A stretch of DNA of 64,000 nucleotides from Acidobacteriota bacterium (GCA_965209055.1 OZ242374.1:2848001-2912000); one strand, 5' to 3'; positions 1 to 64,000 are shown, counted from the first letter of the stretch. Notes: generated from the sequence alone by a model not told the origin. Translations and numbers: made by a program.

Positions 1-678
1 GATGTCTTGGCGCTGCACCGGGCCGATCCGCAGTTCCTGCCCGAAACGGAACTGGTGTCCGCCTGCATCGGACCTTTCATCGCCGGCCTGCACACCGCAG
101 CCAGCGTCGCCACATGTATGCTGTATGCGCTGCTCAAGCACCCCGAGACGCTGGCGCGGATGCTCCCCGAGGTGGACGAGCTGTTCGCCGGCGGCGGCCC
201 CACGGCCGGGAAGCTGCACGCGATGGATGTCACCCACCGCGTGGTGATGGAGACCCTGCGGCTATATCGAGTCGCACCGGTGCTGGTGCGCACGGTGGTC
301 AACACCTTCGAGTTTGCAGGGTTTCTGATCCCGGCTGGCACGACGGTCATGTTCGCCACCACCGTGCCGCATGTCCTGCCGGAATACTTCCCCGACCCGG
401 AACGGTTCGACATCGACCGCTACGCGCGGGAACGCGCCGAACACAGGGTGCCGGGAGTATACGCACCTTTCGGCTTGGGCACGCACCGCTGCCTGGGCAG
501 CGGCTTCGCGGAGGTCAGCCTGGTGCTGACGCTCGCGGCCATACTGCACGGGGCCGAAATCACCATGCATCCGCCCAGCTATCGACTGAAGATGAGCTAT
601 TCTACGGTGCGTCTCCGAAATCCAGCTTCAAGATCGTCATTACCCGCCGCCACTGAGATGCCTCGCCGCCAATCATGA
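1..678 (+). CDS. Cytochrome P450, C-terminal part (5' end outside window; probable -1 frameshift near 610, natural end probably 656)
   Basis: I-helix FIAGLHT, ExxR (ETLR), PERF and heme motif FGLGTHRCLG; frame open from base 1. The alternative frame ends SPKSSFKIVITRRH* at 656, a P450-like terminal beta-strand. Confidence 0.9.
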   Translation, partial: DVLALHRADPQFLPETELVSACIGPFIAGLHTAASVATCMLYALLKHPETLARMLPEVDELFAGGGPTAGKLHAMDVTHRVVMETLRLYRVAPVLVRTVVNTFEFAGFLIPAGTTVMFATTVPHVLPEYFPDPERFDIDRYARERAEHRVPGVYAPFGLGTHRCLGSGFAEVSLVLTLAAILHGAEITMHPPSYRLKMSYSTVRLRNPASRSSLPAATEMPRRQS

Positions 679-690
679 GGAATTTCGGGC

Positions 691-1806
691 ATGGCCAACT
701 CCAGCGAATCTCAACCGCATCTGTTCGCAACCTCGCCGCTGTCCCTCTGGTGGAGCCTCATACGAGAATATGGCGGTGTCGAGCGGCGGTACTGGGGAAA
801 GTTTGCGGGCATATTAGCGACGAGTACCCTCACGGCACCGTTGCGGCTCCTTGAGAGGCTTCGCTACGGCCTCCTGGTGGCGCGCACGGAGCTCCGCCGA
901 CCGCCGATCTTCATTCAGGGCTTTGCACGCTCCGGCACCACCCACCTTCACAACCTGATGGCGCATGATCCCGATCTGGGGTACGTGTCGACTTTTCATG
1001 CAGTCGCGGCCCCCTTCTTCCTGATCTCGCGCGGGTGGCTGGAGCGGCTCTTGGCCGGACGGCTCCCGTCGAAACGCCCGATGGACAATGTTGCGGTTTC
1101 CCTGGGCCTCCCCCAGGAAGAGGAATTGGCCGTTGCCGCCGTGTCCCGGCTTTCGGCCGTGCACCAGCTCTCGTTTCCGGGGCGGGCGAGGGAAATCGTG
1201 GCGAAGATGGGGGCCATGCGGCTGACCGAGGCCGAGATGAGGGAGTGGCGGGACAGCTATCTGCACGTGCTGCGCAAGGCCACGCTGGCTTCGGAGGGAC
1301 GCCGGCTGGTGCTCAAGTCGCCAGCCAACCTGGGCCGGACCGCCTTGCTGCGCCGACTGTTTCCCGACGCGAAGTTCATCTTCGTCGTGCGCAATCCGTA
1401 TGTCGTGTTCCTTTCCACGATGAAGCTCTTCCGTACTCTGATTCCCATGTACCGGCTTCAGGATGTGGACTGGGACGATATCGAGACCTCGGTGTTTTCC
1501 AACTACGTTGAAATGACCCGCCGGTACATGCACGACCGGGCGTCGATACCGAAGGGGAACCTGATCGAAGTGCACTTCGAGGACATCGAGGCGGACGCGA
1601 TGGGCGTCCTGGAACGCATCTATGCGGCGTTGAGTTTGCCGGGTTGGGACCAGGCGCGAGAGCCTGTCGCAAAATACCTCGGGACATTGTCCGGCTACCG
1701 TAAGAACCGTTATCTGTTCGATCGGCCCTTGATTGACAAGGTGGACCGGGAGTGGGGGTTCGCCGTGCGTGAATGGGGCTACGAACCGCCGAACACAATG
1801 GACTGA
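691..1806 (+). CDS. PAPS-dependent sulfotransferase, Stf3-like (Sulfotransfer_3)
   Basis: 5'-PSB motif PIFIQGFARSGTTHLHNL, RPMDN..PQEEE, LKSP, 3'-PB motif FVVRNPY, YRKNRY near the C-terminus. Confidence 0.9.
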   Translation: MANSSESQPHLFATSPLSLWWSLIREYGGVERRYWGKFAGILATSTLTAPLRLLERLRYGLLVARTELRRPPIFIQGFARSGTTHLHNLMAHDPDLGYVSTFHAVAAPFFLISRGWLERLLAGRLPSKRPMDNVAVSLGLPQEEELAVAAVSRLSAVHQLSFPGRAREIVAKMGAMRLTEAEMREWRDSYLHVLRKATLASEGRRLVLKSPANLGRTALLRRLFPDAKFIFVVRNPYVVFLSTMKLFRTLIPMYRLQDVDWDDIETSVFSNYVEMTRRYMHDRASIPKGNLIEVHFEDIEADAMGVLERIYAALSLPGWDQAREPVAKYLGTLSGYRKNRYLFDRPLIDKVDREWGFAVREWGYEPPNTMD

Positions 1807-1913
1807 CCGCGGCGATAGGGCATCTGTCGCCCGCTTCGGTTGCCAGCTATCCCTGGCCATTGGCCACGCTTGGAACGAAAGATACCCCGGCGTGGGGGAC
1901 AAGAAAGTCCCCC

Positions 1914-3449
1914 CTAGCGAAACCGAATCGAGTAGAGGTCGGCGTCCTGCATGACGAACCGGAGCCGAATCGGCTTGCCCGAGAGCGGGCCGACGCCGGG
2001 ACCCTTCTTCCAATGAACCACCCGTTCCAGATGATCCCCGAAGATCTCGGGACAGTCGTCCAAAGTGTAGCCGGGGAGCGGTTTCCCCCCGGCGTCCTGG
2101 ATCTCCACCCGGACGCTCCCGGCGACCGACGTGGAGAAGTTCATCTCCAGCCGATCGCCGTCGAACACCAGGGGCCGGGTGGTGAACTCGCCACCCTTGG
2201 CGGGAGCGTTGACGGAGACGAAACCGTCCACCCGAAGGACGAAACGGCGCAGATTGGTGTATGCCCCCCGCCAGTAGTGCTCCGTGGCGTAGATGGAAAT
2301 CTCGTCGGGTGCGCCCGGCAGGTCCGACTCGGTCTCGATCAGCCCCCAGTTCTGGTAGTTGTCGCCGTAAACCCAATTGTCGGTGTAGCGCAGTCCCGGA
2401 CGGATGAAGGCTTCCCCCCAGCGATGGAACTCCTGGCCGTCGCGGCTGCTCATGAAGAGCCCGTCGGTCAGGGCGGTCCCGTACCGCTCCGAACTCACCT
2501 TTCTACCCGATGCTGTGGTGTAGTTGCGGACGTTGGCCCGGGCCAGGCGCTCCTCCAGCTCCGGTAGCGCCCTCATGGCGTCGGACCAGCCCCGGTCCAG
2601 GTAGCGGGCCGGAAAGCCCAGGTAGATGTGGGGCGCCCGGTAGTAGGGAATGATGTTGTTGGTGTAGAGCTGCTCGGGCGGCGCCCCGGGGTATTCCAAC
2701 CACTCCCCCGGCGTCCAATGGACGAAATCGTGGGAGATGGCGGTCTTGATGTCCCGGAGGCCGTCCCTGAAATCCCGGTAGTAGGCCCGGTAATGGCCCT
2801 TCCGGTGGTCCCAGAAAGCCAGGTTGTGGCTGTCGAACGCCCCGTCGGTCAGGACCGGCTCGTCTTGGACCGGGGACCAGCGGATGCCGTCCGCCGACTG
2901 GGCGGCCATGAGTCCGCCGTTGCCGTTGTAGAAAGCCTTGTATCGCGCCTCCGGGGCGCAATCGGGATTCGTGTCCTTGAACGCGCCCCAATTGTCCAGG
3001 TTCTCACTGGCCCAGACGATGTTGTTCCGCTTGGAGCCGTTGAACTCGAACCGTCCCACGTCCGGTCTGACCCAGTTCTTGCCGTCCTTGCTCTCGGCGT
3101 AGCCGATGAAGACGTCGTGGACGGGAATGCTCGAAGGCTCGTGGGCCCAGGAGTCGTAATACATCCGGAAGAGGTCGCCATCGCGAAAGATGGAGTAGTA
3201 GTTGCAGCCATTCCCCTCCCAGAGCTTGTCGTGGTGCAAGACGATCTCTTTGGGCATGGGATGGTGCATTTGCAGGCGGACTCCGGACTGCTCCTGGATC
3301 AGGAAGCCGTCGACGAACAACTCGCGCTTCGAGCCCATGTCGTAGGCGGATTGCTCCCCCGCCGCGCTGGGAATCCAAAGCTCCAGAACGAAGATGAGGA
3401 CCGCGAGGCTCCGGAATGCGGTTCGACAGGCCAAGTTGCTTGAGATCAT
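1914..3449 (-). CDS. Secreted glycoside-hydrolase-like beta-propeller protein (GH32/43/130-like clan) with C-terminal beta-sandwich
   Basis: Signal peptide; RELFVD; repeated SxDGxxW boxes (SKDGKNW, SADGIRW, SRDGQEF); LRVDGFVS; GGAGG RBS before ATG 3449. Confidence 0.75.
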   Translation of the reverse strand: MISSNLACRTAFRSLAVLIFVLELWIPSAAGEQSAYDMGSKRELFVDGFLIQEQSGVRLQMHHPMPKEIVLHHDKLWEGNGCNYYSIFRDGDLFRMYYDSWAHEPSSIPVHDVFIGYAESKDGKNWVRPDVGRFEFNGSKRNNIVWASENLDNWGAFKDTNPDCAPEARYKAFYNGNGGLMAAQSADGIRWSPVQDEPVLTDGAFDSHNLAFWDHRKGHYRAYYRDFRDGLRDIKTAISHDFVHWTPGEWLEYPGAPPEQLYTNNIIPYYRAPHIYLGFPARYLDRGWSDAMRALPELEERLARANVRNYTTASGRKVSSERYGTALTDGLFMSSRDGQEFHRWGEAFIRPGLRYTDNWVYGDNYQNWGLIETESDLPGAPDEISIYATEHYWRGAYTNLRRFVLRVDGFVSVNAPAKGGEFTTRPLVFDGDRLEMNFSTSVAGSVRVEIQDAGGKPLPGYTLDDCPEIFGDHLERVVHWKKGPGVGPLSGKPIRLRFVMQDADLYSIRFR

Positions 3450-3557
3450 CGACTTCCTCCCCGGCTGTTCCAAGCCCTTATCGTACACGTCCGGCTGCCG
3501 GCAATTCGCTCAAATGCCAGTTCGTAATTCTTGATTGCCGCCAGTATGATGGCGCGC

Positions 3558-4679
3558 ATGAACGTGGGGGTGGTGGGCGCCGGCATTTTCGGTCTGGCGG
3601 CAGCGCTGGAGCTTCGAGACCGGGGCCACCGGGTGACCGTTCTGGAGCAGGAAGGGATTCCGGGACCCCGGGCCAGTTCCAACGACGTCTCCAAGGTCAT
3701 TCGCCGCATCGGCTACCAGCACGAGACCTACGTCGAGCTGGTCGAACGCGCCGAGCGCCGGTGGAGGGCGTGGCAGGAACAGATGGGCGGGTCGTTCCTC
3801 TTCCGGACAGGACAGGTGTCGATCGTCAGCGGCTCCTCCCACTACATTTCCCACTATCGGACCTGGTCGGGCCCCGACCTGACCGAGGACAGCTCCCAAT
3901 ACCTGACTGTGCAGGAAGCCCGCGTCCGGTTCCCCCATTTCCATTTCCATGACGACGACAAGGTTCGCTACGACCCTTGGACCGGTTACCTTCGCAGCGG
4001 ACAGGCAGTGGCCGATCTGTCCGGTCTGGCCCAGGCCCGGGGCGTGGAGATCCGATCCGAGTCTCCGGTCACTGAACTGGAAGATACCGAAAACGGAGTC
4101 CGTCTCCGGTGCGGTGGCCAGACCCTGCTCTTCGATCGGGTCGTGGCGGCCGCGGGCGCCTGGATCGTCCGTCTCTGGCCGGCGCTTGCCGAATCCCTCT
4201 ACCTGACCCGCAACCAGATGGCGTTTTTCGTCCCCCGGGACCCGGAGCTCTTCAGCCGGCAGAACCTGCCGGTCTGGTCCGTGAACACGGGGAAGGAGGC
4301 CTGGTACGGGTTTCCCATGCTGTTGGAGGGCTACGTCAAGGTCGCCGACGATCTCAAGGTGGACGAGACCCACCCGGAAGTGGAGCGGACCAACACCCGG
4401 CGCTTTCTCGAAATGGTCTCCCGATTCATCGAGGAGCGCATGCCCGGACTGCGCGGCGCCGAGATGGTGGGCGGGCGTTCCTGCCTGTACACCAACACTC
4501 CCGACGACCATTTCGTCATCGACTGGGCCCCGGGCGCCCGGCGGATCCTGATCGCCGGTTGCGGCAGTGGCCACGGCTTCAAGTTCGGCGGCTCCATCGG
4601 CCCCGTCATCGCCGATGCTTTGGAGGAGAAGCACAATCCCCTGGGAGAACTGTTCCGGATCGGCGCCCGTTTCGATTAA
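3558..4679 (+). CDS. FAD-dependent oxidoreductase, monomeric sarcosine oxidase / N-methyltryptophan oxidase family
   Basis: GAGIFG dinucleotide motif, SSNDVSKVIR, CLYTNTPDDHFVID (covalent-FAD Cys), GHGFKF. Confidence 0.88.
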   Translation: MNVGVVGAGIFGLAAALELRDRGHRVTVLEQEGIPGPRASSNDVSKVIRRIGYQHETYVELVERAERRWRAWQEQMGGSFLFRTGQVSIVSGSSHYISHYRTWSGPDLTEDSSQYLTVQEARVRFPHFHFHDDDKVRYDPWTGYLRSGQAVADLSGLAQARGVEIRSESPVTELEDTENGVRLRCGGQTLLFDRVVAAAGAWIVRLWPALAESLYLTRNQMAFFVPRDPELFSRQNLPVWSVNTGKEAWYGFPMLLEGYVKVADDLKVDETHPEVERTNTRRFLEMVSRFIEERMPGLRGAEMVGGRSCLYTNTPDDHFVIDWAPGARRILIAGCGSGHGFKFGGSIGPVIADALEEKHNPLGELFRIGARFD

Positions 4680-4739
4680 GAACCGCTTCGAAACGAGTTC
4701 CATGGCAACGCGGGGGAATTCGTCACGAAAGGGCATGAA

Positions 4740-5741
4740 ATGAGTGAGCGGGCCAGAGCACTTTACGACGGCGCCATCGTCATCGACGGTCTGAATGTGA
4801 GCAACTGGGACAGCCCGGCGGTGTATGCGAGCCTGCAACAGGGCCGCATCACCGCCATCAGCGCCACCCTGGCGACCTGGGAGGGCTTTCAGGAGACGAT
4901 GGACACCGTCGCCGGCTGGCTGCGCCGGTTTCGGGAGCGGGACGACATTGTCCAGGTCAAGAGCACGGAAGACATCCGGCAAGCCAAGCGGTCCGGCCGC
5001 ACCGGCGTCATTCTCAGCTTCCAGAATGCCTCGCCCATCGAAAACGATCTGGATCGGCTGGCGCTCTTTCACGCGTTGGGAGTGAAGGTCATTCAACTCA
5101 CGTACCACGAGCGGAATCTGCTGGGCAACGGGTGCTTCGAGCGCCGCGACGACGGCTTGAGCAATTTCGGCGTGGATGCGGTCCGGGAGATGAACCGCCT
5201 GGGGATCCTCATCGACCTCTCCCACGTGGGGGACCGGACGACGCTGGAGGCCATCGAGGTTTCTGAGAAGCCCGTGACGGTCACCCATGCCAACGCGCGC
5301 GCCTTCTACGACCATCCCCGGAACAAGCAGGACGAGGCGCTGAAGCGGTTGGCGGCCAAGGGTGGCGTCGTGGGGACGACCCCCTTCAGCCTTTTTCTGC
5401 CGAAGCGGTTCGAGTCCACCCTGGAGGACTACATCGACGCCGTCGACGACATGGTGCAGCGGGTCGGCATCGATCACGTGGCGGTGGGGACCGACAACAC
5501 CCAGGACCAGCCGCTCTCCTTCTGGCGTTACATCACCTCCCAGCAGGGGACCGGCTACCCGTCTACGTTCAGCGACACGTCCCTGGACTACCTGAACCTT
5601 CCCTTCCAGCCCAAGGACCTGGAGGGGCCGCACAAATTCCCCAATCTCGCGGATGCCCTGCTGAACCGGGGGTATTCGGACGAGGACACTCTGAAGATCC
5701 TGGGCCGGAACTGGATGCGGATCTTCGAAGAAGTGTGGTAG
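4740..5741 (+). CDS. Membrane dipeptidase (peptidase M19)
   Basis: QLTYHERN, EMNRLGILIDLSHVG, THAN, HPRNKQDE, GIDHVAVGTD, KILGRNWMR. Confidence 0.92.
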   Translation: MSERARALYDGAIVIDGLNVSNWDSPAVYASLQQGRITAISATLATWEGFQETMDTVAGWLRRFRERDDIVQVKSTEDIRQAKRSGRTGVILSFQNASPIENDLDRLALFHALGVKVIQLTYHERNLLGNGCFERRDDGLSNFGVDAVREMNRLGILIDLSHVGDRTTLEAIEVSEKPVTVTHANARAFYDHPRNKQDEALKRLAAKGGVVGTTPFSLFLPKRFESTLEDYIDAVDDMVQRVGIDHVAVGTDNTQDQPLSFWRYITSQQGTGYPSTFSDTSLDYLNLPFQPKDLEGPHKFPNLADALLNRGYSDEDTLKILGRNWMRIFEEVW

Positions 5742-5781
5742 CCGGCCATCGAATGGGCCACCCGGCCCGGGGACTCGACCC

Positions 5782-6804
5782 ATGAATGAGAGTGGAGGCG
5801 GAGGTCTTCCGGACCCGGGAATCCTGTTCCGGGCCCGGGACAGCATCTACGCCTCCGACCTGCTGCTCGCCGCCGCCGTCCACCTGGACCTGTTCTCCCG
5901 GCTGGAGACCCGGGTCATGGACCGGCACGCGATCTGTTCCGCGCTGGGAATCCAAGACCGCCCGGCGGACGTGATGATGACGCTGTTCACCGCCATGGGC
6001 CTGGTGCGCCGCCGGGACCAAGGCTTCGTATTGACGTCGCTCTCCAGGACCTTCCTGACCCGAGGCTCCCGGCGCAGTCTGCTTCCTTACTTTGCTTCGT
6101 TGGGGACGCGGTCCGTCTGCCGGTCGATGGTGAACGTGCTCCGCACCGCCGAACCGGAGAGCTGGGCCGACGGCGGCCGGCAGGAGTGGGTGTCCGCCAT
6201 GGAAGATGCGGAATTCGCCGGCTCGTTCACGGCCGCCATGGACAGCCGGGGCGCCTACTTCGCTCCTCTCCTGGCCAGGTGCCTGAATTGCCGGGACCGG
6301 ATGCGGTTGCTGGACATCGGCGGCGGGTCGGGAATCTACGCTTGCCATCTCGTGCTGGAGCACCCGCATCTTGAGGCGTCGATTCTGGAGAAACCACCCG
6401 CAGACGCTGTCGCGGGCGGCTTCATCGAGACCATGGGCCTCTCCCATCGAATCGGGATCGTCGCTGGCGACATGTTCGACGGGATACCCTCCGGATACGA
6501 CGCTCACCTTTTCTCCAACGTGCTGCACGACTGGGACCGGGGCAATGTCGAGCGTGTCCTCGCCCGCTCCTTCGAATCGCTCATGCCCGGAGGACTGATC
6601 GCTATTCACGATACGCACATCAACGCCGGCAAGACCGGACCCCTGGAGGTCGCCGAATACTCGGTGCTGCTGATGTATTCGACGGAGGGGAAATGCTATT
6701 CGGTATCGGAGATGAACGGCCTGCTTGAAGCCACCGGCTTCGTTGACTTCCAATTCGTCCCGATGAAGTGTCATCGGAGCCTGATCACGGCGAGAAAACC
6801 TTGA
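5782..6804 (+). CDS. SAM-dependent O-methyltransferase (Methyltransf_2 with dimerisation domain)
   Basis: LLDIGGGSG, GDMF, NVLHDW; N-terminal helical dimerisation domain. Confidence 0.9.
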   Translation: MNESGGGGLPDPGILFRARDSIYASDLLLAAAVHLDLFSRLETRVMDRHAICSALGIQDRPADVMMTLFTAMGLVRRRDQGFVLTSLSRTFLTRGSRRSLLPYFASLGTRSVCRSMVNVLRTAEPESWADGGRQEWVSAMEDAEFAGSFTAAMDSRGAYFAPLLARCLNCRDRMRLLDIGGGSGIYACHLVLEHPHLEASILEKPPADAVAGGFIETMGLSHRIGIVAGDMFDGIPSGYDAHLFSNVLHDWDRGNVERVLARSFESLMPGGLIAIHDTHINAGKTGPLEVAEYSVLLMYSTEGKCYSVSEMNGLLEATGFVDFQFVPMKCHRSLITARKP

Positions 6805-6833
6805 GCCGGGTGTCGTCTTGTTACTGCCGGAAG

Positions 6834-6889
6834 TCGGCGATTTGGAATCCGCCGCTCCAGGGCAATCGGCGGTTGGAAACCGCCGCTCC
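6834..6889. repeat. Two tandem REP-like palindromes between convergent genes
   Basis: TCGGCGATTTGGAATCCGCCGCTCC and TCGGCGGTTGGAAACCGCCGCTCC; same family recurs at about 30514-30620 and 39834-39916. Confidence 0.8.
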
Positions 6890-6895
6890 CGCGCC

Positions 6896-9800
6896 TCAGA
6901 AGTTGAGCCGGAGAGACACCTGAAACTGCCTCCCCAGGAATCTCGAGGTGAACGAGAACGGCTCCGTCACCGCTCCCCGGCGTCCCTCGTAGGAGGACGG
7001 GAGTTCCTCCAGGGTCAGTCTTCCCACGGTCCCGTTGACCTTCCTCAGATTGGTGCGGTGGAACATGTTGAAGCCGTCGATGACGACGTCCAGGCTCTTG
7101 CCCTCGAACAGGGAGAACCGGCGCTTCACGCGCATGTCCACGGTGAAGTAGTCGGGCCCGATGCCGACGTTCCGGCCCACTCCCCAGGGCCGGTGGGTGC
7201 TGGTGTGGCGGTCGCCCACGTTGTCGTATCCGGCGAGGAGATTGAAGGGGGCGAAGGAGCGTTTGGTGACGATCCCGGAAAGGGTCAGGTCGCCGAACAG
7301 GTTGTTTCGCAATCCTCGACCCCGGCCCGCCTTCCAGGGGAGATTCCCGATGGTCCTCAGGACGAAGCGGTGACCGCGGTGGAAGGAGGACAGGGCCCGT
7401 TCCGCCTTTGCGTCCCACTGCAGATGAGGCTGGAACGCCGAGTTGAAGTCGGTGTTCTCGTCGATGGCCTTGCTCCAGGTGTGATGCGCCGAGATGGTGA
7501 GAATCTTCGAAAAACGCTTTTCCAGTTGCAGGAGAAGGGCGTGATAGAAGGAATTGGCCCAACTGCCGTACCTGTTGTCCTGCAGCAGGTCCGGGCGGTG
7601 GAACCCGACAATGGGCCGTCCCCGGGCGTCGGTCCCGGCGCGATAGACGTTGACGTCGAGAGAGCGGACCACGTGGACGCCGCGGTTGAAGTTGTATCCG
7701 GCCGACAGGGCGAAGCCTCCCAACTCCCTCTGAACCTCCAGGCTGGCCTGCTGGGCGTAGGGGTTCACGATGTCGTCGGCCACATCGAACCCGACGCGGA
7801 AGGGCAGGTCGCGGGCCGGAACCAGACCGTGCAACGCCAGATCCTCGGCTGAGATCCGCCGCCGGCCCAGGACGCCCAGGTCAAGGAGCGACCGGTAGAT
7901 TTGCGACGACGTGAGGGGTTGTCCCGTCAGTGAACTTTCGATTCCCGGGATGCCGGTTCGCGGGACGTAGACTTGGAGGATCTGCTGGGCTTCCTCTCCG
8001 AACAGGTCTTTGATGTGCGTGATCTGGCGGTTGATCCGCGCGAAAAAGATTCCGTAGCCGCCGCGCACGACGGTCTTGGGATTGGGGCTCCAGGCGAAGC
8101 CGGCCCGCGGCCCGAAGTTGTTGTTGTCCTGGGGAAACCCCGCCTTTCGGAAGAGGTCGTAACGCACTCCCAGGGTCAACAGGAAGCTCTGATGGACCCG
8201 CCACGAGTCCTCCACGAAGAACCCGAAGGAATTCGCCCATCGGGTCCAGTGAGGATCGCCGAAACCCTGCTGGTAGGCGAGGGGCAGGCCCAGCGCGTAG
8301 GCCTGAAGCGAGGTCATGGGCTCGTCGACCGCCGCCGCCAACTGGGGAGAATCGGAACGCAGCAACGACTCCCTGATCGATCGGGAAGCGCCGCTGCCGA
8401 CCTGGTCGTCGATCGCAGCCGAAAGGGGCACGCCCTCCCCGAAGACGAATCGCCCGCTGAAAAAGGTCTCGGAACGGCCGCTGTCGTAGAAGGTGTAGAT
8501 GTCCGCGCCGAACTTGACCGTATGTTTGCCGGAGACGTAGGTGAAGTTCTGCCGCGCTTGCCCCATGCGCTCGATGTTCCGGATCGGCAGGATCAGATCT
8601 CTTCCGAATTGGCCGAATCCGTTGATGTCGATGGCAGGGCCGTAGGGGTCGGTGGGTTCAATGCCGAAGTCGTGGTACGCAAATCCCAGCCAGGTCTCGC
8701 CGATCCACTTGGCGCCCATCACGAGGCTGTTGCCGAGTGCCAGGGAGAAATCGTTCAGGTGCTTGTCGCGTCCGCGGTTGCGGGCCACCAGTGCTCCGAA
8801 GTCGGTGTTCTCGCTGTCCTGTCCTGTCCAGTTCCCGCGCAGGAAGAGATTGTGTCCGGGCCCGAACGCGTGGTCGAAACGGCTCATGAACTGCTGGCGC
8901 TCCTCCGCGAAGGGGAAGAGCCCGCTGTTTTCCTCGAACAGGGACACCACGTGGGAGTCGTTTCCCGGAATCAATGACGTCGAGAGCAGTCGTGCCAGCG
9001 ACTTGGCGTGGGGTGGGGACGCGCCGTTGGCGAGGGCTTCGGCCAGGGCCTGCTGCGACGGTGTCAGTTCGTAGAGAAACGCCTCGCTCCTGAGCAGGGG
9101 AACGTATCCCATCTGGTGGCGGTCGAGACGCTCGTACGCGCTGAAGAAAAACGTCTTTCCGGGCACGATGGGACCGCCGAAGGACGCCCCGCTCTGAGCC
9201 CGGGTGTATTCCCAGCCATCCGGAATGCTGGGAATGTAGGCTTGAAAGCGGCGGTTTCGCAGAACTCCGAAAATGGATCCGCGGAAATCGTTGCTTCCTC
9301 CTTTGGTAACGATGTTGATGGCTCCCCCGGGCGCCCCGCCCAGTTCGGCGGAGAACGAGTTCCGGTTGACCTGGAACTCCCGCACCGCGTCCTGGCTGAT
9401 GGAGGACCGGACGCCGCCGGTGGCGTAGTTGTTGTTCAGGCCGTCGATGGTGAAGGCGTTGCCGCGGCCGCCGCCGCCGCCGATGCCGAGGCCGGACGCG
9501 GGGGCCGGGGCGAGCCGATGGTCTTTGTCATCCGCCACGTAGCTCGAGTCGACGACACCCGGGATCAGGAGGGCCAGGGCCAGATAGTCGCGGCGGTTGA
9601 TGGGGAGGTCCTCGATGCTGACGGAGTCGATGTGGTTGGACTGCTGGGTCTTGTCATGGGAGACGATGGTTCGCGTTGCCTCGGCCGTGATTTCGATTGC
9701 CGCGGCGGCCGCCGCCAGCTCCGCGGAGAAGGTCCGGGTCTCTCCCACCCGCACCTCCAGATCCTCGACCACGTAGGGTGCGAAACCTGGAAAATCAAAG

Positions 9801-10096
9801 CTCAGCGTGTAGAGGCCGGGATCGATCCGGCTCAGGACGTATTCGCCGAGATCCGAAGTGAAGACTTCCCGAATGACGCCGCGGCCCTGGTAGGTCGCAA
9901 TGACGGTCACCCCCGGGAGGACGGCCTGGGTCTGGTCGTAGACGTAGCCGCGGATGGTGCCGGTGTCGGTCTGGGCGCTCAGCAGGACGGCGCTGGCGAG
10001 GAGCGCGGCCACGGTTCCCGCTCGACGCAAGAAACCCGTTGAGCCCAGTCTCGGCCGCTTATGACTTTGGGCTTGGTCCTGACGTGAGATTCCCAA
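6896..10096 (-). CDS. TonB-dependent receptor, Oar-like (carboxypeptidase-regulatory-like N domain + plug + barrel), copy A
   Basis: Signal peptide, GTIRGYVYDQTQAVLPGVTV, LPINRRDYL, EFQV..NSFSAELG, NNFGPRAGFAW, C-terminal LRLNF. Confidence 0.92.
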   Translation of the reverse strand: MGISRQDQAQSHKRPRLGSTGFLRRAGTVAALLASAVLLSAQTDTGTIRGYVYDQTQAVLPGVTVIATYQGRGVIREVFTSDLGEYVLSRIDPGLYTLSFDFPGFAPYVVEDLEVRVGETRTFSAELAAAAAAIEITAEATRTIVSHDKTQQSNHIDSVSIEDLPINRRDYLALALLIPGVVDSSYVADDKDHRLAPAPASGLGIGGGGGRGNAFTIDGLNNNYATGGVRSSISQDAVREFQVNRNSFSAELGGAPGGAINIVTKGGSNDFRGSIFGVLRNRRFQAYIPSIPDGWEYTRAQSGASFGGPIVPGKTFFFSAYERLDRHQMGYVPLLRSEAFLYELTPSQQALAEALANGASPPHAKSLARLLSTSLIPGNDSHVVSLFEENSGLFPFAEERQQFMSRFDHAFGPGHNLFLRGNWTGQDSENTDFGALVARNRGRDKHLNDFSLALGNSLVMGAKWIGETWLGFAYHDFGIEPTDPYGPAIDINGFGQFGRDLILPIRNIERMGQARQNFTYVSGKHTVKFGADIYTFYDSGRSETFFSGRFVFGEGVPLSAAIDDQVGSGASRSIRESLLRSDSPQLAAAVDEPMTSLQAYALGLPLAYQQGFGDPHWTRWANSFGFFVEDSWRVHQSFLLTLGVRYDLFRKAGFPQDNNNFGPRAGFAWSPNPKTVVRGGYGIFFARINRQITHIKDLFGEEAQQILQVYVPRTGIPGIESSLTGQPLTSSQIYRSLLDLGVLGRRRISAEDLALHGLVPARDLPFRVGFDVADDIVNPYAQQASLEVQRELGGFALSAGYNFNRGVHVVRSLDVNVYRAGTDARGRPIVGFHRPDLLQDNRYGSWANSFYHALLLQLEKRFSKILTISAHHTWSKAIDENTDFNSAFQPHLQWDAKAERALSSFHRGHRFVLRTIGNLPWKAGRGRGLRNNLFGDLTLSGIVTKRSFAPFNLLAGYDNVGDRHTSTHRPWGVGRNVGIGPDYFTVDMRVKRRFSLFEGKSLDVVIDGFNMFHRTNLRKVNGTVGRLTLEELPSSYEGRRGAVTEPFSFTSRFLGRQFQVSLRLNF

Positions 10097-10110
10097 CGGA
10101 GCTGAAGATC

Positions 10111-11010
10111 TTATCCCATGCCCGCCAGGAGCGAGTTTTGGGCCGAATCGACCCGGACCTTGGAGTAGTGGAGGATTCGGCAGAGTTCCTTGCCCTCTTC
10201 GTCCGTCACCGGCGTGGGCTGCCGGAGGATGAACTCCGCCAGCTCCGGGTGCTTGTGATTGAACGCGACGTGGGCCATCTCCAGGCGATCGATGACCGGC
10301 TCCGCTTCCAGGTCGAAATCGGGAACCAGGAGCGGACCCGTGTCGATCTGGTAGGAGTTGTCCGTGGGCATGACGTTCATGGTCTTGATGGGGTACTCGA
10401 TGACGTAACGCAACGGCAGCTCAGGATCCTTGATCTCGGTGCGGCCCACGATGGGGTGGTTGGCTCCGGTTGCTTCGTTGACTTCCGCGGGAGTTTGAAG
10501 CACCCGTGTGTCGGGGAAGGTGACCACGTCGATGGCCAATGACCGGAACTTGTCCTTCACCGGCGCCCCCGTCGAGCGTCCTCCCTGGTAGGTCATCCGC
10601 GTGCCGACGCTCCGAAACTGGTCCAGCGAGTAGATCACCCGATATTCGCCGCTGGGAATCTGGAAGAGGCGGTCTTCCTTGTAGACCCGCTCGGTCCGGC
10701 AGGGCTGGATCAGGATGAACCGTTCGCTCTCGCCGCTGGAGTCGTCGATGACGTCGGTGATGGCCTCCAATTGGATCCGGGCCATGTTGCCGAAGGGGAG
10801 TTCGTGCTTCTCGTTGGTCGGCGGGGGCGGAAAGTCCCAGGTCATGAAAGAGGCCTGAAAGTCGCAGGCCGGCCGCGTGGCGGTATTGCCGTCCCCGGAC
10901 GAAGACTCTTCCGCGGGCGCCTGGCAGCCCGCGGAAAGAATCCAACTGCCTCCGGCCAGCGCCACTCCCAACTGGCCCTGAAAGTGGCGGCGCGTCGATC
11001 GATTCAACAT
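10111..11010 (-). CDS. Tat-exported hypothetical lipoprotein (copy A), upstream of TBDR A
   Basis: STRRHF twin-arginine motif, lipobox LSAGC; clear paralogue of 14259-15161. Confidence 0.8.
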   Translation of the reverse strand: MLNRSTRRHFQGQLGVALAGGSWILSAGCQAPAEESSSGDGNTATRPACDFQASFMTWDFPPPPTNEKHELPFGNMARIQLEAITDVIDDSSGESERFILIQPCRTERVYKEDRLFQIPSGEYRVIYSLDQFRSVGTRMTYQGGRSTGAPVKDKFRSLAIDVVTFPDTRVLQTPAEVNEATGANHPIVGRTEIKDPELPLRYVIEYPIKTMNVMPTDNSYQIDTGPLLVPDFDLEAEPVIDRLEMAHVAFNHKHPELAEFILRQPTPVTDEEGKELCRILHYSKVRVDSAQNSLLAGMG

Positions 11011-11044
11011 GGCGGTGTCCCCGGTAGTGACCCTTTTCCTGAAA

Positions 11045-14000
11045 TCAGAAGTTGATCCGGAGCGAGAGCTGGATTTGCCGGGGCGGGAATGCCGCAGTGT
11101 ACGAGAACGGCTGCGTTACGGGGCCGATGCGACCCTTGTAGGAAGAGGGAAGCTCTTCCAACGTGAGCGTTCCCACCTCGCCGTTGACGTGCTTGAAGTT
11201 GGTGCGGTTGAGCAGGTTGAACGCCTCCACGGCAATGTCCACGCTCTTTTCCTCTGCGAAGGTGACCCGGCGCTTCACGCGCATGTCGATGCTGAAAAAG
11301 TCGGGTCCGATCCCGACGTTGCGTCCCAGGCCCCAGGGCCGGTGGGTGTCGGTGTGGCGGTCGCCCACGTTGTCGTAGCCCGCGTTGAGGTTGAAGGGGG
11401 CGAACGAGCGCGCCGTGAGTATGCCGGAAAGAGTCAGGTCGCCGAACACGTTGTGTGCGAATCCCTTGCCCCGGCCCGCTTTCCAGGGGAGTTTCCCCAG
11501 GGTGCGGATGACGAACCGGTGTCCCCGGTGGTAGGAGGAGAGGGCCATCTCCGCCCGGGCGTCCCATTGCAGATGCGGTTGGAACGAGGAGTTGTAGTCG
11601 GTCATCTCGTCCATCGCCTTGCTCCAGGTGTGGTGGGCCGAGATCATGAAGCTGTTGGAGATGCGCTTTTCAAGCTGCAGGACCAGGGCGTGATAAAAGG
11701 AATTGGCCCAGCTCCCGTAGTAGTTGTTCTGCAGGATCTCCGGCCGGTGGAACCCGACGATGGGCCTTCCGTCGGCATTGGTCCCGGCCTGGTAGATGTT
11801 GATGTCCAGAGGCCGGACGATGTGGACGCCGCGGTTGAAGTTGTAGCCGGCCGACAGGGAGAATCCGCCCGCTTCTCTCTGAATCTCGAGGCTGGCCTGT
11901 TGGGAGTAGGGGTTCACGATATCGTCGGCCACCGAGAACGCGACGCGCAAAGGGAGGTCACGCATGGGAGTGAGTCCGTGGATGGCCAGATCCTCCGCCA
12001 CCATCTGCCGCCTGCCCAGGATGCCCCGAGACAAGGCCGTTTGATAAATCTCCGCCGAGCTGAGGGGCGCTCCGGTCAACGCACTGATGAAGCCGATGCC
12101 GGTCAGGGGGACGAAGGCCTGAAAGATCTGCTGCGATTCGTCTGAGAGCAGATCGTGGATGTAGACGATCTGGCTGTCGATCCGGCCGTGGAAGATCCCG
12201 TAGCCGCCGCGCACCACGGTCTTGGCGTCGGGGCTAAAGGCGAATCCCACCCGCGGTCCGAAATTGTTGTTGTCCCGGGGGAAATCGGATGCACGAAAGA
12301 GTTCGTAGCGCAACCCCAGAGTCAGCAGGAACTTGGGGTGGATGCGCCACGAGTCCTCCAGAAAGAACCCGTAGTTGTGCCCCCAGCCGCGCCAGTAGGG
12401 ATTCCCGAACCCCTGCTGGTAGACGATGGGGAGGCCCAGTGCGTAGGCCTGGAGTGAGGTGATGGGCTCGTCGACAGCCTCCGCCAACTGATTCCTGCCG
12501 GCGCTAATCAGCAATCCCTTGATCAGCGGGGAAATGGGAGACCCAAAGGCGCTGTCGATCAGCAGCGAAAGGGGAACCGCCTCTCCGAAGATGAACCGTC
12601 CGCTGAAGAAGGTCTCGGACCGGACGCTGTCGTAGAACGGATGGAGGTCCGCACCGACCTTCACCGTGTGGTTGCCATGGACGTAGGTGAAGTTCTGCCG
12701 GGCCTGGTACATGCGTTCGACGTTCCGGGTCGGCAGGATGAAGTCCCGTCCGAAATTTCCGTACCCGCTGATATCGATGGAGGGACCGTGCGGATCGGTG
12801 GGGTAGGTGCCGGAGTCATGGTACCCGACGGCCAACCAGGTTTCGCTGATCCATTCCGGATTGATCACCCAGTTGTTGCCCAATCCGATGGTGAAATCGT
12901 TCACGTCGTTGTTGCGTCCCCGGCTGCGGGCCACCAGCGAACCGAAGTTGGTGTGCTGACTGTTCAGGCCCGTCCAGTTTCCCCGGAAGAAGAGATCGTG
13001 TCCGGTCCCCACCGCATGGTCGATGCGGGCGATGAACTGCTGCCGTTCTTCCGAAAAGGGGAAGACCCCGCTGTTGTTCTCGAAAAGTTGGACGACGTGG
13101 GGATGGTTTCCCGGAGTCAATGCTTGGACGAGCTCCTTTGCCGCCGGGACCAGAAACGCCGGAACGGCGGGACTGGTGAGCAAATCGGCCAGGGCCTGCT
13201 GCGTGGGCTTCAATTCGTAGAGAAACGACCTGTCCTGGAGCAGGGGAACAAACGCAGACTCGTGACGGTCGAGGCGTTCGTAGGCGGCGAAGAAGAACGT
13301 CCTGTCGCGCAGGATGGGACCTCCGAAGGAACCCCCGCTCTGGGCGCGGGTGTAGGCCGACTCGGACGGATCGAAGTAATTGCGGGCCTGGAAATGGCGG
13401 TTGCGGAGCACGCCGAAGACGGACCCGCGAAATTCGTTGGTCCCCCCCTTGGTGACGATGTTGATGGCGCCGCCGGGCGCACCGCCCAGTTCCGCCGAGA
13501 ACGAGTTGCGGTTGATCTGAAATTCCTGCACCGCTTCCTGAGTGACGGAGGACCGGACGGCGCCGCTGCCGTAGTTGTTGTTCAGGCCGTCGATGGTGAA
13601 GGTGTTGCCGCGGCCGCCTCCGCCGCCGATCCCCAGTCCCGACGCCGGGGTCGGGGCGATGCGGAAATCCTTGTCATCCGCCACGTAGTTCGAGTCCACG
13701 ACGCCGGGAGTCAGAAGCGCCAGGTCCAGGTAGTCGCGGCGGTTGATGGGAAGGTCGTCGATGCTGGTGGAATCGATATGGTTGGATTGGTGGACCTTGT
13801 CGTGGGCGATCACTGTCCGGTTCGCTTCCGCAGTGACGACGATGGCCTCCGCGGCCACCACGATCTCCGGAGAGAAGCTCTGTGTCTCTCCCACCAGCAC
13901 CTCCAGGTCCTGCACCACATAGGGAGCGAATCCGGGCAGCTCGAAGCGGAGCGTGTAGTGGCCGGGATCGACCCGGCTCAGGACGTATTCGCCGACATCC

Positions 14001-14233
14001 GAAGTGAGGGTCTCCCGGGTCACGCCGCGGCCCTGGTAGGTGGCGGTGACGGTGACGCCGGGCAACACGGCCCGGGTCTCGTCGTAGACGTACCCGCGGA
14101 TGGTTCCGGTGTCGGTCTGGGCGGGCAGCAGCACCACGACAGACAGCAGTACCGCCGCCGCAATCCCCGGCCCGCGCAGTGAGCGGCGCAAGCGAAGAAA
14201 ATCAGAGTCAGGGAGCAGGCTTCTGAGCGACAT
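11045..14233 (-). CDS. TonB-dependent receptor, Oar-like, copy B
   Basis: Same architecture as copy A; ARNYF motif; C-terminal LRINF. Confidence 0.92.
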   Translation of the reverse strand: MSLRSLLPDSDFLRLRRSLRGPGIAAAVLLSVVVLLPAQTDTGTIRGYVYDETRAVLPGVTVTATYQGRGVTRETLTSDVGEYVLSRVDPGHYTLRFELPGFAPYVVQDLEVLVGETQSFSPEIVVAAEAIVVTAEANRTVIAHDKVHQSNHIDSTSIDDLPINRRDYLDLALLTPGVVDSNYVADDKDFRIAPTPASGLGIGGGGGRGNTFTIDGLNNNYGSGAVRSSVTQEAVQEFQINRNSFSAELGGAPGGAINIVTKGGTNEFRGSVFGVLRNRHFQARNYFDPSESAYTRAQSGGSFGGPILRDRTFFFAAYERLDRHESAFVPLLQDRSFLYELKPTQQALADLLTSPAVPAFLVPAAKELVQALTPGNHPHVVQLFENNSGVFPFSEERQQFIARIDHAVGTGHDLFFRGNWTGLNSQHTNFGSLVARSRGRNNDVNDFTIGLGNNWVINPEWISETWLAVGYHDSGTYPTDPHGPSIDISGYGNFGRDFILPTRNVERMYQARQNFTYVHGNHTVKVGADLHPFYDSVRSETFFSGRFIFGEAVPLSLLIDSAFGSPISPLIKGLLISAGRNQLAEAVDEPITSLQAYALGLPIVYQQGFGNPYWRGWGHNYGFFLEDSWRIHPKFLLTLGLRYELFRASDFPRDNNNFGPRVGFAFSPDAKTVVRGGYGIFHGRIDSQIVYIHDLLSDESQQIFQAFVPLTGIGFISALTGAPLSSAEIYQTALSRGILGRRQMVAEDLAIHGLTPMRDLPLRVAFSVADDIVNPYSQQASLEIQREAGGFSLSAGYNFNRGVHIVRPLDINIYQAGTNADGRPIVGFHRPEILQNNYYGSWANSFYHALVLQLEKRISNSFMISAHHTWSKAMDEMTDYNSSFQPHLQWDARAEMALSSYHRGHRFVIRTLGKLPWKAGRGKGFAHNVFGDLTLSGILTARSFAPFNLNAGYDNVGDRHTDTHRPWGLGRNVGIGPDFFSIDMRVKRRVTFAEEKSVDIAVEAFNLLNRTNFKHVNGEVGTLTLEELPSSYKGRIGPVTQPFSYTAAFPPRQIQLSLRINF

Positions 14234-14258
14234 GATGTGAATCTCCGGAATGAATCAG

Positions 14259-15161
14259 CTAGGCAATACCGGCCAGCAGCGTATTTCGGGCCGCATGGAC
14301 TCGGACCTTGGAGTAGTGAAGAACCTGGCAGAGCTCCCGGCCGTCATCGTCCAAGACCGGTGTGGGCTGCCGCAGAATGAACTCGGCCAGGTCCGGAGCC
14401 TTGTGGTTGAACGCGACATGGGCCATTTCCAGCCGATCGATGGCCGAGTCCTGATCCAGGTCGAAATCGGGGACCAGGAGAGGACCCGTATCGATCTGGT
14501 AGGAATTGTCCTTGGGCATGAAATTCATGGTCTTGATGGGGTATTCGATGACGTACCGCAGTGGACGTTTCGGATCCTTGATCTCGGTGCGCCCCACCAG
14601 GGGATGATTGGCCCCCGTCGCCTCGTTGACCTCGACGGGAGTTCGGAGAACCCGCGTGTTCGGAAAAGTCACCACGTCGATGACCAGGGACCGGTACGTG
14701 TCTCCTACCAGTTTTCCGACCGGCCTCCGCCCCCCGTAGGTCATCCCCTTGCCGACGCTGCGGAACTGTTCCAGCGAATAGATCACGCGATACTCGGCGC
14801 TGGGGATCTGGAAGAGGCGGTCCTCCTTGTAGACGCGCTCCGTCCGGCAGGGTTGGATCAGCACGAACCGCACTCTCTCGCCGCTGGAATCGTCGATGAC
14901 GTCGGTGATGGCGTCCAACTGAATCCGGGCAATGTTCCCGTAGGGGATGTCGTGCTTCTCGGTGTAGGCCGGAGGAGGATAGTCCCAGGTCATGAAGGAG
15001 GATCGGAAGTTGCAGGCCGGCGGGACGCTCCCGCTGCCGGTCGAGGACTCTTCCGCCGGCGCGCCGTACGCCATGGGAAGAATCCAGCCGCCGCCGGCCA
15101 GAGCCATTCCCAGTTCCCGCTGAAAGCGCCGTCGCGTGGGTCGACTCGAAAGGGCGGTCAT
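14259..15161 (-). CDS. Tat-exported hypothetical protein (copy B), upstream of TBDR B
   Basis: PTRRRF twin-arginine motif; AYG-A cleavage site, no lipobox Cys; shares FMTWD, ARIQL, QPCRTERVYKEDRLFQIPS, EYPIKTMN with copy A. Confidence 0.8.
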   Translation of the reverse strand: MTALSSRPTRRRFQRELGMALAGGGWILPMAYGAPAEESSTGSGSVPPACNFRSSFMTWDYPPPAYTEKHDIPYGNIARIQLDAITDVIDDSSGERVRFVLIQPCRTERVYKEDRLFQIPSAEYRVIYSLEQFRSVGKGMTYGGRRPVGKLVGDTYRSLVIDVVTFPNTRVLRTPVEVNEATGANHPLVGRTEIKDPKRPLRYVIEYPIKTMNFMPKDNSYQIDTGPLLVPDFDLDQDSAIDRLEMAHVAFNHKAPDLAEFILRQPTPVLDDDGRELCQVLHYSKVRVHAARNTLLAGIA

Positions 15162-15396
15162 CTCGGTGGCAATGTGATCCTGGAACCTTCGTTACCGTAT
15201 CGCGTGGGGCTCATCGTACCACGGGTGAGCGACGCATCACACTACGGTCACGGAGTGAAACCGACCGGAAATAATAACCAGGCCAGGAGGATGCACGCAT
15301 CCGAAGCGGCCGCGGCACCCGGAACCAGGGTCATTGGATGGTCCATGGAGACTTTCGGCGTGGACTGCTATGGTGCCCGGGCAAGGAGCACCACCC

Positions 15397-16497
15397 ATGA
15401 AGATCACCGAGGTGAACGTTCAGTGCTATTCCTGGCCCCGGCCCCGGCCCATCAGCAACGGAAAGTACACCTATGCCACGGTGCGGCTGAATCTGGTCCA
15501 AGTGCATACCGATGAGGGGCTCTACGGTGTGGGTTGGGCAGGAGGTCCCGGCTTGTCGGCTCCCATGACCGTCGCGCTGGTGGAACATTTCAAGGAAGCC
15601 CTGATCGGAGAGGACCCGTTCAACTACCGCCGGATCTGGGAGAACATGTGGCTGCCCAAGGTGGTGGGCCGCCGGGGCCTGACCACCTGGATCATCAGCG
15701 CCGTGGACATCGCGCTCTGGGACCTGATGGGAAAGGCCCTCGGGATGCCGGTTCACAAGCTGCTGGGGGGTTTTTGCGACCGGATTCCCACCTACGTCGC
15801 CGGCGGTTACTACGAGGAGGGAAAGGGCCTCCGCGAGTTGGCCCGGGAAATGGAGGAGAACCTGGAGCTGGGCGCCCGGGCGGTGAAGATGAAGATCGGC
15901 GGCGTGGAGATCAACCAGGACGTGGAGCGGGTTCGGGTCGTGCGCGAGACCATCGGACCCGACGTGAAGTTGATGGTCGATGCCAACAACGCCTACGTGG
16001 CCTACCAGGCCGTCGAGATCGCCAGGAAGATGGAACCCTACGACGTCTTCTGGTTCGAGGAGCCGGTGGCGCCGGACGACTACGAGGGGCACGCCCGGGT
16101 CGCGCAAGCCTCCTCCATTCCGGTGGCCACGGGGGAGAACGAATACACCCGTTACGGCTTCCGCGACCTGATCCAGCACGGTTCGGCGTCCATACTCAAC
16201 GCCGACGCCCAGATCCTGGGCGGAATCACCGAGTTCATGAACGTGGCTTCTCTGGCAGCCGCCCACGACCTGCACATCGCCCCCCACGGGGCCCAGGAGG
16301 TGCACATCCACCTGGTGGCCGCCATTCCCAACGGCCTGATCCTGGAGTTCTACCGCGAGACGGTGAACCCGTTGCACGGGCAGATTTTCGAGGAATCGCT
16401 GACCCTGGACGAGGACGGTTGCGTGAGCGTTCCCCAGACCCCGGGACTGGGCATGGAGCCGAACTGGGAGGTGCTGGAACCGTACCGGGTGGCCTGA
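15397..16497 (+). CDS. Mandelate racemase / muconate lactonizing enzyme family (enolase superfamily acid-sugar dehydratase/isomerase)
   Basis: SAVDIALWDL, KMKIG, DAN, FEEP, GENE, APH; AAGGAG RBS. Confidence 0.92.
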   Translation: MKITEVNVQCYSWPRPRPISNGKYTYATVRLNLVQVHTDEGLYGVGWAGGPGLSAPMTVALVEHFKEALIGEDPFNYRRIWENMWLPKVVGRRGLTTWIISAVDIALWDLMGKALGMPVHKLLGGFCDRIPTYVAGGYYEEGKGLRELAREMEENLELGARAVKMKIGGVEINQDVERVRVVRETIGPDVKLMVDANNAYVAYQAVEIARKMEPYDVFWFEEPVAPDDYEGHARVAQASSIPVATGENEYTRYGFRDLIQHGSASILNADAQILGGITEFMNVASLAAAHDLHIAPHGAQEVHIHLVAAIPNGLILEFYRETVNPLHGQIFEESLTLDEDGCVSVPQTPGLGMEPNWEVLEPYRVA

Positions 16498-16536
16498 CGG
16501 CGGCGAGGGCCGGCGGCTACGGAAGCCGCACCGGGC

Positions 16537-17067
16537 CTACTTGGCGGGTGTCTTCATCCGGGTTTGCGTCGATCGCACATCCAGCAGCACTTTGCCGGTG
16601 CTGTCCTTCATGAGCACCGTCGATTCGTATTCCCCGTCGCCCATGAATCGATCCACGATCTCGCCCTTGAGGCCGGCGCCGAAGTCGACGTACTCCCAGG
16701 TCATGGTGGAGGAACGACCGTCCCAGGCGCCGATCCAGAAGCTGCTGGACCCGTCGGACGAGAAGACCCACTTGTGGTACTTGCCGCTCCCCGGCTCATA
16801 GCGCTGGAGTTCACGGTTCTCATACTCTCCCGTCCGGCTGGAAATCTCCTGGTGCCGGCCGTTCAGAATCCACTCGGCCTTCGCGGTTCCTGACATTTCT
16901 CCAGCCGTAGGGGACCATGCCGCCGGCTTGAATTCGACGTGGGACTTCCAGGACCCAAGCCATCGATCCAGGGCCTTGCCGCCCGCGGCCTCCATTGCCG
17001 GCCCTGAGGCGGTCGTGGACGCCGTCAACAACAAGATGACGGCCACCGTTGTCGATGTGGACTTCAT
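16537..17067 (-). CDS. Secreted DUF1579-like beta-barrel protein
   Basis: Signal peptide; LDRWLGSW, EWILNGR, GAWDG pattern. Confidence 0.65.
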   Translation of the reverse strand: MKSTSTTVAVILLLTASTTASGPAMEAAGGKALDRWLGSWKSHVEFKPAAWSPTAGEMSGTAKAEWILNGRHQEISSRTGEYENRELQRYEPGSGKYHKWVFSSDGSSSFWIGAWDGRSSTMTWEYVDFGAGLKGEIVDRFMGDGEYESTVLMKDSTGKVLLDVRSTQTRMKTPAK

Positions 17068-17079
17068 GTCTGTTCCTGT

Positions 17080-18786
17080 CTACTCCGTTTTCGGTTGGAA
17101 GGAGGCGAGGAATTGTCGCCCCGCACCCGGAGTCAGGCTTTGCCGAATGCGGGACTCGAAATCGGCCAGCGTCGCCATGGTCAGAAAGTAGGCCCCAACA
17201 CTCACGAGGACCGTCACGGCGACAACCGCCACGACGGAACGGAACACGAGGTACTGGATTCCGATGGCGACACTCAGAACCAAGAAGTAAACCATCATCA
17301 TCGCCACGGTGACGACCTGCCGAGCGGGCGGGGTCTTTTTTCCGAAGGGGATCCCGTCGATCAATCGGAGGCCGACAGCCAGATAAAGGGAGGCCACCGC
17401 GGTGCTGAAAGCAATGACCCACAGGGCATCCCTGACGCCCCAGGACCAGGTCAGCACGAGGAAGCAGACCAGGTTGGGAAAAAGTACCAGCAGGAGCCAG
17501 AGTCCCCCATGGATTCCCCTCGCGAACGGACGGAAAGACGAACCTGGAACGATGCCAAACGTCCAGACTGCCTTGTAGTCGTTGCCATACGCCAAGTAGA
17601 GGCAGGTGAAAAAAACCATCAAACCGATCAGATGGGGCAGAAAGTGAGTGTAGGCGAAGCCGGCGGCGAATGGAGTGGTTTCGGCGCCCACGACGAGCAG
17701 GCCGATGAGGCCGATGAACAGATACGGCGTATTCACGGCCATGTTCTTCCGGAATTGCCAGTCTCTCAAAGCCATCGAGCGCAGATACTCGTAACCGGCG
17801 CGGCCGGCCTGACCGCCGGCGAACCTGGCGATTCGTGGCCCCATCGACCATCCCCTCCGCACGCGCCTGCGCACCCGGGCTCCCGAGCGCATCAGACTCG
17901 AGACGCGGATCAAATGATCCACGGAGAGTGCCCGCAATCCTGGCACGACGGCGACGGTTACGAACGCAAAGACCGTCACCCCCAGCAGAGCCGGGAATCC
18001 CCCGGGAACCGCGTTGCCGATTCCGAACCAGGCTTCGGGCGGCTCGATGGAGATCAACCAACGCTCCAGGTTGTTCACGAGCACACCCGACGCACTCAAG
18101 AACTGAAGACCTGCCCCAATCAACATGGGTATGACTTGGACCATGGCCGCGGCCGCCTTGAGACGCCGGACGGGAATGAAGCGAACCAACCACCCGAAGA
18201 GGCTGCAGCAGAGGAACCCGACCACCAGTCCGACCCCGAGTGCCGCCAGAAGATGGAGGATGGGATAAACCAATGGCCGAAACCCTTCTCCGCTGGGACC
18301 GAGGAGGGGCACGAGCGCCGGCACGACGTTGACCCCTGCCACCACGTAGACCACGATCCTGATCAGATGGGTCAGCTTGGCGGCCAACCAGGTGGCGCCG
18401 TTGACCGGCTGATGAGCCAGAATCAGTCCCTCGACCGGGTTCACGAGTCCCTCGGCGATCTCGGGGATCAGCAACATGCTGAGTTGGAATGCGGTGAGCG
18501 CGAGAAAGGTCAGGAGGTAGACTCCGGCGTTGGCGCCAAACGCTGCCATCCCAACGCCTATTCCACCTGAGAGAAAGAACCAGATGATCGTGAAGGTGCG
18601 CATAGTGAAGGCGTCGGAACCCATCCGCGCCACTTCCTGCCGCTTGCCGAGCGTCTCGAACAGATCGACCAGGATCCAGTATCGGTGGGGCTCGATTCCG
18701 AATCGTCGCAGCAGCGCGGTGAACTCCGGGCCGTGGAAGAGCCGTTTGCTCAGCGAACGAAGCGCTTTCATGAGAAATGCCTTCAT
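17080..18786 (-). CDS. Multi-pass membrane protein, probable ABC exporter permease
   Basis: Many hydrophobic helices in two halves; ATGA overlap with upstream ABC ATPase. Confidence 0.75.
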   Translation of the reverse strand: MKAFLMKALRSLSKRLFHGPEFTALLRRFGIEPHRYWILVDLFETLGKRQEVARMGSDAFTMRTFTIIWFFLSGGIGVGMAAFGANAGVYLLTFLALTAFQLSMLLIPEIAEGLVNPVEGLILAHQPVNGATWLAAKLTHLIRIVVYVVAGVNVVPALVPLLGPSGEGFRPLVYPILHLLAALGVGLVVGFLCCSLFGWLVRFIPVRRLKAAAAMVQVIPMLIGAGLQFLSASGVLVNNLERWLISIEPPEAWFGIGNAVPGGFPALLGVTVFAFVTVAVVPGLRALSVDHLIRVSSLMRSGARVRRRVRRGWSMGPRIARFAGGQAGRAGYEYLRSMALRDWQFRKNMAVNTPYLFIGLIGLLVVGAETTPFAAGFAYTHFLPHLIGLMVFFTCLYLAYGNDYKAVWTFGIVPGSSFRPFARGIHGGLWLLLVLFPNLVCFLVLTWSWGVRDALWVIAFSTAVASLYLAVGLRLIDGIPFGKKTPPARQVVTVAMMMVYFLVLSVAIGIQYLVFRSVVAVVAVTVLVSVGAYFLTMATLADFESRIRQSLTPGAGRQFLASFQPKTE

Positions 18787-19583
18787 GACCGGAGAGCCTC
18801 GATGATTTCCGAAACGCCGCTCACCGTCCCTTCCTCATCGGTCAGCTGGCGAAAAACGTCTTCGAGACGGCCCTTCCGGGTGGAAGCCTTCAGTGATTCC
18901 AGCGACCCGTCCGCGATGAGGCGGCCTTCGTGGATGATCAAGGCGCGGTCGCACACCCGCTCCACCACGTCCAGGACGTGCGAACTGTAGAGTACGGTCT
19001 TGCCCTCCGCGGCCAGGGCGGCGATGAGGTCCCGAACCATGAGTCCGGCGTTGACGTCCAAGCCGGAGAGGGGTTCGTCCAGCATCAAAACGTCGGGATT
19101 GTGAAGGAGGGCCGCGCTCAGGAGCACCTTCTGGCGCATCCCCTTGGAGTAGCCGTCCAGACGCCGGAGGCGGACTCCGGCCAAGTCGAATTGCTCGAGG
19201 AATCGGGCGATTCGGAATTGAAGCAGCTCTTCCGGCACTTCCTGCAGGCGGCCCATGAGCTCCAGGAATTCCTGTCCCGACAGGCTTTCGAAAAGCGCCG
19301 CGGCTTCGGGTACGTATCCGATCCGTTTCTTGGCCTCCACAACCTCGCCCGGCATGGAATAACCGGCGACGCGAACCGATCCTTCGTCCGGTGGCAGGAT
19401 CCCGGTCAGGACCTTGATGGTCGTGCTCTTCCCCGCGCCGTTGGGTCCCAGCAGCCCCACCACGTCGCCTTTGCCCAGGGCGAACGATAACCCGTGCAGC
19501 ACCCGGTTGCTCCCGTAGCTGAACGTCAGATTGTCTACGGAGACGGTCAACTGATGGTCAGGGGGGAGATCTGTTTGATCCAT
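18783..19583 (-). CDS. ABC transporter ATP-binding protein
   Basis: Walker A GPNGAGKST, signature YSKGMRQK, Walker B LMLDEP, H-loop SSH. Confidence 0.95.
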   Translation of the reverse strand: MDQTDLPPDHQLTVSVDNLTFSYGSNRVLHGLSFALGKGDVVGLLGPNGAGKSTTIKVLTGILPPDEGSVRVAGYSMPGEVVEAKKRIGYVPEAAALFESLSGQEFLELMGRLQEVPEELLQFRIARFLEQFDLAGVRLRRLDGYSKGMRQKVLLSAALLHNPDVLMLDEPLSGLDVNAGLMVRDLIAALAAEGKTVLYSSHVLDVVERVCDRALIIHEGRLIADGSLESLKASTRKGRLEDVFRQLTDEEGTVSGVSEIIEALRS

Positions 19584-19770
19584 GACATTCGCGAGCCCGA
19601 GTTTCTCATCTCGGAGCGCGATGATCGGGGAGGATTTTCGCGTTCAGTTCTTGTCGAAGCCCGCCACAAGTCCGACAACCCGAGATCCAAGTCATGGCCC
19701 ACACGATTCAGCTATTCGGGCAAGTCCGGAATGGCGACCCTTGGTGGTGTCCGAGTCCAGATACTCTCAG

Positions 19771-21378
19771 CTACTGAATCAGTCCCTTCGACCGGCCATC
19801 TATTTCATTCATCATGCTTCGGCAAATCTGGTCGATCGTCGGCTCCATTGCTGTGGATTGGCCTTCGAGTTCCGAATATGCGATCCGTTGGCCTATTGCC
19901 GCGGAGCCTGCTCTGTTGGTCGATATCTCAAACAGGAATCCTTCGGAGCCCAGTTTCCAGGTCACGGATCGTGTCAAGTCGAAACGGGTGTCCCCGGTTC
20001 CCGTATATTCCTGGAAGTGATATTCTCGCTTGAGCGTGATTCCCTGCTCATTGCTGAGGCTGAAGCCTGGGATCACGATGTGCGACTGCTTGGTGTTTTC
20101 CCAATTCTTCCTCTCGAACAGATTGCTGTATTGAACCGTGTGCGATCCCTGTGACAGGAATGAATACGCGTAATACCGCCTAAACAGCGGGGAAAAGGAT
20201 TCAAATCGACTGTCCAACGTTTGAATGACTGGATTCACGTGCATCAGAAAAACGTCATCGAGAATGTCGAGATCGGACTTGTTCGGGTCGGGCCCCTTTT
20301 TTTTTCGCACAAAGATGCCGATTTCCTTGACCATGTCATCGGGTTCGCGGATCGATTTCCCCTTCGCGGCTCGAACGGCAAGATCAAGAGACCTCCGAAG
20401 GTTTTGCAGCATGAAGTGGGCGAGCGGTAGCGGTCGACCCACATCGGCGTTTTGAAGTCCACCAATGTAGTGGTCTCTTTCTCCGCTTCTAATGACGATG
20501 GGTGGAAGGTCTCTCCGAAGCAGTGCGTAGTTGGCGAGCAACCGCGCCGTGCGCCCATTGCCGTCGTCAAATGGATGAATCCGCAAGAAGCGCCAGTGTG
20601 ATGCGGCGAGGAACATGGGCAATGGGTACGCGCGCCGCGCCAGGTCCCGGTGGAAATTACGGGTCCATTCGGCCATCCGGGCGGACGTGTCCTCAGGTTC
20701 CGCGAATCGATGGAGTTCACCTGTGGCGGTTCGGACATGGTTTGGTTGTGTCTTGTATTGACCCGGAACAATGCGCTTTCGCGTCGGCTGGCCGTCCGGT
20801 GTTTCAGCCGTTTGCCAGAACGGCTCCTTGAGCAGAATCTGGTTCAGATCCCGTATATCCCCCTCGCCCAGAAGCCGCTCCCCTTGTGCGAGTCGCCGGG
20901 TGTGGTCGATGGCCACGTCGTGCGCTTTCATCTCCTCGTAGTCCCGTAACGGGTGTCCTCCAGCCGTGCGGCCGAACATGAGTAGCAATTCAGTTTCGTG
21001 ATAGGTGAGGGTGTTCCCCTCGATATGGTTGCTGTTGTAGTTCCATTCGAGCCTCAGCTTCTTCCAGAGACGTTCTTCATCTGTTGATTTCATCTCGTGG
21101 CGCCGGTCGTGCCAATTCGAAATCCGCGCCTCCAGATCCGTGAGGCGTTGGAAGAAATGAACGTGCTCCACGGTGAGTCGTGGGATATCGATGCCGAGCG
21201 AGTGGGATTCCGCGATCCACCGGGCCATGCGCTTTCTTGTTTCGGCGTCAGACGAAAGTGCCGAGTGTGCACCCGCGTCCAGGATGTACCGTCCAAGTTT
21301 CGCCTGCTCGACGATGACCTCGTCATTGGACTCAACGATCTCTGCAATTTCTCCTGAAATTGGACAGACACGCTTCAT
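19771..21378 (-). CDS. Fic domain protein (class II, intramolecular inhibitory helix) with N- and C-terminal extensions
   Basis: Canonical HPFDDGNGRTAR motif; inhibitory SNHIEGN motif N-terminal to it; lower GC than neighbours. Confidence 0.92.
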   Translation of the reverse strand: MKRVCPISGEIAEIVESNDEVIVEQAKLGRYILDAGAHSALSSDAETRKRMARWIAESHSLGIDIPRLTVEHVHFFQRLTDLEARISNWHDRRHEMKSTDEERLWKKLRLEWNYNSNHIEGNTLTYHETELLLMFGRTAGGHPLRDYEEMKAHDVAIDHTRRLAQGERLLGEGDIRDLNQILLKEPFWQTAETPDGQPTRKRIVPGQYKTQPNHVRTATGELHRFAEPEDTSARMAEWTRNFHRDLARRAYPLPMFLAASHWRFLRIHPFDDGNGRTARLLANYALLRRDLPPIVIRSGERDHYIGGLQNADVGRPLPLAHFMLQNLRRSLDLAVRAAKGKSIREPDDMVKEIGIFVRKKKGPDPNKSDLDILDDVFLMHVNPVIQTLDSRFESFSPLFRRYYAYSFLSQGSHTVQYSNLFERKNWENTKQSHIVIPGFSLSNEQGITLKREYHFQEYTGTGDTRFDLTRSVTWKLGSEGFLFEISTNRAGSAAIGQRIAYSELEGQSTAMEPTIDQICRSMMNEIDGRSKGLIQ

Positions 21379-21562
21379 CGCATTAGCTCCCGGCCCTGAC
21401 TTGGATGAGGTGGAGCGTTGTCCGGAGACCCAAATCAATCACCTGTCCGGAGAGTTCTGCCTCCAATATAGCAAGCCCGGTCTCGTGGAGGACGCTTGTG
21501 CGCCGGTAGCGTTCAGTGCGTCGGAGCTGTCGGGACCGCTGCCATTTCCGGGAACCGCCGGA

Positions 21563-22411
21563 CTAGTATCGGCACGTATCCGGCTCGGACTTGACGTAGT
21601 AGCTCTTGTAGTTCGAGGCGTCCGGATCCATGCATCCGGCCAGGTTCAGCAGCTCGACCTTGCGGAACTCGATGGGGTGGCTCTCGCTCTGCAATGAGAT
21701 GTAGCCGCTCTCGAGCAGTTCGCCGTCCCGCTTGAATGCCGGATCGTGACCGTCGACGTTCCCGCCGCCGATCTGCGGCATTTCGTATTCCAGCACGACC
21801 TCCCCTTCGGCGATGTGACGGATCACGGCGCTGCCCAGCACCATCACCTCAGCCCGGACCCATTGGTCTCCGTGATAGGTCTTCGACCGGGACTTGATGC
21901 AGTGCCTCGTGTCGAGTTTTCCGTTGACCACCACGTTCGTCCCGGGCGTGCAGAGGTTCATGGTGGTTCGTTCCCGTTCGCCGTCTCCACCGAGCAGTTG
22001 GACCTCGATGGAGATGGGGAAGTCCTGGTCGCGGCCCATGGTCTCCGGCGCCGGCGAGTGCATCATGATGCCGCTGTTGCGAAGGGCCCATTCCGGACCG
22101 CCCTTTGCCTGTTGGCCCACAAACCGGTATTCCACGACGAGAATGTAGTAGGAGAACGGACGCTCGTAGAAGATGTGGCCGAATCGTGCGTCAAAGGGAC
22201 CTTCGTACGCCTCGTAGCCGACCTGCATCACCCCGTCCGTGACACGGAAGGTGTTTCCGATATTGACTCCCGTCTCGTGGCCGCGAACCTTGGGGACCCA
22301 GCCGTCCAGGTTCCTGCCGTTGAAGAGTTGGATCCAATCCTCCTTTTCGCGCGCCTGGACCCCCACAGTCAAAGCCGTCAGCAGGAAAAAACAGCCGAGT
22401 CTCCACCGCAC
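21563..22411 (-). CDS. DUF1080 / 3-keto-disaccharide hydrolase family secreted protein (start uncertain)
   Basis: WIQLFNGRNLDGW, NSGIM, SIEVQLL, GYISLQSESHPIEFRKVEL; signal peptide after GTG 22411. Confidence 0.88.
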   Translation of the reverse strand: MRWRLGCFFLLTALTVGVQAREKEDWIQLFNGRNLDGWVPKVRGHETGVNIGNTFRVTDGVMQVGYEAYEGPFDARFGHIFYERPFSYYILVVEYRFVGQQAKGGPEWALRNSGIMMHSPAPETMGRDQDFPISIEVQLLGGDGERERTTMNLCTPGTNVVVNGKLDTRHCIKSRSKTYHGDQWVRAEVMVLGSAVIRHIAEGEVVLEYEMPQIGGGNVDGHDPAFKRDGELLESGYISLQSESHPIEFRKVELLNLAGCMDPDASNYKSYYVKSEPDTCRY

Positions 22412-22430
22412 CTTAGGGCCGAGTATAGTC

Positions 22431-22661
22431 GCAAATGCACTCGCCATTACACGAGATGATCCGGGTCCGGACGAGCCAGGATGGCGAAACATGAGCAGGG
22501 TGGGCCCAGTGGTGTTGATCGTGGTTCATACTTGCCCGGGAGTCGATTACGAGAGCGGGGAGCAGTTCGGAAGCATCATCAGCGCCCGCAAGGCGTCGAG
22601 ACGGGAGAGAGCCGCTTATGAAGAAGGGGAGCACCAGGTTGGCCAACCATCGCAACGCTGA
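22431..22661 (+). pseudogene. brnT: BrnT toxin remnant (N-terminus missing)
   Basis: Frame reads ...DEPGWRNMSRVGPVVLIVVHT...GSIISARKASRRERAAYEEG, matching the BrnT C-terminal LxVVHT...RIISARKAxxxERxxY pattern; no N-terminal FEWD segment. Confidence 0.7.
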
Positions 22662-22842
22662 GCTTTCGGCACTCGAAGAGTTGCCCGATGATCGGATCGA
22701 TACCGCGGACGTTCCCGAGCTTCTCGATTGGTCGGAGGCCAGGCGGGGCGCGTTCTACAGGCCCGCAAAACAGCAGATCAGACCCCATGACGGCCAAGAC
22801 TCGTGCCCCATCAGCATTGCCGGTGACGATACCTGTGACTGA
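22618..22842 (+). pseudogene. brnA: BrnA antitoxin remnant (homology stops at about 22782, RHH domain lost)
   Basis: ELSALEELPDDRIDTADVPELLDWSEARRGAFYRPAKQQI then diverges where TLRLDADV..WF..GYQT is expected; overlaps brnT end. Confidence 0.75.
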
Positions 22843-23016
22843 TTCCTCCACCTCCCGGGTCAGCCCGTCGAGAATGTCACTGCAGGCAGTCAAATGACTC
22901 CTTGCGGCATCGAATATGCCGCGATCCGACTCACCTCTGGGCTTGAAGGACTGGGCTAAACGCGGGGGTTCGCGTGTTCCGTTCGGGAGAGACTCCCGGT
23001 GACGGCCAACACGCAA

Positions 23017-23205
23017 CTAACCCGCGCCACCGCTTCTGTTCCTTTTGAGTCTCGACAGAAGCAGGGTTCCCAACCCCAGCAGGATCTCGTCGGCGAAGGG
23101 GACGAGATCGGGGATCAGCACGTCCAGAAAGAAGACGGCGGCCGTGAGCAGGAACAGGTAGGGGAATCGAAGCTGGGAGAGAAAATCGGAGATTGTAGAA
23201 GGCAT
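23017..23205 (-). CDS. Small membrane protein, DUF6116-like
   Basis: LRFPYLFLLTAAVFFLDVLIPDLVPFADEILLGLGTLLL pattern. Confidence 0.75.
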   Translation of the reverse strand: MPSTISDFLSQLRFPYLFLLTAAVFFLDVLIPDLVPFADEILLGLGTLLLSRLKRNRSGGAG

Positions 23206-23353
23206 GGCGGCGCTGCTCCGGGACGCAGTCAGTCTAGCAGATCGAATCGGCTCGACCCGCTGTCCTCGCCGGCCCGCGCCGATTGAGTTTCAGTTCGGGA
23301 CAAGTGTATTCTGCCGCCGTTTTCACTCACTGAAAACCGTAAGGAGAACAATC

Positions 23354-24151
23354 ATGCGATTGCAGGATCGGGTCGCCGTGGTGACGGGCGGCGGGGGCGG
23401 CATCGGCTCCGGGATCTGCCTGGCGCTGGCTCGCGACGGGGCCGACGTGGTGGTTTCGGACATCGACGTGGAAGCGGCGGAACGCTGCGCCGCGCAGGTG
23501 CGGGAGCTGGGGCGCGGGTCCCTGGTCGTCCGGGCGGACGTCACCCTCACACAGGATTGCCTCGGCCTGGTGGAAGCCGGACGGAAGGCGTTCGGCAAGA
23601 TCGACATCCTGGTCAACAACGCCGGGCTCTTCGGAAGGCGGATCGGCATGCCCTTCACGAACCAGGTGGAAGAGGACTGGGACAACTGCTACCGGGTCAA
23701 CGTCAAGGGGCCGTTCCTGCTCTCCAAGGCGGTGGCGCCGCACATGATGGAGCGCCGGTACGGCAAGATCATCAACATTTCTTCCATTGCCGCCCGGCGG
23801 GATGCCCAGATCCTGCCGGATTACACCGCCGCCAAGAACGCCGTGCTGAGCCTGACCCGGGTCACGGCCAAGGATCTGGCCCCCTACAACGTCAACGTGA
23901 ACGCAATCTGCCCGGGCATGATCTGGTCCCCGTTCTGGCACCGGTTGGCTCCCATGATCGGTGCGCACCCCGATTTCGACGTCGAGGATCCTCGCCAGAT
24001 GTTCGAGCAATGGGTCAAGAGCGCCACTCCCATGCAGCGGGAGCAGACCCCCGAAGACATCGGTCACCTGGCGGCCTTCCTGGCCTCCGACGAGGCCCGC
24101 AACATCACGGGTCAGACCATCTGCGTGGACGGCGGCGCGGCCATGGGATAA
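23354..24151 (+). CDS. Short-chain dehydrogenase/reductase (SDR)
   Basis: TGGGGGIG, NNAG, YTAAK, NVNAICPG, ITGQTICVDGG; AAGGAG RBS. Confidence 0.95.
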   Translation: MRLQDRVAVVTGGGGGIGSGICLALARDGADVVVSDIDVEAAERCAAQVRELGRGSLVVRADVTLTQDCLGLVEAGRKAFGKIDILVNNAGLFGRRIGMPFTNQVEEDWDNCYRVNVKGPFLLSKAVAPHMMERRYGKIINISSIAARRDAQILPDYTAAKNAVLSLTRVTAKDLAPYNVNVNAICPGMIWSPFWHRLAPMIGAHPDFDVEDPRQMFEQWVKSATPMQREQTPEDIGHLAAFLASDEARNITGQTICVDGGAAMG

Positions 24152-24224
24152 TGGCCCCGCCGGTCCGGAACCGGCGGAGTCTCCCGCACTTGCATCGGTG
24201 GGAATGGGGATAAGGGAAAAAACG

Positions 24225-25673
24225 ATGGCTATGGACCATGAACTGGCGTATCAACCCCTCAGTCGGCTCCGGGAACTCATCGCGTCCAGGGATCTGTCGC
24301 CGGTGGAGCTGGTGGAGGCCACGCTGGAGAGGATCGACCATTACAACTCCAGGCTGGGGGCCTTCATCACCGTCACCCACGATCTGGCGCTGGAGCAGGC
24401 GCGGGAAGCGGAGGCGGCGGTCCTGGCGGGCGAGCCTCTGGGACCTCTGCACGGTATTCCCGTGCCCATCAAGGATCTGGAGGGCGTCAAGGGGGTCCGC
24501 TTCACCCACGGCTCGGTTCCGGCCGATGAGGTCGCCGCCAGCGACGCCCTCTGCGTGGAGCGGGTGAAGGACGCCGGCGGGATCATCATCGGCAAGACCA
24601 ATACCCCCGAGTTCGGCTTCTCCGGCACCACCGAGAATCTGATCTACGGTCCCTGCCGGAATCCCTGGAACCCCGAGAGGACGTCCGGAGGGTCCAGCGG
24701 CGGTGCGGGCGCCGCGGTGGCAGCCGGGCTCACCGCGGTGGCGCAAGGCAGCGACGGAGGCGGGAGCATCCGAATCCCCTCTTGCCTGAACGGAATCTAC
24801 GGCCTCAAGGCCACCCAGGGCCGCATCCCGCGCCGCCACGCGGACATGAGTTCCTGGAATCCCATCAACAACTCCTCGGTCGGTCCCATGACCCGGACCG
24901 TCCGGGACGCCGCCATTCTCGCAACCGCCCTGGCCGGACCCGCCCCGGACGCCGAGTACGGGACCATCCCGGAGGAGCCTCCCGACTTCGAGGCGGCGGT
25001 GGGCCGGGGAGTTCGCGGTCTGAGAGTCGGGTTCAATCTGGATCTGGGGGGAGCCGTCGTGGACCCCCAAGTCGCGGAGCGTGTCGTGAGCGCGGTGCTG
25101 GTGTTCGTCGAGTTGGGCGCCCGGGTGGAGGAGGTCACCTTCGGCCCGGAACACAATGAGGTGATGTTTCAGGATTTCTTCGACTACTTCGCGGCCAAGG
25201 GCTACGCCTGCCTCGGACAGTTCCTGGACGATCACAAGTCCCGGGAACAGCTCACCGACTATTTCAGGGAGACTCTGGAGCATGGCCGCAGCCTGTCGGC
25301 GGCGGACTGCTACCGCTCGCTCAACAAGATCGGGTTCTATCGGGCCGAGACGGCCCGTTTCTTCGGCGACTATGACCTCCTGCTGACCCCCGTGACCTCG
25401 GTGTGGGCGTTTCCCATCGGACGGCCTCCCGAAGTGGTTGCGGGCCGCCGGCTCTCCAGGCCGGCCTGGCGATTCTTTCCCTTCACCTTTCCGTTCAATG
25501 TGACGGAGAATCCGGCGGCCAGCGTCCCCTGCGGTTTCTCCGACGACGGACTGCCCATCGGGCTGCAGATCGTGGGCCGTTGGGGCGACGAGGAGACGGT
25601 GCTGGCCGCGTCCGCGGCTTTCGAGGAAGCGCGGCCCTGGGCCGACAGGCGTCCCCCCGAATTCGACGATTGA
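24225..25673 (+). CDS. Amidase signature family protein
   Basis: GPLHGIPVPIKD, GKTNTPEFG, GGSSGG, GSDGGGSIRIP, GLPIGLQIVG. Confidence 0.95.
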   Translation: MAMDHELAYQPLSRLRELIASRDLSPVELVEATLERIDHYNSRLGAFITVTHDLALEQAREAEAAVLAGEPLGPLHGIPVPIKDLEGVKGVRFTHGSVPADEVAASDALCVERVKDAGGIIIGKTNTPEFGFSGTTENLIYGPCRNPWNPERTSGGSSGGAGAAVAAGLTAVAQGSDGGGSIRIPSCLNGIYGLKATQGRIPRRHADMSSWNPINNSSVGPMTRTVRDAAILATALAGPAPDAEYGTIPEEPPDFEAAVGRGVRGLRVGFNLDLGGAVVDPQVAERVVSAVLVFVELGARVEEVTFGPEHNEVMFQDFFDYFAAKGYACLGQFLDDHKSREQLTDYFRETLEHGRSLSAADCYRSLNKIGFYRAETARFFGDYDLLLTPVTSVWAFPIGRPPEVVAGRRLSRPAWRFFPFTFPFNVTENPAASVPCGFSDDGLPIGLQIVGRWGDEETVLAASAAFEEARPWADRRPPEFDD

Positions 25674-25711
25674 CATCCGGATTTCATCATTCATCAAGGG
25701 AGTGAAACCCA

Positions 25712-26752
25712 ATGACCAATGGATCGCCGGGCGAACCGGTTCGAGTCGTGAATGTGGACTGCTATCTCGCGGAGAAGAGCGACAACTATGCCGACGAGAG
25801 GAAAACGATCGAAGATCTGGGCGGCGAGTTGGTTCTGAAGCGGGCGCTCACCGAAGAGGAGATCATCGAGACCTGCGCCGGAGCCCGGATCATTTTGAGC
25901 GAAGGCCTGTCCAGTCCCATCAGCAGGCGGGTGATCGAAAACCTGGACGACTGCTGGGCCCTGGGACGTTACGGGATCGGCGTGGACAACATCGACGTCG
26001 AAGCCGCCACCGACCATGGGATCATCGTCTTCAACGTGGCGGACTACTGCGTCAATGAGGTGGCGGACCACGCCGCGGCCCTGGTCCTGGCCTGCGCGCG
26101 TCGCGTCGTGAGTTCTGATCGATATGTCAGGTCGGGCGGTTGGTCCGATCCGCCGTTGGACCCGCCGCTGCGCCGGCTTGATCGTCTCACCGTGGGGTTG
26201 GTCGGATTCGGGAACATCGGCCGCCGTGTGGTCCCGCGGCTCCGGGGATTCGGTATGCGGATCATCGCCACCGATCCCTTTGTGGATCCGGAAATCGCAT
26301 CGGATCTGGACGTGGAGTTGACCTCGTTGGAACGGGTCATGAAGGAGTCGGACTTCGTCTCCATTCATACCTTTTTGAACCCCAGCACCCGGCATCTCAT
26401 CGGAGCTCACGAAATCGGCCTGATGAAGCCCACGGCTTTTCTCATCAACACCAGCCGCGGCGGGGTGGTGGACGAGGAAGCTCTGATCGCGGCTCTGAAG
26501 GACCGCCGGATCGGGGGAGCCGGCCTGGACGTGACGGATCAGGAGCCGCTCGCCGCCGACAGTCCCCTGAGAAGCCTGGAGAATGCCATCGTCACGCCGC
26601 ACCATGGAGCCGCATCCGTGGAAGCCCTGGCCGACGTTTTCCGTGGAGTGACCGAGGCGGTCTCCTGTCTGATGCAGGGTTACTGGCCTCCCTTTCCCTT
26701 CAATCCCACGGTCCGGCCCCGGTTGGAGTTGAAGCCGTACGCCGACCGGTAG
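25712..26752 (+). CDS. D-isomer-specific 2-hydroxyacid dehydrogenase (CtBP-like)
   Basis: RYGIGVDNID, GLVGFGNIG, INTSRGGVVDE, GAGLDV, TPH. Confidence 0.93.
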   Translation: MTNGSPGEPVRVVNVDCYLAEKSDNYADERKTIEDLGGELVLKRALTEEEIIETCAGARIILSEGLSSPISRRVIENLDDCWALGRYGIGVDNIDVEAATDHGIIVFNVADYCVNEVADHAAALVLACARRVVSSDRYVRSGGWSDPPLDPPLRRLDRLTVGLVGFGNIGRRVVPRLRGFGMRIIATDPFVDPEIASDLDVELTSLERVMKESDFVSIHTFLNPSTRHLIGAHEIGLMKPTAFLINTSRGGVVDEEALIAALKDRRIGGAGLDVTDQEPLAADSPLRSLENAIVTPHHGAASVEALADVFRGVTEAVSCLMQGYWPPFPFNPTVRPRLELKPYADR

Positions 26753-26809
26753 CGGCTCGGCCGTCAGGGTCGTCTCCGGGGCCGAACGCACCCGAGAGCT
26801 CTTGATTCC

Positions 26810-27769
26810 ATGTTCTTGGGCATCGAAATCGGCGGGACCAAACTCCAGTTCGGTGTCGGCGCCGGAGACGGGACTCCCCCGGTCTCCCTGACACGCCGGA
26901 GAGTCGATCCCCCGGCCGGCGCGGCGGGCATCCTGGAGATGATTCGCGAGGCGGCTGCCGAATTGGCGTCGGCCCATTCCATTCGAGGGGTCGGGGTGGG
27001 TTTCGGCGGTCCGGTGGACGGAGCGAAGGGCCGGGTGCGCAAGAGCCACCACATCGCCGGCTGGGAGAACTACCCTCTGGTCGACTGGTTCCGCCGGAAT
27101 CTGGATTTGCCGGCCGTGCTGGGAAACGATTGCGACGTGGCCGCGTTGGCCGAGAGCCGCATCGGGGCGGGCCGGGGAAAGCACTCGGTCTTTTTCGTGA
27201 CGGTGGGAACGGGCGTGGGAGGCGGCTACGTCGTGAACGGGCGGCTCCAGGGCCAGGGGAGACCGTCGGTGTCCGAGATCGGGCATCTCCGCCCGGGACT
27301 GGACGCAGCGGATCCGGACCGAATCGTGGAAAGCCTGGCCAGCGGATGGTCCATTGCCGAATTTGTCCGCAGGAGGCTGAGTGCCGCGAAGTGCGATTCG
27401 AACCCGATCGATGGCCGGCTTCTGGAGCTCTGCCACGGAGACCCGGCGCGTCTGACCGCCAGGATGGTCGCCGACGCGGCTCGATCCGGGGACCCGCTGG
27501 CACTGGCCGCGTTCCGGCGGGCCACCCGGGGGCTGGGGTGGGCCATTGCCCAGGTCTTGACTCTGCTGGCGCCTGAGTTGATCGTGATCGGCGGCGGAGT
27601 GAGCCAGAGTGGCGAGGAACTGTTCTTCGCCCCGATTCGAAACGAGATCGAGCGGTACGTTTTCCCACCGCTCGCCGGGACGTATCAGGTCGTTCCGGCA
27701 AGATTGGGTGAAACGGTAGTGGTGGAAGGAGCCCTGCTCTTGGCCGGAACCGAGTGGAGTCGAGGTTGA
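26810..27769 (+). CDS. ROK family sugar kinase
   Basis: GIEIGGTK, GVGFGGP, NDCDVAALAE, GTGVGGG, EIGH. Confidence 0.92.
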   Translation: MFLGIEIGGTKLQFGVGAGDGTPPVSLTRRRVDPPAGAAGILEMIREAAAELASAHSIRGVGVGFGGPVDGAKGRVRKSHHIAGWENYPLVDWFRRNLDLPAVLGNDCDVAALAESRIGAGRGKHSVFFVTVGTGVGGGYVVNGRLQGQGRPSVSEIGHLRPGLDAADPDRIVESLASGWSIAEFVRRRLSAAKCDSNPIDGRLLELCHGDPARLTARMVADAARSGDPLALAAFRRATRGLGWAIAQVLTLLAPELIVIGGGVSQSGEELFFAPIRNEIERYVFPPLAGTYQVVPARLGETVVVEGALLLAGTEWSRG

Positions 27770-28584
27770 AGCGTTCAATTTACGCAATTTTCGTCATGCT
27801 GGCCTGGGCTGGAACCTGCGGTATTTCCCTGGGGCAGAGTTCCCCCGCGCAGCCCTCGGAGAAAGAAATCCTTTCCCGGGCTCTGGAACGAAGCTTGGCC
27901 AACGACAGGCGGCGTTCGGAACAGGCCTATTCCTTTCGACACCTCCGGATCTCGGAGAAACTGAACAAGCAGGCCCAACCGACCCGGGTCGAAAGGCGCC
28001 TCTACCAAGTCGTTCCCGTAGGCAACGTCCGCTATGAGAGGTTGCTGGAGAAGGACGGAAAGCCCCTGAACGAGAAGGAGCAGGAGACCGAACGCCGGAA
28101 CGAGCAAAAATTCCGTCGGAGTATTGAGAGGGCCGGGGATGGCGGCAGGCCGGACGAAGATGAAATCCGGTTCAACCGGGATTTGGTGGACCGGTATCAC
28201 TTTCGAGTGGAAGGGGCGGAGGAGCTGCATGGCCGGGAGGTCTACCGGCTGACCTTTGAGCCCAAGAGCGGAAAGCTGCCTGTCAGGCGACGAATCGACC
28301 GTGCCCTGAACAACTCCTGCGGCTCGGTCTGGTTGGACCAGGAGTCGTACGAGATCGTCCGAGTCGAGTTCGAGCTCATGCGTCCGACGCGAATCTGGGG
28401 GGGAATCCTGGGTTCCATCTCACGCGTCGATGGAAGGCTGGATCGGAAAGAAGGCCGGGACGGCCACTGGTTTCCCAGTTATTTCCGGCTCTACCTCAAT
28501 GGGAGGATCCTGTTCCGGTCCCTGCACAGCCGGCTCGAGTCCCACTGGAGCGATTTCGTGCCGGTGGCAGAGCGCTCCGAATAG
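27766..28584 (+). CDS. Secreted hypothetical protein, possible LolA/RseB-like fold (copy A)
   Basis: Signal peptide; TTGA overlap with ROK stop; FEPK and GSVWLDQESYEIVRVE motifs; paralogue at 28895. Confidence 0.75.
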   Translation: MKRSIYAIFVMLAWAGTCGISLGQSSPAQPSEKEILSRALERSLANDRRRSEQAYSFRHLRISEKLNKQAQPTRVERRLYQVVPVGNVRYERLLEKDGKPLNEKEQETERRNEQKFRRSIERAGDGGRPDEDEIRFNRDLVDRYHFRVEGAEELHGREVYRLTFEPKSGKLPVRRRIDRALNNSCGSVWLDQESYEIVRVEFELMRPTRIWGGILGSISRVDGRLDRKEGRDGHWFPSYFRLYLNGRILFRSLHSRLESHWSDFVPVAERSE

Positions 28585-28594
28585 TCCGGTGAAG

Positions 28595-28657
28595 TCATCG
28601 CCCCGCCAGGCAGCCGCCGTCGACGCTCACGGGCTGGCCGGTGAGGTACGAAGCGGC
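28595..28657 (-). pseudogene. Duplicated 3' tail of the SDR at 29721-30488
   Basis: Translates AASYLTGQPVSVDGGCLAGR* versus AASYLTGQPVSVDGGSLAGR* in the intact gene. Confidence 0.85.
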
Positions 28658-28673
28658 TCGGTTCGGAGATCCC

Positions 28674-28898
28674 GTTGCCCAGGTTCTGAACCTGCTGGCG
28701 CCTCGGATCATCGTGATGGGAGGTGGGGTGAGCCTGAGTGGCGAGGAGTTGTACTTCGCCCCGATTCGAAATGAAATCGAGCGGTACGTTTTCCCACCGC
28801 TCGCCGGGACGCATCAGGTCGTTCCGGCAAGATTGGATGAAACTGTTGTGGTGGAAGGAGCCGTGCTCTTGGCCGGAATCGAGTGGAGTCCATCGTGA
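28674..28898 (+). pseudogene. Duplicated 3' fragment of the ROK kinase gene
   Basis: VAQVLNLLAPRIIVMGGGVSLSGEELYFAPIRNEIERYVFPPLAGT... nearly matches the last ~74 aa of 26810-27769. Confidence 0.88.
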
Positions 28899-29770
28899 GG
28901 CGTTCGATCTGCGTCGTTGGTCTGCTGGCCTGGACCGTAACGGGAGCCCGGTTGTGGGGGCAGGACCCCGCACCTCAGCCCTCCGAGAAGGAGGTCCTTG
29001 CCCGGGCCCTGGAACGGGGCCTGGCCCGGGAACAGCAGGGTGTGGATCAACGTTATACGCACCGGCTGCTCCGGGTGGTGGAGAAGTTGGACCGGGACTC
29101 CCGTCCCGTCCGGGTCGAGAAGTTCCTGTACCAGGTGGTGTACATCGACGGAATGCGCTACGAGAGACTGCTGGAGAAGGACGGAAAACCGCTGGGGAAG
29201 CGGGAAAAGGAGGCCGAGCGTCGGAAAGAGGAGGACTTTCGGCGCCGCTTGCGGAAAGACGGGGATGGGGACAGCTTGAACGCGCGGGTGTTCCGCTTCA
29301 ACCGCGAATTGGTGGACCGGTATCGATTTCGTCTCACCGGGACCGGCGAGGTCAACGGACGCCAGGCGTTCGTCGTGAGCTTCGAGCCCAAGAGCGAAAA
29401 GCTTCCGGTCCGGCACAGAGTCGACCGGGCCCTGAACAACTCCAGAGGCCGCGTCTGGCTCGACCAGGAGTCGTACGACATCGCCCGGGTCGAGTTCCGG
29501 ATGTTTCGGACCACCCGGTTCGGGTGGGGCATCCTGGGTTCCATATCCCACGTCGAGGGCATGCTGGAGTGCCGGGAAGGGGAGGGCGGGAATTGGTTCC
29601 CGAGTCTTTTTCGGATCTATCTCAAGGGGAGGGTCCTGTTTCGATCCATGCACACCCGGCGGACCTCCCACTGGAGTGATTTCGAGCCGGTTGCGGAGGC
29701 GCCTTCGCAGTCGAGCCGGGTCACCTCCCGGCCAGAGAGCCTCCGTCCACGCTCACGGGCTGGCCGGTGA
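28895..29770 (+). CDS. Secreted hypothetical protein (copy B), C-terminus overlaps convergent SDR by 50 bp
   Basis: Paralogue of 27766-28584; GTGA overlap with ROK remnant stop; CAG where copy A has TAG. Confidence 0.75.
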   Translation: MRRSICVVGLLAWTVTGARLWGQDPAPQPSEKEVLARALERGLAREQQGVDQRYTHRLLRVVEKLDRDSRPVRVEKFLYQVVYIDGMRYERLLEKDGKPLGKREKEAERRKEEDFRRRLRKDGDGDSLNARVFRFNRELVDRYRFRLTGTGEVNGRQAFVVSFEPKSEKLPVRHRVDRALNNSRGRVWLDQESYDIARVEFRMFRTTRFGWGILGSISHVEGMLECREGEGGNWFPSLFRIYLKGRVLFRSMHTRRTSHWSDFEPVAEAPSQSSRVTSRPESLRPRSRAGR

Positions 29771-30488
29771 GGTAGGACGCGGCGTCGGAACACATCCAGA
29801 CCACGGCCTCCGCCACCTCCTCCGCCGTTCCCCAGCGCCGCGACGGGGTGCGCATGGCGGTCGCGGCCATCTTGGCCGGATCCCGTCCCAACAATCTGTC
29901 GGCCATGGGAGTGTCGATGGCGCCGGGACAGACGGCGTTCACCCGGATCCCCTCCCGGGCGTACTCCACGGCGGCGGCCCGGGTCAGGCCCATGACGCCG
30001 TGCTTGCTGGCGTTGTAGGCGCTGACCCCGTTGCCGGTCCCCACCAGGCCGGAGCCCGAAGAGGTGTTGACGATGACCCCGCCTCCCTGCAGCAGCATCT
30101 GCCTGATCTGGAACTTCATGCAGTACCAGACGCCGGTCAGATTGATGGCCGTCACCCGGTCGAACATCTCCTCCGAGTAGTCGTGAAAGGGGGTTGTCTC
30201 ACCCTCGATGCCGGCGTTGTTGTGGGCGCAGTCGAGGCGGCCGTGCAGCTTCACCGTGTCCCGGATCAGGGCTTCGACCTGGTCCCGGTCCGCGACGTCG
30301 GCGGGCAGGGAATGGGCCGTGCCGCCGGCAGCCAAAACTTGCCGGGTGATTTCTGCGCTCCATTCCGGATTCAGGTCCGAGACCACGACCCGGGCTCCCT
30401 CCCGGGCGCAGGCCAGAGCGGTGGCGCGGCCGATGCCGGATCCGGCGCCGGTGATGAGAATCACCTTGTCCTTGAGACTATCCGGCAT
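29721..30488 (-). CDS. Short-chain dehydrogenase/reductase (SDR)
   Basis: TGAGSGIG, NNAG, YNASK, RVNAVCPGAIDT. Confidence 0.95.
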   Translation of the reverse strand: MPDSLKDKVILITGAGSGIGRATALACAREGARVVVSDLNPEWSAEITRQVLAAGGTAHSLPADVADRDQVEALIRDTVKLHGRLDCAHNNAGIEGETTPFHDYSEEMFDRVTAINLTGVWYCMKFQIRQMLLQGGGVIVNTSSGSGLVGTGNGVSAYNASKHGVMGLTRAAAVEYAREGIRVNAVCPGAIDTPMADRLLGRDPAKMAATAMRTPSRRWGTAEEVAEAVVWMCSDAASYLTGQPVSVDGGSLAGR

Positions 30489-30513
30489 GCTGGACCTCTC
30501 CTCCCGGGAGAAA

Positions 30514-30620
30514 GGAGGGGCGATTCCCAATCGCCCGGTCATCGTCGCCAAGCTTGTTGGAACGGAGTTCGGCGGTTGGAAACCGCCGCTCCGGTTCGCC
30601 GGTCAGGAAACCACCGCTCC
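30514..30620. repeat. REP-like cluster: one inverted and two direct palindromic units (REPIN-like)
   Basis: GGAGGGGCGATTCCCAATCGCCC ... TCGGCGGTTGGAAACCGCCGCTCC ... TCGCCGGTCAGGAAACCACCGCTCC. Confidence 0.8.
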
Positions 30621-30632
30621 TGCGCGGTCCGT

Positions 30633-32615
30633 TCAACCTTCGTCCCTCATCTTCTCGTAGATTCCCTTGGCCTTCTCGAAGAGGTCCTTCATTTCCCGGC
30701 GCTGGTCCGGGTCGGGGACGTTGGCCGTCTCCTCCAGCCAGGTCAGAGCCTCGTCGATCCAGGTGAGGAAGAAGGCGGCGTCTTGGGGCGATCGCGGTTT
30801 CCGGTCACCCACCTGAAGATAGATGGGGCTGGTGTGGGCCACCAGGGGAATTCCTCCCTGGTAGACCAGTTCGGGTCCGTAGGCCCGGGCCGCAAGCCAG
30901 GAGGTGTCCTGGACCCGGATCCGGTCTTTCAGCGTCAGGTCCCGTTCGCAGGATGGGTTCTCCAGCTTGGCGACGACCTTGCCGCCCTGGACGATGTCCA
31001 CCCAGTCGACTGGAATCCTGGATCGGACCGAAGCCGTCACCTCGATCTCCTCGCCCGCCGAGGCCGATAGGGTCTCCCCCAATTTGCGGCCGCCGGCGGT
31101 GAACCGGAGCATGGGGCCGGTGGTCACGAAGGTCCGTCCGGCCCGGATCCCGTCCAGCCAGGCATCGTAGGAAAAGGTTCCGGGGACCTGGACGTAGACA
31201 CGGGGGATTCCGGCCACCTGGATGTTGGACATCTTGTCGGTGCCGCCGGCCGCCGCCAGGCGAAAGCCGCAGTTCAGGAAGCGGTACCAGATCTCGGCGG
31301 CCGCAGGACGGTTGCGGCGGGGAGCCAGGGGGTCGCCCCAGGTCATGAGGTCGATGGAGTCCACCTTGCCCAGGGCCACGTCGATGGCCAGTTCGCCGCG
31401 CGCTCCCGGGAAGTGGGCCCAGCTCACGAACCCGCCCTGGGCATGGGCCTTGTCCGCCTGGTGCGCCATGGGCGGGTAGTCGATGCCGCCCGGGACCCCT
31501 TCGTCCGGGCCGCCCCAGGTCAGGGGATAGACCAGGTTCTTGAGATTCAGCAGGACCGTGTGCCCCAGGAAGTCGTGCCGGCTCTCCTCGTTCACGTAGA
31601 TGATGGTTTCCGGCTCCGAGATCCGGTCCGGTTCACCGGTGAAGTGCTCCACGTTGGTGATCAGCTCGTCCCACTTGGTAGCCAGGATGTTGATGACGTT
31701 CAGGTCTTCCGCCTTGGCCTCCAGCAGGGCGGCGTGGGGACTCACGAAATGGACGTGGGTGTCGCCCGAATACCAACCTTCCTGCCTCAGGTCCGACCAG
31801 CGGCGCAGTTGGACCTCCAGTTCCGGGACCTGTCCCTTCTTGACGGAGAAGGCGATGCTGCGGGGCTCGTATTCGATTCCCTTGAGGATCTCCATTTCGT
31901 AGCTTCCCGTGGCCAGGGGCAGAATGAAATCGGGACGAACGTAGGCATACGTCTTGTCCACCACGACCACGTCTCCTCCCACATCCTCGCGCCAGCCGAT
32001 GGGGACCCGCCACTGGTGACCCTGAGGCGGCCAGTAGGTTCCGTCCTGGTCCAGGACCCGGACTCGCGCCGCCACGGCCGCGCCGCTGTCCCGGTCCCGC
32101 AAGTGGACCCGGACCAGGTGCAGGGGCTGCTGCTCGGGGTTGTGGACTGCGAGTTCCGGCGGAAGGTCCGGGCGGCGTTCACTGCCGATGTGGACGATCT
32201 TCCAGCCCGAGTCCCTCCGGCGCAGCGTCAGGGTCAGGGCCGGTTTGGTGACGCCATGGGACCGGTAGACCAGCACCGGATGGACCCGGATCGTGTCTCC
32301 CACCTCCTGGTAGTGGGCGAAGCGGAGCCAGACGTGGGTGATCTTGTGCATGCCCCGGTGCAGGGTCTCCAGGTACTGCTCCCGGTTCTCGCCTCGGTCC
32401 GTGGTCAACTCCGGGTCCAGGATCGAAGCCATGGTCTCCATGTCCCGGTTCAGGAAGCCGTTGGCCCAGGTGTGAACGGCCAGGCGGGCCTTCAGCATCT
32501 CCTCGGTGGGATGGGCCGGCGCGTTGGCCCCCAAGAGGAAACCCACCAGAAGAACCGGCCATACCGCCCCGCGCCCGAGGCGGCTCATGCCTCCCGCTCC
32601 ATTCCGGTTCGACAT
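30633..32615 (-). CDS. CehA/McbA family metallohydrolase (PHP-like) with N-terminal NTF2-like domain, secreted
   Basis: GWYSGDTHVH, EESRH..LGH, WAHFP, WYRFLNCGFR, GTD, GRTFVTTGP, AHTSPIY; signal peptide. Confidence 0.85.
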   Translation of the reverse strand: MSNRNGAGGMSRLGRGAVWPVLLVGFLLGANAPAHPTEEMLKARLAVHTWANGFLNRDMETMASILDPELTTDRGENREQYLETLHRGMHKITHVWLRFAHYQEVGDTIRVHPVLVYRSHGVTKPALTLTLRRRDSGWKIVHIGSERRPDLPPELAVHNPEQQPLHLVRVHLRDRDSGAAVAARVRVLDQDGTYWPPQGHQWRVPIGWREDVGGDVVVVDKTYAYVRPDFILPLATGSYEMEILKGIEYEPRSIAFSVKKGQVPELEVQLRRWSDLRQEGWYSGDTHVHFVSPHAALLEAKAEDLNVINILATKWDELITNVEHFTGEPDRISEPETIIYVNEESRHDFLGHTVLLNLKNLVYPLTWGGPDEGVPGGIDYPPMAHQADKAHAQGGFVSWAHFPGARGELAIDVALGKVDSIDLMTWGDPLAPRRNRPAAAEIWYRFLNCGFRLAAAGGTDKMSNIQVAGIPRVYVQVPGTFSYDAWLDGIRAGRTFVTTGPMLRFTAGGRKLGETLSASAGEEIEVTASVRSRIPVDWVDIVQGGKVVAKLENPSCERDLTLKDRIRVQDTSWLAARAYGPELVYQGGIPLVAHTSPIYLQVGDRKPRSPQDAAFFLTWIDEALTWLEETANVPDPDQRREMKDLFEKAKGIYEKMRDEG

Positions 32616-32667
32616 GGGTTCCTCCCTTCTCCTGAGGGCCCTGGTATTGCGCCGGCGAAAACCGGGT

Positions 32668-33915
32668 TCAGGCCGACGGTGACACGTCCGGACGATATCC
32701 CCCGCATCGCCGGTCCACGGCTGCCCCGAACGAGCCGATGACCAGACCCGAAACCCCCTCGGTGTCCAGAAGCCTGGCGTTTTCCTCCGGATCGTGCGCC
32801 GACCACATGCGCGCCACGTGCAGCCGGCAGCCGTGGCGGGCGCAGTGGGGACCGTAGTCGTCGCGGATCGCACTGTACAGCCGGTCCATGGCCCCTTGGT
32901 ACGCAGGCGAGCCTTTGACCAGGGGGATCGACCAGTAGCTCGGGATCCCGTGGTCGTCGACACCCTTGATCCCGTAGTGGTCCTCGTCGTTGACCAGGTA
33001 GCCGTAACCCTGGTGCTTGGGCCACAGGAGCCCCCAGAAAGAGGGGCAGCGCACCGCCACCTGGTCGATGACCAGATCGTCCAGCAGCTTCTCCCGGACC
33101 CAGGTCCTCCAGTCCAGGTAGAGGTTGCCCAGAGGCGGGCCCATGGTGTCGCCGGTGGGCACGCCGATTCCCAGCTCCATCCCCCGGGCGTCGAGGGCCG
33201 ACCGCAACTCTCTCAGGAACCGGGTCACCCCCTCTCCCCGCAACCGCCGCCACGGCTCAGGGTCGAAATTGCGCCGCATCATGTCGACGCCGTAGCGCCG
33301 TTCGTATTCTTCGACGACGGGCTCGTTGAATCCGAACTGGTCGCCATGGACGGCCGGCTTGGACTGGGAGCGGGTGCAGACGAAGACTCCGTCGAAGTCG
33401 TAGTCCCCCAGGGCCGCCAGGATGCGGCGGATGGTGTAGCGGCGCACGTCCGGATAGGCGTACTCCATGACGCCGTAGTGGGGACGGCCCTCCCGGTCCC
33501 GGGCCAGGCACTCGGGGTTGGCCATGGTGAACTGGCTCTGCCAACCGAAGGTTCCTCCCTGCCACCGTTCGCTCAGGGGATAGCCCTCATCGTACATGGT
33601 GGCGTAGACGTAGACCTTGTAGCCCATCTCCTTGAGCTTGGTGGTGATCAGTTCGTGCTCGTCGAAGCCCTGGTTCTCGTAGTCCTCGAAGACCCTTCGG
33701 GGCGGGGCGCCCGGGGCGCTGAAGCAGATGCGAAACTTGCTCCAGGTCTTCATCTCCCGCCAGTAGATGGCGCCGGCGCCGAATTCGCGCCGCCAGCGCT
33801 CGGCGCAGCGCAGGATCTTGCCGGGCCGGTCCATGGCGTCGTCCCCGTCCCAGGCTTCCAGGTGGTCGCCCCAACTGACGTTCATGATGGTCCGCTTGGT
33901 GTTGTTTTCAGCCAA
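32668..33915 (-). CDS. Glycoside-hydrolase-like TIM-barrel protein (GHL10/DUF187-like), copy B
   Basis: FTMANPE, YAYPDVRRY, YDFDGVFV, FGFNEPVVEEYERRYGVD, DWRTWV; TTG start with same GCGAGGTTGACC leader and same 1248-bp length as copy A. Confidence 0.65.
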   Translation of the reverse strand: MAENNTKRTIMNVSWGDHLEAWDGDDAMDRPGKILRCAERWRREFGAGAIYWREMKTWSKFRICFSAPGAPPRRVFEDYENQGFDEHELITTKLKEMGYKVYVYATMYDEGYPLSERWQGGTFGWQSQFTMANPECLARDREGRPHYGVMEYAYPDVRRYTIRRILAALGDYDFDGVFVCTRSQSKPAVHGDQFGFNEPVVEEYERRYGVDMMRRNFDPEPWRRLRGEGVTRFLRELRSALDARGMELGIGVPTGDTMGPPLGNLYLDWRTWVREKLLDDLVIDQVAVRCPSFWGLLWPKHQGYGYLVNDEDHYGIKGVDDHGIPSYWSIPLVKGSPAYQGAMDRLYSAIRDDYGPHCARHGCRLHVARMWSAHDPEENARLLDTEGVSGLVIGSFGAAVDRRCGGYRPDVSPSA

Positions 33916-33970
33916 GGTCAACCTCGCAGGCTTCGTTTCCAAACTGCCGCGCCGATGATCCGGACCGCAC

Positions 33971-35218
33971 TCAGGCCGGATTGGCCACGTCGGGGCGGAC
34001 CCCGCCGGCCCGACGGTCGACCACGGATCCGAACGAGCCGAGGGCCAAACCCGAAACGCCCTCGGTGTCGAGCAGCCGGGCCTCTTCCTCCGGATCATGT
34101 ACCGACCACATGCGGGCGACGTGCAGCCGGCAGCCGTGCCGGGCGCAGTGGGGACCGTAGTCGTTCCGGATGGCGCCGTCGAGGCGCTCCATGGCGCCTT
34201 CGTACGCCGGCGACCCCTTGACCAGCGGTATCGACCAGAAGCGTTTCTCGCCGTAGTCGTCGCCTCCCTTGATTCCGTAGTGGTCCTCGTCGTTGACCAG
34301 GTATCCGTATCCCGGATTCTTGGGCCACATGAGGTGCCAGAAGGAGGGGCAGCGGACCGCCACCTGGTCGATGACCAGATCGTCCACCAGCTTCTCCTCG
34401 ACCCAGGTCCTCCAATCCAGGTAGAGGTTGCCCAGGGGTGGGCCGATGTAGTTTCCGGCAGGGACTCCGATTCCCAGTTTCATCCCCCGGGCGTCGAGGG
34501 CCGATCGCAGTTCTCTGAAGAACCGGGTCAATCCCTCTCCCCGGAGCCGCCGCCAGGGCTCCAGTTCGAAGTTGCGCCGCATCATGTCCACTCCGTAGCG
34601 TCGCTCATACTCTTCGACGATCGGTTCATTGAATCCGAACTGGTCGCCATGGACGGCGGGTTTGGACTGGGAGCGGGTGCAGACGAAGACCCCGTCGAAG
34701 TCGTAGTCCCCCAGGGCCGACAGGATGCGGCGGATGGTGTAGCGGCGCACGTCCGGGTAGGTGTACTCCATGATGCCGTAGTGGGGCCGGCCCTCCTTGT
34801 CCCGGGCCAGGTACTCGGGGTTGGCCATGGTGAACTGGCTCTGCCAGCCGTAGATGCCTCCCTGCCAGCCCTCGCTCAGGGGGAACCCTTCGTCGAACAT
34901 GGTGGCGTACATGTAGACCTTGTAGCCCATCTCCTTGACCTGGGTGGTGATCAACTCGTGCTCGTCGTACCCTTTGCGCTCGTAGTCGTCGAAGACCTTG
35001 CGGGGCGGGGCGCCGGGGGGAGTGAAGCCGATCCGGAACTTGCTCCAGCTTCGCATCTCCCGCCAGTAGATGGCGCCGGCGCCGAACTCCGACTTCCAGC
35101 GCTCGGCGCAACGCAGGATCTTGTCCGGCTGATCCATGGCGTCGTCCCCGTCCCAGGCTTCCAGGTGGTCGCCCCAACTGACACTCATGATGTTTCGGTT
35201 CATATTGCTGTCCGCCAT
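33971..35218 (-). CDS. Glycoside-hydrolase-like TIM-barrel protein (GHL10/DUF187-like), copy A
   Basis: Colinear high-identity paralogue of 32668-33915; no signal peptide. Confidence 0.65.
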   Translation of the reverse strand: MADSNMNRNIMSVSWGDHLEAWDGDDAMDQPDKILRCAERWKSEFGAGAIYWREMRSWSKFRIGFTPPGAPPRKVFDDYERKGYDEHELITTQVKEMGYKVYMYATMFDEGFPLSEGWQGGIYGWQSQFTMANPEYLARDKEGRPHYGIMEYTYPDVRRYTIRRILSALGDYDFDGVFVCTRSQSKPAVHGDQFGFNEPIVEEYERRYGVDMMRRNFELEPWRRLRGEGLTRFFRELRSALDARGMKLGIGVPAGNYIGPPLGNLYLDWRTWVEEKLVDDLVIDQVAVRCPSFWHLMWPKNPGYGYLVNDEDHYGIKGGDDYGEKRFWSIPLVKGSPAYEGAMERLDGAIRNDYGPHCARHGCRLHVARMWSVHDPEEEARLLDTEGVSGLALGSFGSVVDRRAGGVRPDVANPA

Positions 35219-35355
35219 GGTCAACCTCGCGTCTCCATGTCTCAGATTGAATGTGTGGACGCACGACAACCTGCGCCGCCGATCCGGAAATCACTCTGCC
35301 GGTGGATTCCGTCCCGTGGTGAGGCTTCACCATGTGCCGCCGGCTTCTCCCGGGC

Positions 35356-36672
35356 TCAGACCTTCGGGAGTGTCCAGGGTTCCCGATAGGTCCGGCCCAG
35401 CAACCGGTTGGCCTCTTCGTCATTGGTGAAGGTTTCGGTGGCGGCGTCGAACTTGAGTTTGTTGTTCGTGCGCCAGGCAATGTTGCCCAGATGGACGATG
35501 CCGGAGGCCACGTGGCCGATTTCGATGTCGCAGGCGGGCCTGCCGCCGTTTTTGATGCAGCTCAGGAAGTCCCGTTTGTGCCGGACGTCGTCCTCCCTCT
35601 TCGAGCCCTGGGCTTCGTGGAGCAGTTCGGCCTTGGGGCCGTAGGCGCGCCAACTGCGGTTTCCGATGATCACGTAGCCGTTTTCCCCGTAGACGGCGGC
35701 GCCTTCGACCAGGCCCTCCAAGGGAGGCCGGGACCAGAGGCGCATCTCGTACATGAGGATGCAGTTGGGATAGTCGTACATGACCAGTTGGGTGTCGGGC
35801 CATTCCTGGCAGTCGTCCAGGACCAGCTTGCCGCCGCTGGCGCTCACCGCCGACGGCCACTCGGGAAGGGTCTCGCCCTGGGCTTCGAGTCCCGCCTCCA
35901 ACCCGCGCCGGGCGTAGTCGAGGCGATGGACGCCGTCGTTGCCCAGGTCGCCGCAGCCGTAGTCGAAGAACCAGCGCCAGTGGCTGTGGAAGCGGAGTGG
36001 ATTGAAGGGACGTTCGGGGGCCGGTCCCAGCCACATGTCATAGTCGACGCCGGACGGAGGGGCGGTGTCAGCCGGGAACCCCAGGTTCCGGTTGTGGGCG
36101 CTCTCCCAACCCTTGGCGAAGCGGACCTTCCCCAGGACACCGGAACGGATGTAGTCGAACGCCTGTTGGAAGAAACGGCCGTTGCGCGACTGGATGCCCA
36201 CCTGCACCACCCGGTCGTACTTGCGGGCGGCCTCCACCATGGCCCGGCCCTCTATCATGTTGTGGGAGGCGGGCTTTTCCACGTAGACGTGCTTTCCGGC
36301 CTGGCAGGCCAGGATGGTGGGGATGGCGTGCCAATGGGTGGGTGTCCCCATCACGATGGCGTCGATGGACGGGTCGTCCAGCAGGCGCCGGAAGTCGGTC
36401 TCGGGTTTGGGGCGTTTCCCCTGGATCTCCTCGGTCCTCTTGAGCTTTTCCTCGAAGACCCGGGTGTCCACGTCGCAGACGTGGGTGACCTCCACGTCCT
36501 CCAGTTCGGCGAACCCGTAGAGGAGTCCTCCGCCCCTGCCGCGGACTCCCATGCAGGCGACGCGAAACTTCTCGTTGGGACTCTGGGCATCCTTCCGGAA
36601 TGCGGGGGCCGCCAGCGCCGCGCTCGAGAGTGCGGCGGACTTGAGGAACGATCGACGATTGGCTTGGGCCAT
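35356..36672 (-). CDS. Gfo/Idh/MocA family oxidoreductase with Tat signal
   Basis: NRRSFLK, GVRGRG, TPTHWH, GKHVYVEKP, DYDMWLGPAP, GVHRLD. Confidence 0.95.
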   Translation of the reverse strand: MAQANRRSFLKSAALSSAALAAPAFRKDAQSPNEKFRVACMGVRGRGGGLLYGFAELEDVEVTHVCDVDTRVFEEKLKRTEEIQGKRPKPETDFRRLLDDPSIDAIVMGTPTHWHAIPTILACQAGKHVYVEKPASHNMIEGRAMVEAARKYDRVVQVGIQSRNGRFFQQAFDYIRSGVLGKVRFAKGWESAHNRNLGFPADTAPPSGVDYDMWLGPAPERPFNPLRFHSHWRWFFDYGCGDLGNDGVHRLDYARRGLEAGLEAQGETLPEWPSAVSASGGKLVLDDCQEWPDTQLVMYDYPNCILMYEMRLWSRPPLEGLVEGAAVYGENGYVIIGNRSWRAYGPKAELLHEAQGSKREDDVRHKRDFLSCIKNGGRPACDIEIGHVASGIVHLGNIAWRTNNKLKFDAATETFTNDEEANRLLGRTYREPWTLPKV

Positions 36673-36840
36673 GTGAATCTCCGTGGCAGTGGTCCTTGCG
36701 GACGGTTGTCGGATCCGATTTGCGTACTCTCAGGTATGGACCGATCCGGCGTTCCTGTCAAGAACGAAAGGGAATCAGGAATGTCCGAAGCCGGTCCCCG
36801 CGATTGACAGTCGGGGACGCCGTTCTTACGCTGGAACGCA

Positions 36841-37350
36841 ATGAAGGTCGCCGTCATTTCCGACACGCACGACAACTGGCCCAACCTGGATCGCGCCTGC
36901 AAATACCTGAACGGGCTGGGTATTCGCATGCTCCTGCACTGCGGGGACGTCTGCGCGCCTCTGACGCTGCGCCGGTTGGCGGCGGCATTCCAAAACCCGA
37001 TCCACCTGGTCCTCGGGAACGTGGACGGAGACCCGTTCCTCATGGTCACCCGGACCACCGAATTTCCCCATTTGCACCACCACGGCGCCGAGCTGGGAGA
37101 GATCGAGGTCGACGGCCGGAAGATCGCGTTGCAGCACTATCCCACCCTGGCCCGGGGCCTGGCCTTGACCGGGCAATACGATGCCGTCTTCTTCGGCCAT
37201 GACCACACTTGCCGCCAGGAAGTTCTGGAAGCAGGGGGGAAACAGGTCCTGCTGGCCAATCCCGGCCTGTTGGGGGACATGGGAAAATCCCCAAGCCTGG
37301 GACTCTACGAGACGGCGGACAACAGCTTCCGGATTGTGGGTCTGGGCTAG
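36841..37350 (+). CDS. YfcE-like metallophosphoesterase
   Basis: ISDTHDN, HCGD, GNVD, GHDH, NPG motifs. Confidence 0.92.
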   Translation: MKVAVISDTHDNWPNLDRACKYLNGLGIRMLLHCGDVCAPLTLRRLAAAFQNPIHLVLGNVDGDPFLMVTRTTEFPHLHHHGAELGEIEVDGRKIALQHYPTLARGLALTGQYDAVFFGHDHTCRQEVLEAGGKQVLLANPGLLGDMGKSPSLGLYETADNSFRIVGLG

Positions 37351-37352
37351 AA

Positions 37353-38291
37353 CTACTTCAGGGTCGCCTGGAGCGCGGCCTCGTCCACCACGCACCACTG
37401 ATACTGATTCGGGCGTCCGGCGCCGTCACGAAGAGGCGGGCTGAGAACGGTCACGCCGAAGTCCAGGGGCGCGAAGTCGTGCTGGGCGGTCTCGTCCGCC
37501 ACGCGGAAGATGTTGTAGTCGGCGGCCGCCTCCACCTGGGCCAGGTCGATGAGGTCCCGCATGGCGAAACGCCGGACTGCCGAGTTCCCGATGGCCGTGA
37601 TCCCCACGGCCCCCTGCTCTTCCAGCATGCGCCCCAAGCGGTTGAAGTCGGTGTGGCGGTCGTAGTAGGCGCCGGCCTCGCCCGGCTTGGGCTGGTAGTC
37701 GAGCATGTCCTGTCGGACGATGGAGCCGTCGGGCCGCCGGAGCCGGACGTTCAGCGGGATGGTGCGGCGGTAGGGCACGTCGCAGAACCATTCGGCGAAG
37801 TGGTGGCTGGTGGAGGCGTGGTAGGTCATTCCCGCCAGCACGATCTGCGTGTCCAGCGCCAGCATGACGCCGAAGGAGGAGCGCAGATCGAAGGCCGAGA
37901 GGGAGGGGTCCACCTGGGTGATGACCTCGGCTCTGGGCCCGATGGCGGAGAAGGAGTGGCGAAACCCGGTGCTGCGGATCGACCGGGGGTGACGCCGCAC
38001 CGTCTCGCTGATGATCCCCATCTCCGAAGGGTCGTTCTCCGGGTCGATGAGTGGATTCTCCTCGGCCTCGTGGACGAAGGTGAAGTTGGGAGCCACCAGC
38101 GTTCCCGCCGGGCCGAGAACTTCCAGGAAGGCATCCACCACGGTTTCGGCGCCGCCTCGAATGTGCCCGAAGGTCCGCATGGCCGAATGGACCAGGACCA
38201 CGTTCCCCGGTCTCAATCCGATCCGGACCAGTCCCTGCCGAATCTCATCCTGCGTCAATCCCTTCTGGCCGGTCTCCTGCTGTGGCACCAT
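37353..38291 (-). CDS. AAC(3) / Antibiotic_NAT family N-acetyltransferase (start uncertain)
   Basis: VLVHSAM..FG...GGAETVVDA, GTLVAPNFT, MGIISE, HSFSAIG, TSHHFAE. Confidence 0.85.
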   Translation of the reverse strand: MVPQQETGQKGLTQDEIRQGLVRIGLRPGNVVLVHSAMRTFGHIRGGAETVVDAFLEVLGPAGTLVAPNFTFVHEAEENPLIDPENDPSEMGIISETVRRHPRSIRSTGFRHSFSAIGPRAEVITQVDPSLSAFDLRSSFGVMLALDTQIVLAGMTYHASTSHHFAEWFCDVPYRRTIPLNVRLRRPDGSIVRQDMLDYQPKPGEAGAYYDRHTDFNRLGRMLEEQGAVGITAIGNSAVRRFAMRDLIDLAQVEAAADYNIFRVADETAQHDFAPLDFGVTVLSPPLRDGAGRPNQYQWCVVDEAALQATLK

Positions 38292-38341
38292 GAGCCTCAT
38301 CATAGTTTGCGGCATTCGGTGACGCCACCCGGGAGGAACGT

Positions 38342-39835
38342 ATGGACAGGAATCTCTTGCAGTTGGGCCGCGCCGGCCACGCTGCTCCCATTCTCGCGCT
38401 GCTGGCACTTGGAATCGGGTCCGGTTGCGGACATCTTCCCGACTCTTCGTCCGTGGCGGAGCCGCTGGTGCTGAACCGCCAGCAGGTGCTGTTGCTGCAT
38501 GACGACCGGCTGGTCCGGGACCGGCAGGGCCTGGAGTTGGTCCAGGCCCGGCTCGAAAAGCATCCGGCCAATCCGCTGCTGGTCATCGACCGCCCCTGGG
38601 AGCGGCAGGGGATTCTCAACTACGTGGCTGTTCTTCACGACGAGGAAGAGGGGCTCTATCGGATGTGGTACCAGATCCTGGGACGGACGGAGGAAGGGGT
38701 CAACCGCAGCCATTGCCTCTATGCCGAGTCCTCCGACGGCGTCCGGTGGGAGAAACCGGAGCTGGGACTGGTGGACTTCCAAGGCTCGAAGAAGAACAAC
38801 ATCCTGTTCCTGGATCCCAATGAGCGGCCGCGGGGAACGCCCGTCTACTGGGTGGTGAAGGACTACGCCGCCGCGGACGCCGGCCGGCGGTTCAAGATGA
38901 TGCTCAATCGGTGGGACTTCCGGGGCCGGGGCGTGGGAATCGGCTGGTCCCCCGACGGGATCCATTGGGAATTCACGCCCTACGTCAACCGGTTGGGCGG
39001 ATTCGACACGCACAACCTCTTCTTCTGGGACGACCGGATCGGCCTCTACACCGGATATTTCCGGACCCACGTCCGGGGAAAACGGTCCATCGGACGGGCC
39101 ACGAGTCCGGACGCCTTCCACTGGTCGGCGCCTGTCACGGTCCACACCCTGGATGAACAGGATCCTCCCGCGTGGCAGATCTATGGTCCCGGCATCTTCA
39201 AGTACAGCCGGGCCCGGAATGTCTACGTCATGTACGGGGAGGGCTACGACTCGGAGACCGAGATCTTCCGGGGGCAGTTGGGCCTGAGCCGGGACGGAAT
39301 CCACTGGAAGCGGTTCCGGGAGGAGTATTTTGCCGACACCAGCGCCGGGACCTGGGATGCTGGCTCAGTTCGGCCGGTTCCCGCGGAAGCGGTGGTCGAC
39401 GGCCGGATGGCCGTCTTCTACACGGGCAGCGACCACTCCCTGCACGACCGGGAGGGGACGAGGGGCGTCGGTCTGGCAACCTGCCAGCAGGGAGCGTTCG
39501 CCGGCTGGAGGGCCCGGGCCGGGGGGACGCTGACCACCCGGCTCCTGTTGGCCAAGGACCGGGAGCCGGGACTGCTTCTGAACGCGGAAGCCGATGGCGG
39601 CGAGATCCGGGCGGAACTTCTGGACGTCCGGGGACAGCCCATCGCGGGGTACACGCGGGAGGAATGCCGGCCGTTGACCGGCAACGGGCATCAACAGGAG
39701 GTGGTCTGGGAGGGGCAGGAGAGCCTGGCTCCGGTGGTGGCCCGGGGGGCGTTCAGCGTCCGGCTGTATCTGAAGCAGGCCACGATCTATGGGTTGCGGG
39801 TGATTCCGCCCCGAAGCGTCCGGGCGCTGTTCTGA
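38342..39835 (+). CDS. Glycoside-hydrolase-like beta-propeller lipoprotein
   Basis: Lipobox GSGC; KHPANPL; SSDGVRWEKP, SPDGIHW, SRDGIHW boxes; same family as 1914-3449. Confidence 0.75.
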   Translation: MDRNLLQLGRAGHAAPILALLALGIGSGCGHLPDSSSVAEPLVLNRQQVLLLHDDRLVRDRQGLELVQARLEKHPANPLLVIDRPWERQGILNYVAVLHDEEEGLYRMWYQILGRTEEGVNRSHCLYAESSDGVRWEKPELGLVDFQGSKKNNILFLDPNERPRGTPVYWVVKDYAAADAGRRFKMMLNRWDFRGRGVGIGWSPDGIHWEFTPYVNRLGGFDTHNLFFWDDRIGLYTGYFRTHVRGKRSIGRATSPDAFHWSAPVTVHTLDEQDPPAWQIYGPGIFKYSRARNVYVMYGEGYDSETEIFRGQLGLSRDGIHWKRFREEYFADTSAGTWDAGSVRPVPAEAVVDGRMAVFYTGSDHSLHDREGTRGVGLATCQQGAFAGWRARAGGTLTTRLLLAKDREPGLLLNAEADGGEIRAELLDVRGQPIAGYTREECRPLTGNGHQQEVVWEGQESLAPVVARGAFSVRLYLKQATIYGLRVIPPRSVRALF

Positions 39836-39916
39836 GGGGGGACGATTCCCTAATCGCCCGGTCCTGTTCGCGTCTCCCGGCGGCTCAAGAATCGGCGGTT
39901 AGGAAACCGCCGCTCC
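39834..39916. repeat. Inverted pair of REP-like palindromes between convergent genes
   Basis: GAGGGGGGACGATTCCCTAATCGCCC ... TCGGCGGTTAGGAAACCGCCGCTCC. Confidence 0.78.
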
Positions 39917-39918
39917 AC

Positions 39919-41196
39919 TCACTCGATGATGGTGCCGATGACCACTTCTTCGGTGACGTTGTGGGGACTGATGACCTCACCGCCGCAGAGGTAGAGGGTC
40001 TTGCCGACCCGGCTCAGTTCCGCCGCCAGCCGGTAGACTCCCTTCGAGAGGTCGATGCCGGTGGCCTCTCTGATCTGTTGCTCCCGCTCCGGGTGGACCG
40101 GGAATGGAGGAATCTTGGAAGGAAGGGTCCGGTAGGTCTTCTCCACAGTGTCGAACACCAGGACATCGAAGTTGGGGGAGCGCACCGCGGGGATCCGGTC
40201 CTTGTACCGATACGGATGGTCCACCGGATAGTCCTTGATGCCGCCGGCCATGATGATGAACCGGTCCCGGTAGGCGACGGCTTCCATGCCGTGCACCGGA
40301 AAGGGAAGATCCGGAAGTCTCTGCCAACGCAAGGTTTTGAGATTGAGGACGTATCCGTCCGCGCAATGGCGCAGGTGTCCCTCGAACCGGCCGTTCCTGG
40401 ATTCCGCGTAGTTGACGTAGTCCCCGCCGAAGACGTAGATGTTGTCGCCGACGGCGGTCGTGGCGGGTGACTCGCGGGCCATGCCCGGCAGCGGCGGCAG
40501 GTCCCGCCATCCGGCGCCGGGATCGGCCGTGTCGAAGGCCTCCACCGAGTTGACGTAGGCGCCGGGGTGATCACCCATGAAGGGTACGGCGCCGAACGTG
40601 GCCTGTCCCCCGATCACCACGATGGTGGTGCCGCTGACGGCGGCGCCCGGCAGAAACCGTCCCACCCGGAGGGACGGAAGTTCCTCCCACTGTTTCCGGT
40701 CCCCGGCGCCGGAGAGGCGGAACATTCGATTGCTGGTGTTATCGTTCTGCTCCTCGGGCCAGATCACCCACCCGGTAAAGACATAGAAGTCCTCCCCCAC
40801 GGCAGCGCCCTGAGGCCACTTGATGCCCACGGGCAACTCGGGCAACAAGCCGTACTCCTGGGTCCGGGTGTCCAGGATCCAGCCCGAGACGTGCCTTCCC
40901 CGGTCCCGGATCTGCCATCCCTTGCCCGTGGAGCGCTGGCTCGTCGGCTCCCAGCCTGGGAAACCGGGTGACCCGGCAGCCAGGATCAGGTCGCCGATGG
41001 CCGCCTGGGCCTGCCCCTTGGTGGGCCAGGGCATGGAGGGGCCCATTTCCCAGCTGATGTCGAGGATCTCCGGCACCTCGCCGCCGCCTTCACTGCAGCC
41101 CGCGCAGAGTGCCAGCAGGAGCAGAGGCAGGGGCAGGACCGTCCGGTGCCTGTGGTCGGCTGCCGGCAGGCGTCTACGGTGGGCCATGGCGCTCAT
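39919..41196 (-). CDS. Kelch-repeat beta-propeller lipoprotein (copy A)
   Basis: Lipobox CAGC; Kelch GG/W motifs (IYVFGG, IIMAGG, LYLCGG, WRDLPPLP). Confidence 0.85.
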   Translation of the reverse strand: MSAMAHRRRLPAADHRHRTVLPLPLLLLALCAGCSEGGGEVPEILDISWEMGPSMPWPTKGQAQAAIGDLILAAGSPGFPGWEPTSQRSTGKGWQIRDRGRHVSGWILDTRTQEYGLLPELPVGIKWPQGAAVGEDFYVFTGWVIWPEEQNDNTSNRMFRLSGAGDRKQWEELPSLRVGRFLPGAAVSGTTIVVIGGQATFGAVPFMGDHPGAYVNSVEAFDTADPGAGWRDLPPLPGMARESPATTAVGDNIYVFGGDYVNYAESRNGRFEGHLRHCADGYVLNLKTLRWQRLPDLPFPVHGMEAVAYRDRFIIMAGGIKDYPVDHPYRYKDRIPAVRSPNFDVLVFDTVEKTYRTLPSKIPPFPVHPEREQQIREATGIDLSKGVYRLAAELSRVGKTLYLCGGEVISPHNVTEEVVIGTIIE

Positions 41197-42434
41197 TCCT
41201 CGATGATGGTCCCCACCAGGACCTCGTCGGTGACGTTGGCCGGACTGATCACTTCGCCTCCCGCCAGGTACAGCTTGCCCCGCACCAGGCTCAGCTCGGC
41301 GGCCAGCCGATAGACTCCCCGGGAGAAATCGATCCAGTCGACGTCCAGAGCCTTGTGCCTCATCTCGGGAGGGGGCCGGTAGGGAGGCAGCTTGGTGGGA
41401 AGGATCCGGTAGACCTCCTCTTCAGCGTCGAAGACCAGCACCTCGAAGTTGGGAGCGGGCCGGTCGGGGATCCGGTCCGCGTGGGCGTAGGGATGGTCCA
41501 CGGGATAGTCTCTCATCCCCCCGGCGATGATGACGTAACGGTCCCGGTGCACGGCCGCTTCCCAGCCTCCGGCGGGAAAGGGCAGGTCGGGAAGCCTCCG
41601 CCAGCGCAGGGAGCGAAGGTTCAGGACGTACGCATCTCCGCCGTGCCGGCGATGCGGGTGGAAATCGTCTCCCCCCTCGGCGTAGTTGACGTAGAAGCCT
41701 CCGAACACGTACACCTTCTCGCCGATGGCCACGGCGGCCAAAGACTCGCGGCCGAAGCCGGGAATGGGGGGGATTTCCCTCCATCCGCGCCCGGGATCGG
41801 CCGTATCGAAGATCTCCACCGAGTTGATGTAGACGCCCGGATGGTCTCCGGTGAAGGGGGACGCTCCGAAGGAGGCCTGCCCGCCCAGCACGACGATGGA
41901 TGTTCCGGAGGAGACTGCGGCCGCGAGAAATCGCCCGGTGATCAGCGACAGCATCTCACGCCACCGCCATTCTCCGGACCTGCTGGACAGCCGGAACATG
42001 CGATTTGTCGTGATGTCCACGCGGTCCTGGGGCCAGCGAACCGTTCCCGTCAGGAGGTAGAAGTCGTTTCCCACCGCCACGCCCTGAGGCCAGCTCAGGC
42101 CCACCGGCGCGTCAGGCAGAGTCCCATAGTTGTTGGTACGGGTGTCGAAAAGCCATACGCTGTTGTGCCTGCCCCGTTCCCGCGAGTTCCTGGTTGGGTT
42201 CCATCCCGGATAACCCGGAGCTCCCGCCGCCACGATAACGTCGCCCAACACGGCCTGCGCCTGTCCCTTGGTCGGCCAGGGCAGCGGTTTCCCGGGGGTC
42301 CAGGTGATGTCGCGGATTCCGGCGCCCGCGGCTTGAATCGGAAGCCACAGGCACAGCAACCAGGGGACGGCTCGCACGGATCCGGCAATTGGTTGAAGAG
42401 CGCCGTGCAACCGTCGCCCCACCCGACCAGCCAT
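41193..42434 (-). CDS. Kelch-repeat beta-propeller secreted protein (copy B)
   Basis: Colinear paralogue of 39919-41196; signal peptide without lipobox; ATGA overlap. Confidence 0.85.
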   Translation of the reverse strand: MAGRVGRRLHGALQPIAGSVRAVPWLLCLWLPIQAAGAGIRDITWTPGKPLPWPTKGQAQAVLGDVIVAAGAPGYPGWNPTRNSRERGRHNSVWLFDTRTNNYGTLPDAPVGLSWPQGVAVGNDFYLLTGTVRWPQDRVDITTNRMFRLSSRSGEWRWREMLSLITGRFLAAAVSSGTSIVVLGGQASFGASPFTGDHPGVYINSVEIFDTADPGRGWREIPPIPGFGRESLAAVAIGEKVYVFGGFYVNYAEGGDDFHPHRRHGGDAYVLNLRSLRWRRLPDLPFPAGGWEAAVHRDRYVIIAGGMRDYPVDHPYAHADRIPDRPAPNFEVLVFDAEEEVYRILPTKLPPYRPPPEMRHKALDVDWIDFSRGVYRLAAELSLVRGKLYLAGGEVISPANVTDEVLVGTIIEE

Positions 42435-42604
42435 AATCGGATCCACTCCTTCAAATTTCCTGAATTGTTCCAAGAACAAGCGGGAGGCCGAATTGTAACA
42501 GCCTGGAGGAGAAGTGAGAAACGAGGCGCGGGAAGTGAGATCGGGAGGGGACGAACGGATCTTCTCTTCGCCGGCCCGACCTTGGAAATCCCGGCGGTTT
42601 GCTG

Positions 42605-42613
42605 TGATATAAT
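42605..42613 (+). promoter_or_regulatory. Extended -10 promoter element for the GWxTD operon
   Basis: TGaTATAAT, a perfect TGn-TATAAT in a GC-rich context, 30 bp upstream of ATG 42644. Confidence 0.6.
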
Positions 42614-42643
42614 TTGCTTATTCCAGGAACAGGACAGGGGACT

Positions 42644-44299
42644 ATGCGAATCCTTTACTCTCTACTCAAGACTCTGGGTGTCGCTTTCCTTTTGGTGGCG
42701 ATTTCTCCCGCTCCCGTACTGGGATCCAAGGACAGGAAGACCAAGGAGGAAAGGAAACGGGAGAAGGAGGCCAAGAAGCGCGACCAGCGCCAGCGGGTGG
42801 AGGAGCAGCAGGACTACTTCAAGAAGTGGTTGACGGAGGACGTCGTCTACATCATCACGGATGAAGAGAAAAAGGTCTTCAACAACCTGAGCACCGACGC
42901 CGAACGGGACGCCTTCATCGAGCAGTTCTGGCGCCGCCGGGACCCGGATCCGCGATCCGCCCTCAACGAATTCAAAGAGGAGCACTACCGGCGGATCGCC
43001 TACGCCAACGACCACTTCTACTCGGGCGTCGAAGGCTGGTATACGGATCGCGGCCGCATCTACATCACCTACGGTCCGCCCAGCCAGAAAGAGAGTCACC
43101 ACGGAGGCCTCTACCAGCGGAGAGTTCTGGAGGAAGGGGGCGGCTGGACCAACGTCTATGCCTTCGAACGCTGGTTCTACAACTACATCCCGGGGGTGGG
43201 CAGCGGCATCGAGATCGAGTTCGTCGACGCCAGCAAGACGGGCGAGTACAAGATCGCGCTCAGGCCTTCCGAGAAGGACGCCTTGTGGCAGGTCGGATCC
43301 AGCCCGACCGTCGAGGAGATGTTCGGAGGCGTCACCCGCGACGGTACGATGCTTGCGGATCTGGCCATGCGCAACATCGGGCTCAACGACGGGACCTTCA
43401 TGCGGGGCGCCCAGCCGTTCGACCGGGTGCGCAACTACTTCCTTCTCAACAAGCCTCCCAAGGTCGAATTCGAGCATCTCCGGGGCGACGTGGAAACGCG
43501 CCTCCTGTACGACCCCATTCCCCTGGAGATGGTCATCGGGAACTATCGGGTGGGTGAGGACGCCTTCCTGGTCCCCCTCACCGTCCGGGTGCCGGCCCAC
43601 GAACTGACTTACGACGCCGATCTTAAGAATGTCACCCGGGCGACCATCCAGGTTTATGGGAAGGCCCAGACCCTCACCGGCAATGTGGTCTACGAGTTCG
43701 AGGATCTGATCGCTGCCGACACTTCCAAATCGAAGGGATTGAAGGCGGGCACCAACTTCCTCTACCAGAAACAGTTGCCCCTCAGGCCGGGCCGGTACAA
43801 GCTGACGGTGATCCTGCAGGAAGAATCGAGCAAGCGGGTCGCCATCGAAGTGTCGTCGGTCCACCTGTCCAAGACCCAGATGGGATCCCTCACCAGCAGC
43901 ACCCTGGTGGTGGCCGACGGATTCGCCTCTTCTGCTCCGGAGCAGACCCTCTCCGACCCCTTCGTGACGCCCAGCGGAATCAAGGTCTATCCCAACGTCT
44001 CCCAGGAATTCTCTCCCGGGGCCTTCCTCAGCCTCTACTCGGAGGCCTATGAAGTGGCTCTGGATCAGGCGACGCGCCAGCCGGCGCTGGACGCCGAGTT
44101 CGTGATCATGAAGGGACGCGAACAGATCCGGTCGGAGGAACCCAGGCTGCTGCAGATGGAAGACCGGGTGATCTTGATGCATACCATGCCCCTGGAGGGG
44201 GTGGAGCCGGGACGTTACCAGGTCATGATGCAGCTCCGTGACCGGATCAGTGGCCAGGAGGCCTCCAAGCGCGCCAACTTCGAGATCCGGGGCGATTGA
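42644..44299 (+). CDS. GWxTD domain-containing protein
   Basis: KWLTEDVVYIITDEE, FIEQFWRRRDP, EEHYRRIAYAN, GWYTDRGRIYITYGPP. Confidence 0.93.
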   Translation: MRILYSLLKTLGVAFLLVAISPAPVLGSKDRKTKEERKREKEAKKRDQRQRVEEQQDYFKKWLTEDVVYIITDEEKKVFNNLSTDAERDAFIEQFWRRRDPDPRSALNEFKEEHYRRIAYANDHFYSGVEGWYTDRGRIYITYGPPSQKESHHGGLYQRRVLEEGGGWTNVYAFERWFYNYIPGVGSGIEIEFVDASKTGEYKIALRPSEKDALWQVGSSPTVEEMFGGVTRDGTMLADLAMRNIGLNDGTFMRGAQPFDRVRNYFLLNKPPKVEFEHLRGDVETRLLYDPIPLEMVIGNYRVGEDAFLVPLTVRVPAHELTYDADLKNVTRATIQVYGKAQTLTGNVVYEFEDLIAADTSKSKGLKAGTNFLYQKQLPLRPGRYKLTVILQEESSKRVAIEVSSVHLSKTQMGSLTSSTLVVADGFASSAPEQTLSDPFVTPSGIKVYPNVSQEFSPGAFLSLYSEAYEVALDQATRQPALDAEFVIMKGREQIRSEEPRLLQMEDRVILMHTMPLEGVEPGRYQVMMQLRDRISGQEASKRANFEIRGD

Positions 44300-44387
44300 G
44301 AGATCCGGTTTGCTCCACAAATCCCTCATCCGTGCCGGGCTCCGGCCGGTGTTCCCGAGTACGTTCGAGGGTCCCCTTCAGCGCTGG

Positions 44388-46043
44388 TTGAAGCTCTTTT
44401 TGTTCGTTTTCGCCCTGGCGCGCCCGCTCAGCCTGCACGCCGGCGCCGCGTCCGATTCCGCACCCTCTTTTCGGGACGTGAGCGGTGAGGCCGGCATCTC
44501 CTTCATCCACAGCAGCGGCGCGTCTCCGGAAAAGTATCTGGTCGAGACCATGGGTTCCGGGGGAGGCTTCCTGGACTACGATGGCGACGGCTGGATGGAC
44601 GTCTACCTGGTCAACAGCGGCCCCACTCCCTCGTCTCCTTCGGCGCCGCCGGGAACGAACCGGCTCTTTCGCAACAATGGGGACGGAAGCTTCAGCGACG
44701 TGACGGAGCAGGCCGGGGTCGGCGATCCCTCCTATGGCATGGGCTGTGTCTTCGCCGACTACGACAACGACGGGGACGTGGACCTCTACGTCACCAACCT
44801 GGGGCCCAACGTTCTTTACCGCAACAATGGGGACGGCACCTTTACCGATGTCTCGGCTGCCGCCGGCGTGGCCGACCCTCTCTGGAGCACCAGCGCCGCC
44901 TTCGGAGACTACGACCAGGACGGCTGGCTGGATCTTTACGTCGGCAACTATCTGAGGTTCACCTTCGACACTCACCGCCGCTGCTATTCGGGAGAGCTCC
45001 TCATCTACTGTTTTCCCCACAGCTACGACGGTGTTCCCAATACGCTCTACCGCAACCGGGGCGACGGAACCTTCGAGCAAGCGAACGAGAAGGCCGGCGT
45101 GACGGAGGAGGCTCAATATTCCAAGAGCCTGGGCGTGCTCTGGCTGGATCTGGAGGGGGACGGCGATCTGGATCTCTACGTGGCCAACGACACCACGGCC
45201 AACTATGTCTTCCGGAATGGGGGCAACGGCGTCTTCGAGGACGTCTCGTTGCTGTCCGGAGGCGCCTTCAACGGGATGGGCATGGCGCAATCGGGGATGG
45301 GCGTGGACGCCGGCGATCTGGCCGGGAACGGACTCTACAGCATCTTCGTGACCAACTTTTCGCTCCAGACCAACGACCTGTACTGGAACAACGGCCAGGG
45401 GATCCTCACGGACCATACGCTCCAGGCCGGGCTCTCCCAGGAGAGCTTCCTGCCGCTGGGGTTCGGCGCCAATTTCCTGGATTACGACAACGACGGGCTG
45501 CTCGACCTCTTCGTGGCCAACGGTCACGTGTTCGACAACATCAACACCATCAATCCCAGCCTGGAATATGCCCAGCCCAACCAGCTCTTTCGAAACCGGG
45601 GCGACGGCCGGTTCGATGCCGTCTCGGCGAGGTCCGGGCCTTATTTCTCGCGCAAGAACGTGTCTCGAGGTTCGGCCGTGGCCGACTACAACAACGACGG
45701 CCGTCTGGACCTGCTGGTGACCAACAACAATCAGAAGGCGGACCTGCTGGAGAATCGGTCGGCGGGGAATCACCACTGGCTGCAACTGCGGCTCGAGGGG
45801 ACTCACTGCAATCGGGACGGGGTGGGCGCCAAGGTGCGGCTTGAGGCGGGAGGCCGCCGGCTCAGCCAGGAAGTCCGGGCCGGAAGCAGCTACCTGAGCC
45901 AGAGCGATCTGCGGGTCCATTTCGGACTGGGCGCCGCGGCCAGGATCGATTCCATCGAAGTCCTCTGGCCCTGCGGCAGGCGGCAAACGGTGCCGCCCCC
46001 CGTGGATGTGGACCGTATCCTGCCGGTCAAGGAGTCGAGCTGA
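44388..46043 (+). CDS. CRTAC1 family protein (FG-GAP repeats + ASPIC/UnbV)
   Basis: Repeated DYDNDGxxDLYV and LYRNNGDGTF; GSSYLSQSDLRVHFGLG; start uncertain. Confidence 0.93.
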   Translation: MKLFLFVFALARPLSLHAGAASDSAPSFRDVSGEAGISFIHSSGASPEKYLVETMGSGGGFLDYDGDGWMDVYLVNSGPTPSSPSAPPGTNRLFRNNGDGSFSDVTEQAGVGDPSYGMGCVFADYDNDGDVDLYVTNLGPNVLYRNNGDGTFTDVSAAAGVADPLWSTSAAFGDYDQDGWLDLYVGNYLRFTFDTHRRCYSGELLIYCFPHSYDGVPNTLYRNRGDGTFEQANEKAGVTEEAQYSKSLGVLWLDLEGDGDLDLYVANDTTANYVFRNGGNGVFEDVSLLSGGAFNGMGMAQSGMGVDAGDLAGNGLYSIFVTNFSLQTNDLYWNNGQGILTDHTLQAGLSQESFLPLGFGANFLDYDNDGLLDLFVANGHVFDNINTINPSLEYAQPNQLFRNRGDGRFDAVSARSGPYFSRKNVSRGSAVADYNNDGRLDLLVTNNNQKADLLENRSAGNHHWLQLRLEGTHCNRDGVGAKVRLEAGGRRLSQEVRAGSSYLSQSDLRVHFGLGAAARIDSIEVLWPCGRRQTVPPPVDVDRILPVKESS

Positions 46044-46044
46044 C

Positions 46045-47289
46045 GTGAATTTCATCCTCCCGGCCGCCTGGGGGGTGCTTTTTCTCCTCCAGGGGATTTC
46101 CCCTCGGCCTGATCCGTTGCTGGAACGGGCTCTCCGGAAGATTGCCGTCAGCGAAGACTACGTGGGGGCTCTGGCCGACCTGGAAGCATCGCTCCGGGGC
46201 CCCGATCCCAACCCGCAAGCCCATTACCAGGCAGGCGTCTGCCGCACCATCCTGCGGGATTATTCCAAGGCTCTCGACAGTTTTCGAAGTGCCAGGGAGC
46301 TGGGAGTCCGCGGGTGGGAGTTGGAGCTGGGCTTCGGGATCGCCTATTTCCACTTGCATCAGGACGAAAAGGCTCGCGGACATTTCGAGAGGACTCTCTC
46401 CCTCAAGCCCAATGATCCGAACGCGCTTTTCCACCTGGGGCGGCTGGATTTCAAGGCCGGGGATGCGGCCCGGGCCTCGGAGCGATTCCGCCAGGTGTTG
46501 GCCCGCCAGCCGGACCATCAGGGGGCCCTCTTCAGCCTGGGGTCCGCCCTGATTCGCCAGGGGAAGGAACGGGAAGGGAAGAAGGTGCTGGAGCACCATC
46601 GGCGGGTCGGCCATCTGCAGGGGCGCCTGAAATCGCTGAGTCTCATGGCCGATTCCCCCAAGTCCTCGGCCGAGGTCTTTGCCGACCTGGGAGACGTCTT
46701 TCTGGAGCTGGGCCGTAAGGAGGACGCCCTCAAGGCCTACGAGAAGGCGGAGGAGCTCACGCCGGGAACGGCCCTGACCGGGCTCGGCCGGGGAACGCTG
46801 GCCTACGGACAAGGAGACTGGACGGAGGCCAGGACCCATCTCCTGACATATCTGGAAAAAGTGGGCGGAGACTGCCAGGGGTATCTCTTGCTGGGCTTGA
46901 TGGAAAAGCAGGAGAAGAAGTACGGCTTGGCCCGCCAGCACTTGAATCGCGGGCTCGAGCTCTGTCCCGGGCGCCTCCTGATTCTGGCCAGCCTGGCCGA
47001 GCTGGAGCTCCAGCGGGGAAACGTCGCCGGGGCCGAGGAATTCTCGCAGAAGATGATCCGGATCGATGCCGATTTCGCGGCCGGCCCCTTCTTTCTGGCC
47101 TTCTGCCGCATTTACCAGCAGCGACTGGAGGAGGCCGAGGAGCTGGGCCGGCGGACCCTGGAACTGGACGACAGGAATCCGAATCACCACCTCCTCATGA
47201 AGGCGGTCTACCAGGCCCGCGGCGACGCCGAAAAAGCGCGTCACCACGACGACCGGGCCAACCAGCTCCGCGGCGCAGCCGGTCCGTGA
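46045..47289 (+). CDS. Tetratricopeptide repeat protein
   Basis: Multiple 34-aa helical repeats (A..LG...A....F...L...P). Confidence 0.88.
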   Translation: MNFILPAAWGVLFLLQGISPRPDPLLERALRKIAVSEDYVGALADLEASLRGPDPNPQAHYQAGVCRTILRDYSKALDSFRSARELGVRGWELELGFGIAYFHLHQDEKARGHFERTLSLKPNDPNALFHLGRLDFKAGDAARASERFRQVLARQPDHQGALFSLGSALIRQGKEREGKKVLEHHRRVGHLQGRLKSLSLMADSPKSSAEVFADLGDVFLELGRKEDALKAYEKAEELTPGTALTGLGRGTLAYGQGDWTEARTHLLTYLEKVGGDCQGYLLLGLMEKQEKKYGLARQHLNRGLELCPGRLLILASLAELELQRGNVAGAEEFSQKMIRIDADFAAGPFFLAFCRIYQQRLEEAEELGRRTLELDDRNPNHHLLMKAVYQARGDAEKARHHDDRANQLRGAAGP

Positions 47290-47313
47290 ACCCCGTCGGA
47301 TTCTAACGATGAG

Positions 47314-47344
47314 TTGACATTGTGCATTTGAAATGCATAATGTC
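47314..47344 (+). promoter_or_regulatory. Sigma70-like promoter overlapped by a 29-bp palindromic operator
   Basis: TTGACA (47314) - 16 bp - CATAAT (47336); inverted repeat GACATTGTGCATTT-G-AAATGCATAATGTC (13/14 matched arms). Confidence 0.7.
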
Positions 47345-47397
47345 GACATAAGGACGGTCATCTCCCGCTTTTCCATCGACAACGATCCAGTCCCAGG

Positions 47398-48618
47398 ATG
47401 CAAAACTACATTGAGCGTTCTCTGGAACCGGTCCTCAGGAAGGCGTTCTCTCAGTTTCCCGCCGTCGTTCTGACCGGACCGCGCCAGTCCGGCAAGACAA
47501 CGATCCTGCAGAGGCTCTTCGGAGGCCGCTGCCGGTACGTCTCCCTGGAGCCTCCGGACGTTCAGGCGTCCGCGCTGCATGATCCGCGCAGTTTCTTGGA
47601 AACCTGCCGGCCGCCGGCGATTTTCGATGAGGTGCAGTACGTTCCCGGGCTGCTTCCATACATCAAGGAGAAGATCGATGCGAACAGGCATCGGACGGGG
47701 CAGTACCTGCTCACCGGCTCGCAGAACCTGTTGCTCATGGAGAAGGTGACCGAGTCGTTGGCGGGCCGCGCGGCCATGCTTCGGTTGTTGCCTCTCTCCA
47801 GACGTGAAGCCGAAGGACGGCCGCGGCTGCTTCTTCCCTGGGAACGTAGCGGGCACCCGGCTTCAATGCCGGCTTACGCATTTGGAGGACTCTGGAAAAA
47901 CTTTATTCGGGGCGGGTACCCGGAACTCGTGTCCCAGCCTGAAAGGGACGTGTCCCTCTGGCATTCCAGCTATATCCAGACCTATCTCGAGCGGGACGTT
48001 CGCACCCTCCGGCAGGTAGGCGACCTGACCCGGTATCAGAGTTTTGTCCGGGTTCTGGCGGCCAGAAGCGCTCAACTCTTGAACCTGACGGATGTCGCAC
48101 GAGACCTGGGCGTCGCCGTCAATACCGTCAAGGCCTGGCTCTCGGTGCTTGAAGCCAGCTACCAGGTCACGGTGCTGCGCCCCTACTTCGCCAACGTCGG
48201 GAAACGCCTCGTCAAGCGCCCGAAAGTGTATTTCACCGACACGGGGACACTCTGTCACCTCGTGGGTCTCAGGGACCCCGAACACGCCGCCTCGGGTCCC
48301 ATGGGCGGCGCTATCCTGGAGACGGCGGTGTTGTCCGAGATCGTCCGAACGCTGACGCATCGAGGGGTCGAGCCGCGGGTCTACTTTTGGAGGACGATGG
48401 CCGGGACGGAGATCGACTTCGTGATCGAGGCCGGGGGGAAGCTGGTGCCGTTGGAGGTGAAACTGTCCGCCACGCCGCGCCAACCAATGGCACGTGCCAT
48501 CAGTACTTTCCGGAGGGACCTGAAAGAGGCGGCGCGATCGGGATACCTCGTACATCCCGGTGATGTTCGCCTGCCTTTGGGCTCGGACGTGAACACATGC
48601 CCCTTCGCAGACCTGTAA
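47398..48618 (+). CDS. AAA_14 ATPase + DUF4143 (wHTH and PD-(D/E)xK-like C-terminus)
   Basis: GPRQSGKTT, IFDEVQ, LLTGSQ, GGYP, YLERDV, KRPKVYFTDTG, EIDFV..PLEVK. Confidence 0.93.
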   Translation: MQNYIERSLEPVLRKAFSQFPAVVLTGPRQSGKTTILQRLFGGRCRYVSLEPPDVQASALHDPRSFLETCRPPAIFDEVQYVPGLLPYIKEKIDANRHRTGQYLLTGSQNLLLMEKVTESLAGRAAMLRLLPLSRREAEGRPRLLLPWERSGHPASMPAYAFGGLWKNFIRGGYPELVSQPERDVSLWHSSYIQTYLERDVRTLRQVGDLTRYQSFVRVLAARSAQLLNLTDVARDLGVAVNTVKAWLSVLEASYQVTVLRPYFANVGKRLVKRPKVYFTDTGTLCHLVGLRDPEHAASGPMGGAILETAVLSEIVRTLTHRGVEPRVYFWRTMAGTEIDFVIEAGGKLVPLEVKLSATPRQPMARAISTFRRDLKEAARSGYLVHPGDVRLPLGSDVNTCPFADL

Positions 48619-48709
48619 CCACACTTCGAAAATCAAGTCGTGGTCATCACGAAATGAAGAAAGGAGCTTCCGCGCCGGTTAGAATGGCCGGGTTTCACGA
48701 GGCGATACC

Positions 48710-50779
48710 ATGTCGTTGAGGGCGTTTCTCCGAAACCTTCCCCGCGGTCACGTGGCCACCATCGCCGGGGTGGGCTGGCAGTCGGGAACCGAGGCCGCCA
48801 CCACCGATGCGGGTTGGCCCATGGGAGTGGTGCGCGACCCCCGGGGAGATCTCCTGGTGGTGGACTACCACGGCCAGCGGATCTGGAGGATTGACGGAGA
48901 CGGGATTCTCCACACCTTCGCCGGCGACGGAGTCCAGGGGTTTGCCGGAGATGGAGGACCTGCCAGGCACGCCCGATTCGATTCTCCCCATGACCTCTGG
49001 AGGGACCCGGAAGGGAATCTCTACCTGAGCGATCTGGGGAACTACCGGATCCGCCGCATCGATGCCGCCACCGGCGTCATCACGACCGTGGCCGGGTGCG
49101 GGGTCCGGGGCCGGGAAGGGGACGGAGGCCCGGCGACGGAGGCGCAACTGGACATCTCCTCCGGCGTGGCCAAGGACTCGCAGGGCAATCTCTACATCGC
49201 CGACGAACCCTCGTCCACGGTGCGGAAGGTGGATACCCAGGGCATCATCCGCCGTTACGCCGGCATCGGCGTCGGGGGATACAACGGCGACGGGATCCCG
49301 GCGTTGGAGGCGGCGCTCTATCACTGCGAGCACCTGGCGGTCGATTCCCGAGACAACCTCTACATCTGCGACAACAGCAACGACCGGATCCGCAAGGTGG
49401 ACCGCCGGGGCATTCTGACCACCGTGCTGGGCAACCCTTATCCCGTGGGCGTCGACTGCGGCTCCCTCCGATCCTCCATCGGCGACGGAGGCCCGGCCTC
49501 CGCCGCCTGCATCATCATGCCCGACGCCATCTTCATCGACGCCCGGGACAATCTGTACGTGGCCGAGAAATACGGTTTCCGCGTGCGCCGGGTGGACGCG
49601 GCCACGGGCATCGTCCAAACCGTGGTGGGCACCGGGATTCCCGGATTCGGCGAGGACGGTGATGCCGGTCCCGACAGCCGGATCAATTCCTGCGAGTCGG
49701 GTCTCTGGGCCGACCCCGACGGCACCACCTTCTGGGGCGATTGCAGCGGGCGGCTGAGAAGGGTGGACGGGAGGACCGGCGTCGTCTCCACGGTGCTGGG
49801 GGGCGCGTCGGTGAGAGACGGCGGTGTGGCGACGAGCGCCTTCATCACGGGTCCCAACGGCATCGCGGCGGGACCCGAAGGCACCGTTTATTTCGCCGAC
49901 CTCTGGGGCCAGCGGATCCGGGCCATCGACCTGGAGACCTGGCGGATCCGGACCGTCGCCGGGAACGGCGTGCGCTTCTACGGCGGGGACGGCGGGGCAG
50001 CCGTCGACGCCTATCTGGGCAACCCTCACGACGTGGCCCGGGGGCCGGAAGGCGAGATCTACATTGCCGACACCCGCTACAACCGAATCCGGAGGGTCGA
50101 TTCTTCGGGCTCGATTGCGACCCATGTGGGAACCGGCATGAGCTACGACTCGGGAGACGGAGGGCCCTCCGTCTCCGCCGCGGTGACGGCCCCCCTCTCT
50201 GTGGCCGCGTCGCCCCGGGGGGAGGTCTACCTCGGAGACTCGGTGGGGCGAATTCGCCGGGTCGATCCCGCCACCGGGGCCATCACCACCGTGGCCGGCA
50301 CCGGGAGGCCGGGATTCGGTGGAGACGGGGGACCGGCTCGCGAAGCTTCGATATCAGGACCGTCGGCCTTGGCCCTGGACCGGCAGGGGAACCTCTATTT
50401 CGCCGATACCGGAAACCACGCCGTCCGCCGCGTCGACGTCGACGGGCGAATGCGGACCGTGGTCGGGACGGGACGGCGGGGGCGGGCTCCCGACGGCGCC
50501 CGGGCGGATGGCGCTCCTCTCGACTCTCCACGTGGAGTGGCCGTGGACCGGGAGGGCAATCTCTACATCGCGGACACGGGCAACCACCGGGTGCTGGTCT
50601 CGACCCGGGAACGGGGCGTGCGCGTGCTGGCCGGCACCGGTGAAGGCGGAGAATCGGGAGACGGGGGTCCGGCCTCCCGCTGCCGTTTCAACCATCCGAC
50701 CGGCTTGGCGCTGGTAGAGGGATGCCTGCTGGTGAGCGATCACTACAACAACCGCATCCGTGCCATTAAACTGCAGTGA
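48710..50779 (+). CDS. NHL-repeat (teneurin-like) beta-propeller protein
   Basis: About 12 repeats of TVAGtG..G..GDGGPA..A.l..P.gla.D..GNLYIAD..N.RIRRVD; no clear signal peptide. Confidence 0.9.
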   Translation: MSLRAFLRNLPRGHVATIAGVGWQSGTEAATTDAGWPMGVVRDPRGDLLVVDYHGQRIWRIDGDGILHTFAGDGVQGFAGDGGPARHARFDSPHDLWRDPEGNLYLSDLGNYRIRRIDAATGVITTVAGCGVRGREGDGGPATEAQLDISSGVAKDSQGNLYIADEPSSTVRKVDTQGIIRRYAGIGVGGYNGDGIPALEAALYHCEHLAVDSRDNLYICDNSNDRIRKVDRRGILTTVLGNPYPVGVDCGSLRSSIGDGGPASAACIIMPDAIFIDARDNLYVAEKYGFRVRRVDAATGIVQTVVGTGIPGFGEDGDAGPDSRINSCESGLWADPDGTTFWGDCSGRLRRVDGRTGVVSTVLGGASVRDGGVATSAFITGPNGIAAGPEGTVYFADLWGQRIRAIDLETWRIRTVAGNGVRFYGGDGGAAVDAYLGNPHDVARGPEGEIYIADTRYNRIRRVDSSGSIATHVGTGMSYDSGDGGPSVSAAVTAPLSVAASPRGEVYLGDSVGRIRRVDPATGAITTVAGTGRPGFGGDGGPAREASISGPSALALDRQGNLYFADTGNHAVRRVDVDGRMRTVVGTGRRGRAPDGARADGAPLDSPRGVAVDREGNLYIADTGNHRVLVSTRERGVRVLAGTGEGGESGDGGPASRCRFNHPTGLALVEGCLLVSDHYNNRIRAIKLQ

Positions 50780-52590
50780 TGTCTGGAACCATGAATCTGA
50801 TCGGCCTTTTCAAATTACTGCTCCTGTCACTGATGCTCGGCGCATGCTCCATGGAGAGCGGCGGTCCGGGAGACACGCCGGCCCCACTTCCCGACGTGGC
50901 CACGGGGTCCGCGAGCGCCCTGGGCACGACGGCGATGACCGTCAACGGCAGCATCCAACCGTACGGGCGCTACTCCACCTACTACTTCGAATACGGCCTT
51001 TCGACCGAGTACGGATCGCGCACCGGGGAGACGCCGGTGCCGCCGAGGCTCGGCGCCTACTATCACGAGACCTGGGACCAGGGCCTCGGAGGATGGGCCA
51101 GCTGGCTGACGGCCGAGAGCATCGAGTCGGGAGGCGCCGAGGGCGGATTCGTCCGGTTCTCGGAGCCGAGCCGCCACGATCGCAATCACGACGACGGGAT
51201 CGGCACGCTCCATCTGACCAAGTACCTCTGGACCGGATCCCTGGGTGCGGGAGAGGACACGTCCCGCGCCTGGCTGGGTGGGGGCGATCCGGATCTCCGG
51301 GGGGCACGCGTGAGCCTCTGGGCCCGGGGAAACGATTGGCGGCCCAACGGCTCCGAAGTCTTGTGGTGGACGCAGAGCCAGAGCAACATCGAGCTCGGGC
51401 ACCAGCCGGGATGGCGCCGCGCCAACTGGGCCTACACGGGTTATACCCTCACCGATCAACTGCTCGACGGACGCTGGAACCTGGTCGATTACCGGTTGCT
51501 GAACGATTCCGCGCAATGGACCTATGGGGGGAACAATCCCACGCTCCAGGGAGAGAGCGCCGCCCGCTACGCCTACTGGTCCATCGATCAGGCCCAGGCC
51601 CACGTCAATTGCGACTTCTTTCACCTGGCGGCCACGGTGGACATCGACAATCCCCCTACGGGCTCTCTGGACTTCGACGACTTTCGGCTCGTCTACCGGA
51701 ATCATTCCCTGGTCTATCCGTCCAACGGCGGCAAGTTGATTCGCTGGCCGGGAGGGGCGCCCGACGCTCCGGCCCAGCTCACCGACGGATGGCGGCACGG
51801 ACCGGGCCGCACCTGGCGCAGCGGGAGCCGGCCGGATCAGCCTCAGGAGTTCCTCTTCGAACTGGACCGCGAGGTCACAGTGAAGACCATCCAGGTCCAT
51901 CAGAATCCGGAGTGGCCGGGTAAGGAGCTGGAGGTTTTGGCGTCCGAAGACGACCGGCAGTATGAGACGGTAGCGACCCTGACCCTGCCGGAAAAAGCCG
52001 AACACGGACCCAACTTCGCCTTCGCTCTGGAAACGGGCCTCGCGGCAAAGGCCCGCTATCTGAAGTTCCGGCTGCTCTCCGGCTACCGGGACGAGCACTG
52101 GGGACTGGGTGAGATCGAGGTCTTCGGCAGCGGCGCCCGGATGCTTCCGGATGACGGCCTCTATTACGTGAACACCGACCTGGAGGGTCTGACGCCGGGC
52201 GCGACGGTCCACTACCGGCTGGTGGCCTCCAGTGAGGAAGGAACCGTCTACGGCGAGGACCGCTCCTTCACCGTTCCCGATAGCCGCAAGCCCCGCGCCC
52301 GAACCGGGCAGGCTCTTCGCGTCGGAACCCGCGAGGTCAAGGTCCAGGGCCGGCTCAACGCCATGGGACTCCGTTCCCGGTATTACTTCGAATACGGGAA
52401 CAACCCGGGTTACGGCTCCAGGACGCCCGAGCAGTATGCCGGACAGCAGGTCAGCCCCCGCACGGTCTTTCAGGAGATCCGGGACCTGAAACCCGAGACC
52501 GGTTACCACTATCGTCTGGTGGTGGCCAACGACGAGGGCGTCTCCTACGGCGGCGACCGCAGCCTCCACACGGAGTCCGGCTCTCCGTAA
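50779..52590 (+). CDS. Lipoprotein with FN3-like repeats and discoidin/F5-8-like domain
   Basis: Lipobox LGAC; two YYFEYG and two L.P...YHYRLV motifs; ARYLKFR..GLGEIEVFG discoidin motif. Confidence 0.75.
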   Translation: MSGTMNLIGLFKLLLLSLMLGACSMESGGPGDTPAPLPDVATGSASALGTTAMTVNGSIQPYGRYSTYYFEYGLSTEYGSRTGETPVPPRLGAYYHETWDQGLGGWASWLTAESIESGGAEGGFVRFSEPSRHDRNHDDGIGTLHLTKYLWTGSLGAGEDTSRAWLGGGDPDLRGARVSLWARGNDWRPNGSEVLWWTQSQSNIELGHQPGWRRANWAYTGYTLTDQLLDGRWNLVDYRLLNDSAQWTYGGNNPTLQGESAARYAYWSIDQAQAHVNCDFFHLAATVDIDNPPTGSLDFDDFRLVYRNHSLVYPSNGGKLIRWPGGAPDAPAQLTDGWRHGPGRTWRSGSRPDQPQEFLFELDREVTVKTIQVHQNPEWPGKELEVLASEDDRQYETVATLTLPEKAEHGPNFAFALETGLAAKARYLKFRLLSGYRDEHWGLGEIEVFGSGARMLPDDGLYYVNTDLEGLTPGATVHYRLVASSEEGTVYGEDRSFTVPDSRKPRARTGQALRVGTREVKVQGRLNAMGLRSRYYFEYGNNPGYGSRTPEQYAGQQVSPRTVFQEIRDLKPETGYHYRLVVANDEGVSYGGDRSLHTESGSP

Positions 52591-52640
52591 TTCGCGGTCC
52601 CGTCCCGGCTCCTGCCGGGCGGCACGGCAAGGGAGCGGCC

Positions 52641-53951
52641 ATGAATCTGCACCAACTGCTTCAAAGGCGGCTCGAAAGCCGGGGGCCGGTGCGTGCGGGT
52701 CTCATCGGCGCCGGCAAGTTCGGTTCCATGTTCCTGTCCCAAGTGCCGTCGACCCGCGGTCTGGTGGTTCCGGTCATTGCGGATCTCGACCCGGACCGGG
52801 CGCGCCGGACCTGTCTGGCCGCAGGCTGGGACCGGGAGTTGGTGGACCGCACACGCATCGTCCGCGACGGCCTGGAGCTGGCCGCCGCCGATGACGTCGA
52901 TGTGGTGGTGGAAGCCACCGGACAGCCTCTGGCCGGACTCGCCCACGCCCGCAGCGCCATTCGGGCGGGGAAGCACGTCGTCATGGTCAATGTCGAGGCC
53001 GACGTGCTGGCCGGCCTGGAGCTGGCCCGGGAAGCGGCCGCCTCGGGAGTGGTCTATTCCATGGCTTACGGCGACCAGCCGGCTCTGATCTGCGAAATGG
53101 TGGACTGGGCTCGAGCCTGCGGTTTCCGGGTGGCCGCCGCCGGCAAAGGGACCCGGTATCTGCCCTCCTACCACGCGTCGACTCCGGAGACGGTCTGGGA
53201 CCATTACGGAATCACCGCCGAGGCGGCCCGGGCCGCCCGGATGAATCCCCGGATGTTCAATTCGTTCCTGGACGGGACCAAGTCGGCCATCGAGATGGCG
53301 GCGGTGGCCAATGCCACGGGGCTGACTCCGGCTCCCGGCGGGCTGACCTTTCCGCCCTGTGGAGTGGACGAGCTCGCCCAGGCGCTCTGTCCCCGGGAAG
53401 CCGGCGGCCGACTGCACCACCGGGGCCAGGTGGAGGTGGTCTCATCTCTGAACCGGGACGGCAGCGCCGTGGAAAGGGATTTGCGCTGGGGAGTCTACGT
53501 CGTGGTCGAGGCGCCCAACGACTACACCGCCGCTTGCTTCTCGCAATACGGCCTGAGTACCAATGAGTCGGGTGGTTATGCCGCCCACTACAAGCCCTTT
53601 CACCTGATCGGGCTGGAGCTGGGCATCTCCATTCTCTCCGCCGTGTTGCGCGGCGAGGCCACCGGCTGCCCGACCCGTTTCGCGGGGGACGTGGTGGCGA
53701 TAGCCAAGCGGGACCTCCGGCAGGGGGAGGTCCTGGACGGCGAGGGCGGTTACACCGTGTGGGGAAGGCTCATGACCGCCGCCGGCAGCGTAGCGTCGCA
53801 CGGCCTTCCCATCGGACTCGCCCACGGCGTCCGGTTGCGCCGCGATGTTCCGGCGGGCCGGTTCCTGAGCTGGTCCGATGTGGAGATCGATCCGGATCTG
53901 GAGGCAGTGCGGCTGCGCCGGGCCATGGAGCAGACCCTGGCGGAGACTTGA
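52641..53951 (+). CDS. Homoserine-dehydrogenase-like NAD(P)-dependent oxidoreductase with C-terminal SAF domain
   Basis: GAGKFG, VVVEATG, VNVEAD, GDQP, SFLDGTKSAIEM, AKRDL..GEVLDGEGGY, LPIGLA. Confidence 0.92.
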   Translation: MNLHQLLQRRLESRGPVRAGLIGAGKFGSMFLSQVPSTRGLVVPVIADLDPDRARRTCLAAGWDRELVDRTRIVRDGLELAAADDVDVVVEATGQPLAGLAHARSAIRAGKHVVMVNVEADVLAGLELAREAAASGVVYSMAYGDQPALICEMVDWARACGFRVAAAGKGTRYLPSYHASTPETVWDHYGITAEAARAARMNPRMFNSFLDGTKSAIEMAAVANATGLTPAPGGLTFPPCGVDELAQALCPREAGGRLHHRGQVEVVSSLNRDGSAVERDLRWGVYVVVEAPNDYTAACFSQYGLSTNESGGYAAHYKPFHLIGLELGISILSAVLRGEATGCPTRFAGDVVAIAKRDLRQGEVLDGEGGYTVWGRLMTAAGSVASHGLPIGLAHGVRLRRDVPAGRFLSWSDVEIDPDLEAVRLRRAMEQTLAET

Positions 53952-54157
53952 GTGGACCGACAACCGATCCTGGTTGTCGTCGCTACGGGATTGGAGTGTT
54001 TACCTTGATCGGCAACACGCATATTCCCGGCTTGATCACGCCGGCTCGATATCGGTGTGTATGAAATCCCCTCCCTACCGGGTACCGGTACAACACCGGC
54101 AATGGGATGACCATGGTCGCCTCCGACAGATTCACGATATTGGGAATTGTCGATAAA

Positions 54158-54219
54158 TGGACAAATAGGAGTAGTATTTTACTATTGATAGTGAAAACGT
54201 CTCTCGGTATCATCACGGA
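54158..54219 (+). promoter_or_regulatory. AT-rich promoter/operator region; leaderless promoter for HTH gene
   Basis: TTGATA (54185) - 17 bp - TATCAT (54208) places +1 at about the A of ATG 54220; palindromes TAGTA-ttt-TACTA (54172-54184) and ACTAT-tg-ATAGT (54181-54192). Confidence 0.6.
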
Positions 54220-54654
54220 ATGCAGATTTCGGAGATCACAGCCGTCATTCGCCGGGAATTGGAACGCCGCGGGACCAACGCCTACCGGGCAGCCGTGGAC
54301 GCGGGGCTGCCCCAGAACGCCATCCGATCGGTCCTCCGCGGCCGGGAACCCGGAAGCGAACGCCTGGCAGAAATCTGCCGGGCGCTGGAACTTGAATTTT
54401 ACGTCGGGCCGCCGAGAGGGCATCGCCAGGAGACGATCCAGGAGGCGGACGGGACCCCGGAATTGCCGGCCGGGGAACCTCAGTGGGTGGAGCGGCTCCA
54501 TGCCGGGTTGCAGGAATTGAAAGCCCAGTTGGCTGTTGCGCACGAGGACATCAAGGCGTTGCGCCGGCAGATCGGGCCGCAACAGGAGCCGCCGCCGGAA
54601 GCGCTGGATTGGCCGGCCGTTGCTGGACACACCGGCTCCCGCTCCACCGATTAG
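54220..54654 (+). CDS. XRE/phage-repressor-like HTH protein with C-terminal coiled coil
   Basis: NAYRAAVDAGLPQNAIRSVLRGREPGSERLAEICRALELEFY helix-turn-helix; heptad LHAGLQELKAQLAVAHEDIKALRRQI; no S24 peptidase domain. Confidence 0.8.
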   Translation: MQISEITAVIRRELERRGTNAYRAAVDAGLPQNAIRSVLRGREPGSERLAEICRALELEFYVGPPRGHRQETIQEADGTPELPAGEPQWVERLHAGLQELKAQLAVAHEDIKALRRQIGPQQEPPPEALDWPAVAGHTGSRSTD

Positions 54655-54674
54655 TTAATAGATTGGGAAATGGA

Positions 54675-55904
54675 ATGACCAACGCCGAACTTGTCAGACG
54701 AATCCGGCTCGGCGAGGACTCGACTCTGGAGTTCAAGCGTGTAGTAGTGGCTGGCGGCCGCGTATCGGAACCGAAGCGCAATCCCATGGCAGACGAGTTG
54801 GCCGCCCTGGCCAACGCCAGAGGCGGCACCGTGGTCCTGGGTGTAGACGACGAAACCCAGGAGATTCTTGGTATTCCGCTCCAGGATCTGGATGCCGTCG
54901 AAGGCTGGGCGCAGGAAATCTGCAATGACTCCGTGAAGCCGGCGCTCAATGCCGATATCCGAAAGTTGGAGTTGCCGGCCCGGAATGGTCAGCTGGTTCC
55001 GGTCGTTCGCCTGGACATTCCCCGTAGCCTGTTCGTACACAAGAGTCCGGGCGGATATTTCCGCCGGATCGGCAGTTCGAAGCGGGAAATGGCTCCGGAG
55101 GTTCTGGCTCGACTCTTTCAGGAACGTAGCCAGACTCGAATGATCCGGTTCGACGAGTCCATTGTGCCGGGGACCGCGACGGGCGATCTGGACTATGCGC
55201 TGACGCGCCGATTCCTTCGGGGAGAACCCGATGAAGACGGCGTCACAGAGACCGCGGCGCGAAAGCTTCGCCTCGTGGCCGACGACGATGAGGGGCGGGC
55301 GCGGATCACGCTCGCCGGTGTCCTGCTGTGCACGCGCGAACCACGAACGTGGTTGCCTCACGCATACGTGCAAGCGGTCAGCTACGCCGGGGAGCGAACC
55401 GACATCGACTATCAGACTGACGCCCGGGATATCGGCGGGTCGCTCGACGTTCAGGTCGCCGAGGCGCTGCATTTCGTGCGCCGGAACATGCTCGTGCGTG
55501 CAAGCAAAGCGACCGCGCGTGTGGATCGTCCGCAGTTCAGCGATCGGGCGGTGTTCGAGGCGTTGGTTAACGCGGTGGCGCACCGGGACTACTCGGTGGC
55601 GGGCGCGCGCGTGCGGCTGCACCTCTTCGGGGATCGCCTTGAACTCCATGTCCCGGGCGCTCTGGCGAACACTCTCACTCCTGACAGCCTGCATTTGCGC
55701 CAAGCCAGCCGGAACGAACTGATCGTCTCACTGCTGGCGCGCTGTCCGGCGCCTACCGGCCTTGGCCGTGTGAATCTAATGGACCGGCGGGGAGACGGCG
55801 TGCCCATCATCATGCAAGAATGCGAGAAGCTGTCCGGTCGCCTCCCGGAGTACAGGCTGATAGACGACAGTGAGCTGCAGCTCGTGATCTGGGCAGCCCC
55901 GTAG
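54675..55904 (+). CDS. Schlafen/AlbA_2 domain + HATPase_c_4 (RecG C-terminal-like) protein
   Basis: GEDSTLEFKR, ALANARGGTVVLGVDD, YFRRIGSSKR, EALVNAVAHRDYS, DRLELHVPG, RNELI, MDRRGDGV. Confidence 0.9.
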   Translation: MTNAELVRRIRLGEDSTLEFKRVVVAGGRVSEPKRNPMADELAALANARGGTVVLGVDDETQEILGIPLQDLDAVEGWAQEICNDSVKPALNADIRKLELPARNGQLVPVVRLDIPRSLFVHKSPGGYFRRIGSSKREMAPEVLARLFQERSQTRMIRFDESIVPGTATGDLDYALTRRFLRGEPDEDGVTETAARKLRLVADDDEGRARITLAGVLLCTREPRTWLPHAYVQAVSYAGERTDIDYQTDARDIGGSLDVQVAEALHFVRRNMLVRASKATARVDRPQFSDRAVFEALVNAVAHRDYSVAGARVRLHLFGDRLELHVPGALANTLTPDSLHLRQASRNELIVSLLARCPAPTGLGRVNLMDRRGDGVPIIMQECEKLSGRLPEYRLIDDSELQLVIWAAP

Positions 55905-55924
55905 CCGGCTGGACGGGATCCGCT

Positions 55925-56605
55925 ATGCCTGTGAAACGGGTCGTGTGCCTGGCGAACTCTCGGAAGCTGGCGGAACGGTGCGTCGCCGGCCGGGAGTGGA
56001 TCGGGGGTCGCAGAGCCGGCGCCTGGGTTCGACCGGTGAGCGATCGCGAGAGTCAGGGGGTGTCCGAGTACGAGCGGCAGTACGTTGACGGCAGCGATCC
56101 GCAGGTTTTGGACATTATCGATATTCCGGTGCTGGAACATCGCCCGCAGGACCATCAGACTGAGAACTGGTTGCTCGATCCCAAGTGCTACTGGGAGAAA
56201 GCGGGCCGCCTTACGCCGATCGATTTACCAACGTTCGTAGATACTGCTGCCCCACTCTGGGTCGACGGATACAGTACGTTCAAGGGCCGGAACGACAAGA
56301 TCCCGGTCTCGGCGATCGCTCCAGTTACCGATTCGTTACGACTTATCCGTATTGACCGTCTGCAGCTTGTCGTGTGCCGGCCCGGCGAGGCCTTCGGAAA
56401 CAACAAGCGGCGGGTTCAGGGTCGTTTCCGGCACGCGGAGACGCAATACGCGCTCTGGGTCACCGATCCCAGGTACGAGAGAAAGTATCTTTCGAAATTG
56501 GACGGCACCTATGAACTCGGAGAATGCTACATCACGATCAGTCTGGAAGAGCCGTACCAGGACTCCTGCTACAAGCTGGTCGCGACCATTTTCGAGGTTG
56601 ATTGA
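55925..56605 (+). CDS. Dual OB-fold domain protein
   Basis: VCLANSRKLAERCVAGRE, WVRPVS, HQTENW, SLRLI, YALWVTDP, ITISLEEPY..CYKLVATI. Confidence 0.8.
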   Translation: MPVKRVVCLANSRKLAERCVAGREWIGGRRAGAWVRPVSDRESQGVSEYERQYVDGSDPQVLDIIDIPVLEHRPQDHQTENWLLDPKCYWEKAGRLTPIDLPTFVDTAAPLWVDGYSTFKGRNDKIPVSAIAPVTDSLRLIRIDRLQLVVCRPGEAFGNNKRRVQGRFRHAETQYALWVTDPRYERKYLSKLDGTYELGECYITISLEEPYQDSCYKLVATIFEVD

Positions 56606-56615
56606 CAGCAGTCCG

Positions 56616-57254
56616 ATGCACCAGATTCACGGCAAGGTCTTCACCATCGGCCATTCCAACCACGAGATCGAGGGCTTCGTCGAGCTATTGCGGCAACACC
56701 GGATAGATGCCCTGGCTGACGTCCGCTCGGCACCGTACAGCCGCTTCAATCCGCAATTCAATCGGGAACCGTTCGCCGCCGCCCTCAAAGAAAAAGGGTT
56801 CCGATACGTATATTTCGGACGAGAGTTGGGCGGCCGGTCCGACAACTTCGAGTGTTACGACGAAGAGGGGCGTATCGTTTTCGATCGAGTCGCCGCAACC
56901 GGGAAGTTCAAACGTGGAATTGCACGCGTCGTTGACGGAGCCGCCAGACACCGCATAGCACTTATGTGCGCGGAGAAAGAGCCGCTCGAATGCCACCGGA
57001 CGCTGCTCGTCGCCTGCAAACTCGACAATCGGAGCGTCGAGGTCGACCACATTCATGCTGACGGCAGCCTGGAGTCGCACGACCAAGCGATGACTCGTCT
57101 GATCAAACTCGTACTTCCGCGTGAGGGCCCTCTGATTCGCCAGACTGAACCTCCCAGGGATGTGATGATCGCCGAGGCCGTTGAACGCCAAGTGAGGCGC
57201 ATTGGCTTCAGGGACAAGAGTCTGGCCGCCACTTTCGCGGAGTCAATGCAATGA
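56616..57254 (+). CDS. DUF488 family protein (long form)
   Basis: VFTIGHSN, LADVRSAPYSR, ELGGR, ALMCAEKEPLECHR. Confidence 0.9.
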   Translation: MHQIHGKVFTIGHSNHEIEGFVELLRQHRIDALADVRSAPYSRFNPQFNREPFAAALKEKGFRYVYFGRELGGRSDNFECYDEEGRIVFDRVAATGKFKRGIARVVDGAARHRIALMCAEKEPLECHRTLLVACKLDNRSVEVDHIHADGSLESHDQAMTRLIKLVLPREGPLIRQTEPPRDVMIAEAVERQVRRIGFRDKSLAATFAESMQ

Positions 57255-57688
57255 AGTTGTCCACCATCGGATTCACAAGAAAACCCGCCAAGCGTTTCTT
57301 TCACCTGTTGCGCAAGTCGGGTGCCCGGCGGATCGTAGACGTGCGGATCCACAATACCTCCCAACTCGCCGGCTTCGCCAAGAAAAACGACCTGGCCTAC
57401 TTCCTCGGCGAGATTTGCGGGATGGACTAAGTCCATCTGCCCAGCCTCGCCCCCACCAGGGAGCTGTTGGGTGCGTATCGAAAAAAGACCATTCGCTGGG
57501 GCACGTTTGAGAGGCGTTTCATCGCACTGATGCGCCAGCGGCGAATCGAAGCGACGACGCCGAAGGACGTGCTGAGCGACGGTTGCCTCCTGTGCAGCGA
57601 GGACCGACCGCACCATTGCCATCGCCGGCTGGTGGCGGAGTACCTGAACCAACATTGGGGCGGAATCCAGATCGCCCACTTGCGATAG
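57251..57688 (+). pseudogene. DUF488 family protein (short form), interrupted by in-frame TAA at 57428-57430
   Basis: MKLSTIGFTRK..DVRIHNTSQLAGFAKKNDLAYFLGEICGMD*VHLPSLAPT...LLCSEDRPHHCHRRLVAEYL; same frame on both sides of the stop; ATGA overlap with upstream DUF488. Confidence 0.88.
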
Positions 57689-57716
57689 CCGGAGGGCGAG
57701 GAATTTCTTCCCCTTC

Positions 57717-58631
57717 TCACGCCGGCTTCGGGCCGGCGGCGCTCCTTCTCAGGTGAAGGCACCAGGTGATGGGGGCCAGAGGCGGAAGATCGGTTCGTCC
57801 TTCCAGATACTTGCGGTGGTGATCCGCCGGCGAGTCGTTGCCGACGATCTCCCAAAGGTCGCGCGGGTTCAGGACGGCGCCCACGCGGGCCGGGTCGAAG
57901 CGCGAAATCATGGGTTCGCCCCGTTTCTCCACGAACGCCATCAGCCGGGAAAAGAGATCGCGGTCTTCCGGCGGCACGCACTCGGCCGCGATCAAATAAT
58001 CGAAGACGATTTCCGACCCCGAACTTGCGATCTCCGCCAACCGATCCAGATTCTCGAGAATGGAGGCCCGGGTGAGGTAGTAGGTGACTCCCATCCAGTT
58101 GAAGAAGGAGCGTGCGCCGAGATCGAAGCCGGCGGCAGTCAGCGCGCTTCGGAGGTCGCCTCTCTCGAAGTCGAAGGGGACCAGACGCAAACGAGCGGGG
58201 ATCTCCAGGTTCGCGGCGGCCAGCCGTTCCACCTTCAGGCGAATCATCTCCGCCCGGTCGACTTCGAATACGGTCAGATCCAGGTCCGGCCGGCGGAAGG
58301 CGAAGGAATCGAAGCCGGAGCCCAGGATCACGTACTGGGTCGCGCCGTTTTCGGCCGCCGTCTCGAGCGTTTCTTCGGCGAACCGGGCGCGGGTCAACTG
58401 CTGGATGCTGATGGGCACCAGTTTGTTCATGACGATCTTCGCCAGCACCCAGTCGAGGAGACGCGACGCGACGATTCGTCGCCACCGGTTTCCCAACAGG
58501 TGGATGGCGAACGGATCTTCGAAGATATGGGGTTTCCGGTGCCGAAGCAGGTGCCGGGCGCGGCTCACCGCCGCGAGTTCGGCGGTGCGGCTGGCGCCGG
58601 TGCGGTCATGTTCGTCGGTTGGTGCGGCCAC
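57717..58631 (-). CDS. SAM-dependent methyltransferase, LCM / Rv0726c-like family
   Basis: SRTA..AAVSRA, FEDPFA, RARFAE, QYVILGSGFDS, VFEVD, WMGVTYYL. Confidence 0.92.
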   Translation of the reverse strand: MAAPTDEHDRTGASRTAELAAVSRARHLLRHRKPHIFEDPFAIHLLGNRWRRIVASRLLDWVLAKIVMNKLVPISIQQLTRARFAEETLETAAENGATQYVILGSGFDSFAFRRPDLDLTVFEVDRAEMIRLKVERLAAANLEIPARLRLVPFDFERGDLRSALTAAGFDLGARSFFNWMGVTYYLTRASILENLDRLAEIASSGSEIVFDYLIAAECVPPEDRDLFSRLMAFVEKRGEPMISRFDPARVGAVLNPRDLWEIVGNDSPADHHRKYLEGRTDLPPLAPITWCLHLRRSAAGPKPA

Positions 58632-58873
58632 GGCTTCCTTTCGTCCGGCTCGGCCTGGATCGGTGCAGCGCCATTGTATCCTGGTTGAGCTGGACCGGCA
58701 CATCGTTGGGCTTGGCAGAATGCGGGAATCTCACGGCGTGAAGCGGCGTCGAAGGACGGGTTACAACCAGCCGTCGTTGCAGTAGACTTCTAAACCACAG
58801 TCCGCTGGCTGCGGAGCCGGACCGTCCGAACATGACGCCGGGGGTCCCCGGATTCCGGGAAGGCAAGGGAATT

Positions 58874-61800
58874 ATGCCGTTCTTTCGACGTTTCGCGTGG
58901 GTGTCTTTGCTGGTCCTCTGGAGTTCTGCGGCGGCGACCCCCGCCGCCGGGACCGGCGGCGATCTGTTCCGGGAGCTGGCGGACGAATACCGGGACCGTA
59001 TCCGGCCTCTGACGCAACAGTACTGCCAGTCGTGCCACTCCACCGAGAAGCAGGTGGGCGAGCTGGACCTGGAGCAGTTCGCGACCCTGGCCGACGTGAG
59101 GGGCGGCACCAAATCCTGGCTCAAAGTCATCGAGATGCTGGACAACGGCGAGATGCCCCCCGGGTTCGCCAAGCAGCCGGCGCCCGGACAGAAGCAGCAT
59201 CTCAGGGACTGGGTGGACCGTTACCTCCAGGCCGAGTCATTGGCCAACGCCGGTGATCCGGGTCCCGTCGTCCTGCGGCGGCTCAACAACGCCGAGTACA
59301 CCTACACCGTCCGCGACCTGACCGGCATCGATCTGGACCCGGCCCGGGAGTTCCCCACCGACAGCGCGGCCGGCGAGGGGTTCACCAACACCGGGAATGC
59401 GCTGGTCATGTCGCCGGCGCTCCTGGGCAAGTACCTGGACGCCGGCAAAGGGATCGCCAGTCACGCGGTGCTGGTGCCGGACGGGTTCCGTTTCTCGCCC
59501 CATAGCACACGGCGCGACTGGACCGACGAGGTGCTGGGCCGGATCCGCGGTCTCTACGGAGAGTACGTGGAGACGGCCGACTTCGGAGTCGGTTCGGCCG
59601 TCGGCAACCTCGCCGTCCACAGCGACACCCGCATCGGATCGGCCGGCCGGTTGCCTCTGGAGAAATACCTGTCCGCCACTCTCTCGGAACGGGACGCCCT
59701 GCGAAGCGGCCGGAAGAGCGTCCGGACCGTAGCCCGCGAACGTGGTCTGAGCGCCAAGTATCTGGATCTGCTTTGGACTCATCTCGCGGACCCTAAGACC
59801 ACTCTCCTGCTGGACCATCTCCGGGCGGCTTGGCAGACTGCCGGGTTGGAGGACGTCCCGTCGCTGGCGAGCCGGATCAGGGATTGGCAGCGCGGCCTCT
59901 GGACCTTCGGCCCCGTGGGTCTCATCGGACGGAAAGGGGGCCCCTCCCGCTGGATGGAGCCGGTCGATCCTCTGGTCACTCAAAAACGGGTCTGTTTTTC
60001 GGTGCCGCAATTCGCCGACGGCCGCAAGCCCGAGGACCTGGTCTTTTCGCTGGTGGTGGGGGATGCCGGTGACGGGAACGATCACGATTACGTGGTTTGG
60101 CAACGGCCGCGCCTGGCGGCGCACGGGCGGCCCGACATTCTGCTGCGGGACGTGAAAAGGCTGGCCACGTCCTTGGATGGAGGGGCCGCGGACGACACCT
60201 CCGAATGGGGGCTGGACCCGGGACTCTTCGGCAGGCATCCGGACGGGCGGGCCGTCGACGCCGACTCGCTCTGTGTCCAGGCGCCCTCGGTGATTCGGAT
60301 CCGCATTCCGGGCCGTCTCGCTGCCGGCTACGACTTCGTCACCACCGCCGTGCTGGAGGAGCAGACCGGACAAAAGGGCAGCGTTCAGGTCGACCTGGCG
60401 CCCGGCGCCGCGGCGGCAGATACCCGTCTCCTTCCCAGCCAGGTCATGGTCACCTTCTCGAGGGTCACGCAGGTCTTCTCGGAGAGCCGGGCCGTCTCCT
60501 TCATGAGGCCCATCCTCATCGCTTCCGAGAGTCCCATACGGGCCAGCATGGAAGCGGCGTTCGACGAACACCGGAAACTGTTTCCGGCCACCCTCTGCTA
60601 CAACCAGATCGTACCCGTGGACGAGGTTCTCACCATCAACCTCTTCTACCGGGAGGACGACCACCTGGCACGGCTCATGCTGGAACCGGAGGAGGAAGCG
60701 CGGCTCGACCGGCTCTGGGACGAGCTGCACTACGTCAGCCACAGCGCGTTCCAGCGGGTGTTGGCCCTGGACCTGCTGGTGGAGGCGTTCCAGGGGAACG
60801 GGCTGGAGGACCGGTCTCAGTACGAGGCCGTGCTTCCGCTGCTCCGTCTCTACGACCGGGATGCCGCCGACTTCCGGAAGCGTCTCCTCCGGGACGAGCC
60901 GGTCCAGCTCGACGCCCTGGTCGATTTTGCCCCCCGGGTCTACCGGCGTCCCCTGAGCGGCGATGAGAAGGACCGGTTGCGCGGCCTCTATCGCCGGCTT
61001 CGCCACGAAGAGATGGACCACGAGGAGGCGTTCCGGTTGACGCTGGCCCGCATGCTGGTCTCGGCGCCCTTCCTGTACCGGTTGGAAGAGGCGCCCGCCG
61101 GTCCCGGCGGTCCGGTCTCCGATTGGGAGTTGGCCAACCGGCTGAGCTATTTCCTCTGGTCGTCGCTTCCGGATGGGGAACTCCGATCTCTGGCTGCCGC
61201 CGGGCGCCTGCAAGACCCCGAGGTCCTGTCCCAACAGGCCCGGCGCCTGCTCAAAAACCCGCGAGTGCGGCGCCTGGCCACCGAGTTCGCCTGCCAGTGG
61301 CTGCACATCCACGAATTCGACACCCTGGACGAGAAGAGCGAGAAACACTTTCCCGAGTTCGGCGATCTGAGGACGGACATGTACGAGGAGTCGATCCGCT
61401 TCTTCACCGACCTGTTTCGGCGCGACGCCTCGCTGCTGACTCTGCTGGATTCGGATCACACCTTCCTGAACCAGCGGCTGGCGCGCTTCTACGGAGTCGA
61501 GGGCGTGGAGGGGGAGAACTGGCGCCGGGTGGAAGGGGTCCGTTCGCAGGGCCGCGGCGGAATCCTGGGCTTCGCCACGACCCTGGCCCGGCAGTCCGGC
61601 GCCTCGCGGACCAGTCCGATTCTGCGGGGCAACTGGGTCAGCGAGGTCCTCTTGGGGGAGAAGCTTCCCCGGCCGCCCCAAGACGTGCCCCAGTTGCCCC
61701 CCGATGAGATCGCCACCGACGGTCTGACCGTGCGGGAGCTCGTGGCGCGGCACAGCAGCGACCCCCAGTGTTCCGGCTGTCACCTGAAGATCGATCCCTT

Positions 61801-62179
61801 CGGATTCGCCCTGGAGGGGTATGACGCCATCGGGCGCCGCCGCCAGCACGATCTGGGAGGGCGCGTCATCGATACTCGGACCACCCTGCCGGACGGGACC
61901 GAGATCGACGGCTTGTCCGGACTCAGGGACTACCTGGTCCGGAAACGGCGGGACGCCATTTTCGGCCAGTTCTACCGCAAGCTTCTGGGTTACGCCGTGG
62001 GCCGCGAGGTCCAACTCTCGGATCAGCCTCTCCTGAACGAAATACGGGACCGCATGGCGGAGAACGATTACCGTTTCTCGGTCGCCGTCGACATGATCGT
62101 CCGGAGCCGGCAGTTCCGGGAGATCCGGGGCCGGGAGCTGCAACTGGCCCGGTCGGCGGGAGCGGAAAACGTGGAGTGA
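58874..62179 (+). CDS. Planctomycete-type cytochrome c / DUF1587-1595-1592-1588-1585 protein
   Basis: Signal peptide; CQSCH and CSGCH heme motifs; LRRLNNAEYTYTVRDL, ELANRLSYFLWSSLPD, RTSPILRGNWV, KLLGYAVGR. Confidence 0.92.
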   Translation: MPFFRRFAWVSLLVLWSSAAATPAAGTGGDLFRELADEYRDRIRPLTQQYCQSCHSTEKQVGELDLEQFATLADVRGGTKSWLKVIEMLDNGEMPPGFAKQPAPGQKQHLRDWVDRYLQAESLANAGDPGPVVLRRLNNAEYTYTVRDLTGIDLDPAREFPTDSAAGEGFTNTGNALVMSPALLGKYLDAGKGIASHAVLVPDGFRFSPHSTRRDWTDEVLGRIRGLYGEYVETADFGVGSAVGNLAVHSDTRIGSAGRLPLEKYLSATLSERDALRSGRKSVRTVARERGLSAKYLDLLWTHLADPKTTLLLDHLRAAWQTAGLEDVPSLASRIRDWQRGLWTFGPVGLIGRKGGPSRWMEPVDPLVTQKRVCFSVPQFADGRKPEDLVFSLVVGDAGDGNDHDYVVWQRPRLAAHGRPDILLRDVKRLATSLDGGAADDTSEWGLDPGLFGRHPDGRAVDADSLCVQAPSVIRIRIPGRLAAGYDFVTTAVLEEQTGQKGSVQVDLAPGAAAADTRLLPSQVMVTFSRVTQVFSESRAVSFMRPILIASESPIRASMEAAFDEHRKLFPATLCYNQIVPVDEVLTINLFYREDDHLARLMLEPEEEARLDRLWDELHYVSHSAFQRVLALDLLVEAFQGNGLEDRSQYEAVLPLLRLYDRDAADFRKRLLRDEPVQLDALVDFAPRVYRRPLSGDEKDRLRGLYRRLRHEEMDHEEAFRLTLARMLVSAPFLYRLEEAPAGPGGPVSDWELANRLSYFLWSSLPDGELRSLAAAGRLQDPEVLSQQARRLLKNPRVRRLATEFACQWLHIHEFDTLDEKSEKHFPEFGDLRTDMYEESIRFFTDLFRRDASLLTLLDSDHTFLNQRLARFYGVEGVEGENWRRVEGVRSQGRGGILGFATTLARQSGASRTSPILRGNWVSEVLLGEKLPRPPQDVPQLPPDEIATDGLTVRELVARHSSDPQCSGCHLKIDPFGFALEGYDAIGRRRQHDLGGRVIDTRTTLPDGTEIDGLSGLRDYLVRKRRDAIFGQFYRKLLGYAVGREVQLSDQPLLNEIRDRMAENDYRFSVAVDMIVRSRQFREIRGRELQLARSAGAENVE

Positions 62180-62321
62180 GGGGGACTTGGAGCACCGGCC
62201 GGAAGGTGAACTCCGCTCGGCGGAATGAGCCGCAGGTCGAATTTCGTGGCGGCGATATTTCGCGGGTTCCTGTGCTAAAATCGCGGCCAAGACCCTTGGA
62301 CCTGGACCAGCGAGGCGCATC

Positions 62322-63626
62322 ATGAAGATTCAGCAACATTCTCGTCGGACTTTCCTGCGTGGGGTCGGCGTCACCATGGCGTTGCCCTGGATGGAGTCGC
62401 TGCCCGTTTGGGGCGCCGCAACCAAGGCGGCCGTCAACGGCGGTAACCAGGCGCCGCTGCGCTTCGCCGTCCTGTTCTCCGGCAACGGATTTCACACCAA
62501 GCATTGGTGGGCCGAGGGAGAAGGATCCGAAATGCGGCTGGGCCGGGTGCTGGAGCCGCTGAACGATTTCCGCGAGAAGCTGACCTTCGTCCGGGGCCTC
62601 TACAACGAAGAAGCCCTCAAGGGGAACATCCACAGTTCCCAGACCGGCAACCTCCTTTCGGGAGCGCCATTGGAGTCGGGAGGGGGAATCCGCTCCGGGA
62701 CCAGCGTGGATCAGGTCATCGCCCAGCGCTATGGACGGTCGACGAAGGTATCGAGCCTGGTCCTGGGTTGCGAGCGGTCCAATCCGGGAATCCACAAGAA
62801 CTACTCCATGCTCTACAGCTCCCATATCTCCTGGAGCTCGCCCACGGCGCCCACGCCTCTGGAACTCTATCCGGCCCTGGCCTTCGACCGCTTGTTCAAG
62901 GACGAAGTCGAGCGCGGAGACCGGAGCGTGCTGGATGCCGTTCTGGAAGAGGCCCACTCCTTCCGGCGGTCCATCAGTTCGCGGGACCAGTACAAGTTGG
63001 ACGAGTACCTCAATTCGGTGCGGGAGGTGGAGCAGCGCATCGAGCGGTCCGGCAACAAGGGCGAGTTGCAGGGTTGGCGGCCGACCCTGGACAAGCCCAA
63101 CGTGCCGCGTCCTCCCGACGGTATTCCTCAGGATCTGGAAGAGCACATGCGGCTCATGTGCGACATCGTGGTACTGGGATTCCAGACCGACGCCACCCGC
63201 GTCTGCACCCTCAAGCTCAACAACGACCACAGCTACCTCTTGTTTCGCCACCTTGGCGTCGACGTGGGCCACCACGAGCTGTCTCACCGCAACAACGAAA
63301 AATGGCTGCGGGTGAATCAATTCTTCCTGGAGCAGTACGGCTACATCGCCCGGAAGCTGGACCAGATCCAGGAGGGAGAGCGGACGGCGCTGGACAACTC
63401 GGTGCTCATGTACTGCTCCAGCATGCTCACGGGCCGGCACGACGCCACTCAGTTGCCGGTGGTGCTCCTGGGCGGAGGTGGCGGCCAGATTCAGGGGGGA
63501 CGGATCCTGGACTACCGGGAGCGGCCCAACCGGAAGATGTGCAGCCTCTACTTGTCGTTGCTCGACAAGTTCGACGTCCACCTGGAGCACTTCGGCGACT
63601 CGGACCAGCGTCTGACGGAGATCTGA
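62322..63626 (+). CDS. DUF1552 (HXXSHH) protein with Tat signal
   Basis: SRRTFLRG, ALPWMESL, SVDQV, FQTDATRV, HHELSH, LDNS. Confidence 0.93.
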   Translation: MKIQQHSRRTFLRGVGVTMALPWMESLPVWGAATKAAVNGGNQAPLRFAVLFSGNGFHTKHWWAEGEGSEMRLGRVLEPLNDFREKLTFVRGLYNEEALKGNIHSSQTGNLLSGAPLESGGGIRSGTSVDQVIAQRYGRSTKVSSLVLGCERSNPGIHKNYSMLYSSHISWSSPTAPTPLELYPALAFDRLFKDEVERGDRSVLDAVLEEAHSFRRSISSRDQYKLDEYLNSVREVEQRIERSGNKGELQGWRPTLDKPNVPRPPDGIPQDLEEHMRLMCDIVVLGFQTDATRVCTLKLNNDHSYLLFRHLGVDVGHHELSHRNNEKWLRVNQFFLEQYGYIARKLDQIQEGERTALDNSVLMYCSSMLTGRHDATQLPVVLLGGGGGQIQGGRILDYRERPNRKMCSLYLSLLDKFDVHLEHFGDSDQRLTEI

Positions 63627-63628
63627 TC

Positions 63629-63799
63629 CGTCGGGTTCTCTACGGTCGGATTCCAGCCTTCGAAAAGAAGTCGGAAGCCCGTCTGGATCTGATCGACAAT
63701 CGACTGGGCGCAGTGGAGCAAGGACTGGCAAATCTCGAAGGCCTGCTGGAAGTGATACGCGATGCCGTGTTCGAGAGACGCCGCACCGCGAAGTCGTAA
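63629..63799 (+). pseudogene. Start-less fragment of a small coiled-coil protein
   Basis: FEKKSEARLDLIDNRLGAVEQGLANLEGLLEVIRDAVFERRRTAKS* shows heptad periodicity; no own start codon or RBS after the DUF1552 stop. Confidence 0.4.
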
Positions 63800-64000
63800 C
63801 CATCCCGGGTGACTTCGGTCGACGATCGATCCATCACCGGGTGGATGTCCGGAAGTCCCAGGGAAACCCGCAAAGGGACCTCTCTTCCGGGTCCCACTCC
63901 TCTCAGACCGCCGCTTTCAGGATCTCGGCGATTCGCCGGCCCACGATCTTCGCCTCTCTCGGCTGCAGGGTCCACACCAGGATTTCCAGTTCCTCTTTCT

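Follow-up and report, generated by a model that had tools for sequence, protein, structure and literature searches.

Dual OB-fold/DUF488 genes linked to a Schlafen-ATPase gene in an Acidobacteriota bacterium: a possible decaying copy of a mobile anti-phage-type cassette

Do five co-oriented genes in the genome of an Acidobacteriota bacterium form one regulated anti-phage system, as a preliminary description proposed, or did they come together as separate units? The genes lie in a stretch of 64,000 nucleotides (the window) and code for a helix-turn-helix protein (HTH), a Schlafen-type protein with an ATPase domain (Schlatpase), a dual OB-fold protein (DuOB) and two DUF488 proteins, B and C (Table 1). 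The domains assigned to them were all recovered with Pfam, their spacing of 20, 20, 10 and -4 bp follows from the ORF coordinates, and the identical gene order found again in many other genomes excludes a chance arrangement. We give roughly even odds (about 0.5) to the reading that the block represents a small anti-phage-type cassette that spreads horizontally and is decaying in this copy, which sits behind a genus-specific autoregulated HTH gene.

Table 1. Features of the five-gene block, in window coordinates
Feature	Position	Strand	Basis
Promoter-like region, two 10-bp near-palindromes	54150-54213	+	sigma-70-like sites and genus conservation
HTH gene (Xre-type helix-turn-helix, 144 aa)	54220-54654	+	ORF
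Schlatpase gene (Schlafen/AlbA_2 + HATPase_c_4, 409 aa)	54675 (ATG) to 55904 (end)	+	ORF
DuOB gene (dual OB-fold, 226 aa)	55925-56605	+	ORF, matches PDC-M45A
DUF488 B gene (212 aa)	56616 (ATG) to 57254 (end)	+	ORF, matches PDC-M45B
DUF488 C gene (DUF488-N3a type, pseudogene)	57251-57688	+	matches PDC-M45C

The block stands between a DRL/SAF NAD-binding oxidoreductase gene upstream and a convergent LCM-type methyltransferase gene downstream, neither of them tied to defence, which agrees with the earlier view that its flanks are unrelated metabolic genes. No known defence gene was found within a few kb of the block, and a defence-island setting is thus not borne out at the window's own site, where the flanks are ordinary genes. 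The GC content, said to be below that of the flanks, is indeed only 0.57-0.59 towards either end of the block (53750-54499 and 56000-57499), compared with 0.67-0.70 in the upstream and 0.63-0.69 in the downstream flank, but rises to 0.61-0.67 in its middle.

Only two sigma-70-like sites are present between 53900 and 57800 (0.7 +/- 0.7 in shuffled sequences), TTGATA-17-TATCAT and TGGACA-16-TACTAT, both located in the promoter-like region ahead of the HTH gene. The near-palindrome found there in two copies has the consensus CTATCAATAG followed by its complement CTATTGATAG. In the window the upstream copy is degenerate; it is conserved in most loci of the genus. The downstream copy, at 54182-54191, shares bases with the -35 hexamer, and CTATTGATAG is invariant in 7/7 genus loci. 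The proposal of one regulated operon therefore holds as far as the single promoter-like region and its conserved palindromes are concerned, but not in the sense that the five genes form one conserved system. The HTH protein matches Pfam HTH_3 below the 23-bit cut-off (E 2.6e-4, 21.4 bits) and a PHROG "transcriptional repressor" family (E 2.7e-4). Its gene is intact in 7/8 genus loci, where the N-terminal ~65 aa are nearly identical; the C-terminal half resembles a coiled coil, and the length of the tail varies. No homologue was detected outside the genus by tblastn with the window's HTH protein as query. It is a genus-specific protein and probably an autoregulator, and the candidate operator palindromes suggest that it may repress its own operon.

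The same palindromes over the promoter, and an HTH gene lying 20 bp upstream of a nuclease gene on the same strand, would also suit a toxin-antitoxin-like pair, in which the HTH protein neutralises or represses a toxic nuclease and the DUF488 genes are bystanders. We consider such a pair highly improbable, as three genomes of the genus have lost the Schlatpase gene and yet keep HTH and DUF488-B, and outside the genus a Schlatpase without any homologue of this HTH is present at 15 or more cassette loci, which already implies that this protein is not toxic in the absence of HTH. Moreover, ten upstream ORFs were scanned against Pfam, and none of the six that precede a Schlatpase gene is an HTH gene (0/6).

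The last three genes correspond to all three genes of the PADLOC candidate PDC-M45, where we take the PDC label to mean phage-defence candidate. The trio is not new, being already catalogued in PADLOC and Pfam; a literature search for "PDC-M45" by name returned no paper, nor did one for DUF488 together with Schlafen. DuOB matches Pfam PF22557 (E 6.5e-69) and PADLOC PDLC04653 (E 4e-89, residues 3-224 against positions 4-224 of 230), and all 126 sequences compared keep C19 and E80. Its AF2 model (pLDDT 97.3) has two beta-barrels that weakly match the OB proteins CST, RPA, SSB, HIN and LEF-3 and tandem-OB DNA binders (best Foldseek E 4.5e-4, best VIA Z 6.0), and DuOB is presumed to be a nucleic-acid binder. 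DUF488-B (Pfam PF04343, E 4.6e-25; PADLOC PDLC04657, E 2.4e-74) keeps C118, E120, C126, H127 and R128 in all 28 sequences compared. Its AF2 model (pLDDT 87.8) predicts an enzyme of Cys-based, Rossmann-like type whose C-terminal tail is helical. The Foldseek matches of this model are weak, the best being 3gxh, a DUF442 putative phosphatase (E 8e-3, TM 0.36/0.46), followed by dual-specificity phosphatases and tetrapyrrole methylases (E 0.03-0.06), and no sequence match was found between DUF488 and any solved chain. The two halves of DUF488-C each match Pfam DUF488 (1e-5 and 5.9e-12) and PADLOC PDLC04658 (E 5.7e-27 and 1e-35), and the 3' half also matches DUF488-N3a (1.8e-12). The motif C-x-E-x5-C-H-R is carried by both DUF488 proteins, as had been noted; in DUF488-C its residues are invariant in 23 sequences and present in the window's 3' fragment.

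This fragment results from an in-frame TAA at 57428-57430, with 59 codons before it and 85 after, already hinted at by the proposal to express the genes with the stop repaired. The nonsense mutation is real: contigs from two further studies (three studies in all) carry the same sequence across the TAA, and the position is a Tyr in 19/19 and 23/23 intact DUF488-C orthologues in two comparisons. The dN/dS values suggest that the stop is recent. Schlatpase, DuOB and DUF488-B are intact in the window; with DUF488-C knocked out, the trio is probably inactive there. Relatives in the genus show independent decay, and only DUF488-B (8/8 loci) and HTH (7/8) persist among them.

More widely, the trio is a conserved unit of conflict-system type. 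Where metagenome and viral loci extend 1.2 kb or more beyond DuOB, B and C follow it in 52/56, with tight spacing as in the window. Divergent relatives retain the trio, arranged as B-C-DuOB, DuOB-DUF488 fusions are present in 3/10 odd-length DuOB representatives checked, and DUF4326 replaces the second DUF488 in a relative on a Klebsiella plasmid. The neighbourhood expected of a defence island is seen in some of these relatives, with type IIG R-M genes near the trio in L021 and L037, HmaC in L017, CBASS on an Agrobacterium plasmid, and NotI R-M and RelE on a Klebsiella plasmid, but it is missing at the window's site, and no defence genes were found among the large neighbours of L007 and L019. 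DuOB occurs in 11/401 genomes of the phylum sample and on 22 plasmid records, a patchy and plasmid-borne distribution that fits a mobile defence system.

The trio could instead be a module for end-healing or repair of DNA or RNA that serves the cell itself, with the Schlafen gene incidental. DUF488-B is intact in all genus loci with a dN/dS of 0.14-0.29, even where DuOB, DUF488-C and Schlatpase are gone, and this purifying selection after the loss of its partners may point to a role independent of them. DUF488 is also common as a single gene, being present in 7/14 control genomes including E. coli, and in the window's genus the locus lies among ordinary genes. We nevertheless regard a repair module as unlikely: besides the patchy distribution, the plasmid carriage and the R-M, CBASS and Hma neighbours, near-identical cassettes are shared across phyla, decay is frequent in Schlatpase-linked loci (11/19, against about 3/13 trio-only loci) and PADLOC counts the trio as a defence candidate. 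Patchiness, transfer, plasmids, defence neighbours and decay are typical of accessory conflict systems rather than of repair genes.

The Schlatpase matches Pfam SLFN_AlbA_2 (PF04326, E 2.4e-15) and, after this nuclease domain, HATPase_c_4 (PF13749, E 1.6e-15, residues 310-404); it has neither a fused sensor nor a C-terminal HTH. Its E14, E19 and D59 align with E205, E210 and D248 of rat SLFN13 (PDB 5yd0), which we take to be the catalytic residues of that structure, and PDB 3lmm matches it across both domains. E14, E19, K21 and D59 are invariant in 15/15 orthologues, as are E295, N299, D370, G373 and G375, which presumably belong to the ATP-binding boxes (E295, N299 and D370-x-x-G373-x-G375). 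The preliminary description rightly saw that the AlbA_2 domain keeps its E..EFK residues, since it carries E14-x4-E19-F-K21, which fits the Ex4(E/D)xK motif defined in PMC13056530. The PADLOC pAgo and Aga models match the protein over its SLFN-GHKL part, and the window's own genome holds six SLFN_AlbA_2 matches.

The idea that the five genes are one system does not survive comparison with other loci, as HTH was detected by tblastn only in the genus and Schlatpase is linked to the trio in a single DuOB subclade. Schlatpase lies directly upstream of DuOB in 18/24 near relatives but in only 2/50 wider metagenome loci, 0/7 other loci of the same phylum and 0/6 viral loci. Most trios (48/50 metagenome, 7/7 same-phylum and 6/6 viral loci) therefore do without a Schlatpase, and the trio does not need one. 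The 17 linked rows require only two changes on the DuOB tree, one gain and one loss, and 0/500 shuffles gave so low a number. The linked group spans Acidobacteriota, Binatota, Rhodothermota and Thermodesulfobacteriota, and the cassette has spread horizontally. Outside the cassette, the nearest relatives of the Schlatpase are 66% and 56% identical to it and come directly after full-length Ppl-like genes (PADLOC Ppl, PDLC02208, 3.5e-122 and 4.1e-149), whose ends they overlap by a few bases, an arrangement that looks like an operon rather than a loose neighbourhood. The Schlatpase module looks portable.

Schlatpase and PDC-M45 may accordingly be two self-sufficient defence units, transferred together as a mini defence island with no functional coupling, a possibility to which we give limited credence. 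It would account for the many trios that lack a Schlatpase, for the Schlatpase relatives adjoining a different, Ppl-like system, and for the several SLFN_AlbA_2 matches in one genome; moreover, stand-alone proteins are the commonest form of Schlatpase according to bioRxiv 10.64898/2026.05.29.728809. The two parts also decay separately, with Schlatpase intact and DUF488 genes broken at seven loci and Schlatpase truncated beside an intact trio at two (L004 and L011), a pattern that independence and coupling would explain equally well. However, the adjacency of Schlatpase and DuOB is tight and same-strand (20 bp in the window), it survives transfers among four phyla with a single gain and a single loss, the sole promoter-like region precedes the whole block, and all Schlatpase matches of at least 70% identity in the 401 genomes (4/4) are at DuOB loci. 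The operon-like overlap with the Ppl-like genes likewise speaks against independence.

In the mobile-cassette reading that we prefer, the core would be DuOB, DUF488-B and DUF488-C, with Schlatpase added directly upstream in one subclade. DuOB would bind invading single-stranded DNA or DNA ends and recruit the two cysteine enzymes of rhodanese-phosphatase type, which may act at the termini of nucleic acids, either removing a phosphate- or sugar-linked group or passing it on. Where Schlatpase is present as a fourth gene, it would be the downstream effector, driven by ATP to oligomerise, cutting tRNA and stopping translation (abortive infection), and HTH bound to the palindromes over the -35 element would set the level of expression. 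In the window, DUF488-C would have been lost recently through a TAC/TAT-to-TAA change. A more specific proposal, which we put forward only tentatively, is that the trio both senses and processes foreign DNA ends or single-stranded DNA and licenses a stand-alone Schlatpase tRNase in trans, the same Schlatpase lineage serving the unrelated DNA-end sensor Ppl in other genomes. If this were true, Schlatpase would be a portable "plug-in" abortive-infection effector common to unrelated defence systems, and the higher decay of Schlatpase-linked cassettes would reflect a carrying cost.

Among known systems, PDC-M45 is matched over full length by the window's A, B and C genes (PADLOC-DB v2.0.0; C in two halves), from which the window differs by the nonsense codon in gene C and by the Schlatpase and HTH genes that precede the trio, neither of which has a PDC-M45 model. 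Burroughs and Aravind (NAR Genom Bioinform 2023, lqad029) are said to have described DuOB/DUF488/DUF4326 systems within a rhodanese-phosphatase superfamily. The window resembles these systems in its matches to Pfam DuOB (PF22557) and DUF488-N3a (PF22751) and in the retained Cys motif, and the DUF488 model resembles Cys phosphatases, although weakly.

The Schlatpase has its own set of relatives. In the survey of prokaryotic Schlafens (pSlfn) of Perez Taboada et al. (Nat Microbiol 2026, PMC13056530), Slfn with a histidine-kinase-clan (GHKL) domain is the commonest architecture (34%), and only two proteins protected E. coli, a DUF262- and an Ig-like fusion, each with a sensor built in. The window's protein shares PF04326 with Ex4(E/D)xK and the GHKL class, but differs from the protective pSlfn in having no fused sensor and in lying in an operon with other genes; the main text of that paper mentions neither DUF488 nor OB-fold. 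The histidine-kinase-type fusions tested did not protect E. coli (PMC13056530), an observation that counts against the defence-cassette reading.

The combination of SLFN and PF13749 is the "Schlatpase" supradomain of Kuzmenko et al. (bioRxiv 10.64898/2026.05.29.728809), which that preprint describes as being exchanged between operons of pAgo, NACHT and type I R-M systems. ATP-driven tetramers of RzAgo cut tRNA in the same source, and in these two studies (PMC13056530; bioRxiv 10.64898/2026.05.29.728809) tRNA cleavage or ATP-driven oligomerisation is reported only for RzAgo and RorSlfn5, experiments on other Schlafen proteins that make the proposed effector role of the Schlafen-ATPase plausible. 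Like SLFN-pAgo, the window's protein has PF04326 and PF13749 and matches the PADLOC pAgo model there, but it has no Argonaute and is partnered by DuOB and DUF488, which the preprint does not mention; tRNA cutting and tetramerisation were demonstrated for RzAgo and are predicted properties of the window's protein. Finally, Ppl, which by the title of a reference cited in PMC13223576 "senses ... 3'-hydroxyl DNA overhangs", is an ATPase of ~900 aa that is unrelated to DuOB or DUF488, and the position of a Schlatpase after a Ppl-like gene suggests that it was added on there much as it was beside DuOB.

The five co-oriented genes proposed from the sequence are all recovered as open reading frames with spacings of 20, 20, 10 and -4 bp, and Pfam agrees with the domain identities of the five proteins, the HTH_3 match of the first falling below the cut-off. 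Both DUF488 proteins (hereafter B and C) carry C-x-E-x5-C-H-R, and the Schlafen E..EFK residues are present as E14-x4-E19-F-K21. The second gene starts at an ATG (54675) that agrees with the N-termini of its orthologues; an alternative longer frame from a GTG at 54483 would overlap the HTH gene.

Genes of the block in the window and the basis of their assignment
Gene	Position	Strand	Basis
HTH	54220-54654	+	ORF; weak HTH_3 match in Pfam (21.4 bits, cut-off 23)
Schlafen/AlbA_2 + HATPase_c_4 (Schlatpase)	54675-55904	+	ORF and Pfam
DuOB	55925-56605	+	ORF and Pfam
DUF488 'B'	56616-57254	+	ORF and Pfam
DUF488 'C'	57251-57688	+	ORF and Pfam; in-frame TAA at 57428-57430

The GC content is 0.57-0.59 at both ends of the block, below the 0.63-0.70 of the flanks, and 0.61-0.67 in its middle. 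As the preliminary description had it, the block lies between unrelated genes, with a DRL/SAF oxidoreductase on one side and, on the other, an LCM-type methyltransferase in convergent orientation and then a PSD/PSCyt protein. No tRNA that could mark a mobile element is present in 48000-64000, no flanking repeats of note and no Rfam matches were found around the block, and no terminator-like sites were found against 2.9 expected. None of the 21 sequencing runs with window sequence is listed as an RNA run, and those that bear a label are sponge metagenomes.

In Pfam, the second protein consists of PF04326 and PF13749 and nothing further. In an alignment with rat SLFN13 (PDB 5yd0), its E14, E19 and D59 coincide in position with three residues that we take to be catalytic, a match to an uncharacterised bacterial protein (PDB 3lmm) spans both domains, and the nuclease residues, E295, N299 and D370-x-x-G-x-G are invariant in 15 orthologues. 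Judged by sequence, the gene is a stand-alone 'Schlatpase', the name used for SLFN plus PF13749 (bioRxiv 10.64898/2026.05.29.728809). According to the main text of that source, an Argonaute fusion undergoes ATP-driven tetramerisation and cleaves tRNA, and the Schlatpase module is swapped among pAgo, NACHT and type I R-M operons and also occurs in stand-alone copies. An Ex4(E/D)xK motif has been defined for prokaryotic Schlafen nucleases, of which Slfn-histidine-kinase-type fusions are the commonest class (34%); in the main text of the same source, phage defence is demonstrated only for a DUF262 fusion and an Ig-like fusion (PMC13056530). Neither main text mentions DUF488 or DuOB, and DUF488 and Schlafen were nowhere mentioned together in the searched literature. 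Elsewhere in the genome, outside the window, five more SLFN_AlbA_2 matches are present (G000:C1, at 2782271, 2816188, 3702979, 1854434 and 347057), two of them in 819-aa open frames with equal scores that may represent a duplicated element.

The remaining three genes correspond to a candidate system of PADLOC-DB, PDC-M45: DuOB matches PDC-M45A (4e-89), B matches PDC-M45B (2.4e-74), and the two halves of C match PDC-M45C at 5.7e-27 and 1e-35. There are no NCBIfam models for the block genes, the name PDC-M45 is absent from the searched literature, and we know of no activity for this trio or for any enzyme of DUF488, a large and widespread family. The trio is a robust unit. In a search of metagenome and IMG/VR loci with a 26-row DuOB alignment as query, both B and C accompany DuOB in 52 of the 56 loci whose downstream sequence beyond DuOB is 1.2 kb or longer, the exceptions holding only B (one), only C (two) or neither (one). 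More distant relatives from the same phylum have the order B-C-DuOB and keep all three genes. Three of ten odd-length DuOB representatives are DuOB-DUF488 fusions, which supports a functional cooperation of the two, and the other seven are DuOB alone. At a threshold of E <= 1e-3 the DuOB family counts 2,631 cluster representatives, of which 497 remain at E <= 1e-30. It is present in 11 of the 401 genomes of the phylum sample, including that of the window with a single copy, and in 22 plasmid records; none was found in 50,697 deposited phage records. Six predicted viral contigs from IMG/VR (L151-L156), possibly prophage or misclassified host DNA, carry DuOB at 40-52% identity, and in five of the six both DUF488 genes are present too.

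The DuOB model (pLDDT 97.3) shows two beta-barrels, and its fold matches in Foldseek and VIA-align are exclusively OB-fold nucleic-acid binders, all weak (best E 4.5e-4, best Z 6.0), for example CTC1/CST, RPA, SSB, PriB, HIN domains and baculovirus LEF-3. Two residues, C19 and E80, do not vary across 126 DuOB sequences, and C8, W34, R36, Q78, N81, W90, T180 and D181 hardly do, a pattern that exceeds the needs of a plain SSB and would point to a dedicated pocket or a catalytic site instead of general binding of ssDNA. The model of B (pLDDT 87.8) has a Rossmann-like core and a helical tail; in the PDB it comes closest to a DUF442 putative phosphatase (E 8e-3), with dual-specificity phosphatases and tetrapyrrole methylases next. 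These predicted-fold matches agree weakly with the rhodanese-phosphatase superfamily, in which DUF488 was reportedly placed by Burroughs and Aravind in 2023. Sequence searches of solved structures gave no match for B, C or DuOB.

The linkage of the Schlafen gene with the trio, proposed from the window, is found in most near relatives but rarely beyond them. Near relatives of the window's DuOB were found by a scan at 25 loci in genomes, one of which (L026) lies at a contig edge and was not scored; in 18 of the remaining 24, DuOB is immediately preceded by a Schlatpase gene (70-92% identity, some copies partial), which is absent from six. It was found at none of seven further DuOB loci of the same phylum, at two (L071 and L073) of the 50 metagenome loci that reach 1.3 kb or more upstream, and at none of the six IMG/VR loci, and a short metagenome contig (L075) holds the 3' part of a Schlatpase. 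A DuOB tree was built from 29 rows, leaving out L022, L023, L024 and L026 on account of a partial or split DuOB. On it, the 17 Schlatpase-linked rows need two changes, none of 500 shuffles being equally low. They sit in one 20-row group (support 83/90, not starred), with three nested rows that lack Schlatpase, and this group spans Acidobacteriota, Binatota, Rhodothermota and Thermodesulfobacteriota. Since the linked rows thus form one four-phylum group, a single addition of Schlatpase is probable, with joint transfer of the four genes between phyla afterwards. In the reverse search, all four Schlatpase hits with at least 70% identity in the same 401 genomes lie at DuOB loci. The main rival reading, that Schlatpase and the trio are independent neighbours, is consistent with the many trios without Schlatpase and with the observation that each half decays independently.

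The next-closest Schlatpases have another neighbour. At L069:3481-7430 and L070:2935-6958 (genomes G332 and G377; 66% and 56% identity), they overlap the end of a 906-921 aa gene with a full-length PADLOC match to Ppl (3.5e-122 and 4.1e-149), which a reference title in PMC13223576 describes as a sensor of 3'-hydroxyl DNA overhangs. A Ppl-like ATPase may therefore be a second operonic partner for the Schlatpase lineage of the window. This pairing was not found in the searchable literature, nor was the operonic pairing of Schlatpase with the trio or its spread across phyla, the latter pairing being one that Burroughs and Aravind 2023 or supplements may list.

An association with defence islands holds for some relatives but not for the window's own site. 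Among 174 proteins flanking 18 non-redundant loci, obtained with a crude GC3-based ORF caller, PADLOC matches include type IIG R-M, DISARM-like helicases and methylases, pAgo with a SIR2 partner, HmaC, AbiLi and several PDC candidates. The type IIG R-M (E 0) adjoins the trio in L021 and L037, and HmaC (E 0) does so in L017; large neighbours in L007 and L019 have no PADLOC match. In an Agrobacterium plasmid, an HTH-ImmA/IrrE pair precedes the trio, which also adjoins a CBASS operon. A variant with the order DuOB - DUF488 - DUF4326, the third gene coming from a sister family, is present on a 25.5-kb IncFII plasmid of Klebsiella (L055, NZ_CP056428.1, 4992-6655), adjoined by a NotI-family R-M system and a RelE/HTH pair. 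DuOB matches of a size and identity like those of L055 occur on small plasmids of Citrobacter, Salmonella and Leclercia.

The HTH gene had been counted as a part of the system, a view that is not borne out beyond the genus of the window: in tblastn it matches only the syntenic genus loci L002, L003, L022 and L052-L054, and no homologue was found in 86 metagenome and viral loci. Ten ORFs outside the genus, lying upstream of Schlatpase or, where this is absent, of DuOB, include no HTH families; six have no family, and four are assigned to DUF6036/DUF2204, DUF6615, DUF3644 and TraB/PrgY/GumN. The only two promoter-like sites of the block lie upstream of HTH, as do two 10-bp near-palindromes kept in 7/7 genus loci, the second of which overlaps the -35 hexamer. 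This arrangement would fit an autoregulated Xre-type repressor. Between the oxidoreductase and HTH, the window has 268 bp, whereas L003 (5272-6212) and L022 (5235-5917) have 700-900 bp there, with small ORFs on the minus strand. A strain about 99% identical, from sequencing run X6, has a W131-to-stop change in the variable HTH tail (window 54612).

The window copy is a pseudogene-bearing remnant. The TAA in C replaces a Tyr found in 19/19 and 23/23 intact orthologues, and it is not an assembly error, since contigs from two other studies carry the same sequence there: a 14-kb contig of X6 covers the block from end to end and shows 40 differences from the window, the stop not being among them, and a contig of run X5 is identical to the window over 57343-57534. 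The window itself probably derives from run X1. The dN/dS of C between the window and L002 (0.20) is like that of intact genes (0.17-0.29 for Schlatpase, DuOB, B and the upstream oxidoreductase), which suggests that the stop is recent. The X6 strain also has N84K in Schlatpase (window 54926), at a residue invariant in 15 orthologues.

Among the other genus loci, all five genes are intact in L002, C has an internal deletion in L003, L022 has a split DuOB and an in-frame deletion in C, L024 has B alone whole with fragments of Schlatpase, DuOB and C, and L052, L053 and L054 have HTH and B only. Counting the window, B is intact in 8/8 loci and HTH in 7/8; the dN/dS of B is 0.14-0.29 (15 pairs among six genus loci, L052 and L053 left out). 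Its retention alone suggests that B has a separate use of its own. Deletion from a five-gene ancestor is favoured, although not proven, because L024 holds fragments of the three lost genes around an intact B and because L052 and L053 have, upstream of B, a stretch of about 25 nt similar to the 3' end of DuOB. The alternative history, in which the other genes were inserted into a locus with HTH and B, is less favoured; in the B tree, L054 is sister to the cassette Bs with a support of only 80/72, L052 is unplaced and L053 was left out. An 'ENWLL' in the HTH-to-B spacer of L054 was rejected as a DuOB remnant, as its profile score is just 3.3 bits and the DNA alignment makes this spacer homologous to the HTH-Schlatpase spacer of L022, not to DuOB. 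A low-depth X5 contig joins 54579 to 56641, omitting 2,061 bases, which approximates the HTH-to-B form of L052-L054; with 24 bases on the shorter side of the joint, it probably, if weakly, indicates a short-form relative in the same sample.

Of 19 Schlatpase-linked loci, the window among them, 8 have every gene intact, and in the other 11 one gene or more is broken or deleted, against about 3 damaged among 13 trio-only loci, a contrast that is suggestive only, because the loci are related; whole cassettes include those of the L002, L005 and L017 type; these loci are metagenome-assembled, so that single frameshifts could be errors, which is unlikely for large deletions. The genus series begins with an intact cassette, passes through a nonsense mutation and in-frame deletions, and ends with HTH and one DUF488; it represents a clean natural example of the dismantling of a cassette with one enzyme gene retained.

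The identity of the parts of the block is secure. A defence role for the cassette of Schlatpase and trio is favoured at somewhat better than even odds, because its distribution is patchy, mobile and decay-prone, and because of its defence-gene neighbours, its carriage on plasmids and the nature of Schlatpase. DuOB would bind foreign ssDNA or DNA ends, the two DUF488 enzymes would act on terminal phosphate or sugar groups and, in the four-gene variant, Schlatpase would be the tRNase effector. The trio and Schlatpase are each of a known kind, the trio being known solely as a computational candidate. The four-gene variant ties it to an effector of understood chemistry, a Schlafen tRNase driven by a GHKL ATPase, and since Schlatpase provides a read-out, the trigger of the trio becomes testable. 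It would also extend the idea of Schlatpase as a movable effector module beyond pAgo, NACHT and type I R-M systems.
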